This document shows, piece after piece, positions 1 to 64,000 of a DNA stretch of 64,000 nucleotides. A model generated the notes under the pieces. That model did not search any database. It worked only from the letters and a program-made list of their open reading frames with translations, and was not told the origin of the DNA. The DNA lies in NCBI RefSeq assembly GCF_006345805.1, contig NW_021832611.1, positions 186,001-250,000 on the forward strand, given 5' to 3'. The stretch is from Octopus sinensis (Eukaryota). Position numbers and translations under genes: made by a program. The number at the start of each line of letters is the position of its first letter. The first letter of the stretch is position 1.

Positions 1-1461
1 CCGAATCAAATCTAATGTTCATGTTGACAAATTCGACTGAATTAAGGGGAAACTTTCATTACAGCAAGTAACTTTGCTATTCGAGCTCACTTTTCCTCAT
101 TATTAATTTCTACATTCTGTTTCAATAGATTATACTTTTTCAATAATGTTTTGCTGAACATTCTTGTTGTGACCTGAAGTCTTATAGACCAAATAAAAAA
201 CTTATTTTTTTGGACATGTCGACGTTACGGAAACGGGACACCTTCTGGGTCACAGAGTTTTCCGAGAGTCTGTCATATCTTCGGGCAAACAGGAATAAAA
301 CCAAGCAATCGAGAATCGATAAATATCAAAAATTCTTGCATTATAACTTTTTTGCGTCTGTCACATTCTTTGTTTGGCCAGTCAAATCCCCGGGAAAAAA
401 GCAAACAAAATCGAGAAAGTGAAACTCGATAAATACCAAACATTTTTGCACTATCACTTTTTTTGCCTCCGTCACATTTGCAACTTCTAAAATCTAGAGA
501 AATCTTACCATAAGCTTTATACATGCCATCGGGAGAAACATTGTTTCACATAGAAGCGACTCATGTGAATCATATAGCTGTGGCGACAAATTTCGATTGC
601 CATTTTTAAATGATTCTTTTTCTCTTAAAAATGAAATAAAAAAGTTTAATAAATATTTTAGATGCACTCTGAGGATCTAATTCACACTGTAACTTTTAAA
701 AGACCTTACTCAAGAAAAAAGGTTAAATGTTCTATTTTTGTCTTTTAAAGTTTGCTTGTATTTTTTTCTATGCAACGATCCAGTATATTTTTCATAAAAA
801 TAATCCAGGGGACGCTGGTGAATTTCTGATAGTAATTTAGAAATTTTTACACAATTTCAATTAATAGCTCTTAAATTAACGTAAAAAATAATTTTGAGAC
901 TGAATTATTGCTTATTTGATTAGGGAATTTAAAGCTGGGGAATTTTTGACTCCATATAGGCCTGTAAAGATTTATCTACATATATCTATCTTAAGTATCC
1001 CTTGAATATTTGGTGATATTAACAATCAATTTTATTAGATAAGGAATGACTCTGCTATTCGCGAGGTTGGCCGAGCGTCTCGCGCGACCATTAGGCTCTC
1101 TGTTTAAATACAAATATACAAAATTCACAAAATTTTTATTATCTAGATTGTTTTAAGAATGATGTGGATTTTCCACTGGTACATTAGCCATAGCTCGTTT
1201 TCATATTTCCTCTTCTCCTTCTTTATTATCTGGTAACGATTGAGACATAAACATTTTTTGGTAAAGTAAGTTATTCTTCATATAAAAGTATTTTAAATCC
1301 CAGTTTCGTAAAAAATGATTTTCAAACTCATTGTGAAAAAATCTTCTTATTATAAAATGTTTTGTCTTTTATTCAGATTTTATATAGATATTCTCTATTA
1401 GTTTTTTAGATAAAGAAAAATCAACTTTTATAACTTTTATAATACAAGTTATTGTTTTAAT

Positions 1462-2801
1462 AAATTTGAGTTATACGGGACCACTGTGCAGAGACATAAC
1501 GTTGGAAGAAACGTATGCCGCAATTATGAGCTGCAAGAACAATGCACCCGGCCATGACTACATTCAAATTACTGTATTCAAACATGCTCCAATTATTCTC
1601 CTACGATACTTGACCGCACTATACAATGCAAGCTGGAGACTTGAATACGTACCGGACTCTTGAAAAAAGTCAATCGTACGTATGATTCCAAAGCCTGGAA
1701 AAATGAAGGACCATGCAGAGAACTATAGGCCGATAAGCCTAATATGCTCCGTCTCTAAAATTATGGAACGGATTGTCTTCACAAGACTTTCGAACTTCGT
1801 AGAGGAATCAGGTGCTCTTGCAGCGGAGCAGTGGGGATTCCGACGAAAAAGATCCTGTGGAGATTGTTTCCCAGAACTTGAGAAAGTCATCTCGCTTAGT
1901 CTTGCTAACAATACAGCGACTATTGCTATCTGCCTCGATGTCTCAAAAACTTTTGACAGCGTATGGCACCTGGGCCTCTTGGAAAGTGTCGCCAAAATCA
2001 ATACGATGCGGAAAACGTTTGTCGGAATCTGTCGATCTCAAAAGAGGGGTACCTCAAGCCCTCTGCTTTTTAATATTTACGTTGCTGATATTCAAAAACC
2101 GGAAGATCCTACCAGTCGTCTCATGATCTACGCGGACGACATACTAATAACGGATGTTTCGTGGAGAAAAGACATCTCGTGGAGGAAATTAAAAGAATAC
2201 GTGACAAGAGTGGAAGAGTGGTGCATATCAAAAGGGCTGACGCTCGCAAAAAAAAAGTGCATTGCCACTTGGATTGCAAAACAGGGAGCTAAACGAAAAC
2301 CGTCGAGAAACCTCTATGGGTTTACAGTAACGGAGAACCTGAAATACCTTGGGGTTGAAATTGGATCCAAGGATTCTTATTTCAGATACATCGACTCGAG
2401 GAGAAGGAAATGCGCTCAAATTCTCAGGAGCATAATTCACTTTCACCTTTGTCCGGAAACGTTTTTATATGTTTATAAAACGTGCGTCGAATCATTGCTT
2501 ACCTACGGGTTCGAGGGATGGTACCCTACTGCTGAGAGGGATGGCATTATCACTAAGCTCGAAAAGACGAGACGATATGCAATCAAATTGGCAAATGGAC
2601 TCCAGCTGGACCAACCCATCTCTCAAGAGATGGAAGTCGCGACGGAAACGGTTGGAAGTGTTCTTGAGAGAGCATTTTCCTCTCAAATCTCGAATTAAAA
2701 AAAAGAGGGAAACAACGGAGAAGAGGCATACGTTGTCTCATTAACTTTCTCTCTCTTTTTTGGGCTTTTCTGTTTTAATAAAAAAATTCATTCAATTCAT
2801 T
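1462..2801 (+). mobile_element. 5'-truncated Jockey-group LINE, copy A (RT region, 3' UTR, (TTCA)n tail); degenerate
   Basis: Near-identical to 27420-28832. RT motifs YRPISL and YADD are present. It has an in-frame TGA at 1661 and two short internal deletions (near 1996 and 2057) relative to copy B. Candidate 9-bp TSD AATAAATTT at 1459-1467 and 2803-2811. Confidence 0.93.
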
Positions 2802-2955
2802 AAATAAATTTTTGAAATTTAACGAATTAAAAAGTAATTCAAAATAATCTATTTTGATAATTTATTTATAAATAATTTAATTTTGTAATAAATATACTCC
2901 TATTTTTTCAAATTATTTAGGTTTAGTTGTTGCATAATCGCCTTAATTTATTTTT

Positions 2956-5823
<2,868 letters not shown>

Positions 5824-6456
5824 TCTAATTGATTTCGAAAGATTTTTATGACTTTAAAATTTATTTGAATAAATAAAGTCTTTGGGTAATTTATTATATA
5901 CAAATTTCAAAAATTATCAATTAAAAATTTTGGTCAAAACAGTTCGATATAAGTGTCCAGATTTCATTTTAGTAATTATGTATTTTTGTATGTCTTTTGG
6001 ATATTTTTTCCATAGTTTTTTTAAAAACTAAGAAATCGGTACAATCAATTGTTCCAGGTAAAAAGTATTTTCTGCCTATTATAGGCGCCATATTGGCGCG
6101 GTTCTAAAATATTAAAAATGTTTAATACAAATTACTTTTCCTGGGTAATTTTCTTATTCTCTTCATTATCTATTTAAATCTAATATATTTTTGCTCATAA
6201 TTTGGAGCAAAAATTTGATAGAAATCAACTGAATTAGAAAATATTAATTAATTTTTTAATGAGAATGTTAATCATCAAAATTCGATTTTTCTAATTATTC
6301 TATATTTTAACTGAACAAATATAGAATTATTCTATCTATATTTTAACAGACATTATTGGAGATTGATTAAATAGATACGAAATGTCGTTTTACAAATATT
6401 GAGTTATAAATATATAAATAACAGTATCGTAATTTGTTAAAATAAAATTTAGGAGA

Positions 6457-9400
6457 ATGTTTTTTTTCTTATTGCTTATTGTTCATTTTGATTCTCATAA
6501 TTCTAAAAATAATGCTAATTTTGTTAAATATAACTATAAATCATATAAAAGAAAAAGAGCGGCTACATCTTTGAAAAATAAATTATGGAGTAATTCTGTA
6601 ATTTACTATGATTTTGATTACCGTCTTTTTGAAGGTTTAAAGTTTGATCATTTGATCCTAGTTTGCAGCTGAACAAATATTGATTATTCGAAATGCAATG
6701 GCTATCTGGGAGCAATTCACATGTCTCCAATTTATTCCACGTTCACAAAATAATCGTAACTATGTATTATTTACCAAAAATGAATGTGGGTACGTTTCTT
6801 TCAGTAATCAATATATTTAGATGTTGTTCCCATGTAGGAAAAACGGGAGGAAAGCAAGATATATCATTAAATGAATATTGTTTGACCTTGGGATCAGCCC
6901 TACATGAAATTGGCCACTCAATTGGTTTCTGGCATGAACACACTCGTAACGACAGAGACAAATATGTCAAAATAATATTTAAAAACATAATTGCAGGCAT
7001 ACTATTCTGTAAATATTTAAAAGGGAAAGAATATAATTTTTACAAAAAGAATATATTCGAGGTAGATTCATTGGATGAAGAATATGATTATTCAAGTATA
7101 ATGCATTATTCCTCCAATGCATTTTCAATATACAAGGATCTTGATACAATTGTTCCACTTACTGAAGGTTCAATCGTTGAAATGATGGGCCAACGTCAAC
7201 GTTTGAGTGAAGGAGACATTAAACAGACCAATATTCTTTATTCTTGTGGTTGATTTAAAAATGTATATTCAAACAGGAAATTTTATTAATTTATACGGAT
7301 CTAATGGAACAGTAATCTTCGATATTAAATTATTTAAAAATTTTCAAGACGTCTCATGGAGATTCAAAGCTAACTTAGGGAATTTAATTAGCATGAACTT
7401 CAAATATCCAAATAATTATTCAAAAACATGCATCCCTGGAAATATCGTTTTTTATGTGGCAAATAATCGTGGAAAATTAAAAGATCAAAAAAGTTTTAAA
7501 TTTATAAAACTAAATAACTCAGTTGACTTATGTGAAGGTAAAATTGACCAAAAAATCCAAGGTTCTTTAATTACAATGACAGTAAATGACTTTTCGCAAA
7601 CTGAAATATTACCTATAGTTTCTTTTGACGGTTAGATAATGAGATTTTATTAATTTATAGAAACATGTGGTGGAAATGTTCTTATACAAGATGTTTACAA
7701 CATAGAATACCCAAAAAAGAATCCTAATTTTGAAATTTTTTGTCACTGGAAATTAAAACCAGCAAACAGCCGCAAAAAACTACAAATACATTTTTATGTT
7801 TTTGACGTATTAAATATTTTTCAATTCTTTACCAGATAGAAGAGTCGAATCAATGTAAAAAAACTTATTTAAAAATTTATACTGAAAAAAAATCTGATTC
7901 TTTCGTTTATTGTGGAAAAGTTGTTCCAAGATCGTTTGTCGGTAACAATGCTGAGGAAATCAACTTGATATTTTATAGTAAATACATTTTGAACTCCTCA
8001 AATTTTTTATTGTCTGTTTACAGCGGTTTTATATTTCTGAAAATTATTAAAAATAATAGAAATTGACGAATGTGCTTCTGGGACTGATTTATGTGATCAA
8101 ATATGTAGGAACACTGTGACAGGATATGAATGTGATTGTTATCCAGGTTATCAGCTAATCGATAATGGTGTTGATTGTGAAGGTTTAATTTTGATTCATT
8201 TAAAAAATAGAGTCATGCGGAGCACTAATCAATGAAAATCAAGGAATTCTCATTTCTCCAAACTATCCTTCAAACTATCAAAACGGACTATCTTGCAAAT
8301 GGAAAATAAATGTTAATAACGCTTATGTAATTTATCTGAAATTTGTTTTCTTCGATCTCGAATATGACCAAGTTTTTTTATTTTGTAAATATTTCAAACA
8401 ATTAAGTTTTGTCGATATGATTACATAACTATTCACGCAGGCGAAGGCCATTCTTATGGAAAATTTTGCGGAAATAAAATTCCTTCTCCAATCCTGACAA
8501 ATACCAGCAGCATTTTTATTTCTTTCAATTCTGATTATGAAATTTCAGGGAAAGGATTTGAACTTTCATTTCAAATAGGTTTGTGAATCTTTATATCATT
8601 CACTACATCTAGATATCAATGAGTGCTCACTAGAGAATGGAAATTGTTCACATCTTTGTAAAAATCTATACAGAACTTATCAATGCTATTGTAGAGCAGG
8701 CTATGCTTTAGCAATTGACAAAAAAAGTTGTTTCGAAGGTGAAATAACAAAATTATTAAAACCGCAGACTCTTGCCGATACACAATTAAAAATATGAATT
8801 ATACAATCGAAAGTCCCGGGTGGCCTGCCGAGTATTTGCACAACAAGAATTGTTCGTGGTCATTTCAAACACTTCCCGGATTTCGTTTTGTCCTTGTATT
8901 GACTATGATTGTAATATCGCTTAAGACCGTTAATGAGTTCAACATAGAAGAAAGCTACATGTGTAGATATGATTATATTGAAATCACTGAAATCATTAAA
9001 GGTAATTTGTTTAGTCACGGAAAATTTTGCGGGAAAAAATTTTACGGACTCCTTTACAGTTTAACAAATAATATCAAAATAAATTTTGTTTCTGATGGAG
9101 GATATAATGGGAAAGGATTTCAGATTGAAACTACAATTAGTATAAATTAACTTTATTTAAACTATCAGGTGTTATGCCTATTTTGAAACCAAGCACAAAA
9201 ACGGAAAGCCTCTACTCACATCCATTTTATGAGGTTACAGAATATGAAAATAGAACAAAAAACAAATGGTTGATATCACTACCTGTTAATCTTCGTGCCA
9301 AAGCATCAATAGTTATAAAATTCGCAACATTTTCTCTAGAAAATCATCAAAATTGCGAGTAATTATAATAAAAAGTATTTTAGATTTGATTCTGTTAAAA

Positions 9401-9616
9401 TTTTCGAAGGGTCGTCAATACAAAGTCTCAAAAAAATAGTTTTATGTGGAAAAGGAGTATTTTGATTAAAGTTCCTAATATTTATAGACCAGAGATACTA
9501 TAAAAATGAAATCTCCAGTAGTTCTAATATTATTTTTTACTGACAATTCAGTGTCTGATTTAGGTTTTCACATGCATTATTGGCTGGAATTTAAAAATAA
9601 GAAAGGAGTTTATTAA
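6457..9616 (+). CDS. BMP1: BMP1/tolloid-like astacin metalloprotease (astacin-CUB-CUB-EGF-CUB-EGF-CUB-CUB), multi-exon
   Basis: Furin site KRKR|AAT, zinc motif HEIGHSIGFWHEHTRNDRD and Met-turn SIMHY. CUB motifs (ISPNYP..Y, CRYDY, FCG, ESPGWP) and calcium-binding EGF motifs (IDEC, INEC). Stop TAA at 9614-9616. The start codon is uncertain. Confidence 0.92.
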
Positions 9617-10319
9617 TTGTTTAGTTTTACGTCAACAGAAATTAAACAGTCATTTAATTTTTTGCTATACAAAATTGAATTTTCTCTTAATTAAATAATT
9701 TTTATATTTTTCATTAAATAAAAATATTGACATATTCAAACAAAATTTTCATTCAAAAAATTCGTTTTCATAAATCAGTTAATGTATATGTGATAGTAGA
9801 ACTGTCATCGAAGATATAGCAAAATTCTATAATTTCCCTCTACGAACGAAAGCGTTCCGAAGTGGGAACAAATAGCGGGAAGGAGATGATGAGAATAAAA
9901 CTTTTCTGACGCAGCTATGCGGCAAACTACTATGGAAAAGAAAAGTTAATTAATTATTTATCCTACTTTAACTGTTTTTGTTGAAAATGTATAGCAATTT
10001 AAGTGACCATGTTGTTAATTGATTTAAGTGAATTTATATAAAAATTTTCATTTTGGAAATAAAATCTCTTTAATTTATTTGATAGGTTTTCTAATCCATA
10101 GGTTGTGAAATTGTGGTCGTTTTGCAAGAAAGTATACAAATTGATCATCATAAATTTGAATAAATCAACCGCAGACGACATCTGCTCGAACCGCAGACGT
10201 ATTTTCAAATAAAAAATATAGAAAATAGTTTATTAACAGTCATAAATACATATTTATTAATTATTTTAAAAAGAATATTACTTTTATAAAATATAATTAT
10301 AGGATGTTAATTTATGGAA

Positions 10320-10530
10320 TTAATTAAGAAAATTTAACCGGTCCGAAGTGGATCCCGCCAACATAATTGACGTTGCGTTGCCTCTCACGATAGCAACGGA
10401 GATCAACTGGAGAAGCCACCGGGTCTCACGTGTGTCGTGGCTTTTTAATGTGGCTAAGCGTCCAAGCTTCTTTAGGAAGCGAAGCGATTTCCCACTTATT
10501 CCTCCAGTTGTCTCGACCACAATCGACACC
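10320..10530 (-). mobile_element. 3' fragment of a CRE-like non-LTR retrotransposon (restriction-like endonuclease C-terminus)
   Basis: VETTGG...RETRWLLQLISVAIVRGN, homologous to the ORFs at 10974-11327 and 42199-42613. Confidence 0.75.
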
Positions 10531-10554
10531 AGTTGTCTTTTATAAAATTAAATT

Positions 10555-10950
10555 GTCACGTGAAAAATTGGTCTACTGGTTTTGACTAGAGATACGTTGT
10601 CAAAAATCAAAAAATATAAAGAATCCCAAAATTTCGATAAACTTTTGGATAAGAAGGGGAGATATAAAGTCAAACATCATTCAGAAACCTTCTGGAAAAG
10701 TTTATATACGAAGGTAATTTATAGATATTTGTATTTATTGACTCATTTTCCAAATTTGGTGTTGTTGAGCTAGCTAAAAATAAATCTGCTGTTAAGATTT
10801 CTTTATTAAAAAATATTTTTTACACAATTGGCCCCTCGGTTATTTTACAAACCGGTAACGCGAAGGAATTTTAGAATTTCCATCTTAATGAGATCAAACT
10901 TTAATTTAGAAATAAGTTTAGAACTTATTAAAGGAAAACCAACCAATAAC
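10555..10950 (+). mobile_element. Degenerate Ginger-like integrase remnant (type A paralog)
   Basis: Starts near TGTCAC. LTRDTLSKIK resembles LFKETLDKIK at 29338. After a short intron it reads FIDSFSKF..ELAKNKSA...IFYTIGPSVILQTGNAKEF, matching IVDSFSKY...IFYYVGPPLILHTDNGREF at about 29890-30035. Confidence 0.65.
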
Positions 10951-10954
10951 TACA

Positions 10955-11344
10955 AGTTAATTAATTAAAAGCTTCAAGTGCGGGAAGCCGACGCGATCGA
11001 GAAAGAATTAGAGCGTACTATCGCAAGGGATATCCGCTCGAAAAACCATCTCGATTCGCGGGCGTCGCCTGTGATGGCAGACATGCGAGATCCGATCTCC
11101 TGAACGAAGCTGATTGCCTTACTGCCCAAGGAACCGGAAGTCTCAACCGCGAAAGGAAGGAATTGGAACTTCTCCGTAAGTGAGGAGTACTTCCGCATCT
11201 TTTTGCATTCCGCGGTTGTGACAATAGATCCAGGAGCGGAGGCCGATATCAGCAGGTTCTGAGGCGAGAAAGAGTCCACACACGTGGCATCCCAGGTGAG
11301 AGGCTTCCCCCTGTTGAAAGGAAACACAGTTATCCCGTCAGGAA
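10955..11344 (-). mobile_element. 3' fragment of a CRE-like non-LTR retrotransposon (REL endonuclease)
   Basis: PDG..GKPLTWDATCVDS...KYSSL..FLPFAVETSG...RISLAIVRSN. Confidence 0.8.
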
Positions 11345-11825
11345 CTGAATAATATTTTTGCGCAAATTACAAAAGTTATAGATTACATAAAACAGTCTTT
11401 TAAAAGCTAAACTTTTTGCAAGGCTGTGTGAAGATATGGGTTCAAAATATACACAGCTTTTATACTATTGTGAGGTGCGCTGGGTATTTCGTGCAAAAAT
11501 GATTTGAAGAGTGTTTGAACTTAAAGATCAAGTTGCAGATTTTCTTGATGAAAATGATATTGAAGATGCAAAATTGTTCAGGGATGATGACTTTATTGTC
11601 AAATTTGCCTATTTGGTTGACATTTTTGGGAAAATGAGTATATTGAATAAATCAATGCAGGGATCACAACTACATTTATTCGCTAAAAAAGGACAAAATA
11701 AAAGCATTTATGAAAAAATTGATATTATGGAAATCAAATATACAAAAAATATCTATGACATGTTTTTACTTTTAAATACCTTCTGCGTCATAGTGAACAT
11801 TGAAGCAAAGGCATATTTGCATTAG
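11345..11825 (+). pseudogene. hAT (Buster/ZBED5-like) transposase fragment
   Basis: LLYYCEVRW...RVFELKDQV...FAYLVDIFGKMSILNKSMQG; contains stops and a frameshift. Confidence 0.8.
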
Positions 11826-11834
11826 TAACTTTTG

Positions 11835-12065
11835 AAGCCTGTTCGCCTTCTCTTCACCGTTCTGCGTCTACACTCACTAACCACTAGACCATGCCCACAA
11901 CGGTCAGTAACTCACTTGAAAACGTGGATTCCTTCCTTGTTGAGTTGTCATTCTTCCACCGGTCTCTAAAAATCCCTCTCCGAATCCCTAAATTTACCCG
12001 TATACAAGCAGCCATGTGCCTGTCAACCGTTATTAACGATACGCTTCTGTTGGACACTTGGGAGG
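11835..12065 (-). repeat. Dispersed GC-rich segment (second copy at about 21505-21731), probably an intron-containing host gene fragment
   Basis: The two copies align closely by eye. Each contains a 22-nt GT..AG intron on the minus strand (about 11872-11893). Confidence 0.7.
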
Positions 12066-12369
12066 CATGGACCCAAATTCGCACTCAAAAAATCCACAAC
12101 CTCTCTCCTCACGAATCAAACAGAACATCAACAAGATCTCCTCTCTACCAAAGACTTCTGGCTCCACTTTAACTGGGAGTCGGGATCGCAAACGGCTGCG
12201 AAGCCGCCGTACATATTTTATTATTGAGTTCAACAGAAAGTTAGTTACCTATTGGCTAAAAATACGAAGCCTTATTCTGATTGCGAATTATATAAAAGGC
12301 AATCGAAATATTTGCATCGAAATGTTGTTCGCCCGCTGTTTTCGATGTTGCACACAAGTTACCTCTAAG

Positions 12370-13205
12370 TAACGATACTGTTACTAAAAGAGTCAGTGAT
12401 ATATCTGATTAACGATCTTTCACAGTATGAAAATTGTTTCGTAGTTTTTGGAATTTGTAAAGATTTTCAATATTATTCTTTCACGCTCGATTGTTCCAAA
12501 GATATTTCAGATATCGAACAATTAGTAGTGTTTATAAGGGGAGTAGCATCTGAATTTCGAATATACGAAGAATTTTTTTCATTGTATTCACTTCACGGAA
12601 AAACTAAAGGAACACAGATTTTTTCTCCAATTGTGACATTAATTGAAGATTATCAACTGGATTTAAGGAAATTATTTTCAATTTCAACTGATGGAGCCCC
12701 TTATATGATTGGCAGTAAAACTGGTTTTTGTGGACTTATGAATAAATGGAGGTGACTGGACTCCAGTATTATGCCATCATTGCATTATTCATCAGGAAAA
12801 CCTAATTTCGAAAAATATTAAAATGGAAAATGTTTCTGAAGTAGTGATAAAAATTGTCAATTGAATTCGGGCAAACGCCTTGAATCACCAAAAATTTAAA
12901 ATATTTTTAACTGAAACCGATTCAGATTATGGCGATGTCTTTATTTTTTCAGGAGTAAGATAGTTAAGCCGTAGCTCTCGCCTCAAAAGATTAATTTCTT
13001 TTATTTTTATATGTAGATTTTATCAACTTCTTTCTGAAATTATTTTATTCACTGAAAATAAATTGGACAATGCATTATTGAAAGAGAATGAATGGGTGGC
13101 AGATTTAGCATTTTATGTGGATCTATCGCTCCATCTGTCTGCCCTAAATGTCGAACTACAGAAGAAAATAAGCTAAATCCAAATAATGATCAGTTGTCAG
13201 AAGAT
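12370..13205 (+). pseudogene. hAT (GTF2IRD2/SPIN-like) transposase pseudogene
   Basis: YSFTLDCSKDISDIEQLVVFIRG, ISTDGAPYMIG, HCIIHQENL, VN*IRANALNH and VR*LSR (conserved Trp codons mutated to stops). Confidence 0.85.
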
Positions 13206-13425
13206 AATCAATCGAATCGTCTCGATGAAAATAAGTTAAGTAAAGAGGTATTAATATTAGATTTATTTTTAGTGTATGGAAACGGATTACCTATTGAGAA
13301 ACAAAGAATATTTGGAAAATACACAGGTTTTAGATAATTTATGTAGCACGAAACGTAAAAAAGTTAGTGTAGAAAATAATAATTTTAAACGATATAGTTT
13401 AGATGATATAAGTGTTAGTCTAGAT

Positions 13426-14565
13426 CAGTGGTTCTCACCCGTGGGCGATTCGCCCCCTAGGTGCGATTTTTTCTGCCAGGGGGGCGATGGCTGATTGCTA
13501 ATATTTGAAAAATTAAAATCTCATGTTAGAAGTCGATAATCTTTGAAAAAATAAAGATATATAATCAAGTCTAATAATATTTATTAATAATATGATATTT
13601 TTATTATATTTTATTTAAATTTCTAAGCGTGATTTCTAGTTATCTTTGTCAGAATGTATAAAGATGAATATATTTCTCTTGGAATGCCCATGCGATCCTG
13701 AGGGCCAACGTCTTCTCGATCATCAGTAGCTTTAGATTGTGATAATCATTTTCGTCCTTTGAATTTGACTATTTCATTAATTTAATTTTTTAAAATGAAT
13801 TTCTCTTGGATTTATTAAAGATCTTCAAGATCCTAATAAACCACTTTGTCTTCAATGTGGTACAATTTTTTCGAATGAGGCAATGAAACCGTCTCGTTTG
13901 ATTGAACATTTAAAGCGAAAACATCATAATTCAATTGGAAAAAAGCCAGACTTTTTTCTAGAATTAAAAAAGAATTTTGAAAATAAAAACACCTTACCGT
14001 CAATCTTTAATAAAAATATATCTCAAAATGTCTCTGGATTATCTTATTCATATAAAGTTGCAGAGATAATCGCAAAAACTGGTTGCATTATTATTTTAAT
14101 TTATAGGTAATGCCCATTCGATTGCAGAAAATGTCATCCGTCCTTGTTTAAATTTATTTATAAACGATATCTTACAAAAAGATTCTTCAAATATTATGAA
14201 AACTATTCCATTATGCAACGACACTATACGAAGAAGAATTGATGAAATTTCTAATGAAATTGAACAATCTTTAATTTTATTTCTCAGAGAACGCAAGTTT
14301 TCAGTCCAACTTGACGAATCAGTTGTCGTTGATAATCAGTCAATTTTGATGGCATATGTAAGGTATTACTTTTTATAAATACTTTTTATAAAGATATTTC
14401 GATGATGATTCTATTTTGCAAGAAGAGTTATTATTTGCAAAATCTTTAGTCACGAATACTACAGGATTGTCAATATTCAAAATGAAATAAGGGGGCGATA
14501 TAAAAATTGGAGAAGCGAAAAAAATTCCAAGGGGGCAATACAAAAATAAAGGTTGAGAACCACTG
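13426..14565 (+). mobile_element. Internally deleted hAT (Buster/Charlie-type) DNA transposon
   Basis: TIRs CAGTGGTTCTCA...TGAGAACCACTG. 8-bp TSD GTCTAGAT (13418-13425, 14566-14573). BED finger PLCLQCG..FSNEAMKPSRL.EHL and motif FSVQLDES. The Helitron frame resumes in register once the element and one TSD are removed. Confidence 0.95.
13684..13798 (+). mobile_element. Very short 5'-truncated CRE-like retrotransposon insertion inside the hAT element
   Basis: 12-bp direct repeat ATTTCTCTTGGA (13672-13683, 13799-13810). The insert reads AILRANVFSIISS*, matching the AIVRSN/AIVRGN C-termini of the other CRE-like fragments. Confidence 0.75.
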
Positions 14566-14787
14566 GTCTAGATAATAAATTTAAAATTAAAGTAAATAGT
14601 TCAAATGAGACGTTTTCGATCTCAATTTTTAGACGAGAAAAGAATAGGTTGCGAATGGCTATGAAAAGGACATCCGAGTCACAAGATCAAAAGGAACATC
14701 GACAAGAATGCAACAGATTAAGAGCAACTATAAGAAGGAGGCAAGAGACCGATGATATGAGGAATTTCAGAAAAAAAACAAGATAGA

Positions 14788-15210
14788 ATGGGGAAGGCTA
14801 TTACTAGGGAACAAGAGTCACAAGAACAAAGGGAACATAGGCAAGAACAAGATAGAATGGGAACGGCTATTAGTAGGGAACAAGAGACACAAGAACAAAG
14901 GGAACATAGGCAAGAACAAGATAGAATGGGAACTGCTATTAGTAGGGAACAAGAGACTCAAGAACAGAGGGAACATAGACAAGAACAAGATAGAATGGGA
15001 ACGGCTATTACTAGGGAACAAGAGTCACAAGAACAGAGGGAACATAGACAAGAACAAGATAGAATGGGGAAGGCTATTAGTAGGGAACAAGAGACAGAAG
15101 AACAAAGGGAACATAGGCAAAAGCAAGATAGAATGAGAACTGCTATTAGTAGGGAACAAAAGACTCAAGAACAGAGGGAACATAGGCAAGAACAAGATAG
15201 AATGGCAACT
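14788..15210 (+). repeat. 69-bp coding tandem repeat (23-aa STPR-like units) in the Helitron N-terminus
   Basis: ATG recurs every 69 nt (14788, 14857, 14926, 14995, 15064, 15133, 15202). Unit MGTAISREQETQEQREHRQEQDR; two degenerate units lie upstream. Confidence 0.95.
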
Positions 15211-18200
15211 GCAAATGAACATGAGCGTCGATACAACGCACCAACATCAAACCAGGTAGGAATTTTAATAGTAGGTCAACAATATGATACTAGAGACATT
15301 ATCATAAACAAAAGATCCACTGGATTAATGAGAATTTCAGAAACGCATCGATCATACGATGCTCTTCAGTACCCATTAATATTCCCCAGAGGAGAGGATG
15401 GCTACAATTTTAGAGTAATGCATATCAATCCATCAACTGGTTTAACAACCACTAAAAAAACCAGTTGTATGGAATTTTATTCTTATAGGTTAATAATACG
15501 AGAGCAAGATTTCAACATGATTCATCGTACAGGACATTTATTTAATCAGTTTATTGTAGATATGTATGCAAAGATAGAAGCAGAGAGACTTCTCTACATT
15601 CGTTTAAATCAGCGAAAACTAAGAGCTGAGGAGTATATACATCTAAGAGATGCAATAATTAATGATGTTAATGTAACTGATGTAGGTCTAATGGTTATTT
15701 TGCCGTCGTCATTCACGGGAGGACCAAGATATATGCATGAACGCACACAAGATGCGATGACGTACGTAAGAAATTACGGAACACCGGATTTGTTTATCAC
15801 TTTTACATGTAATCAAAAATGGCCAGAAATTAGTGATAACATATTTATAGGGCAAAAGGCAGAGTATAGACAAGACAGCATTGCGAGAGTTTTTAAACGG
15901 AAAGTCGATAAGATGAAGGATCTTCTCACAAAGGGACAGATATTTGGAAAGACAAGATGCCACGTGTATACAGTAGAGTGGCAAAAAAGAGGTTTGCCAC
16001 ATATTGTTATGGTTAGTCACTAAAATTAGGGCTACAGAGATAGATGATTGCATACGGGCAGAATTGCCAAATCCAAGTGAAGATAGAGAATTATACGCGA
16101 TCATCAAAAGAAATATGATACATGGTCCATGTGGCATGTATAACAGATCATCACCGTGTATGCGAAATGGTAAGTGTTCTAAAGGGTAACCTAAAAACTT
16201 AATATATAATACGCAAACAGGTGAAAATGGATTTCCGCTTTACCGAAGAAGGGGCACAGCTGAAGGAAGATTTACTGCAACTCTCCGCGAAGGAAAAGAA
16301 AATGAAATAACAGTTGACAACAGGTGGGTGGTGCCTTATAATCCACTGTTATGTAAGATTTTTGATGCTCATATTAATGTTGAATTTTGTAATTCTATTA
16401 GATCAATTAAATATGTATGTAAATACATTAATAAAGGGTCGGATCAAGCAATTTTTACAATTGAGCAGCGTGACGAGCCAAGCTTTTTTCAGCATGGACG
16501 ATTCATCTGCAGTAATGAAGGAGCATGGAGAATTTTCGGATTTCCGATTCATGAAAGATATCCATTAGTAATGTATTTAGCGGTGCACTTGGAAAATGGA
16601 CAAAGGATATATTTTACAGAAGAAACTGCCCGTAATCAAGTTAGGAATCCAAAAAATTCGTCAATGGTGTACTCTGCGAAACATACAGAGAAGCCTGTTT
16701 TAAATTAGGTCTTTTAGAGGATGACAACCACTGGAATCAGACTTTAACAGAAGCCGCAATTGCAGATTCTCCATCGCGACTAAGGTATTTATATACTTTG
16801 ATGCTAGCCCATTGTGGGTTAGCAAATCCTAAGCAACTGTGGGAAGGGCATCGAGAAAGCATGTGCGAAGATATATTAAGAGAGAAATATAGATCGATTT
16901 TTGATGAAGAGATTTTCAACATTGGATTAATCATGATAGACAGATTGCTAATATCTGTCGTAGGTAAGAGTGTAAGTGATTTTGGTTTAACAATCAGTGA
17001 TCTTCATAATATAAATTCTTTAGATGAGCATTATAATTTAGAAGAACTTCAAAAAATTGTGGAAGAAAGAGAACAAAGCTTATTACCTGGGCAGTTGGAA
17101 ATATACAGAGAAATTAACCGAGTCATCCAAGAAGAAAATGGTTCTATCATCTTTATTGATGCACCAGGTGGTACAGGTAAGACCTATCTTCTAAATTTAT
17201 TGTTAGCAAAGGTGAGAAGCGACAATCAAATAGCATTAGCAGTTGCATCGTCTGGAATTGCTGCAACTCTTTTAGATGGAGGTCGAACAGCACATTCAAC
17301 ATTCCCTTGAACCTGTCTTACAATACTGAACCGGTTTGTAATGTGAAAAAAAATTCAGTTGCGGGTTATAGAATTATGAATTCTAGGTTAATTGTTTGGG
17401 ATGAATGCACAATGGCTCATAAGGGCGCATTCGAAGCAGTCGACAGAACATATAGAGATATCAAGAATTGTGAGGAACTGTTGTTTGGGGGAGCAATAGT
17501 TGTATTGGCAGGTGATTTTAGACAAACTCTGCCAATTATTCAAAGAGGGACGCCTGCGGATGAATTGAATGCCTGCCTCAAATCGTCATACCTGTGGACA
17601 CACGTCAAAAAAGTAAGCTTAGATGTAAATGTACGTGCACATTTACAAGGCGTCAATAGCATATTTCCAAATATCCTTTTAGATATTGGAAATGGGGCAA
17701 TTACTTCAGATATACAGGATCAGAAAATCAGTCTACCGGAAGAATTATGTATATATGTGAATACAGCAGAAGAATTATTCAGTTCAGTATATTCTGAACT
17801 ATCAGAACACTACAGGAATTTCGACTGGCTTCGTGAACGAGCTATATTAGCTCCGCTAAATGATGAGGTACTTAATATAAATTTAGATTTATTAATCAAA
17901 ATCCCTGGAGAAGAAAGAATATATAAATCGGTGGACGTTATTATGGACCATGAAAGAGCCTGCGAATATCCGGTTGAATTTTTAAACTCCTTAGATCCCT
18001 CTGGAATGCCGAATCATCTTTTAAAATTAAAGATAGGCGTTCCAGTGGTTTTATTACGAAATCTTGCGCCACCTAAATTATGCAACGGAACGAGGTTAGT
18101 TATCAAAAATTTGATGGCTAACGTAATAGAGACGACGATATTAACAGGTAAGTATAGAGGTGAGGATGTTTATATTCCACGAATTCCGATAATTTCTGAT

Positions 18201-18619
18201 GAATTACCATTTAGATTTAATTTTCACATGGACAGCTGTATGTGGGATGCTCGAGGGTAGGCAGAAGAGAAAATTTATTCATATATGCCAACGAAGGACG
18301 GACGACAAACATCGTTTATCAACAGGCGATAGAATAGGGTTACATTAAACCAGGTAGTTTTATACATCTACATAAACTTATAGTTGTTTGATGAAACAGG
18401 CCCTCCGCAGGAGCTAGGTCGCGGTGAGCGAAGCGAGCTAGTAATAGATAAAAAATTCGAAAGGAGAAATATCGACAGTACTAATGACCAGACTAAAAAA
18501 ATAGTTACCAAAATTTTACTCTTTGTGGTTTTATTAATAAAATGAAATTAATTGAAGTTAATCTTAATTCAAGGTCAATGTAACAGGCTGCCCATAGGTA
18601 TCGCGTGGCCCATGTGACA

Positions 18620-19040
18620 TACTATGAATTTTTGAAGTGACAATATATAAGATACAAATATCACAAAAAATATAAAATAGTAAAAAAGGAGATTAAAATA
18701 ACAAAATCGAAAAATATCACAAAATTATAAATAGTACATCTGCATAAAGAGTGATAAAACAGGACGGAAGCACATTAGATCTAGAAAATGAAGAGGGGGA
18801 AATTATTAAAAAAGTACTATGAATTTTTGAAAAGTGACAAAATATAAGATACAAATATCACAAAAAATATAAAATAGTAAAAAAGGAGATTAAAATAACA
18901 AAATCGAAAAATATCACAAAATTATAAATAGAAATAAATAAAAAAGGAGATTAAAGGAACAAAATCGAAAAATATCACAAAAAGTATAAATAAGTAAAAA
19001 AGGAGATTAAAGGAATAAAATCGAAAAATATCACAAAAAT
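18620..19040. repeat. A-rich imperfect tandem repeat array (about 55-60 bp unit); also at 33205-33400
   Basis: Recurring AAAATCGAAAAATATCACAAAA and AAAAGGAGATTAAA. A direct repeat of about 115 bp spans 18621-18735 and 18815-18930. Confidence 0.85.
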
Positions 19041-20632
19041 GATGAACTTTCAGATAATTAAATCATTAAAAGAAAATACATCTTGAACTATTCCTTTTGA
19101 ATCCCATTAAGATAAAAAAATAAAGTGTAGCAAATAATTAAGAGAGCACCACAAAGTAAATCAACAGCGTGCTCACACGTGGCTTAATTTATTAGGTATT
19201 AGGTTTACCATTTTAAAATTAAGATAATTAACAATAATTAATAAAAAAACTTTATTTTTATTACAAAACAGTGTCAGTAATTCTCACCTTTTCAAAGAGC
19301 AAGGATCCAATAATAACCAGATTATTGAAAAAGGTTATTTTAAATCAATTAAACTCAGAGTTTGTTCCTTACCAACTCGGGGTGGGGATCGTCAACGGTT
19401 GCGAGTCTGACATCGCCAATTCATTTTTTGTATATCAATCCTCACTGGTGACATAACTATTGAATTAGATAAAGCACGTGAGGAGAATACAGGCAGTGTT
19501 GCAGGGGGCTCGAGCGAAGGAGAAGTACAGGGCAGTGAGGGTGGAGTGTCCGTTCTTCTCGGTGGTGCAGGAGTGTATGTACTGGTTGGACATGCGGGAG
19601 GCGGAATATGCTGAAAAGGCAGGTGAGTGAGTGGAGTGAGCGTAGAACTGCAACGACTGAAGGTAGAGATTGTGCGAGTGATGAACGACAGCGAGGACTT
19701 GCAAAGCAAAATTGACTCGTTGGACGCGGAAGTGAAGATGTTCATTCGCAACAAAATAAGGGTGGTGTCCAAGAAAGTGAGCACTACATTGTGCAAGGAC
19801 ATGACCGAGCTGTTGGAAGTGGTGGGCAATGTGTTGTACGTTGTGCAGGTGAGGACAGTCCTTAATGGCAGACACGCCCCTCCTACATCTGCACACTCCT
19901 CACACTCAGTGAGTTCGACTAGTCATTCCTCACTTGACTCAAGAACATTCTCTTCAACACCTTCAACTACGCCACCCACCCACGCAAGGAGTACTTGCTC
20001 ACCAAGGTCCTTGCTTCCCTAATTGCAGAGGACAATCACGTCATCGACTGGGCAATGCAGACTGTTCTGTCATTCATTTGTTTTCACTCTCAGAGTCATT
20101 CGAGATTCCGACGATCGATTTAAGCACTTTTTCGAGTCACTCCTCACCCCATTCCTCCATAACAACGTCCTCCCAATACAAACCGACCCCACTCTCATCT
20201 ACAAGCACTGGGTCTTTCATAGGGAGGCACAGGAGGATATTTTCACGATGGGATTCCCCTTTACTCCTCTAGAGGACTCCCCTACGATGTGGACACACAC
20301 CAAGCACTCGCTCACCAACATGTCCTCACCTCCTTCAATGCGTCCTTCGAAAGACTCATCCAGGCAGTTAAACCAATCTTGAACGCTCTCTTCGCTCACG
20401 TCCAAATTATTCCGTAATCCACCCACTCACCCCAGATATCCCGTCCGCTATCTCGCCAGTCGACTCCTCGCTCGTCTACAAAACCAGGACACCATTTGGG
20501 CACAAGTCGCCAATCTTATCTACTTCCGATACCTCAACTTGGCAATCATCGTCCCTGAATCATTCGGGACATTCACCAGTTCGAGTGACTTCATCATCAC
20601 ACACGACCAGCGGGCCAACTTGGGAGTGCTTG
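18782..20632 (+). repeat. Segmental duplicate, copy 1, of 33133-35074 (repeat array + CRE-like RT scrap + IQGAP fragment)
   Basis: Colinear near-identity from TAGAAAATGAAGAG to TTGGGAGTGCTTG. Copy 1 lacks about 80 bp present at about 33718-33795. Confidence 0.95.
19437..20632 (+). pseudogene. IQGAP: IQGAP-like RasGAP-related domain fragment, truncated copy 1
   Basis: LQSKIDSLDAEVKMFIRNKI, FNTFNYATHPRKEYLL, IQTDPTLIYKHWV, NLIYFRYLNLAIIVPESF and QRANLG match IQGAP GRD motifs. In-frame stops are present. Confidence 0.8.
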
Positions 20633-21083
20633 TTTTTTGAAATTAGGATATTTATAAGATTTTTAAAGAAAAACTAAATATGAGTTTTGAATCATTTTTT
20701 TGTCGAGGAGTGTAAGTAGGGGTGATAAAGTTAATAAAGTTAAATTTTAACATTTTTTATAAAACTTAAATAAAAACTGTTTTTCACTATTTTTGAACAT
20801 TAAATCTCTCGATTTTAAAAAAATTTTTTTAATTTTGTAAACTATGTTTAGCAACAGTGAAGTGCTCAAAAAGGCATTTTGTTGACATCCACAGGTTGTC
20901 CAAGAAACATAAAATTTCCGTTGGTAAGGATTTTTCGATGATATAATATATAAAGGTGACTAAGAAACTTGGCAAAAATAGCACCTGTGGTAGAGAAACC
21001 AAACAAATTTGCCGAAATATTGCCGACATTAACATAAAATTTTTTTTTAAAACCACATAAAATTAAAAAAAAGAATTTTTTGG

Positions 21084-21330
21084 TGTTAATCCCATTTAGT
21101 TTGACGTTAATCCCACTTAGTTTGACGTTAATCCCACTTAGTTTGACGTTAATCCCACCTAGTTTGACGTTAATCCCACTTAGTTTGACGTTAATCCAAC
21201 TTAGTTTGACGTTAATCTCATTTAGTTTTCTGCTAATCCCACTTAGTTTTCTGCTAATCCCACTTAGTTTGACGTTAATCCCATTTAGTTTTCTGCTAAT
21301 CCCACTTAGTTTGGTGTTAATCCCATTTAG
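21084..21330. repeat. 21-bp minisatellite, about 12 units (GTTAATCCCACTTAGTTTGAC and variants)
   Basis: Directly visible head-to-tail units with three variant types and no spacers. Confidence 0.95.
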
Positions 21331-24300
21331 TATAGGAAATAGTATACACTTTCCTCCGCAAAACCTCATCACGTGGTGTCTGACTTTCTTCTTGCCCTGG
21401 CCAAAATGGAGTTCGATGCTTCCTTTGCAATGGATACTTCCATCTCTACTGCCTCAAAATCAGTAAGAAAGCTGCCTCGGCAATCACCAGATGGCTTTTC
21501 CCTGCCTGTATGCCTTCTCCCCACCGTTCTGCGTCTAAACTCACTAATCACCAAACCATGCCCACAACGGTCAGTAACTCATTTGAAAGGGTGGATTCCT
21601 TCCTCGTTGAGTTGTCATGCTTGCACCGGTCTCTAAAAATCCCTTTCCGAATCCCTAAATCTGCCCGTATACAAGCAGCCATGTGCCTGTCAACCGTTAT
21701 TAACGATACGCTTCTGTTGGACACTTGGGAGGAATATCAAATTATGACATGCGATGCGACATTAGACCTTACTCATGAGCGAGTTCAACAAATTATCGAA
21801 TATTTGAGGAACGGAACATATCTCGATTCGTGTTCTCAATCGAAAAGAAATTTTCGAAGACCACCAGACGATTTATATTAAAACGATTTGAACCGTCGGA
21901 AATTTTATACTTTCGTGCTGCACCTGGAGTGTTATTGCGTGTTTTTTCTTCATGTGAAATGAATGAAAAAATGCAATTCATCAATGAAGTACACGAATCA
22001 AATGGGCATCCCGAACGTAATAGACTAATTGGTCTATTATTGGCATGAAATTAGTACGAAAAGTCTTTGTAGATTCCAATATACACACCAGAAAAGGGAT
22101 TATGAACGAACACATCGACGTTAACATCTACGAAGTGGTGGAAATTCTACCACCCGGACAGATCATAATAAAATCTGAAACAACTGGAGAGATCTTCGAA
22201 GAAAATGACAGAAATATCTCCATAATTCGTACATTATGAATAAATTGTAGCGTGCAAGAATGGTCGTTTTTCCTGTGATGCACAAAAATGACAATCTTGA
22301 AGCAGAAAAAAGTGCTGCTAAGCGATCGCGAACAGAAGTGGATGTGGTAGAACCTACTCAGGTAGCCCATGAGGACGGCTGGCGTACCGTTGGGAAACCT
22401 AAACGTATAGCTTGCCAATTCGCCGGAGATGACGAAAACGAGGAAATAGATTATAAAGTCATTGAAAATCTCAAAAAAGCGGAAGAAAAAATGAGTAAAA
22501 AAAGAAAATGGAAATTTGACGAAGAAGATTTTGAAGTGGAAAACTCGGTAATTTTGAGAAACGACATCGATGCAAACAACAGAAAGTTCCCGTTAGATGA
22601 CGGAATATCTGCCAAAAAATATACAGTCACTGAAAAAATGGTTATTTTTGTTATATCAACAATGAAGAAACCAACGAAGAACTTAAAAATATACACATGT
22701 CAAGATTATCGAAATTAAAAACTTACTGATTTTTTGATTTAAAAAAATAAAACTGAGCATTTTTTGGTAACTTTACGGGGAATCCCGCATAGGGATATTT
22801 TTAAAGCCAATCAGTTGAGTTTTTTAAAAAATAAGTAAACATTCTTCTACTGGTTTTCTTTAAATTATTCATTTTTAGGAGATTCCTCATTTCATAGATA
22901 TCGTGGGATTAAAGGATCGACCAACTTAATTCCCGAAAAAGACACTGAGATGAAGAGTGAAAATTCAGATGGTTAGTTAAAATTTGCAATATATAGAATA
23001 GATTCAAAAAACATGGAATTTTCCTTTAATTTTCCGCCCACCGATGTGACATCTCCATATTTCCAAAAAATGAACAGGAAAATGGGTGTTCATCAGTCAA
23101 AACATTCATTTAAAATTGGAGATAAGTAGGGCAACCAATTGCAATTTTTTGCAATTAAATATAATTTAATTAAAATTCGATAAATAATAAAGTAATGAAT
23201 AGACATTAATTTTAATTATATTTTTATTCGATTTAAATTTGCAATTTTTTGCAATTTTTTGTAGTCATTTTACAATTTTTTGCAATTTTTTTAAATTAAA
23301 AAAAAAATTTTTTTGTTAAAAAATAATATAATTATAAGTAAAAGATTATTAAAACGTGTTTTAGTTGTTTGTTGTAATGGGTAAAAGGACAGTGTCACAG
23401 AAAATTTCATTTTATGCAAAGAAATTCCCCGAGTTTGTTATTGACAGTGAAGGGAATTTATTTTGCTCCAATTGCTCAACTGTTGTACGGTGTGACACAA
23501 AATTTTTTGTTGATGCGCACCGTTCTTCAAAAAAACATTTAAAAGCACACAGTATTTCTTTGAATTTAAATTTATAGAATGGACAAATTCATCTCAGAGT
23601 TCACAAACATTTCTTTCGGCGATAACGGATACTCGAAAGGATTGGGGGATCAAAGTAACACAAGCGTTTTTGGAGGCAAACATACCAATTTATAAAATCA
23701 GACATCCTTCCCTCATACGGCTTTTTGAGCAGGAAACATATCCTTTGCCATCTGAATCATCTTGCAGGTTAAATGTTAAAGAAATATCAAAATATAAAAT
23801 TAATACCATTCAGACTCATTTACTGTTGTTTTTTTTAAGTTATTCAATAGTGGGGAATGTGTTTTTTTTGTTTGTGATGAAGCCCAAATCAATGGAACTC
23901 GTTTTTTAATTACTTTGATTGGGAAAATCTCCACTCCAAAAAATCTTCATTTAGTATTGTGTACCAATCTATATTATCCGCCTACTACTTCAACAATTTG
24001 TGTTGAGGTGGACAAAGTAATAAAGAAATTTTCTATTGAACGTGAAAATTTTATATTATTCGTTACAGATGGGGCGAGATATATGACCAGTGGTATATAT
24101 AAATAAATTTAATTTTAGCTGGGGCATCAATGAAATTGATATACCAAAATCTTTTCCACGTGACTTGCGTGTCACATTTATTGCACAACTGTGCTCTAAA
24201 GATTAAGGCATACTTCGCAGATGTTGATGAATTGATTTCGTCTATAAAGGCTGCCACAGTCAAAAACAAGAGACGTTTGGAGATGTTTTCACGAATCGGA

Positions 24301-24759
24301 AATCCACCCGAAGTTGTGTTACAAGATGGGGAAGCTGGCTAAAAGCAGCAAAATATTACTCCCAGAATCTTCCAGAAATTATTAAAATCGTATCTGAATT
24401 TGAAGGAGATGGAGTTTTAATACAAAATGTTTTAGTTTTTAATTATTTTAGGCAAAAAAATCAGTGAATAATCCTACGTTGTTTCCAAGCTTAACCCAAA
24501 TCAGTTCAAATTATTTGGGATTAATTGAAATGATTTCAAATACTGAATTGCTTGATTACTCCATTGCAACAGCTTATGGTGATCTAAACACCCTAGACTT
24601 TACATCAGATCCATGCGACATAAAATCCTATATATCAAAAAAGCTTGAGAAATCAGGAATACTAAGTATTCTAAGTATTCTTGAATGATCAGCGTGTGAC
24701 GTGGTGACGTGGTGTTCTTGTGAGCAAAATAAAAGAAAAATACTAATAACAATTTCACA

Positions 24760-25893
24760 ATGAATTATTCAAAATCCAAGAAGAATTTTAAATCCCCGAA
24801 TATCCAGGCTTCTGTGCCATCAATCTCGGCTTCTGTGCGCTCTATTTCGGCCTCTGTGCCTTCTATCTCGACCTCTGTACCATCTATCTCGGCCTCCGTG
24901 CCATCTATCCCGGCCTCCGTGCCATCTATCCCGGCCTCCGTGCCATCTGTATGCCTGAGTATTGTACTATCAATACACAACTCAGAGCTCGATTCTATTG
25001 AGATAGCAAACACACTTTGTGGTTGTGAAATCGCTTGTAAGGCTCGAGTGACACGTCGTCACTCGGGCGACTACGTTTTGGATTTCAAAAGTAAAGAGGA
25101 TCTTTCGGCCTTTGTTGACTACTGTAAGTATACCCAGCCCTTTGGACCAAATGGTCACAAAATCGAGGAGGCAAAGCCACGTGCGTCCGCGATAATGCTT
25201 AGGAACCTCCCGAACTGGGTTGGAACCGAGGAACTTGTAAAGTATCTGGGTAAACTAATCTCTCCGGGGTTTTTGGTTGAGAGATTTTTCCGAAATGGAA
25301 GTCCACTTCCTCTGGCTAAAGTGACCATCCCCTCTAGGGGTGAAGCAGCCTCTCTCATACGAATGGGGTTGAAAATTGGTTTCCGCGAAATTTTCTGTAG
25401 TTGGTACAAGCAACCAGACACGCAATGTTTCCGCTGCCAGCGTTTCGGACATATCTCACGGTTCTGTAAAGAAAAAGTGAGATGTCTCATTTGTGAGGGC
25501 CCACATACCCGTTCGGAATGTCCTCTGACTGGAAACTACCCTACCAAGTGCATAAACTGTGGATCCTCAACACACATGGCCAACTATGGAGGATGTCCTG
25601 TTGTCAAGGAGCTTCTTAAAAAGAGATTACCTCGGAAAACTACAGATCAGTCTACTAAACTGAAATTTGATACATCTCCCGCAATGAAAATACAAGGAAA
25701 AACGATCAAAACTGAAACAGGAAACGTGAAAGTACAAAATACCTGGAAAGGATGGAACTTTAATAAAAGTACAAAATTCGTGGATGCTGAGGTTCAGACT
25801 GACGATATCTCTGAATCCATGTCAAACACTTTGAAAACTGCGACACCCACTATATCTACGCAAAAACCAAAATTAAAGTTGGAACAAGCGTAA
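24760..25893 (+). CDS. LINE ORF1 gag-like nucleic-acid-binding protein
   Basis: Three zinc knuckles: CFRCQRFGHISRFC, CLICEGPHTRSEC and CINCGSSTHMANYGGC. N-terminal 21-nt (7-aa, ASVPSIS) repeat at about 24807-24948. Confidence 0.9.
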   Translation: MNYSKSKKNFKSPNIQASVPSISASVRSISASVPSISTSVPSISASVPSIPASVPSIPASVPSVCLSIVLSIHNSELDSIEIANTLCGCEIACKARVTRRHSGDYVLDFKSKEDLSAFVDYCKYTQPFGPNGHKIEEAKPRASAIMLRNLPNWVGTEELVKYLGKLISPGFLVERFFRNGSPLPLAKVTIPSRGEAASLIRMGLKIGFREIFCSWYKQPDTQCFRCQRFGHISRFCKEKVRCLICEGPHTRSECPLTGNYPTKCINCGSSTHMANYGGCPVVKELLKKRLPRKTTDQSTKLKFDTSPAMKIQGKTIKTETGNVKVQNTWKGWNFNKSTKFVDAEVQTDDISESMSNTLKTATPTISTQKPKLKLEQA

Positions 25894-26136
25894 ACACAAC
25901 CGAATATATGACTCAACCCAAAAAAGGCATGAAACTCGGGGACACTTCCAAATCAAACCCGGACAACCACCATGCAACATACAGGTGGCAGATGAAAAGA
26001 CAAATGCAATTGAACATTTAAAAGCAAAACTGGAGGACCTCCATCTTAAATCGAAAACGACGACTAAAAAAACGTTTAAAAATTTACTGGAACTGGTGGC
26101 GCTCGTTATGGAGGACAGTCACCAAAACTTGACGAG

Positions 26137-28724
26137 ATGAGCGTTTTTACGCTTATCAACGCCCGGTCAATTCGGAAACGGGCTACGGAGCTAACCTACT
26201 TGGTTAGCTCGGTAAACATGGACATATTGGTTGTTAATGAAACGAAGCTTAAGGGAAATCAGCATCATAAAATCCATGGTTTTCAGTCGATTGATATCCC
26301 ATGGCGACCTGACGCAGTGGCTGGCACTGGGACATCCATATATTATAAAGACAATCTGATGGTGAGGGACTTGAAAATCGTCGAACAAAATTTGTGCGAA
26401 CTGATTACATTGAAACTACTAACATCCCTTGGATGGATATCTGTCGGAGCTATGTACTCCAAAGCAATGAAGAATTATCAAAATCTTATTGAAGAATTTT
26501 TCCAGAACAATGATAGAGGAATTCTAATAGGAGACCTTAACGCAAAACACACATCGTACGGATGTGCCAACACAAATTCGGACGGTAATATACTCCTCAG
26601 ATTATCGGAGAACTGCGGTTTTAGTGTTTTGACCTCACGAGAACCAAACCACTTCTCTTGTTATGGAGAGGATTGTATTGGAGTTTTCCTCGTATCGGCA
26701 GATCTTGTTCATCAATGCAGCATACCAAGGATTGAGATAAACATTGGTAGTGATCACCTACCTCAATCCTTGTGTATGCGAACATCATCTACGATATGCG
26801 AAGATCTGTTTATCGGATACGATACGTCTCGGACAATCTGGTCGGACCTTGAGGTATCAATGAAAAAGCATTTGACACCGTATCCAATACAAAGCATCCC
26901 TTCGAATATACAAATTGAAAAACTTAATAAAATTCTCAGAGAAGCTATACTGGACTTTCTCCGAAAATCTTCAATCAGGAAATACATCATGTCAAATACT
27001 AACAGAAAAACCCGGATTGACGAATCTTTGGGAAAACTTATAAAATGGAAGGGAAACCTTGAAAAGAAGCTAAGACGATGCAGTGACCCCATAGATCGTA
27101 TTCGTCTTCGGGATAAGATTCGTACCGTGAAAATAGAGATAAATGATGTCGCAAAAAAACATTCAGACCTTGCTTGGAAGAGTCAATGCTCGAAACTGAA
27201 TAAGAAAAACCCTCATTTTTGGAAGGTTTTCAACAGACTGAGTAATATGGAGAACAAAGGAGAAGAGATCCGACTAAAAACAACTGAAGGAATAGATATC
27301 CCGCTCGATGAAGTTCCCTCACATCTGCGAAGTCAACTGGCAAAAGTTCAAGAGGTGGATCCGATCGACATGGTTCCGAAAGAAGTTATATGTGAGGCTC
27401 AGAGAAGTCTAAGAGCTAATTTGAGTCATACGGGACCACTGTGCAGAGACATAACGTTGGAAGAAACGTATGCCGCAATTATGAGCTGCAAGAATAATGC
27501 ACCCGGCCATGACTACATTCCAATTTCTGTATTCAAACATGCTCCAAATATTCTCCTACGATACTTGACCGCACTATACAATGCAAGCTGGAGACTTGGA
27601 TACGTACCGGACTCTTGAAAAAGTCAATCGTACGTATGATTCCAAAGCCTGGAAAAATAAAGGACCATGCAGAGAACTATAGGCCGATAAGCCTAATATG
27701 CTCCGTCTCTAAAATTATGGAACGGATTGTCTTCACAAGACTTTCGAACTTCGTAGAGGAATCAGGTGCACTTGCAGTAGAGCAGTGGGGATTCCGACGA
27801 AAAAGATCCTGTGGTGATTGTTTCGGAGAACTCGAGAAAGTCATCTCGCTTAGTCTTGCTAATAATACAGCGACTATTGCTATCTGCCTCGATGTCTCAA
27901 AAGCTTTTGACAGCGTATGGCACCTGGGCCTCTTGGAAAGTGTCGCCAAGAGCAAACCCGGGTCTAAAACGGTCAATTGGCTGAAGAGCTATTTATCAAT
28001 GAGAAGGTCATACATACGATGCGGAAACCGTTTGTCGGAATCTGTCGATCTCAAAAGAGGGGTACCTCAAGGCTCGGTCTTGAGCCCCCTGCTTTTTAAT
28101 ATTTACGTTGCTGATATTCCAAAACCGAAAGATCCTACCAGTCGTCTCATGATCTACGCGGACGACATATTAATAACGGATGCTTCGTGGAGAAAAGACA
28201 TCTCGTGGAGGAAGTTAAAAGGATACGTGACAAGAGTGGAAGAATGGTGCATATCAAAAGGACTGACGCTTGCAAAAGAAAAGTGCACCGCCACTTGGAT
28301 TGCAAAACAGGGAGCAAAACGAAAACCGCCGAGAAACCTCTATGGGTTTACAGTAACGGAGAACCTGAAATACCTTGGGGTTGAAGTTGGATCCAAGGGT
28401 TCTTACTTCAGATACATCGACTCGAGGAGAAGGAAATGCGCTCAAATTCTCAGGAGCATAATTCACTTCCACCTTTCCCCGGAAACGTTTTTATATGTTT
28501 ATAAAACGTGCGTCGAACCATTGCTTACCTACGGGTTCGAGGGATGGTATCCTACTGCTGAAAGGGATGGCATTATCGCTAAGCTCGAAAAGACGAGGCG
28601 ATATGCCATCAAATTGGCAAATGGACTCCAGTTGGACCAACCCATCCCTCAAGTGATGGAAGACGCGACGGAAACGGTTGGAAGTGTTCTTGAGAGAGCC
28701 TTTTCCTCTCGAATTAAATATTAA
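26137..28724 (+). CDS. LINE ORF2 (APE endonuclease + reverse transcriptase), 1-nt frameshift at about 27617
   Basis: INARSI, VNETKL, IGDLNAKH, GSDHLP; YRPISL, QWGFR, LDVSKAFDSV, GVPQGSVLSP, YADD, KYLGV. Confidence 0.95.
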
Positions 28725-29337
28725 AAAAAAAAAAAAAAAAGAGGGAAACAACGAAGAAGAGGCATACGTTGTCTCATTAACTTTCTCCCTCTTTTTTCGG
28801 CTTTTCCGTTAATAAAAATTCATTCATTCATTATTACAATAAATAATTTCGTTAATTTTTTGCATAATGTAATGTTTACAATTAAAAAAAATTATTTTTG
28901 CAATTTTTTACAATTTTTAAAATTCATTTTTGCAATTTTTTTTATTAAAAAGTGCAATTTTTTGGTTGCCCTAGAGATAAGGTAAACTCAAATTATTCTA
29001 AATTGTAGATAAGGATTCAAAAGGACTATAATACCAATCCTTCACTTGCACTCAAGAAATTCCAAAGTCCATACGGAGAAGTTTGTACAATAAGTGAAAT
29101 CCTCCCGCATAATATGGTCAGAGTTGAAATGAACGATGGAACGAAGACACTTATAAAAAGAATTAAAAAATTTAAATAATATGTGACAGTCCGAATAAAA
29201 TACACGCCGAATAATCTACACTTGTCAAAAATGGCTGAAAAAATTAGAAATCTAAAATTAGTATGAAAAAAATCAATAATTGATTATTTATTTTAGTAGA
29301 ATCACATTATTATTTTTTATTTAAAAAAGCGTGAAAC

Positions 29338-30687
29338 ATGCGTGTAGTGAGATTATTTAAGGAAACACTGGACAAAATCAAAGAAATGAAAGACTCCAAC
29401 TTTGATACATCGTCAATCGAGCGGCATGAGCGATACAGGCTCACAAAATTGGGAAAGAATTTCCATTTTGAAAATGGAAAAACATATTTTCGAAAAAATG
29501 GGCTTAAATTGCGTTTTTTTCTGTGAAGATGAAATCGAATTAAAGCTTAAGTGCGTTGAGGTCCAACTTAATAAATAAAATTTAGGCGGAACATAACTAT
29601 AACCACTTTGGGAGAGACCGGCTTTTTTCGAAATTAAGAAATCTCAATTATGGATTGAATAGAGAAGAAATCTCTAAGGTGATTTTGCTTTGTGCTTTCT
29701 GTCAGGTAATAACTCCTTTCAGTAAATATTTTTAGTGAAAAAAATATTGTCTACAAAGCCTCCAATTACGCCAATCATTGCAAGGAGATGTAGAGACAGA
29801 TACATTGCGGATTTAATTGACCTTAGAAGATATTCGGCGTTGAATGATGGCTTTAGCTGGGTATGAATTTAATGTTAATAAATAGATTTTGGTAATTGTG
29901 GATTCTTTTTCCAAATATGTAATGCTTGAACTGTCGGTGACCAAATCTTCTGCAGAAATCGCAGATTTATTACAAAGAATTTTTTATTATGTCGGGCCTC
30001 CGCTTATTCTACACACTGATAATGGAAGGGAATTTTGCAATTCGCAAATGGATGCTCTATGTACGAAATATGGTATAAAACATGTACGTGGGAGGCCTCG
30101 TGCTCCTTGGGTACAAGGGCAAGTCGAAAGGTTAATGATTTAAAATCGATTTGTAGATTTAATCAAAGCATAAAACGCTGGATATCGTCGGCAAGTTCTT
30201 CTCAAAATTGTTTTGGACGATATCGCGAATGCATAAAGGACATCGTGTATGATTACAATAACAGCATTCATTCTTCGACAAAAAAAATCCCTTTTTATAT
30301 ATTCATGGGTGTTGAAAATCCTGGAAGGATTGATGAAGGGGGAATGGAGCAACTTTTAGCCTATGATTCAACTGGATTATCAGAGGCACGAGAAAGTGCA
30401 TTAGAAAACTTAATTATTGCTGGCGAAAAAATGATTGAAAAAAGAAAATGGAGATACGACGAAGAAAATATCAATGTCGGAACGACTGTGCTTTTAAGGT
30501 CTCAAGCGTCAAATTAATTTTTAGACAGGACAACGATGCCAATGTTCGGCAGTATCCGCTGTACGATGGACTTGATGTTAATAAGTATATTGTTGTCGAG
30601 CGAAGAAATGATCTCTATGTTATCGAAAAGGAGGACGGTGAGCGGTTACACGGAATTCATATTTCTCGATTAGCTAAAATTGATTAA
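29338..30687 (+). CDS. Integrase gene A (HHCC + rve DDE + C-terminal SH3-like domain), 5 tiny introns, two 1-nt lesions
   Basis: Introns at 29561-29585, 29706-29735, 29861-29885, 30131-30156 and 30499-30524. The spliced product has HNYNHFGRD..CAFC, RYIADLIDL, HTDNGREF, QGQVERFN and YNNSIHS. Confidence 0.88.
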
Positions 30688-30985
30688 TTTTCATAAATCC
30701 ATAATAAAAATAATTTTTTATTTAAATTAACGATAAATTTTATATGAAAATTTTATTAGGATAACCTAAAATGGAATAACAATATTCAAACGTATAAGTT
30801 AACTGCGTAAATTGAGTGTGATTGGTTTTGTTTATATAAATTAGTAAAAAAGGTTAATGAATTTTACATTAAAAATCATATTTTTAATATAAATTAAGCA
30901 ATTTATATGTCTATTTAGTAATAATCATTTTTATTTTTGAAAATGTTTTTATTTTTTGCAAAAAATAATAAATTTTTATTTGAGC

Positions 30986-32353
30986 ATGGGATATCTATCG
31001 ATGTGCAATTATGAAAGGGATCAGATTATTGATTATCTAGTCAATGCGAATTTACCGTCAACACTCAGTACCGCCAATGAAATTCGTTCCTTCAGGCTCC
31101 GGGCGAGTAAGTTTATTCACTTTCCGCCGAATCTTATGTTTAAACGTGGAGTTGATCATTTTGTCCGATTTTTTACTGTTGAAGAACAAGAACAACTTTA
31201 TGATTATGTCCGGTTGTGTCACCTGGATACGGGGCATCCAGGTCGAGATAAATTATTCAATCATATGAAGAACTTGGCATATGGAATTAGCATAGAACAT
31301 GTGAATCATGTTCTAAGTGCATGTACAACTTGCATAGCTCGTCGTACGCTCGCAACCAGGAGACAAATTACTCCAATAATTGCCAAGTTTTCACGAGAAA
31401 GGCTGATTATCGATCTTGTGGACCTAAGATATTACAGCGATCAAAATAGTGGCGAAAAATGGTTGCTGGTGATAATGGACTCGTTTACGAAATACTGTTG
31501 GACTTCAGCACTGAAATCAAAGAACTCGGCTGATGTGATACCGAGGATACGAAGTGTTGTTCTTTCTTTGGGGGAAGTATTCATAATACATACCGACAAT
31601 GGACTTGAATTCTGCAACTCGCGGATGACGCAGTTGTGCGAAGAATTTGGAATTCGCCATGTCAGGGGGAGGGCCCGATGTCCCTGGATACAGGGTCAAG
31701 TGGAACGACTTAATCAGACACTCAAATGGATGCTCAGTTCGACGTTATTAACCAACGGGAATGGATTTCGTTGGATTGATATCCTCGAAAATATAACATA
31801 CGCATATAATACAAGGATACACTCTACAACGCGCTTTTCTCCTGTTCATTTGATGTATGGCCCACGGATTAGAGAACAAATGGCTCGAGGTCATACTCAG
31901 GCACTCATTGAATATATTGATTCCATCAATCAATGACTACAATGAAGAGCCAAGAAACGAGCAAATTCAACAAAACTACATGGACTTGATGTGGAAACAA
32001 ACGACAACGAGATGGATCGACTTGTAGTAGCTTCTGCAGCAGCCGAAGATTTACGAGATATTGCGAGGAGGAATACTAATAGTGCTGCTGAATCCATGAG
32101 GAGACGATCTAATTGGAGGAATGATATCCTTGACTTTCCTCTGGGGACGAAAGTGGTCATCCACACCGACACAGATACGAATACAACAACACGCCGTCGA
32201 CCATTCCACGAACATTTGGATTGTACTGAATATACTGTCGTTGGGATTTTACAGCACGACAGGGTCCAAATTAGTTCGACGAATATGTTGATCAATCATG
32301 AGGCCCCTTACGAGATCGATATTAATAGACTAGCTATCGTTGGAAAACTATAA
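30986..32353 (+). CDS. Integrase gene B (HHCC + rve DDE + C-terminal SH3-like domain), apparently intronless, interrupted at 31934-31945
   Basis: HLDTGHPGRD..CTTC, RLIIDLVDL, HTDNGLEF, QGQVERLN, YNTRIHS. The C-terminal ORF 31991-32353 is in the same frame, after two TGA codons. Confidence 0.88.
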
Positions 32354-33132
32354 AAATTTGTTTCGGAATAAACTTCTTTATATCTTAAATTTTTGTTCTT
32401 TTATGATTGCAATCGAAAATAGACAACTATTTGCTATTTCAAAAAAAAAAGAATTTGAATTACTTTTCCATATTTTCATTTTTGTTTAAATAAAATGAAT
32501 CGAAACTAAAATACACTCCATAAAGATTTAAACGCGAAATTGACTAAATTGTTAACAAAAAGCGTCATTTAAACATTAAAAAAATTAACAATTCAAACAA
32601 TAAACGAATCTATTCTTAAGCAAATATTTTCATTATTCCTGTACGATTTTAAAGCAGATTTTGTAGTAAGCTATTTATTAATTTATAAAATTATCAAATT
32701 AACGAAAAAATCGTCCTGCACAGTATTTGTCTTTATAGATTTCTCTTTTGGACAATATAAAATTATAATTATTTTACTTCGGATCGCTATTTCCTGGTAT
32801 CTCTATTACTGTAACAATAATTAAACATTTTGTTGTGAAATTTTTAATTTCAGTAAAATTAAAGAATGTAATATTCGCGTGTATTTTATTCGGACTGTGA
32901 CATAATATAATTGTCTTGATTGTTTTGTTAATAAAAAAAATTCAAATCCTAATTAACAGAGAAACATTTATAACCGAACATTCAAATAGGCTCGTGACAT
33001 ATTATTAAGTGTATGAAATATCTAACTAGGGTAGGTCCCTTCAATCCTGGGGGTCATTTCAAGCCTGTATCAATAAATAATTATTAAAAATTATTTGCGG
33101 CCCCTGAGTAAAGAAGATTGAGAATCACTCAT

Positions 33133-35074
33133 TTAGAAAATGAAGAGAGGGAAATTATTGAAAAAGTACTATGAATTTTTAAAAAGTGACTCGCCTTCGG
33201 CGTCGCAAAAATATCACAAAAAGTAGAAATAAGTATAAAAAAAGAGATTAAAAAACAAAATCGAAAAATATCACAAAAATTATAAATAAAAATAAGTAAA
33301 AAAGGAGATTAAAGAAACAAAATCGAAAAATATCACAAAAAGTATAAATAAGTAAAAAAGGAGATTAAAGGAATAAAATCAAAAAATATCAAAAAAATGA
33401 TGAACTTTCAGATAATTAAATCATTAAAAAAAATACATCTTGATTTATTCCTTCTGAATCCAATTAAGATAAAAAATAAAGTGTACCGTATAATTAAGGA
33501 AGCACCACAAAGTAAATCAACAGCGTGCTCACACGTGGCTTAATTTATTAGGTATTAGGTTTACCATTTTATAATTAGGATAATTGACAATAATTAATGA
33601 AAAAAAAACTTTATTTTTATTACAAAACAGTTTTGAATGTCAGTAATTCTCACCTTTTCAGAGAGCAAGGATCCAATAATAACCAGATTATTGAAAAAGG
33701 TGATTTTAAATCAATTAATCTTGGCTATAGCAATTGAAAACTACTTCCGCCGCCTGACTGCTAAATTGGCAGCGAAGAGTGTATGGCCCCGCTCAACTCA
33801 GAGTTTGTTCCTTACCAACTCGGGGTGGGGATCGTCAACGGTTGCGAGTCCGACATCGCCAATTCATTTTTTGTATATCAATCCTCACTGGTGACATAAC
33901 TATTGAATTAGATAAAGCACTTGAGGAGAATACAGGCAGTGTTGCAGGGGGCTCGAGCGAAGGAGAAGTACAGGGCAGTGAGGGTGGAGTCTCCGTCCTT
34001 CTCGGTGGTGCAGGAGTGTATGTACTGGTTGGACATGCGGGAGGCGGAATATGCGGAGGAGGCATGTGAGTGAGTGGAGTGAGCGTAGAACTGCAACGAC
34101 TGAAGGTAGAGATTGTGCGAGTGATGAACGACAGCGAGGACTTGCAAAGCAAAATTGACTCGTTGGACGCGGAAGTGAAGATGTTCATTCGCAACAAAAT
34201 AAGGGTGGTGTCCAAGAAAGTGAGCACTACATTGTGCAAGGACATGACCGAGCTGTTGGAAGTGGTGGGCAATGTGTTGTACGTTGTGCAGGTGAGGACA
34301 GTCCTTAATGGCAGACACGCCCCTCCTACATCTGCACACTCCTCACACTCAGTGAGTTCGACTAGTCATTCCTCACTTGACTCAAGAACATTCTCTTCAA
34401 CACCTTCAACTACGCCACCCACCCACGCAAGGAGTACTTGCTCACCAAGGTCCTTGCTTCCCTGATTGCAGAGGACAATCACGTCATCGACTGGGCAATG
34501 CAAACTGTTCTGTCATTCATTTGTCCTCACTCTCAGAGTCATTTGAGATTCCGACGATCGATTCAAGCACTTTTTCAAGTCACTCCTCACCCCATTCCTC
34601 CATAACAACGTCCTCCAATACAAAACGACCCCACTCTCATTTACAAGCACTAGGTCTTTCATAGGAAAGGACAGGAGGGTGTTTCCACGTTGGGATTCCC
34701 CTTCACTCCTCTAGAGGACTCCCCTACGATGTGGACACACACCAAGCACTCGCTCACCAACATGTGCTCACCTCCTTCAATGCTTCTTTCGAAAGACTCA
34801 TTCAGGCAGTTAAACCAATCTTGAACGCTCTCTTCGCTTACGTCCAAATTATTCCGTAATCCACCCACTCACCCCAGATATCCCGTCCGCTATCTCACCA
34901 GTCGACTCCTCGCTCGTCTACAAAATCAGGACACCATTTGGGCACAAGTCGCCAATCTTATCTACTTCCGATACCTCAACTTGGCAATCATCGTCCCCGA
35001 GTCATTCGGGGCATTCACCAGTTCGATCAACTTCATCATCACACACGACCAGCGGGCCAACTTGGGAGTGCTTG
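33133..35074 (+). repeat. Segmental duplicate, copy 2, of 18782-20632
   Basis: Colinear near-identity. Includes hairpin CGCCTTCGGCG (about 33192-33202) and the CRE-like RT scrap AIAIENYFRRLTAK...PYQLGVGIVNGCE (33718-33860). Confidence 0.95.
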
Positions 35075-35840
35075 GCCGACTCATCCACATCCTTGCCACT
35101 AGTGGAGGGGCAGACGAGGTCACCTACGGTTGTTCCTGTTCTCTCCTTGACTCCTTCTTTGACGAGTGGCGACCCAAGTTCAGGTTTGCTGCTTGTCTTA
35201 GTGGAATCACTTTTTGGAGATCTGCCAAGTGGAGGATCCCGAGACACATTTCGAGTTGGACGAGTTCATGGACGCCCATTCACTGTGCCCCCCCTCAAAT
35301 CATCATCTCAGCCCGACACTTGGTGAACTTTTACAACGTGCTGTGTTGTGTGATTGGCAGTTGATGCAGGCACACCACTTTGAGGACGGCAGACTAGTCA
35401 GGGACTTGTTGAACCGAATTGGGCCAGTGAGCCCCGGTCGACTGACAGAAGAGAGTTAGGGTGTGTGGAGTATTAGTAGACTACGAAAAGTTCATATCCA
35501 CAGAGTTCGTGGTGATACTACACAACCCTGAGAACAGCGACGAGAGGACTGCCCACCAAACACAATTCATTCAGTCATTTCCTTTCTAATCCACAGCTGT
35601 AAAATTATGTTGTGTTAGGTCATCCGCGCTCAACTGGGCAGTTCGTTGGAACAAGTCTTGGCAGTCCCCGCCACCCCCACTCAGGTTGACGCACTCACCC
35701 ATTCGGAGGAGACACTCCATCAATACTTGTGTTCCAAGCAGGGCGAGGGCACTGCCCCCACCTTGGAGGAGTTGAAGAGTGCTGTGAGGAAGGGCACTGC
35801 CCTGTTGGTCGACGAGGGCTTCATTCAGACGGGCTACTAG
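33880..35840 (+). pseudogene. IQGAP: IQGAP-like C-terminal half (GRD and start of RasGAP_C), longer copy 2
   Basis: Same motifs as copy 1, continuing to PTLGELL...DLLNRIGPV. It has tiny introns, several in-frame stops and frameshifts, and no N-terminal half. Confidence 0.82.
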
Positions 35841-35869
35841 GCCTACCTCGATGACACAATATCAGTACT

Positions 35870-36275
35870 CACTGTACTTCGAACCAATTGCCTACGCCTA
35901 CGGATCATGGGGTTCGCGGTTATCGTGGTCCAACAGGAGGCGAATCCAGGAGGTCTAACAAAGGGCCCACAGATTAACCGATCGTTGGTCACACGTGTTG
36001 CAGGTGAGTGTGTATGACTGAGGCTGTAGTTTTTGCATTTTTATATGGTCCTTCGATACGCTTCCAGCTCCTCTGGAAGACCTTATCAAGCTGAACCTCG
36101 GTTCGTCAGCAAATGCCCCGTCAAAAACGGCCTGCCGCCCGGTGCGATCTTGCGTAAGCTCGTAAAAAGATCACCGAGCGAAGATGAGGCCTCTGGTCGA
36201 GTGCATCGGGATCACGTGACGCTTGTTTGATTTTTTGCCGTGGTCTTGGCGGTTAAATAAATAAATAAAATAAAT
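35870..36275 (+). mobile_element. Probable LINE 3' end fragment with (TAAA)n tail
   Basis: GC-rich segment ending in a stop, a short UTR and TAAATAAATAAATAAAATAAA. No catalytic motif is visible. Confidence 0.45.
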
Positions 36276-36693
36276 GTCGGATTTAACAAATTGACTGCTT
36301 CCTTGTGGCTGGTCATGCTGGACATAAAAATGTTTTAAATAAAGATTCCCTATTTAGTCATTGGGTTTGTTTCAGTTTATTCCAGTTTTTCTCTTATATT
36401 TTCAAGAAATTATAATTCGAATAACAAAAATCATTAATAAATTTATTAAAAATACATTTTTTAACTTGCACATTATTTACAAAACTACACCAAATTTATT
36501 ATCACTTTTCAGGAAGATATTATCTTTTCCTATCAAAGCGGTTAAGATAATCAGTTATTTACAATATTATTATGATTTACGATATTTTGTTAAAAATGTG
36601 TTCCCCACTTTCAAAACTTGCTCAGTCAGCAAAATACTTCCCGGTTATAAATGTAACAGATAATCTTGGGAATATTTTTAAGAAGATATTTGA

Positions 36694-38240
36694 AATGTCA
36701 GAAACTGATGAGGAAATAAATGAAATAATTGTTATCTTAAAACATTAACTATTTAAAAGAGCGCTGGGTTTTGGGGTATGATCCCTTTTATTATTGGGAT
36801 CGGCATTTCGATTATCCTTGGGATATGGTTGTGCTTATTTTGTTCCCTAAGAAGAAAAATAGAAAGCAGAAAAATATTAGTCTCTTGTATTACATTTCTT
36901 TTAGGCATCTCGTATTTTATTGTGCTGCGTTAATAAATAGAATCTTTAATGCTGTATTAGCTTTTAAAAGTAATGAATTGACCAGCTTAATCAAACATAT
37001 CGAAGGACCATATAAAAATGCAACAAAAATGCATTACTCGACTGTAAGAAGATTGGTTTGTGTATTTAATCAAAACTTTAAATAGAATATGTCTAAAACA
37101 TACCTTACCAAAATTGCGACTAATGTTTCAAAGGAGATTAGTTTAATTAAAAAATCGAGAGAATATATTTTGGCAAACAAATTATATAACCTAGAAACTA
37201 TCAAATTCCAAATTCAGAATATATCTGCTCAATTTGTGGACATCGAAAATATACTCGACCAATATAACATTACAAAGTATCAAGTAACCATAGATACCGA
37301 GTATCTGTGAGTTTATGTAAAATAATTATTTGTAGACCCAACCTTCATGCCCTAATTTTTGGGAGTCTATCGACGCTAATGCTCCTGATGGGGCCAAGTC
37401 TTTACTTCAAAATATACTATTTGACTAAATTGTATCATTTTATTTATTTTTTAGGTTGTTTGCAATAATATGGTTTGTGGCATTGGCAGGATTATTCGAA
37501 TCTGCTTATTTTATTTCCATATCAATGGTTTTAATATATTAGATTAATGCTAATTTAGATCCTTAATAAAATTTGTCAAAAATATTACAAACTAATAATT
37601 GAAAAGAGTATTCTATAGTACTAAACTTATAGATAATCCTTTTATATCATATCTATTTCAGTGTACATTGAATGAAAGCGATTTTCTAGTAATTTTGTGA
37701 ATTCATTTTAAGTTCAACAAAGCACTTGCTATTAATTTTTCTACAATTTATCCAAATGTTAAAAATACATGTTCGATTTCACCTAAAAATGTCACTGAAA
37801 TCATGAAGAAACATTGTAATACAGTGTTTAGTAGTTTAAATGTTTGAAATATTAGAAATATAGTTTTTTAGAAAATCATGGAAACAAGCATATTGAATTC
37901 TAATAAGGAATATTTCAAAACCAGAGATGAAGTTAAATCTTTTCTTGCTTGCAATGCATTTCCTGAAGAAATAAATAAATTTAAGTGTGGACTATGCGTT
38001 GATTCTCAGTTAAATCAAGTAAACTAAAATATAGAAATATTCTAAGTGAGATTGGCCTTATTCGAGTTTTATTATTTTAATTTTTCTTCTATATTCATTT
38101 TCCCTCCCGTTTTTATGGCGAATGGTGAAATCAAATGATATTCTTTTTAGAAAAAAATCAACTGGTGGTGCGATTCATCAGAAAGAAGCTCTTTACTAAC
38201 TCAAGGACTTTCGATAGATAATCAATTTTCTGTTATTTAA
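36694..38240 (+). CDS. Probable multi-exon, multi-pass membrane protein of unknown family
   Basis: AT-rich coding-like blocks separated by GT..AG gaps of about 25-35 nt, with several hydrophobic segments (IIGIGISIILGIWLCLFC; LLFAIIWFVALAGLF). Boundaries are approximate. Confidence 0.45.
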
Positions 38241-38699
38241 ATAATTATCTAGTTTCAATTTAATTTTTGTAATAAAAAGAAACTAATTAACTAACTAATT
38301 TTCTAAGTCCAGAGCCTTCGAAATGAGCAGAGGATGACACTCCACGCACCTCCTCCCCCTCTTTCTCCTCTTTTCTGGCAATGTAGACCTCCAAGAAGGT
38401 GCAGTCTAGCGCCTCTCGCTGACTAAGCGTCGGAAAGGGCTGGATCGGCGAGCATCAAACGAGACACTCTCCAAAGCCTGTAGAGACTTATCTATACCCA
38501 GCTGTCTTAAGTTCCGCTTGTGGTATTTACTAATCAGTCCATCCTATATCATCACACGGGATGACATGGACTTTGGTTTTTAATTTAATAAAGAATATTA
38601 AGATAAAAAATTCAATTTTATAAGATCGAATTTTTCATTGCTTTTTGATTGTCTTATTATATTTTCATGCAAAAATTAATGAATTTGTTGATAAAAAGG

Positions 38700-40450
38700 G
38701 CTTAATTTTTTTAATTCTCTAATTAAAAAATAAAAAACAGGAGGTGGTTCCCGTTGATGTTCTCAACTATGATCAGATCCACAGTGAGAGACAAAATCGA
38801 AGTTCATGTTTTCTTATTGGTCAAAAAGCGTTGGTTTGACAGTTAAAATCTGTGCATATGAAATTCGTGAGGCCTTTTTTATTTTTTATTAGAACTTTAT
38901 CCTGGTTTTTTGAATGTGGTTTTCGTTTGAGGTTAAGGCCTCAGACGGAAACTGAAGAGATAAAAAATTCTTGTGATGGTTGTGGTCATAAAACCACTCT
39001 ATATCCGACATTGAGCAATCTATTATAGGCTAGAGGTTTAAATTAATTTGGTTTTCATCTTAATAATAGCAACTTAGTTCCGTAAACCTGGTTCAACTAA
39101 ATTTATGTTTCTAGCCTCTGTTTTTCCTCAAGTTATGGCTTATTATGGGTATCATTCTTTCTTGGTCAGACTGGCTTCTTTAATGGAATTTTAAATATTT
39201 AAATATAATTCAGTCTATTTAAACAATTTGCCGTCGATTAAATGTCAATGCTGATTGTTCTGTTAAATTTAATTTTAAAAAGTAAAAATAAGTGTCCATC
39301 TTTGTTATTCAGTCCAAATCAGAAGTAAAGCATGTTAATTGTATAGCCTAGGGTTTACAAAAACTGTCACCTGAATAGCATCCCTATCCTTGATAATTTT
39401 CCGACAATTCAAAATTTGTTGATTTGATTTGAACCTAGATTAACTTGTAGGGACGTCTCGTACAATAATATTCTCTTTTTAAATGGGAGCATTTTCCCCA
39501 CTTCACTTGTTGAATTGTAGTAATTTAATTTTAATTTTTTGACGACTGGATTCGAACCATCTTTCATTCATTTCCTCTCAAGCGTTTGACGGATTAATAA
39601 ATTTAAAATTATTGTAATAAACTAATTTAAATTGAAGAACTTTGGATAATAACTTCTTGATCTCAATTGAAATGGGAGCATTTGATACCTTAGATAAAAC
39701 TCGAAATACTGTATGGCATTGTCCATTTTAAATATAAAAGTTCTTTCCGTTCAAACAAAATCGTTTGTTTACCAAGATTGTTTGATAGAAATTTGAATCT
39801 TAAACAAGTGTTTGTCTCATTCGTATTAAAATTAAGAAATTTTATCAAAAACCCAATCAATGTGGTAGACATGAGCATTTTTGTTATCGAAGCTCGAAAT
39901 TTTACGTCTTTATTATGTTTTTATAATTTTAGTTTTGTTTTATTTTCAAATCCCGAGATAATTTGTGGTTCAGATATTTCACGGTACGGAACGTATTTTT
40001 TATACATTTAATAACTTTGAAGTTCGATACATTTAAGAAAATCCACAACACCAGTTTTCTATATTTTTGAGGAACAAGACGATGCATTCAAACAGTTTTT
40101 ATATTTATTGAGACTGGTAGTTCTAGCTATATATATAAATTTTGTCCAAAAATAGATATAAGCGGGGAATGTACGGTTGCGAGAATAGGTAGTCTTATAA
40201 ACCAATTTATTATAAGCTTGTGGACAAGAAATCTTGACAGCAACATACAATTTAATAGAAACAACGCCAATATTTATAAAAGAGACTTCGAAAAAGTGAT
40301 AATATAGAAAGCATCAATAAACAGGCCATCAAATGAAATCAATATAATTTTAAAAAATGTACAGAAACCTGATTTCCGAATGTTTTTCCAAAATATTTTA
40401 ATTCTGATAATAATTTTAACTACAATATATTTAATAATGTTAGCTCATGT
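38700..40450 (-). CDS. Possible multi-exon host gene, product unknown
   Basis: Regular short minus-strand intron-like gaps (CT...AC on the plus strand) between coding-like blocks. No motif recognised. Confidence 0.3.
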
Positions 40451-40950
40451 TATATTACTTTTTAGATATTTTATCAAGTCAATAAAAAAGAAAAAAAAAG
40501 GGTTTAACAAAAGATTTTTTAATTTTTACAAAAATAGGTCAAAATTAGAAAATCACTTCTTGATGATTCAAGAAAATAACATTTCTACGATTTGACTAAC
40601 TTCTTATTTATTAATGCAAAAATAAAAGTTAATTCAGTCTAATAAACTAATTTCACTTGAGTTAACCTGCCTTAAGATTTCCTGTGGTATTTGAGACCAA
40701 TTCGACTCATAGATTACAAATTCATCACATAATGATTGGCTTTAGACCAGGATGCAACAGATGAATGTAAAATCTCAAATTAATTATCGCAACTGATAAT
40801 TAGAAAATCAGGATTCGCCAGTGGCCGCAACGCGGATAGCAAAAAAGTTACCTCACATGATTGCTATCGATACTATCTGGTACAGTTAGCTGGTTTCCCG
40901 GGAGTCATTAGTCTTCTTTCCAATGAGCTTCTTGACCGACGAGGGGTTTC

Positions 40951-42720
40951 ATGGTTCTCAACCTTTTTAGCTAAAGGGCCAAATTGATAATTAAAAGTAT
41001 TTTTGTGAGCCCCAGAAAAAATATTTTATTTGATTAAAAAAAAAGGCTTATCAATGTAAGACTTGATTTTGCTTGGAATCAACTATTTTATAGAAACGAG
41101 AAGTAAAGTTCAAAAACGGTGACGGCGAAGTTGATTTAAGTGTTCATCAATCACTCGATTTTTATACATACTTTTTGTTCGCGTAAATTTACTGAAAAGA
41201 ACTTTACATGAATGCGTTGATCTAAAGCATTATCAACCAAGTTATGATATTTCCATTTTGGAATTCGACTTAAATTCAATAGTTCGCTTGACTTAAATAG
41301 CGCGGTATGTACGATTTTGCAGGAATATTATCATGATGCAATATGCTGTAATGCCAAATCACAGAAATCAACTCATCATCTGCTCGCCATCCAGCTATAA
41401 GATGTTGAAACTCAGTTTTCCATCCAACCATAGAAGGACATCAATCTGTGGCAATTCAAAATATTTTTGAAAGATCCAAATGTGCCTTTTCAGGGAATTA
41501 ACAAGTTTACGGAATATAGCAGCTCATTTAGTAGAACCATGAAAATAACGTAGCGTGAGAAATTCTTCATTAATTTTAGAGTCAGGCATTACACCTAGAA
41601 TAAACACCGTCATTTGTAAACATCACTAATATCTTTAGTGATGTCAAAAGCAATAGAATAGTGTACGAAGAAAATGAATTCTGTGAGAAAAAAATGAATT
41701 CGAAAAAAATGAAGCTAGCATTCTATATCGTCAGATATTTTCTCAATTATCCGAGTAACTGTATCTTTGCATAGCTGTAGTTTATAACATTTTGTTAAAT
41801 TTCTGAAGAACAACGTTTTTCAGAAAATATAAAGATAGCGTGCTTAATGAATTCTCCGTCCGAATACGGCTTCATATTTTTTGCAAGTAGATGATAAATT
41901 TTGAAAGAAGCTATTGTAACGAAATTGATGACATAGGCTGTTTAAACAGGCAATGTGATTAGACATTTTCTTCGAAGACCAAAAATCTGGGTTAAATGCA
42001 CGATTTTCTTGAATAATTTTTCTATTTCTTGTAATACGTTTAAGAAATTACAAGCAATACTAATTTTTTTTTTTTAAAAGAGAAAATTCTTTTGTGAACT
42101 ATTCATAGTAACTGATTGTTAAGGACAATAAGAAGAAGAACTGATGGCGATCCTGTTTCCCCTCACTATTGCTTGGGACACGTTCTGGAGGAGCCATCAG
42201 TGCTGGAACCACCTGGATTGGACCGAGGAGATGGAAAACGCCCAGACGGGATGACTATCTTTCCGTTTTTGGAAGGAAAGCCTCTCGTATGGGATTCAAC
42301 ATGTTCCGACTCCTTGTCCAAGACAAACATGTTGGAAAGTGCCTGCAATGCTGGCACAGCTGCGGATAGAGCAGAGGACATCAAGAAGAAGAAATATGAT
42401 GGCCTCACCGATCGCTACGTTTTCCGGCCGGTTGCTGTCGAAACCCTGGGATCGATTGGGAAGGAGTCGTTGTGCTTTCTCAAGAGTATTGGACGTCTCA
42501 AGACCTTGAAAACACACAATCCTCTGGAGACGAGATGGCTCCTCCAGAACGTGTCCCAAGCAATAGTGAGGGGAAACAGGATCGCCATCAGTTCTTCTTC
42601 TTATTGTCCTTAACAATCAGTTACTATGAATAGTTCACAAGCAATACTAATTAAAATTTAATACAAAAGATTTTTAATTTAACAACAATAGTTAAAACAT
42701 TTAAAAATTTTTTAACCATA
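40951..42720 (-). pseudogene. Degenerate hAT (SPIN/GTF2IRD2-like) transposon remnant
   Basis: TIR-like ATGGTTCTCAACC at 40951. Minus-strand MKPYSDGEFIK (about 41850-41875) and FVHYSIAFD (about 41645-41670). Confidence 0.7.
42066..42640. mobile_element. CRE-like retrotransposon insertion with inverted duplication of its 3' end
   Basis: EPPGLDRGDGKRPDG..PLVWDSTC..KKYD..FRPVAVETLG..AIVRGN. Perfect 107-bp inverted repeat (42092-42198, 42534-42640). 16-bp direct repeat ACAAGCAATACTAATT (42050-42065, 42637-42652). Poly-T at the left end. Confidence 0.92.
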
Positions 42721-43248
42721 AATAGTTTATTGTATGAAACAAACAGAAAAAAAAGCACAGTTAAAATCCGGCTTTTTTATTTAACATATGTAATATTTTT
42801 TTATAATTTGCACACTTTCAAAGCTTTAAAAGGTTGACTTGACAGATTTAAAAAGGGACATGAGCTGAGATTTATATAAATTTGCGGAGAAAATAATTAT
42901 GCGATTTGACTTATATCATTAAAAAAGAAACTTAAGATTTTCTTGGTCATTGAGAGAAAAAAATTACTTATCTCCTGAATTTCCAAAAGAATTGTACAAC
43001 TTTCGACTTATTTTTATTAAAAATGTACTAGGTAAAAAAACTGGCGGTAAAATAACTAATTATTTTTCTAAAATCGATTTTTAATGTTTAAAAATCTCTA
43101 TTTAATAAAACTCTTGTTTTTTGGGCACTTGGTGCCCCAAACAGACGTCGGACTGTATCTCTAATAAAAAGTTAAGACATAAACTAGGTCAATTTCAAAA
43201 TTCTCAAAAGAACGAAGAAATATTTAAAAAATAAAAATCATCGATAAC

Positions 43249-44673
43249 TTAAATTTTTTCAAAGAGGAGAAGAAATCGCGAATAGCCAGCCAATGGCTGC
43301 TCACATTTTTCGAGTAATTTTAACGAAGTCGAATTTAATAAAGCATTAATTTGTTCTGGACTATCAAAATATTTAAAAAAAATGTAACTCGTTATCTGGT
43401 ATCCAAAAAACAAGTCGACCCCCGATTCTCAACATATCTTCGGCAAAGCTCAGCAAATAAAAATAAATTTTATAAGGATTAGAAGAAAGCAAATCATTTT
43501 CATAATTTATTTTATTCGCATGTTTGTTCAAACTTTCTCTTACTCCATACGGGGCTATAAATTATTTTTCTACGAGAATAACGATCAGTAACGATTGCAT
43601 CAAATTTAATGTGGGATGTTTTTAAAGGAGATTTTAAAAAATCTGCAACTAAGATATCCATCAGATTATATCTGAGTCCATATTGATTAAAATTAGCAAA
43701 ATTTGATTCATTTCTAGATCTCCATGTATTTTTTGCTCTTGTGGACTTTCCTGTAATAATTTTACGACAAAAATACCTCTTCCTCTTATCAGAGTACGAT
43801 CAAGGTCATGCCCGAGAACAATTCCATCGTCATGAGCTGCAGCAAGTAAAATACTTCCTAAAATGGTTTAAAATGATAAAACATTACCAGTTCCGACAAA
43901 TGGATCTAATATGAGATCAAATTGACTCACTCTGGCAAAATTACACATCACAAATGAAAGTAGAGGATCCATAGAGGTACGACCTGAAAATAATTTTTTT
44001 ATAAACACCGATAAAAATTCTATTTGAGAGGGAATATTTTTTTGCTAAAATAAATCTTCTTCCAATTGCTTTTAAGTGTCCGAAAAATATATTTTCTACG
44101 TCCTTTTTGCCTATGTTGTAATTTTCCAAAAGAGCAAATTGATAATCAGGATTTTTCAGACTAACTTTTCCATCAAATATCGGAAAATTTACACTATTCA
44201 GCCTCTGTAAAAAATAGACTACAAAAATAAGAAAGACAACGTTTAGTTTCTCTTCTTGCTCCACTTTTGAAAAATGACGATTGAAAGTAGATATTTCATA
44301 AGACCATGTTAGATTAGGATCAGTTTTATACTTAAAATTACGTTTTTAAGTTTTAAATACTAGTATAGGATAGTATGATTTTGATAAATTGTTTAGGAAC
44401 TCTTCCCAATTCTTACCTTCAGCAATCAAAATATAGGCCTTCCTCTTCAATAAATATATATAATAACCTTAAAAATATAGAGCGGGAAGTGAAATGAGTA
44501 AATGAATCCTCGTTCAGATAGCAAGTTATGAAGGGACCTGATTTTACATATTTGTTTTTAATAAGATCGAATGAAGGAATGAGAGCTCTAAGTTCCTGAA
44601 AATATAATAAATAATTTACAGGTAGCCAAAAATTTTCGAATTCGTTTGAAAAATGTAGAACATAAAAGTGCAT
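43249..44673 (-). CDS. TRMT11: tRNA (guanine-N2)-methyltransferase Trm11, multi-exon
   Basis: YLQELRAL N-terminus, FILAKKYSLSNRIFIG, ILDPFVGTG (SAM-binding), FDAIVTD/PPYGVRE, LRIGGRLVFWIP and CEQPLAGYSRFLL, with stop at 43249-43251. Confidence 0.9.
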
Positions 44674-45129
44674 TAAACACGTTGATTTGGGATATTTTAA
44701 TTCTTTATAATTTAAAAATAATTCTTAATAATTTTTATTTAATATTACTTAATTTAATCTAATCCATGTAATTTTTTATATATCTAAAAAATCTCACAAA
44801 AATAAAATATCTTAAAAAATACAGGAAAATATAGGAGTTTTCTTTAATTTATTAAAAGATTTTTAGGCGTTCATAAACGACTATTATGGCTTTATTGCAA
44901 GAAGCTTTATTTCTTATGTGAAAATCACATCGACGATGGGAAACGTATAACTTTGGTCTTTAGGTCAAATGTGCTCATTAACTGCTCCCTCGTAAGATAT
45001 CCCCAAAAAATCATTTCCATGTTAATTTAAAAAGTAGTGAAAAATTGTTAGCAATTTTGACATGTTGAAAATTTGTTTAATTTGGTTTAATATTTAATAA
45101 CAAATAATTTCAAAACTTTTTTTATTACC

Positions 45130-46444
45130 TAGCAATTTCATATACTACATTCGCATCGAACAAAACAGTGCATGTCAGATTTTACAGTAGTGTGATAGGA
45201 AGTCAATTTTGTTAGTCTGATAAGATGTATGAATTTGAAAAACTTGTGAAAAACCAATTAAAAGAACGAAGGAAAATTGAAAATCAAGTAATAAATGAAG
45301 AAATGTCGTATTATTCGGATAAAATGTTTTACTTAGAGAACACGAAATAAGTGAAGATCCAAGAATTGTCAAATTAGAAAGATATTTAAAAACACTTCCT
45401 ACTGGCGAGGAGTACAGGGAATCTTTAAGAGAGGTAGTTTTTAGTGTCATTGTCAGATCAGTGGCCTCAGAGAATTTTGTCAAAGCCAGTCATCTACCAT
45501 CGTACGTCTAAATATGCGAATCGAAGAAATTATGAAAGATAATCAGCAACTATCATTAGAATTCAAACAACTTAATACAACAAATGAGGAATTAGAGACC
45601 AGATTATCAGACATTCAAAATAAACCAACAAAGGATATAAACAGTACAACTCAAAAAGAAAATGTCCGTTTGAAAAATGACAATGAAAAATTAAAAAAAG
45701 TATTTTTCGTCATGTACAATAAAGCATGTAGAAAGGTTAAAAACAAGTAATAAATCTATTGAAAGCGAAAACTTGTTGAAAATCGCCGAACTTGAGAGCC
45801 GACTTAAAATAGAAATCTCAACTATCAAAGTTTTACAGGATAAAGAAAAAGAACTAACTGACCAACTTGATACAACTAAAAAAAGCATGAGAGAAGTTGT
45901 TTTTTGTTCTTAAATTACTTAGATGGCTGGAAAACAATCTGACTTAATGGACGAAAATTGTTTTCTTACTGAACAGCTTCGTAAATTTCAAATATCAACA
46001 ACTAGAAGAATTCATGCTGAAGATCGAAAAACTATAAAACAAATTGAAAGTTGTTTCAAGCAATTAAAATCAACTGTGGCGTTCTATTCAAATATATTTT
46101 CAAAAGAAAACCAGAATTTGAATTTTAAAAATGATAAATTTGAAAAGCATGTGAATGAAACGGAGAGTGGAGAAACAATAAAACAAAATTTGAAAAATTT
46201 TGATAAAATTAACTATGCCGAGAAAACAGTCTGTAATAAGGAGCTAATTGACGAAGAATTAAATGAAAGTTCTGACTTTTTAGAGCAAAAATTACTAAAC
46301 GATGGCGATTTTGAAAACGAAACCTCAATTAATTATTCAGATCTTCTTAAAAATCTTCAGCAAGAAATACGTGTTATTGGTCAAAAGGCCAGTTCAGTTG
46401 CTGCGGATCGAATTACTGATAATTTATCTTGTCCTATGCAATAA
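45130..46444 (+). CDS. Coiled-coil protein with C-terminal CaaX box, CEP85-like; 5' end not resolved
   Basis: Heptad-rich exons split by tiny introns. The C-terminus LQQEIRVIGQKASSVAADRITDNLSCPMQ* resembles my recollection of the CEP85/CEP85L tail. Confidence 0.55.
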
Positions 46445-46494
46445 ATATTACATTTTTTCAAATATGATTTTTTTTGAAATTACAGATTTAAAAA

Positions 46495-47730
46495 CCGTAT
46501 TTTCGTATATACGATGGGTCTCATCTTTACACATGATGTCCGATATTTTGATTAGACTCATTTATAAGACGGATGACAAAAAGTAAGTAAAATGAGAAAA
46601 GTAAACAATTAAAATCAGCAGAAATCTAATTTTACGGTTTCGTATAAAGTATTTGAATTTTAGATTCGGAAAAAATAAGAAAATTATTCTTTAAATTATT
46701 ATTTTGTACTTTTTTTAAATAGTTCATAAAACTGCTCACCGGAAATCATTATACTCCGTCTTCTCTTCTTCATTTAAGCCATTTCTGCCTCAAATAAGCT
46801 TAGTGAAAAGTTGGCCATCTTCTCTCCCGTGATGAAATTTAGCATTTGAGAAACGATTTGATACAAATATCTGGCGGAATTTCGTTCCAAAGATAGATAA
46901 TCTTCTAACAAACTGTAGCTAATCAATGTCATGTAAATGTCCTGTTTTCGCTAGCTGTTTCTATTTTTGACCGTCAATTTATATGTAAATACTAAAAAAC
47001 TGTAGAAAAAAATGTTAATCAAACTGATCAAAATTTGAAATTATGTAACGAATATTTTTTTTCTAATTTTTCAAAAATCTTAAAATTAAATTTTTTTGTT
47101 GGAAATCAAATTTTACAATATATTTAAAATGTTTTTAATGTAAAGCGCTTTATTAATTGTGACCGGTTGAATATGAGCCCAGGTTGAATACGAGCCGTTA
47201 AACGAGCCGTTTAAATTGCTCCATTTAAATTGATGTTTAGAGCTTCTGCCGATGAATCTATAAATGATCACTACACCGAAGTGGAAATGAATGAGATATT
47301 CGAACAAATTGATTCTTGGAATGAAGAAGCACAGTCTGAAGCGACTGAGTATCTTGCATGGTTTTGGTCATCAAGTGAAACTACGAGAACCAAGTTTTCC
47401 TTTGATTTTTTCCTGGTCGTCAGAGTTTCTGATTGTTACTATATGATCCCCCATATCCTGTAATTGATTTCATAGGCTGTGCGTTATGAAATTCAGGGGA
47501 CTGTTTATGGGATATAGGTTGGACAGTCCACTCCCAGACGGTTCGACAGCAGCAGCGGCCACTACCAATCCCTGGTCCGCTCGGCCATCAAGGGCATTCG
47601 AGGGGTGTTGTACTGCTGGAGAAACAATGCAGTGACATGCACCTATTGTCGTTCAAGAAGCACACCTGTCTGTTTTACGGTTTCGTATACAGTATTTGGA
47701 TTTTAGATTAGGAAAAAATGAGAAAATTTT
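46495..47730. mobile_element. Degenerate Tc2/pogo-like debris with a direct repeat of about 55 bp
   Basis: CCGTA...TACGG termini-like motifs. TTTTACGGTTTCGTATA..GTATTTG.ATTTTAGATT occurs at 46630-46685 and 47673-47727. Confidence 0.35.
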
Positions 47731-48649
47731 TTGTTAATTTTTTTTCAAAAAAGTTCTGCCCCAATTCATAAATAAACGACAGTATATGAAAAATTAAACA
47801 GCAAATTCAAACTGGTTTAGCATCACAATATACATTCCATCCAATTAGACACGAAAACATACAATTTTGATTATACACCAACACTCAAATCCAACACCTC
47901 ACAAGAAAGCTTAAAATCAAAGAAAAGTTTCAAGAATTTTCCGCCTGCAGACAACTGAGTAATCTCCTCAGTGGCCTACCATAACAACCAAAGGTAGAAA
48001 ACCGGGAAATGGTTGGACAGGTCTAGAACTGATATTGTCTCTGCATAAAGAATGAGTAGAGACTGAATGGCATCCCCCTCGTTTATTCGAGTGTAGAATG
48101 TGATAATTAGTGATCCCTCATTCACTGCGGGGAGTAATCCCGAACTTCAGAATTTGCCTCCTCGTCGACGCTTCCTAAAACCGAACATTCCCTTCTGTGT
48201 GGCTGAATTAGACAAAACAACTACAGTCAATCCTCTATCTATTGCCACCTACGGGACGGACCAAAATAATGGCAAAAAGGGACGTGGAAAAAGAAGGAAA
48301 TACTCAATAATATTTAGTTCATTTAGTAATTTTGCGAATCCCTCGATTTTACATAAAAATCATCAATAATTCCATTCGGAGGCCTGTTTTATTCCAGCAA
48401 TTATTGATAGTCTTGGAAGAAATATCACTCCAAGCATATGATGAAAAATTACTACATCTTTTATATTAAAGGGTTGAATGTGTGTTTGGGAATCAATTTC
48501 GTTCGCAATATGAGAGAGATGGTAATGATAAAATCGAGACTTGAAGCACTTGATTCTTCCTGCGTCCAATTATTATAATCTTTTGAGTTTCTGGAAGCAA
48601 CAATAGCTCAATAAATTTACTGTGATAATAATAACGATTTTTTGCTTAA

Positions 48650-49040
48650 AAATTCAGAGATTTAAAACAATTGTGGCCAAAACGCATATCAAACAAACAT
48701 TTCTACTCCAATTACAATGTAAATCCGTTGGACGAAGAAATAAGAAGTAATAGATGGGGCTTATTCAGTCACATCCTAAGAATGGACAGGAAAACTCCCG
48801 CAAATCTCGCAATAGAACACCACTACGCTCCTCATCCGGGAACGACCTTCCGAGAAGACCACAAATCACTCTAGCAACCCTCCTGCATCAAGACCTAACT
48901 TTGATTGGAAAAAAGTTGAAATCAGCAGACGATCATGAGCACCTGAGGGAACTATCGAGGAACAGAGGGACTTGGAAGCGATTAACATAACGCATCCAGG
49001 AGAGGCTGGCACACACGAGATAACTTTACTAACGTTATTT
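48650..49040 (+). mobile_element. RTE-like LINE 3' fragment
   Basis: WPKRISN...IRSNRWGLFSHILRM..TPA...RPQITL...NRGTWK, typical of the RTE-clade ORF C-terminus. Confidence 0.7.
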
Positions 49041-49920
49041 TGCGATGTGCTTATTAATAATAAAGCAATTGTTAATTATCAGCGACATAGTTTTGACTGT
49101 ATCCAGTAACCAGGATGTCTTGTTTGGAATGTGTATGAGGGGGAACTTGTGAGAGGGAGGCAATGCAGGTTATCGGAGGTTTGATGGCGCACTCGATTAA
49201 TGGGAGGGTGGTGACCTCCCAGTCTTAAAAGGTGAGGTCGACCACGGGCAATTCATGCTGACGATAACCTACATCCACTATATTAAATTTGTCAAAGTCA
49301 TCGCCATCACTATCAACAAAATAATCACTAAAGCGATCGTGCTAAATTAAGGTTCTCATGCATTTGACTACTTGTCCATTGTGAGGACGATCGCTTTTAT
49401 TGACTCGCGCGTATATTACAACGGAGAAAGTAAGGAATTTCATTTGAGTAGAGCAGATGTCTGATATCGGGTGTGAAACTGTACACAGGCCATGTGCTTC
49501 CCTGTGCCACAATCGCGTTGATCAATCTCATCTTGTTTGTCACTATTGGACTGCACATAAGAAGTCCTGGTTCTCCATTTGATTCGAAGCACCGAAATCC
49601 CGTCAGAGACCAACCAAAATATAAATGCTTGTCCAATTTTTAGTTGATCACAAACCTCAAGCTGCCGATCTAAAAAGACATTCCGTAAAAGACCTAAAGT
49701 CACTTTACCTACCGCATTGAACTAAGACTTAGTAAACAAAAAACTGGAGAGTGGAGAGGATCTTGATGTACGACGAACATTAGCAAACAACAGAAGGAAT
49801 AAAAATGCATGTGTTGAAAGATACTAACCGTGGCACAAGGAAAACTTAGCTTGATTTTCCATGAGTGCAAAATAACTAACAAATCCTCAGAAATGCCTTT
49901 ATTAGAAATGACCAACAGAA

Positions 49921-52464
49921 CTAGGACGTCTTGTTCTTGTCCTCTCGCAAAGTGACCGTCCGGTTGAACACAATCTGCAGTCAGGGAGCAACAAACAACC
50001 TTCTTGTTTGGAATGTCGGAATCGGGATCCACGACAAAATACCCCAATCGCTCGAATTGAAACTTGTCATATATTTGTACATCGAGTAGTCCAGCATCGG
50101 CAAAAGCAGTCAATTCAGTGAAAGAGTCCTACAACAAAGAAAGAAGAGAACCTCGTTGACGTCACTAAGAAAGCCGTCGGGGACTTGTCTGCGATCCTCG
50201 GGAAGTTTGTGTTTGAAACTGGGATAAGGAGGGGGAATACAGGTTGGAATATAGTCTGACAGTGCAGGAGACAGGGAGGGAGACCCAGTGAATGAAAGAA
50301 GAACAGCGTTGGTGGTCGAGTGGGAGACAGTCAATAACGAGTTGGTCGTCTGTGGACTCGACGACTTGGACCATCAAATTGGTGTACTTCAAGCCAACGC
50401 AAGAGGAATGAGTGAGCCGTTTGAAGTTAGTGGCCTCAAATTGGTAGTCTGAGCGTTCGATGAAGATGACGGAGGAGAAGGCAATGGAATGTGAGCCGGC
50501 TTGAGGATTGGCAGGGAAGTCGGGGACAGTGAAGGAAGAGGGGTAAGTAAAGTTGCGTATGTAAAGTTTGAGTGGATTGAGGACAACCATAGTCCTAGAC
50601 AGTGAGATGTGTTAGAAGGAACCGTTTGGCAATGGAATTGAGTACAGTACGAGTACAGGCATCGAGGAGTGAGGGATCAGTGTGTGAGAGGGACATGGTG
50701 ACTCCGACGTTGGCACAAAAGTAGTTGAGAGCGTCGGGTGGGACTCCCCTTCTTCGAAGTGCAGAGAGAGTAAACAGTCTGGGGTCATCCCAATCACTAG
50801 AGTAGAAAAGTCGAGTAAACCTGACGAATCCTCGTTGGATGAGCTTGGCAATCTTCCTCTTGGACACAACACTGTAGTACAAGTTGAGTCGACTGTACTC
50901 CCACTGGACTGGACAGTACACGTCAAGGGCATTGCACAAATAAAAGTAGGACGACCGCCTACACTCCCCGTCATCAATCACCTGCTCTGGAACTCCTTGG
51001 TGCACAAAGAGTGAGTGATGTCCTCGATGGAGTCACACAAGCAGTGAGTAAAGTCATATGTGGGATACACACACCTACACTCCTCCTATTGGCACTACCA
51101 GTCATTCCCTGTTCGGTAGTGCTCGCAGTACTTTATTCGGTAGGCCACCGGGTCCATCTTCCCGTCCTCCATTCTGTGCTTCATTCTCAACGACGCCTCC
51201 CCCTCTTCCAACTTCCCTCTCCTCATGTCCTCGAACAGCCCCAATGACTCCCTCACCGGTCTCGTCCTCCACGGAGACTCCCCCACATTCGTCCCCTTCA
51301 ACTCATCCGCCGACATGTGGCACACGTACGCCAAGTCCTTCCTGATCAGCTCCACTGCCAGAGAGTAAAGCTGCTCAAAGTAGTCCGACGCGTATGTGAT
51401 TGCGTGAGGGGCGTATCCCAGCCACCGAATGTCCTCCTGAATCCCCAGGAAGAATCTCCTTTCTTCTTTCTCCGGATTCGTATCGTCATACCGAAGAAAC
51501 GTGATTCCCCATTCGCCTTCCATATTACCCTCCCTTACCTTCGCATATCCGAAATTCACATTTATTGCCTTTGCGTGACCAATGTGCAGAATTCCGTTCG
51601 GTTCGGGCGGGAACCGAGTCCTCACCTACACTCACCAACCCCAACAACCATTCCCCCTGTCCTCTCCAAGTGAGCAGCCATGTGCTCCATTGTCCTCTCC
51701 GTCATCACATAACCCTCTGTCTTGTAGTTCTCTCCCACCTTGTGGAAACGCGCACAGTCACCACCCATATTCTTCACCATTTCTTCCCTTCTTCCTTTCC
51801 TTCTTTCATTCCCTTCACTCCCCACTTGCGAATACTGTCACACTCACTACACCACTCATACCAGCAATGACACCACACGCCTGATTGTCTCCCCTTCCCC
51901 CCACTTTACCTCATCTTTCACTCTCCCTGCAATCACATTCCAATTCTACCAATCAAATAGCCCACTTTTATCTCCCCACTTTCGATTTTCTCCCTGTTTT
52001 CCTCAATCACAGCCATTGCCTTATTCATTAACTCACACACCTACCGCCGCCCTTATGGTCTCCTCGTCAATTACTACGCCCACTCCACACGCCTCCTCAA
52101 ACGCCCCCACGTCCACCTGCCACGGGTTGTCTGTCACGTAAGTAATGGCCGCTGAGATAATTACTCATCCAAACATACCACTCAGTTGTCCTTCCTTCAC
52201 AAACTTGCCATTTCCGATGTATTCGCAGATCAGACGATGGTGATTCCAGAATTGATTTCGTAGTTTGCTGGCCAGATAGTAGATCAGTTTTCCCTCTGCC
52301 GGACTTATGTGTCCATTTACGGCTTCCACCTGATCATTGACTAATGTGAGTACCTCTCCTATTGCTTCCCCTATTTTTTGTCGAAGTTGCTTGTTTTTGA
52401 GAGTTTCTTTCGCTTTGCTCTCCGATAGGCCAATTCCCACCAAAACATCCAAATCGACGCACAT
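49921..52464 (-). CDS. QARS1: Glutaminyl-tRNA synthetase (eukaryotic type), many 21-30 nt introns
   Basis: [15 protein letters not shown]-domain, [60 protein letters not shown] and FQFERLGYF; stop TAG at 49921-49923. One apparent 1-nt G deficit near 51508. Confidence 0.95.
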
Positions 52465-53039
52465 TGAAATTTTGTTTTCATTGTTTATTTATTATTTTTA
52501 ATGTTGATTTGTAAAATAATAACTGGTAGTAAAAATATATTGCCAGATTTCACAAATAATGAAAATCATTAAATATCTCCTTGTTTGGAAGGCATCTGGA
52601 TGCGACGAAATTTATAATTTCTTTGTTAAAAGATTGGAATTTCTGCACGGATTTTTATGTGTTGAAATTAACAGAACAATCAATGGGGACTACATGCAAG
52701 AAAACTCGTTTTATACTGAAATAACATACCCAATTCTTAAAAAATGATTCTGAAATCCCGAATAATTTATACCATATAACATACATGCCGACACTTTATA
52801 AATTAGTTACTAAAAATGGAAAGGGCTTCTTAGCCATCCAACAGGACTACCTGCCAAAGACCAAGACCTTAGCAACCAAAGTCACATCACCCCGATTCAA
52901 TTCCTCACAAAAACTGCTCCCCGCCCGTCCTGCACTTGCGTTGAGTCCAAAGTCCAACATCGGGAAAAGCTGAGAATGATCTTGAGGATTGTTGAAATCA
53001 CCTAATTAATTACCCTAATTAACTGTTGTTGATTCTTGG

Positions 53040-53400
53040 GTTAAATAAAAAAATGGCAAACTGTCTGAGTTTGTGGATGCATTTGGCTTAATTCCCGACA
53101 ATAAACTTGGTATAAGGAGACAGTGTCAGATGCTAAAGAGCAGGCCCTTATTAACCAGTGTCTAATTGAAGAATATGAAAATGGGCTATATTCTGCATGG
53201 ATTGATTTCAAGTATGCTTTCGATTCAGTTGACCATGAGTTTTTATTTCATGTGATGAATTTTTTTAAAATACCTGTTTGGATTGTAACCTTGTGAAAAG
53301 TATTTTTAAAATGTAAACAAAATGTGAACTTAGCCATTCACGAAGACACGATGAAGTTGTAAAGTGTATTCAACTACATTTTTGTCGAGTAAAAAAGAGC
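53040..53400 (+). mobile_element. R4/Dong-like non-LTR RT fragment
   Basis: AKEQALIN...SAWIDFKYAFDSVDHEF; frameshifted. Confidence 0.65.
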
Positions 53401-53416
53401 AACAAAGATAAAGGAT

Positions 53417-54752
53417 TTATTTATTATTATTTATTAACTCCAAGATCACCGAGAAAGATAGGTCAGGACTAACTAATTAGGTGATCCCTGCCTCCAACCA
53501 CAGCCGTACTTTCCTTACATGATCTTCTAATGACCCGACCGTAATCCGGAAAAGCCTTCTCTTCCTTCTGCAGAGGAACTCAATTGGAGTGCATTTCTTT
53601 ATAACCGACCGAAATTCCTCTGCATGTGCCACCTTTTCCTTGAGTGGGTTTCCCAGTTCCTTGCAGAAACGTAGGAAACCCTGTCCATTCTTCTGCGTCG
53701 CCTCCTCGGAAGCAAGACTGCCAACTGAGGTGTCAGTGTGGAGCATAATCTTCCTTCTGAGTGAGTTCAAACGTTCCGCTTTCGAACAAGCAATAGCAAA
53801 CCTCCAGGCTGAGCAGGCATACTCAACCGTCGGGGCAATCACTTGTTGGTAGACTTTGCTGACACAATCTTTCAGGGGGAAGGGACTCTTCTTTAACAGA
53901 GCTTTCAAGACGTTCCACTTCCGCAGACCTTTAGCTAGGGCCTCCTCTACGTGACTTGAGAACGTCATTAAGGAGTCGAAAACCACGCCAAGGATCTTCT
54001 GGGTACGCGAAGAGGGAATAGGTTTGTCTCCAATGAATAGTTCCAGCCCATTCTTGAATCTTCTGTCAGTAGTAAAGAGGGTGAATTGGAATTTGGATGC
54101 AGACACACACAACATGTTTGCAGATAGCCAATCACATACACGGTTGAGGTGTGACTGGACCATTGCGACAGCCACAGAAGGAGATTTATCTCTTGCAGCG
54201 ATAATCAGGTCGTCCGCATAGGATAAGAACATTATGTCTGGGTCATTAGTAGTGGGTAGGTCATGTAGAAATAGGTTAAAAAGGAGAGGAGATAAAGGGG
54301 AGCCTTGTGGGACACCATTGGGCAGTAGTCTTGATCTTGAGGTAGTATTGTCGATACGGACCCTTCCGCGTCGGCCAGTTAAGAAATTTTCCAACCACAG
54401 TTTGATGTTCGGATGTAAGTTCGAATCAAATATCTTCCGCGTTAGGAGTTTCCTCGGGACAGAATCAAAAGCCTTTTGTATATCAATAGATACTAAGGCC
54501 GTCCGTAGGTGTGTTCGCATGTTAAAACCTTCAGTGATAAACTGGGAGACAGAACACAAGTGGGTCGTTGTGGAACGGTCTGGTCTAAAACCGTGCTGGA
54601 ATTCTGGCAGTTGTAGGACAGGAGAGATTCGCATTAATACGAGCTTTTCCAGTACTTTCGATAAGATACAAGTTATTGAGATTGGGCGGTATGAAGAGGG
54701 GGCATCCTTTGGTTTCCCAGGCTTTAGGATTGGCGTAATTAGGGAGTTTTTC
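53417..54752 (-). mobile_element. 5'-truncated LINE (second Jockey-group family) with open RT ORF 53477-54754
   Basis: YRPISI, QHGFR, IDIQKAFDSV, GVPQGSPLSP, YADD. (TAA)-rich tail. 12-bp TSD AAGATAAAGGAT (53405-53416, 54753-54764). Confidence 0.93.
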
Positions 54753-55949
54753 AAGATAAAGGATCACTGTGTTGAGTCTATAATATCGACAGAAAATGTT
54801 GAAATCCTAATTGATATCTCCTGAATTGATTTTTTTAATCACAAAAACAACTTCGGAGGCTCCGAGGATTCTCAGACAAATATTATACTGGGCTGCTCGA
54901 CCTCAGTCTCTTCCACTATCATTTTGGAGACCGTGACAGCCACCTAATTAAAAAAATATTAATTTAAATTATTATTAATCAATAATATACTTTGACGGGA
55001 AGAATCATTAGTTTTTGTCCTGTAGTGACTCCAGTTCACAAAAAAACCAAGGTTCCGATTATTATTGCCTTATCTGCCTCCAAAAACCTGACTGGATGGT
55101 AAGGCCTTTGATCAATCGGCTTCAGACTGTCCTACGGATCCAGAAAAGTCCACTTTCTTTGCATTACTTTAGTAAGCACACCTAAATCAGGAATACACAT
55201 CCACAGGAGGCATTTCCTTGAAAAAGAACCTTCAAACCCTGAGCAAAGCATAATAAAGCATTCAAACCTGAAGAATCCTAACTGTTTTAAAAACGGCGCT
55301 AATTTCGCGTCACAAAATTTAAACCTTTGGCGAAAAAAATGTGTGAAATTACCTTTCTTCGGGCCACGTCTATTTTATTAATAGACAACAAAATAATCCA
55401 CTATGTAAGGTGAGTAAGGTATCTGTTAGATTAGTGGTCCTTATTTGTGGCTTCTCGCATGCTTTGTTCTACTGGTGTATACACATTTCACTACATTTTA
55501 TTTAGTAGAGAGTTTAGAGCGTAATTTAGTCAGAAAGTCTGCAATACCAACAACGAATTTGGCAGAGACAGCTACAGGGGCGATTATAGTGTCCTCCAGA
55601 CGAACAAATGCATCAAATCTCCGACTTGCGTCTTGTAAATCGACTTTATTCCACACCAAAAAGAAGGAAGGCGATTCAGTCCTTCTTTGTAATCCTTCAA
55701 CTGACACTTTAAATCTTGGAACTGGCGAAATAAATTGAGAGAAAGATCAAGGACAAACACAAAACAAGGACACGAAATCAAAGGCTTTGCCCACTCCTCC
55801 ATATTCTGCCACGTTCGGCATCCTGGTCACGGAAGAACGGAAAGCGCGGTTTCCGTTTCCGCCACTTCATCTGTGGGCGGCAATAAAAAAGTATCTACAT
55901 TAGTATCTCAAATCAATTCCCCATTGTAATCAGAGTGATTAAAGATCTG

Positions 55950-57480
55950 TACATAAATGTCGACTTATTCACAAAACTACCTAATTCAAAATGTCTGTAA
56001 AAATCATACATCTATTGGTGGGCATTCTAGATATCATGTTTTATTCATCCATGATTTGAAACTTAAAGAAGATAAATAATGAAGGATGTAATTATTTACT
56101 TTAATGGTTTGGAAAAACATTTTGAAGAATCAGCAACAGCTCATTATTTATTGATGAATGATGCCGCGTTAATGAATGGACTAAATAGCTATTGTTATTT
56201 GGGAGTGCTAGAAGACAGATGCAGGAAATTGCATAATATTTGAAATGAAAACAATCGAAACCAACGACAGAAAAAATTGGCTTAAATATTTAGTTTAAAT
56301 TATTAAAAGGGGACTATTTACGCTGCATCTGTAATATTGAATTTTCAAATATGCAACAAAGATTCAAAAATCACACAAACAATTCGACATTTGGCTGTAA
56401 GTTTGTGTCTTTTAAAAACCCAATTTTAAAAAATCCTAACATTTAAAATAATCAGCAAGTTTCCAACAAACTCAGTCTACCCAATACACTTTCTGACCGG
56501 GCCCCGGATCTTGACGGGAAATAAGTGTAATAAAAAATATATCAATTAAATGTCCAAATAATGAGTTATTCACAATAAAATGTGACTTTTAATTATAATG
56601 GTTTCACTTGTCCTACTTTTTGTTCACTTTGTGATTTAAAACGACTGTAATTTAACACAACAGATTTTTGAAGAATTGCTTAATTTAAATTAGGTTTTTC
56701 AATAATTGTAATTTCAATAGAGAAAATGCTGCGGGACATACAACATCAATGCAATTTTGAGAAACGTTACATTTCCAGATAAAAAAAATATTCTCAAATT
56801 TAACAAACTTGGAGCGATTGTAATCAATATTTCATTAATGCTAGTTACTGTTATGGAAACTCGCTAAAGAGAATACTAAACAACTCATTGAATGAATTGG
56901 ATCACTAATTTCCATATGCATATTTAAATATTTCGAATCATTAGAGCACTGTATTACTGTAGTAACCTTCGTTACTTGAATGTAGATGCCTTTGCATGCC
57001 TAGAAAGTTTAAAATCTCTGTACAAATCTTATTTGCATTAAAGATACATGCCATTAAATGTCATTTTTCAGTCACCCAAAATCACTCATCTCTTAAAAAT
57101 TCGGTATTTTAAATTACTCACTGTGTAGTATTGAGAATAGCCATAAAATGTGCATATTTACCAATAGGCCCCATCCAATAATGTATACTTGGATATTCTC
57201 ATATAAGGAATGCAAAAACGACGATGAAGAATTTTGCGTTCAACAATTTTTCAAAAAATTTTATAAATATGATCTACTGGCAAATAAACTTTCGATACTC
57301 TATGAAACACAGGTGAAAACTATTCCGGTGGTTTTGATTTTTGTATATGACATAGTCAAAATCTCAATTAAATATGATTATACAAAACGGAATCACGTCA
57401 CAGGAAGCACTGAAGAAAACGGATATGGAAAATCTACACAAGTATGACTTGTTAGTAACTGAATTGAAATTCTATACAAT
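55950..57480 (+). pseudogene. Possible highly degenerate DNA-transposase remnant (MULE-like?)
   Basis: Fragmentary coding-like stretches (e.g. YLLMNDAA) with many stops. The family assignment is weak. Confidence 0.25.
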
Positions 57481-57522
57481 GCTCCGGTAAAAATTGTCTG
57501 AATTTATTTAGCATAAAATGTA

Positions 57523-59086
57523 CAGTAGACTATTCATTTAACGAAAATGAAAATTGAGCATTCGTTAAATGAATTTAACGAAAAAAATTGTTTAATTAAA
57601 AATGTGTCATGTAATCGGTAATTTTAGGTTCTTTCTTTTTAATTTTTGCCAATATATTTCTCAAATTTGTAATTAGGTGAATATGTTCACCAGATTCTTG
57701 CAAAAAATATTTTTCAATATTTTCCAAATATTTAAGTGCATCTGCATAACCAATGGGATTGTCATTTGTGCTATCTATTTCTTCATGCTCATTTTCTTCC
57801 TCACATTGTATTGTATCAAGATACGCGTTTTCTTCGCAGACGACAGGTGCACAGACAGGAAACTCAATCATAATTTCACTTTTATTATCTCTAATTGTAA
57901 GGTGATTTAAATTTAATACCTTTTTCGTCAGTGGATTCTTCAAGTATTTTTTCATCTATCTTCGCCCAATTATTTAATGCCTTGTTAAAGCAATTTTTGA
58001 TAGTGTCCACTGTGACTTCGTTCCAAGCCTCAATAATTAAAGGTAGAGCATTCACTAATTTGAATTTGGTAAGTTCATGTGTATATGACAATGTTCCTAT
58101 ATTTGTTCCCATACTCAAATTTCTAGTCATTCCTTTTTTATACAACGATTTAAATGAATGCACAATCCCTTGATCAATTGGTTGAATCTTAGATATTGTC
58201 TTTGGAGGAAGAAAATACAATTCGATATTACTGAATTCGCCATCAAAATAGTGAACTGGCGCATTATATAAAAGAAGCAAAATCTTTCTATTTTCCACAC
58301 TCATTTTGGAATTTAACCGTTCAACCCAGTTTTTAAAAATTAAACTGGTCATCCAAGATTTATTGCTATTTGCATATTGAATCCCAAGATTATTCATATT
58401 AATATTTTTAAAACCATGAGGATTTTTGAATTTTCCGATTACCAACGGATGCTCTTTATCTCCTTCCATACTCTTCCTTAAAGCGTGAAATCCATGGGTG
58501 AGATGCTTTGAAATTTTCAATATAAAATCGTTGAGCAATTTTGAGTGCCATTTCGCGTACCATTTCATTAGTTATGGTGTGATTACAGAAACGTTTGTTC
58601 TGAATCCATGCATATAGTGGTTCATATATCTTATCAGTACAACTTTTAAATGTAATATTCTTTTTTTGTTTGTGACGCCTTGATCCATACAATTGCATTT
58701 TCTTCAACGTTGAATTGATCACTCCAATAGGCATATTAAACCGCTGAGCCAAATTTTCTTGAGTAACAGCAGGATTATTCTTCTTGAAATCAATAACTTC
58801 CAGTTTTTGTTGAATTTGATAAGTTTTTCTTTTTTCTTCATATTGTTCACCCTTGTACACATGGTTTACTACAAAGAAATAGCGAGGAAAAATTATTTTA
58901 AAATTTTATCAAAAATTTTAATTTTCGTTATTTAAATATTCGTTAAATATATTTAAATATTCACTAATACAAAGAAAAAAAATTTTTATTTTTGAATTTA
59001 TCTAAGGAAAAACGTAAAAAATATTTTGACTTTCGTAAAATGAATATTTTCGTTAAATTTTTTTTCGTTAAATGGATAGTCTACTG
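57523..59086 (-). mobile_element. Tigger/pogo DNA transposon, copy 1 (internally deleted)
   Basis: TIRs CAGTAGACTATTCATTTAACGAAA / TTTCGTTAAATGGATAGTCTACTG, flanked by TA. CENP-B-type HTH domains, then PLVIGKFKNP, KSWMT, LLLLYNAPVH and IQPIDQGI. The first catalytic-Asp region is deleted and the second Asp is changed to Tyr. Confidence 0.95.
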
Positions 59087-60033
59087 TAATTGTTTTAAGT
59101 CTGAAAATAGATACATTCTCATAGAGATGCCTAGAAAGATTGGATAATACATATACAGTAGACTATTCATTTAACGAAAATGAAAATTGAGCATTCGTTA
59201 AATGAATTTAACGAAAAAAATTGTTTAATTAAAAATGTGTCATGTAATCGGTAATTTTAGGTTCTTTCTTTTTAATTTTTGCCAATATATTTCTCAAATT
59301 TGTAATTAGGTGAATATGTTCACCAGATTCTTGCAAAAAATATTTTTCAATATTTTCAAATATTTAAGTGCATCTGCATAACCAATGGGATTGTCATTTG
59401 TGCTATCTATTTCTTCATGCTCATTTTCTTCCTCACATTGTATTGTATCAAGATACGCGTTTTCTTCGCAGACGACAGGTGCACAGACAGGAAACTCAAT
59501 CATAATTTCACTTTTATTATCTCTAATTGTAAGGTGATTTAAATTTAATACCTTTTTCGTCAGTGGATTCTTCAAGTATTTTTTCATCTATCTTCGCCCA
59601 ATTATTTAATGCCTTGTTAAAGCAATTTTTGATAGTGTCCACTGTGACTTCGTTCCAAGCCTCAATAATTAAAGGTAGAGCATTCACTAATTTGAATTTG
59701 GTAAGTTCATGTGTATATGACAATGTTCCTATATTGTTCCCATACTCAAATTTCTAGTCATTCCTTTTTTATACAACGATTTAAATGAATGCACAATCCC
59801 TTGATCAATTGGTTGAATCTTAGATGTTGTCTTTGGAGGAAGAAAATACAATTCGATATTACTGAATTCGCCATCAAAATAGTGAACTGGCGCATTATAT
59901 AAAAGAAGCAAAATCTTTCTATTTTCCACACTCATTTTGGAATTTAACCGTTCAACCCAGTTTTTAAAAATTAAACTGGTCATCCAGATTTATTGCTATT
60001 TGCATATTGAATCCCAAGATTATTCATATTAAT

Positions 60034-60796
60034 GAATGAATGAATGAATTTTTATTAACGGAAAAGCCGAAAAAAGAGGGAGAAAGTTAATGAGACAACG
60101 TATGCCTCTTCTTCGTTGTTTCCCTCTTTTTTTTTTTTTTTTTAATATTTAATTCGAGAGGAAAAGGCTCTCTCAAGAACACTTCCAACCGTTCCCGTCG
60201 CGTCTTCCATCACTTGAGGGATGGGTTGGTCCAACTGGAGTCCATTTGCCAATTTGATGGCATATCGCCTCGTCTTTTCGAGCTTAGCGATAATGCCATC
60301 CCTTTCAGCAGTAGGATACCATCCCTCGAACCCGTAGGTAAGCAATGGTTCGACGCACGTTTTATAAACATATAAAAACGTTTCCGGGGAAAGGTGGAAG
60401 TGAATTATGCTCCTGAGAATTTGAGCGCATTTCCTTCTCCTCGAGTCGATGTATCTGAAGTAAGAACCCTTGGATCCAACTTCAACCCCAAGGTATTTCA
60501 GGTTCTCCGTTACTGTAAACCCATAGAGGTTTCTCGGCGGTTTTCGTTTTGCTCCCTGTTTTGCAATCCAGATGGCGGTGCACTTTTCTTTTGCAAGCGT
60601 CAGTCCTTTTGATATGCACCATTCTTCCACTCTTGTCACGTATCCTTTTAACTTCCTCCACGAGATGTCTTTCTCCACGAAGCATCCGTTATTAATATGT
60701 CGTCCGCGTAGATCATGAGACGACTGGTAGGATCTTTCGGTTTGGAATATCAGCAAAACGTAAATATTAAAAAGCAGGGGGCTCAAGACCGAGCCT
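60034..60796 (-). mobile_element. 5'-truncated Jockey-group LINE, copy C
   Basis: Near-identical to 28070-28832, with a (GAAT)n tail on the plus strand. 11-bp TSD TTCATATTAAT (60023-60033, 60797-60807); the empty site is visible in Tigger copy 1. Confidence 0.96.
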
Positions 60797-61400
60797 TTCA
60801 TATTAATATTTTTAAAACCATGAGGATTTTTGAATTTTCCGATTACCAACGGATGCTCTTTATCTCCTTCCATACTCTTCCTTAAAGCGTGAAATCCATG
60901 GGTGAGATGCTTTGAAATTTTCAATATAAAATCGTTGAGCAATTTTGAGTGCCATTTCGCGTACCATTTCATTAGTTATGGTGTGATTACAGAACGTTTG
61001 TTCTGAATCCATGCATTTAACGAAAATGAAATATAGTGGTTCATATATCTTATCAGTACAACTTTTAAATGTAATATTCTTTTTTGTTTGTGACGCCTTG
61101 ATCCATACAATTGCATTTTCTTCAACGTTGAATTGATCACTCCAATAGGCATATTACCGCTGAGCCAAATTTTCTTGAGTAACAGCAGGATTATTCTTCT
61201 TGAAATCAATAACTTCCAGTTTTGTTGAATTTGATAAGTTTTTCTTTTTTCTTCATATTGTTCACCCTTGTACACATGGTTTACTACAAAGAAATAGCGA
61301 GGAATAATTATTTTAAAATTTATATCAAAAATTTTAATTTTCGTTATTTAAATATTCGTTAATATATTTAAATATTCACTAATACAAAGAAAAAAAATTT

Positions 61401-62089
61401 GGTACTTTTGTCGAAGTGGTCGCATTTTTTTTAGGCCTTTTAAAAAATCTAATAATTTTTGAGGTGGAATATATTATATTTTATTTAAGTCGCTCTATCA
61501 ATAATTTAAAATATTATTAAATTTTTTACTAATTTATTTTCTAATTTTTTTAATATTATGGCGAGCATGTACCTAATATTGATATAAACTGGCACTATAG
61601 GTCACATGGAAAATTCTGTTGTGGACTTATGCAACATCAAATTCCGACAGCTCCCAATAAGTAAGGAGGATGCAGTGCATTTTCTGCAAAATGTGGATAT
61701 CCTTTCAAAATCACGTATATGTCCGAAGGGACATCAGATGCAAGAATAAAGCTCAAAGAGGAGCTGTAAGACATCATCTGGGATCTTATTTCGCAGGTTT
61801 TTTTAGTTAGTTATTTTTCAGAATTTATGTGGCGAAAACAACAGAACAGAACTATAAGGATGTTTTGCACAGATTGTAAAAGACATAAATTCCTTCTACA
61901 GTCCTGGAATTTGGATGCCGCCGCGTACTAAAAATGACTAAATTGGTTAAATAAATTTTTTTAATAATTTTAATAACCATTTAAATTATTGATAGAGGGT
62001 TATAAATTAAATAATCTATTTTTCACTAAAAAAATTAATTAATTTTAATTATCTTCTAAAAAAACTGCGACCACTTCGACAAAAGTACC
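61401..62089 (+). mobile_element. Internally deleted Merlin (IS1016/ISXO2-like) DNA transposon
   Basis: TIR GGTACTTTTGTCGAAGTGGTCGCA and its reverse complement. 8-bp TSD AAAAATTT. N-terminal RICPKGHQM. C-terminal HLGSYFAEFMWRK spans a 25-nt intron (61797-61821). Confidence 0.9.
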
Positions 62090-62279
62090 AAAAATTTTTA
62101 TTTTTGAATTTATCTAAGGAAAAACGTAAAAAATATTTTGACTTTCATAAAATGAATATTTTCGTTAAATTTTTTTTCTTAAAATGGATAGTCTACTGTA
62201 ATTGTTTTAAGTCTGAAAATAGATACATTCTCATAGAGATGCCTAGAAAGATTGGATAATACATATATATTCTAGTCAC

Positions 62280-62600
62280 GTGGAAATCAGGGAATGTGTA
62301 GACTCGGCCATAAAAAACAATCTCTTATTTTTGTCGAGCAAGAGCACTGATGAGAGCACGAAAGGGGACTCACCTAGTGTTGCCTATTTATTACTGCCCA
62401 TCTCCTTCTCGATTAAGGACTCAGAATTGAGGAGGCAACTGGATGTGAAGAATTCTCAGCTGGAAACCCAGCAGATGGAGAACAGGCGACCTCAAGTGCC
62501 GAATAGAAAACAGTCCAAACACGTGGAATATTGGTTATACTTAATAGTAAGTGTGTTGTGTTTCTTAGTGGCGTACTATTTGTTTTATTGGTTGTGGTAA
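62280..62600 (+). CDS. C-terminal part of a coiled-coil, tail-anchored membrane protein (possibly a displaced fragment)
   Basis: Short coiled coil followed by terminal hydrophobic helix WLYLIVSVLCFLVAYYLFYWLW*. No upstream exons are identifiable. Confidence 0.35.
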   Translation: MEIRECVDSAIKNNLLFLSSKSTDESTKGDSPSVAYLLLPISFSIKDSELRRQLDVKNSQLETQQMENRRPQVPNRKQSKHVEYWLYLIVSVLCFLVAYYLFYWLW

Positions 62601-62689
62601 AAGAGTTAGACTAGCACAACGACATTGGTCTGCATCTTAACCCCCACTTGGAATGCAATTTCCACCTACCGAGCACTCACGGAATGCCC

Positions 62690-62916
62690 CAATGCCCTCC
62701 CTGATAACTTGATAACTATCCATCAATTTCGAAATCAACTCTGATGATTTGGAATTGTTTTCGCGATTAAAATATTCAGATAATTCATTCCTCAAAAAAA
62801 CTATGGCAAGAATGTTTCCCCGAGATAACCATTTCACTAATAAAATTAAAATAAATGTTTAGATGTTTCTCGCGAGATCTCCAATAGATCCGCGAACTCC
62901 AGGTTTAGAACCACTG
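62690..62916 (-). mobile_element. hAT fragment with terminal inverted repeat
   Basis: KWLSRGNIL...LRNEL motif; TIR-like AGAACCACTG ending at 62916. Confidence 0.6.
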
Positions 62917-63274
62917 TTTTAAGGACAGTTTAATGCATCTAAGCTCGTAGAAACTTATCTACACTCAGCTGCATTAAGTAACCCTTGTGATATTTGATGA
63001 CCACTTTATCCCATGTCATCACACATAAAATATCCCTGTCTTTACACTGGTTCTTTAGCCATAGCTCGTTCCTCTTTTCAATTTTAACTGTTTATAAAAT
63101 ATCTAGGCATCTAATGTGCCTAGATTAACTTGGGGTACGGATAAAATTCACTGTAGTTTGCTTATCTTATAAAGATAATTAATATTGAAATAATTAAGTA
63201 AGAATTTTAATAATATTTACGATAGAAATGTTATAAAAATACGTTTCATAGTTACTAACAATTTTAGTTACTGA

Positions 63275-63745
63275 ATGGGAGAAACTATACCTACTCAGGC
63301 TGTCTTTAAAATATATGCTCCAACTGTTATCGAAAGAGAAAACCTCCAGTTTGATTTTTTAGGTGTGTATGATCAGAATTTGACTCATAAATGTGATGAA
63401 TTAAAAAGCTATTTTGAATCAAAAAATGTATTCTTTATGTTAATAAAATTACATTTTTAGATTATTAATATTTTGAAATCTTTAATTGCAGTACTAATGG
63501 TGGAGAAGCCACAAGATCACATAAACTTTTTACAGAAAATATTGAGTACTTGCCAAGTTTATAAATTTCCTGATGATATTTAATAACAGAATTATTTAGA
63601 GATTAATTTTGAGACTTTTATTTCAGGAAAACACCCAATGAAAGATGTACACAGACTCAAATATATTCAGCAAATAGAAAATAGAAATGACTATCATGGA
63701 ATGATTTTTGAATTAACAGAACTCTTATTCGGAAACACCATATGA
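63275..63745 (+). CDS. Small 3-exon protein with an RIIa/Dpy-30-like dimerisation-docking motif
   Basis: Removing two short GT..AG introns gives an open frame containing YFESKNIINILKSLIAVLMVEKPQDHINFL. Stop TGA at 63743-63745. Confidence 0.65.
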
Positions 63746-64000
63746 GATTATATATAATTTTCTAATTTTAACATTGATATAATTTCTAATTCAATAAAAG
63801 CAATTCGCACCTCAGATCAGTAATCTAAATAGACATTATCCCTTTTTTAATCAGTTTAAATAATATTTCTTTTAAAGAGAACTGCAACAATTACTTTTCA
63901 TCAATATTAAAAATGCAAAAATATCAATAATTAGTTTAAACTTTAAAGCAATGTTTTGTGTAGATATCGATTTCAAAAAGCACACAAATTATGTTTTGCC

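Follow-up and report, generated by a model that had tools for sequence, protein, structure and literature searches.

The question that this locus raises is whether a transposon with two integrase genes inside one pair of ends stands by itself, or whether the decayed integrase pieces upstream of it make such multi-integrase cassettes a trait of the family, as an earlier note on this DNA had proposed. The window, by which we mean the whole 64,000-nucleotide stretch that was analyzed, is AT-rich eukaryotic DNA with a kinase gene and an astacin/CUB gene at 4.6-9.6 kb (candidate introns of 25-31 nt) and, between roughly 9.8 and 35 kb, many repeats nested in one another, among them a Helitron, LINEs, and hAT-like elements. 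The tiny introns, when taken with a host link, suggest that the DNA comes from a dicyemid: according to PMC6736024, O. sinensis was the source of the Dicyema japonicum that was sequenced, whose GC content is 36.7% and whose introns average 38 bp.

The bounded two-integrase element is the solid new finding of this analysis; described Ginger transposons encode one transposase. The element (Table 1) is 3.7 kb long and carries only two integrase genes inside its one pair of ends. Its inverted ends are 26 bp, or 32 bp when the target duplication is counted, and both follow the TGTNR pattern, with TGTGA at 29182 and TGTCA at 32902; TGTCA is also present at 32999 and 18619. A reverse transcriptase domain is absent from its frames, and the ends share just the 32-bp inverted match. 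HHCC and DD35E are kept in A, in B, and in the database protein P0007. The A and B proteins are 35% identical over 386 aa, no extended similarity is seen when their DNA is compared, and the 297-bp spacer between the two genes holds no inner terminus. Gene B matches P0001, a protein labelled Octopus sinensis, at 100% over 266 aa. Because the breaks in gene B near 31935-31980 are open in the near-identical P0001, which is itself broken elsewhere, they may be read errors or copy differences. P0106, which is of the A type and has 66% identity to gene A, seems to be translated through short introns; their two positions are shared with introns of gene A.

Table 1. Features of the locus, by position in the window
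Feature	Position	Strand	Remarks
A'', A-type 5' part and half core	10582..10907	+	separate, more decayed; internal deletion; 2 stops in 102 codons
Second predicted right terminus	18448..18619	+	TGTGACA then TACTA; AATAAA before; weak 18-residue integrase-like tail
B', N-terminal part	21755..22039	+	pre-zinc-finger region and H-x4-H; two small frameshifts; 73-91% to P0007
B', C-terminal module	22039..22239	+	follows internal deletion of ~277 codons; stop overlaps AATAAA
B'-A' gap	22240..22421	+	182 bp, 46% GC, open, in frame with A', no terminus; long linker or foreign piece
A', C-terminal module only	22437..22730	+	homology may reach ~22390; one frameshift; lacks gene A's last intron; AATAAA at 22746
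C', 3' part 1	22848..23126	+	end of core, linker, start of C-terminal module; predicted introns 22853-22878, 22972-23001
hAT-like insertion	23127..28973	+	TAGGG...CCCTA ends, 8-bp duplication GAGATAAG, contains LINE; splits C'
C', last predicted intron and last exon	28982..29179	+	intron 28982-29008; stop codon; HMM 21 bits (control maximum 2.2); 42% to P0102
Two-integrase element	29182..32902	+	26-bp inverted ends starting TGT; 5-bp TAATA duplication (29177-29181, 32903-32907)
Gene A	29338..30687	+	~405 aa; five predicted introns of 25-30 nt; HHCC and DD35E; two single-base breaks
Gene B	30986..32353	+	intronless; HHCC and DD35E; frameshifts near 31935-31980
Rest of C' 3' region	32908..32999	+	AATAAA at 32930; predicted right terminus GTGACA, then TATTA
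Predicted left terminus and linker fragment of B' subclade	47158..47394	+	tandem 17-bp repeats; 44% to P0060, 41% to P0007

The structure model of P0001 (mean pLDDT 84.8) finds its best fold matches in foamy-virus and Ty3 integrases, so that, going by this model, cut-and-paste transposition through an intasome is the likely mode of action of the element. By analogy with retroviral and Ty3 intasomes, whose fold it resembles, one or both integrases would bind short repeated sites at the TGT...ACA ends and excise the element, which would then be joined to TAnTA targets with a 5-bp stagger.

Among known systems, the available passages of PMC2836005 describe Ginger2/Tdd transposons as having TGTNR termini, inverted ends of about 50-180 bp (45-297 bp tabulated), and an H2C2 plus DDE architecture said to lack YPYY and GPY/F, and the available part of PMC10045372 gives their target site duplication as 4 or 5 bp. 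Our element shares with these descriptions the TGTNR termini, an AT-rich 5-bp duplication, an H2C2 plus DDE core, the absence of reverse transcriptase, and the possibility of introns, but it has two integrase genes instead of a single transposase gene, inverted ends of 26 bp rather than 45-297 bp, and what may, by eye, be a YPYY-like N-terminal motif, which Ginger2 is said to lack. The motif in question is a Y-P-F-Y/F-like pattern seen by eye in B and P0007, and the P0001 model has a C-terminal beta module. Measured against the published description of Ginger2, the element agrees in terminus, duplication, and domains and departs in end length and gene number, and we call it Ginger-like. Ginger1, in the same portion of PMC2836005, has a 4-bp CCGG/CCGT duplication, ends of 40-270 bp and usually OTU or Ulp1 domains. 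It is like our element in the integrase-like transposase of about 400 aa, the TGTNR ends, the introns, and possibly the YPYY-like motif, whereas the 5-bp TAATA duplication and the 26-bp inverted ends differ; a search for OTU, Ulp1, and PHD domains, which bear on Ginger1 membership, gave no Pfam match, either in the pieces of A and B or among 50 members of the family. All 50 of these members carry rve, and 39 of the 50 carry Integrase_H2C2. FUN-MUPI-2 of Mucor piriformis, as far as the accessible text of PMC13469147 describes it, is likewise a eukaryotic DNA transposon with two transposase genes, but its two genes, of the Tc1/mariner type, are identical copies within long inverted repeats, while those here are in tandem and 35% identical. 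Unlike a Gypsy LTR retrotransposon, the element has neither long direct terminal repeats nor reverse transcriptase, and its 3.7 kb, 5-bp duplication, and two integrase genes set it apart from the 6-bp duplication and large multi-gene body of a Polinton/Maverick. Our search of the literature, with most subscription journals and Repbase outside its reach, turned up no account of a Ginger element in which two divergent integrases are combined, nor of Ginger elements in dicyemids.

Upstream of the element lie three remnants, which we call B', A', and C' after the types that they resemble. The order of types is reversed with respect to the intact element, B-A-C against A-B, as the earlier note had observed. 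From 21746 onward that note saw a B-type N-terminus fused to a B-type C-terminus, and B' is indeed an internally deleted copy of P0007, with a likely start at 21755. Residues 5-36 of P0007 correspond to 21765-21860 (91%), residues 31-96 to 21842-22039 (73%), and residues 374-394 to 22039-22101 (86%); the jump from residue 96 to 374 at 22039 indicates one deletion of about 277 codons, by which the whole catalytic core was lost. The HMMs used here were built from database proteins only and gave 7-39 bits with the remnants and at most 2.7 bits with five control sequences; the N-terminal part of B' scores 35.5 bits (controls 0). No stop occurs in its 155 codons. A PHD-finger-like non-LTR repeat piece, preceded by a 21-bp minisatellite at 21079-21340, ends 19 bp upstream of B', and the repeat at 21504-21735 matches 11837-12068.

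The A-type C-terminus reported at 22400-22718 is equally real: the frameshift-aware score of A' against gene A is 189 (maximum of 32 in eight shuffles), and the module runs on through one frameshift to a stop at 22728-22730, with 0 stops in 95 codons. A second A-type piece, A'', accounts for the core suspected at 10555-10950; it scores 37 bits by HMM (controls 0) and 105 at the DNA level (shuffled maximum 38) and shares the acceptor of gene A's intron 3. Its greater decay (2 stops in 102 codons vs 0 in 95) speaks weakly against A'' being the 5' half of A', the difference being too small for significance. A further piece that had been placed on the minus strand at 20880-21000 did not hold up: five family HMMs gave less than 4 bits, and 28 of 30 shuffles matched the best pairwise score. 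The plus-strand stretch 20833-20910 is instead a match to the hAT-like element at 23.45 kb, in its zinc-finger-like N-terminal part (score 82; maximum of 300 shuffles, 42).

The two old remnants that adjoin each other, then, once more pair an A-type with a B-type gene; 182 bp separate them, no terminus lies in that interval, and neither has in-frame stops. This speaks for the reading that we tentatively prefer, at somewhat under an even chance: that the remnants, on one strand and from three different Ginger-like integrase genes, come from an older B-then-A transposon that had inserted into a separate C-type transposon and was later cut by deletions. Against an older B/A element stand the lack of a left end in the window, the reversed order, the 46% GC of the B'-A' gap, the rejection of B and P0007 as an exclusive pair, and the moderate 88/88 support of the A group (see below for the last two). 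The A-B spacer of the intact element has 16% GC, and the gap, at 46%, is thus not a preserved spacer; its 22260-22421 frame gave no usable Atlas match and no match within the window.

The third remnant rejoins across the hAT-like insertion, just as had been proposed, and C' begins at about 22850, farther 5' than first thought (scores of 72 and 80 for the extension vs shuffled maxima of 33 and 34). Its three predicted introns are 26-30 nt long, the spliced 138-codon frame has no internal stop, and the stop count is 0 in 126 codons. The GAGATAAG duplication of the hAT-like insertion sits exactly at an exon/intron border of C'. The insertion owes its label to its ends, its duplication length, and motifs that we presume to be those of hAT elements; Pfam gave no hAT match on 23127-28973. 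The two-integrase element, in turn, is inserted at the C' stop codon, which is included in the five duplicated bases, and the reconstructed empty site consists of the C' stop, AATAAA, and then GTGACA (32994-32999) plus TATTA, with the predicted right terminus 97 bp past the stop. The suggestion that the intact element had inserted into a relative ending at 32999 was therefore correct for the 3' end of the C' unit, with the TAATA duplication on its stop. An HMM search of the window found no C-type 5' half upstream of C'. Since A' and C' are 3' ends only, since A' is without the intron present in A, and since single-base breaks are scattered through the sequence, one could picture the 3' fragments as assembled by 5'-truncated retrocopies or assembly chimeras, but C' keeps three predicted introns, exact target duplications surround both insertions, and B' has both its ends, and we find such an origin barely credible. 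Intact parents were sought in the protein database, where the A-type search gave one of 2402 candidates (P0027) and the C' search none of two; the missing A' and C' parents count for little, given how poorly annotation copes with genes that have 25-nt introns.

Termini bear on how many elements are represented. The pattern TANTATGTSAC occurs four times in the window vs 0.17 expected (0 of 100 shuffles); two of the four are the ends used to draw the pattern, and the other two are 32999 and 18619. With this excess and TATTA next to it, the GTGACA at 32999, singled out in the earlier note, stands as a predicted end. The 18619 end is independently supported because repeat homology begins exactly at 18620; the score of its tail was reached by 1 of 30 shuffles. 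This Ginger-like right end, at 18442-18624, is cut off by a Helitron 3' end at ~18441. At 47158-47394, the predicted left end is followed by a linker fragment of a third B-type family, and a 71-bp direct repeat (46630, 47673) lies some way off on either side. Within the window, no left end was found for 18619 and no right end for 47158, and the search for a left end matching 32999 returned, with up to three mismatches allowed, one match, which was 32999 itself. Relic ends in the two gaps (182 and 97 bp) were not above background under three scoring schemes. An apparent similarity between the A'-C' gap and the 18619 end also failed, and a search for inner termini that would bound A, B, or B' singly, or the span from A'' to A', gave poly-A/T chance matches at best.

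The lack of termini between the remnants agrees with the idea that B-A-C was one element. Such a three-gene element would have ended at 32999 and undergone three internal deletions, each taking a catalytic core. Besides the shared strand, the gaps of 182 and 97 bp, and the absent inner termini, it could draw on the lack of in-frame stops in B', A', and C', on the two-gene precedent that adjoins them, and on the B'-subclade fragment that follows the predicted left end at 47158, an end with a 7-mer in common with that at 32999. However, every integrase piece of the window has plus-strand orientation, which therefore says little about linkage; the similarity of the 47158 and 32999 ends is not above background; a left end was not found in the window; and C', of a distant clade, is a demonstrated insertion target. 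We consider a single three-gene element improbable. C' is more likely a separate host element, as indicated by its distant clade, its own AATAAA, its terminus 97 bp past the stop, and its role as the landing site of the A/B element. No terminus lies between A' and C', so that separating the C' element from the rest needs a deletion.

Integrase relationships were examined in trees built with LG+G4 without a mixture model, from which P0001 and fragments not spanning the chosen region were left out. In the C-terminal tree (50 rows), A' groups with A (99/94), B' with P0007 (100/99), and C' with P0102 (99/96); the A and B types fall into one group (99/91), with C' outside. The full-length tree (32 rows) supports the B clade at 99/96 and the A group at 88/88. 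The core tree, with 129 rows, did not recover the A group; in it, Gypsy-type matches form a separate group and the family stands apart (support 81) from a second group whose motif we take to be KRBA2/Ginger2-like. An H-x4-H zinc finger is present in 12 of 12 B-clade proteins and in 0 of 14 others examined, and B' has it as well. That A-like and B-like pieces form separate groups is borne out by the C-terminal tree, the B clade, and the zinc finger, with the A group at just 88/88. A sister pair of A and B is rejected (AU p 0.001), and the paralogs are therefore older than both loci and did not arise by duplication inside this element. To this extent the earlier claim that the paralogs predate both elements survives. 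Its second half, co-retention, finds no such support: the order is reversed, and an exclusive pair of B and P0007 is rejected as well (AU p 0.0008), B grouping with P0005 of Nosema granulosis and P0007 with P0006 and P0009 of Dictyocoela muelleri, which is a misfit to simple descent of one pair. As far as these sequences tell, joint descent is not apparent from the A and B trees.

The same observations can be arranged as a nest of single-gene elements, B' in A' and A' in C', with the inner ends deleted and the full-length A/B element a one-off composite. A complete gene, two 3'-only genes, and one terminus follow in the order that nesting leaves; an A-type 5' half does lie upstream, at 10582-10907; the surrounding 9.8-35 kb is a pile of nested repeats; the order is unlike A-B; and the B genes form no exclusive pair. 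As a weak hint, the 3' region of gene A faintly resembles the right-end region of C', as if A had once ended an element (6 of 1000 shuffles, in a post hoc comparison that was one of many). Yet a terminus relic is found in neither gap, and a C-type 5' half was not found upstream; two deletions would be needed, each taking inner ends, and the repeated pairing of A with B would be left to chance. We rate this history as possible though unlikely. The C' unit can be seen to have served the full-length element as an insertion target, and for this reason we favor an older B/A element in the same target over three nested singles or a three-gene cassette. On this preferred reading, the C' element would have been present first, and the B'/A' element would then have inserted near the end of the C' core. 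Deletions would have taken the core of B', most of A', and the right end of the B'/A' element, with the hAT-like element, a LINE, and the full-length A/B element arriving later. The probable origin of two-gene cassettes is the nesting of one element in another, followed by erosion of the inner ends.

As for the trait itself, the bounded A+B element and the adjacent B and A remnants bear the proposal out in part, whereas one bounded older element does not emerge, its left end being absent in the window. Transposons with two integrases likely appeared repeatedly in this small, parasite-like genome; the old remnants make this more probable and are no proof. If the pairing recurs, it offers a natural test of role division between paralogous integrases in one intasome and of how nested transposons turn into stable composites. 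Transposition machineries of more than one protein have precedents: in Paramecium, PiggyMac and its Pgm-like partners, all of the transposase family, are said to form one, as domesticated and dispersed proteins, and that of bacterial Tn7 includes TnsA and TnsB, which are unrelated enzymes. By analogy, A and B might act jointly, hypothetically. A long shot, in our estimate, is that a Ginger-like lineage, shared horizontally by microsporidia and dicyemids, stably carries two or three ancient, catalytically intact integrase paralogs that form one mixed intasome with divided labor (e.g., inner catalytic and outer target-binding subunits); were it true, a mobile element of eukaryotes would have a heteromeric integrase.

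The family links a tiny-intron animal parasite with microsporidia. Microsporidian integrases (P0005 and P0019 of Nosema granulosis; P0006 and P0009 of Dictyocoela muelleri) are the closest named relatives of B and B', with 46-57% identity to B and a PW-QGQVER core motif in common. They are compared here at the protein level, and their records are labelled KRAB-A domain protein 2, Pro-Pol, or Gag-Pol; genes A and C' of the present locus differ in carrying tiny introns. Ginger has been reported from microsporidia, according to the available part of PMC5751038. P0001 and P0007 are both recorded as "Octopus sinensis KRAB-A domain protein 2-like"; they are probably transposases of a contaminating dicyemid, and our results suggest as much for some of the records under that name. 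The prokaryotic genomes scanned yielded 12 loci, distant integrases at 23-40% identity with one region each. Four large multi-integrase proteins examined as possible cassettes (P0025, P0050, P0085, and P0090) contained repeated retrotransposon-type sequences instead.

Other repeats of the window were recorded as well. One LINE family is present in three copies that are 91-98% identical (1463-2809, 27418-28847, and 60019-60797). A Helitron with Helitron_like_N and PIF1 domains and a 69-bp tandem repeat occupies ~13250-18441 and is interrupted at ~13427-14567 by an element with CAGTGG ends and an 8-bp duplication. Short frames at 9780-10150 may be like a piggyBac C-terminus, given motifs that we take to be of that kind, and a perfect 107-bp inverted repeat at 42092-42640 and a 34-bp inverted repeat at 36030-37026 possibly mark non-autonomous elements. 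Finally, a 1.9-kb block is duplicated at 18779-20632 and 33131-35074 (90-97%), starting 130-160 bp past both orphan right ends, and the longer of the two copies shows weak similarity to RasGAP (E 5e-5).
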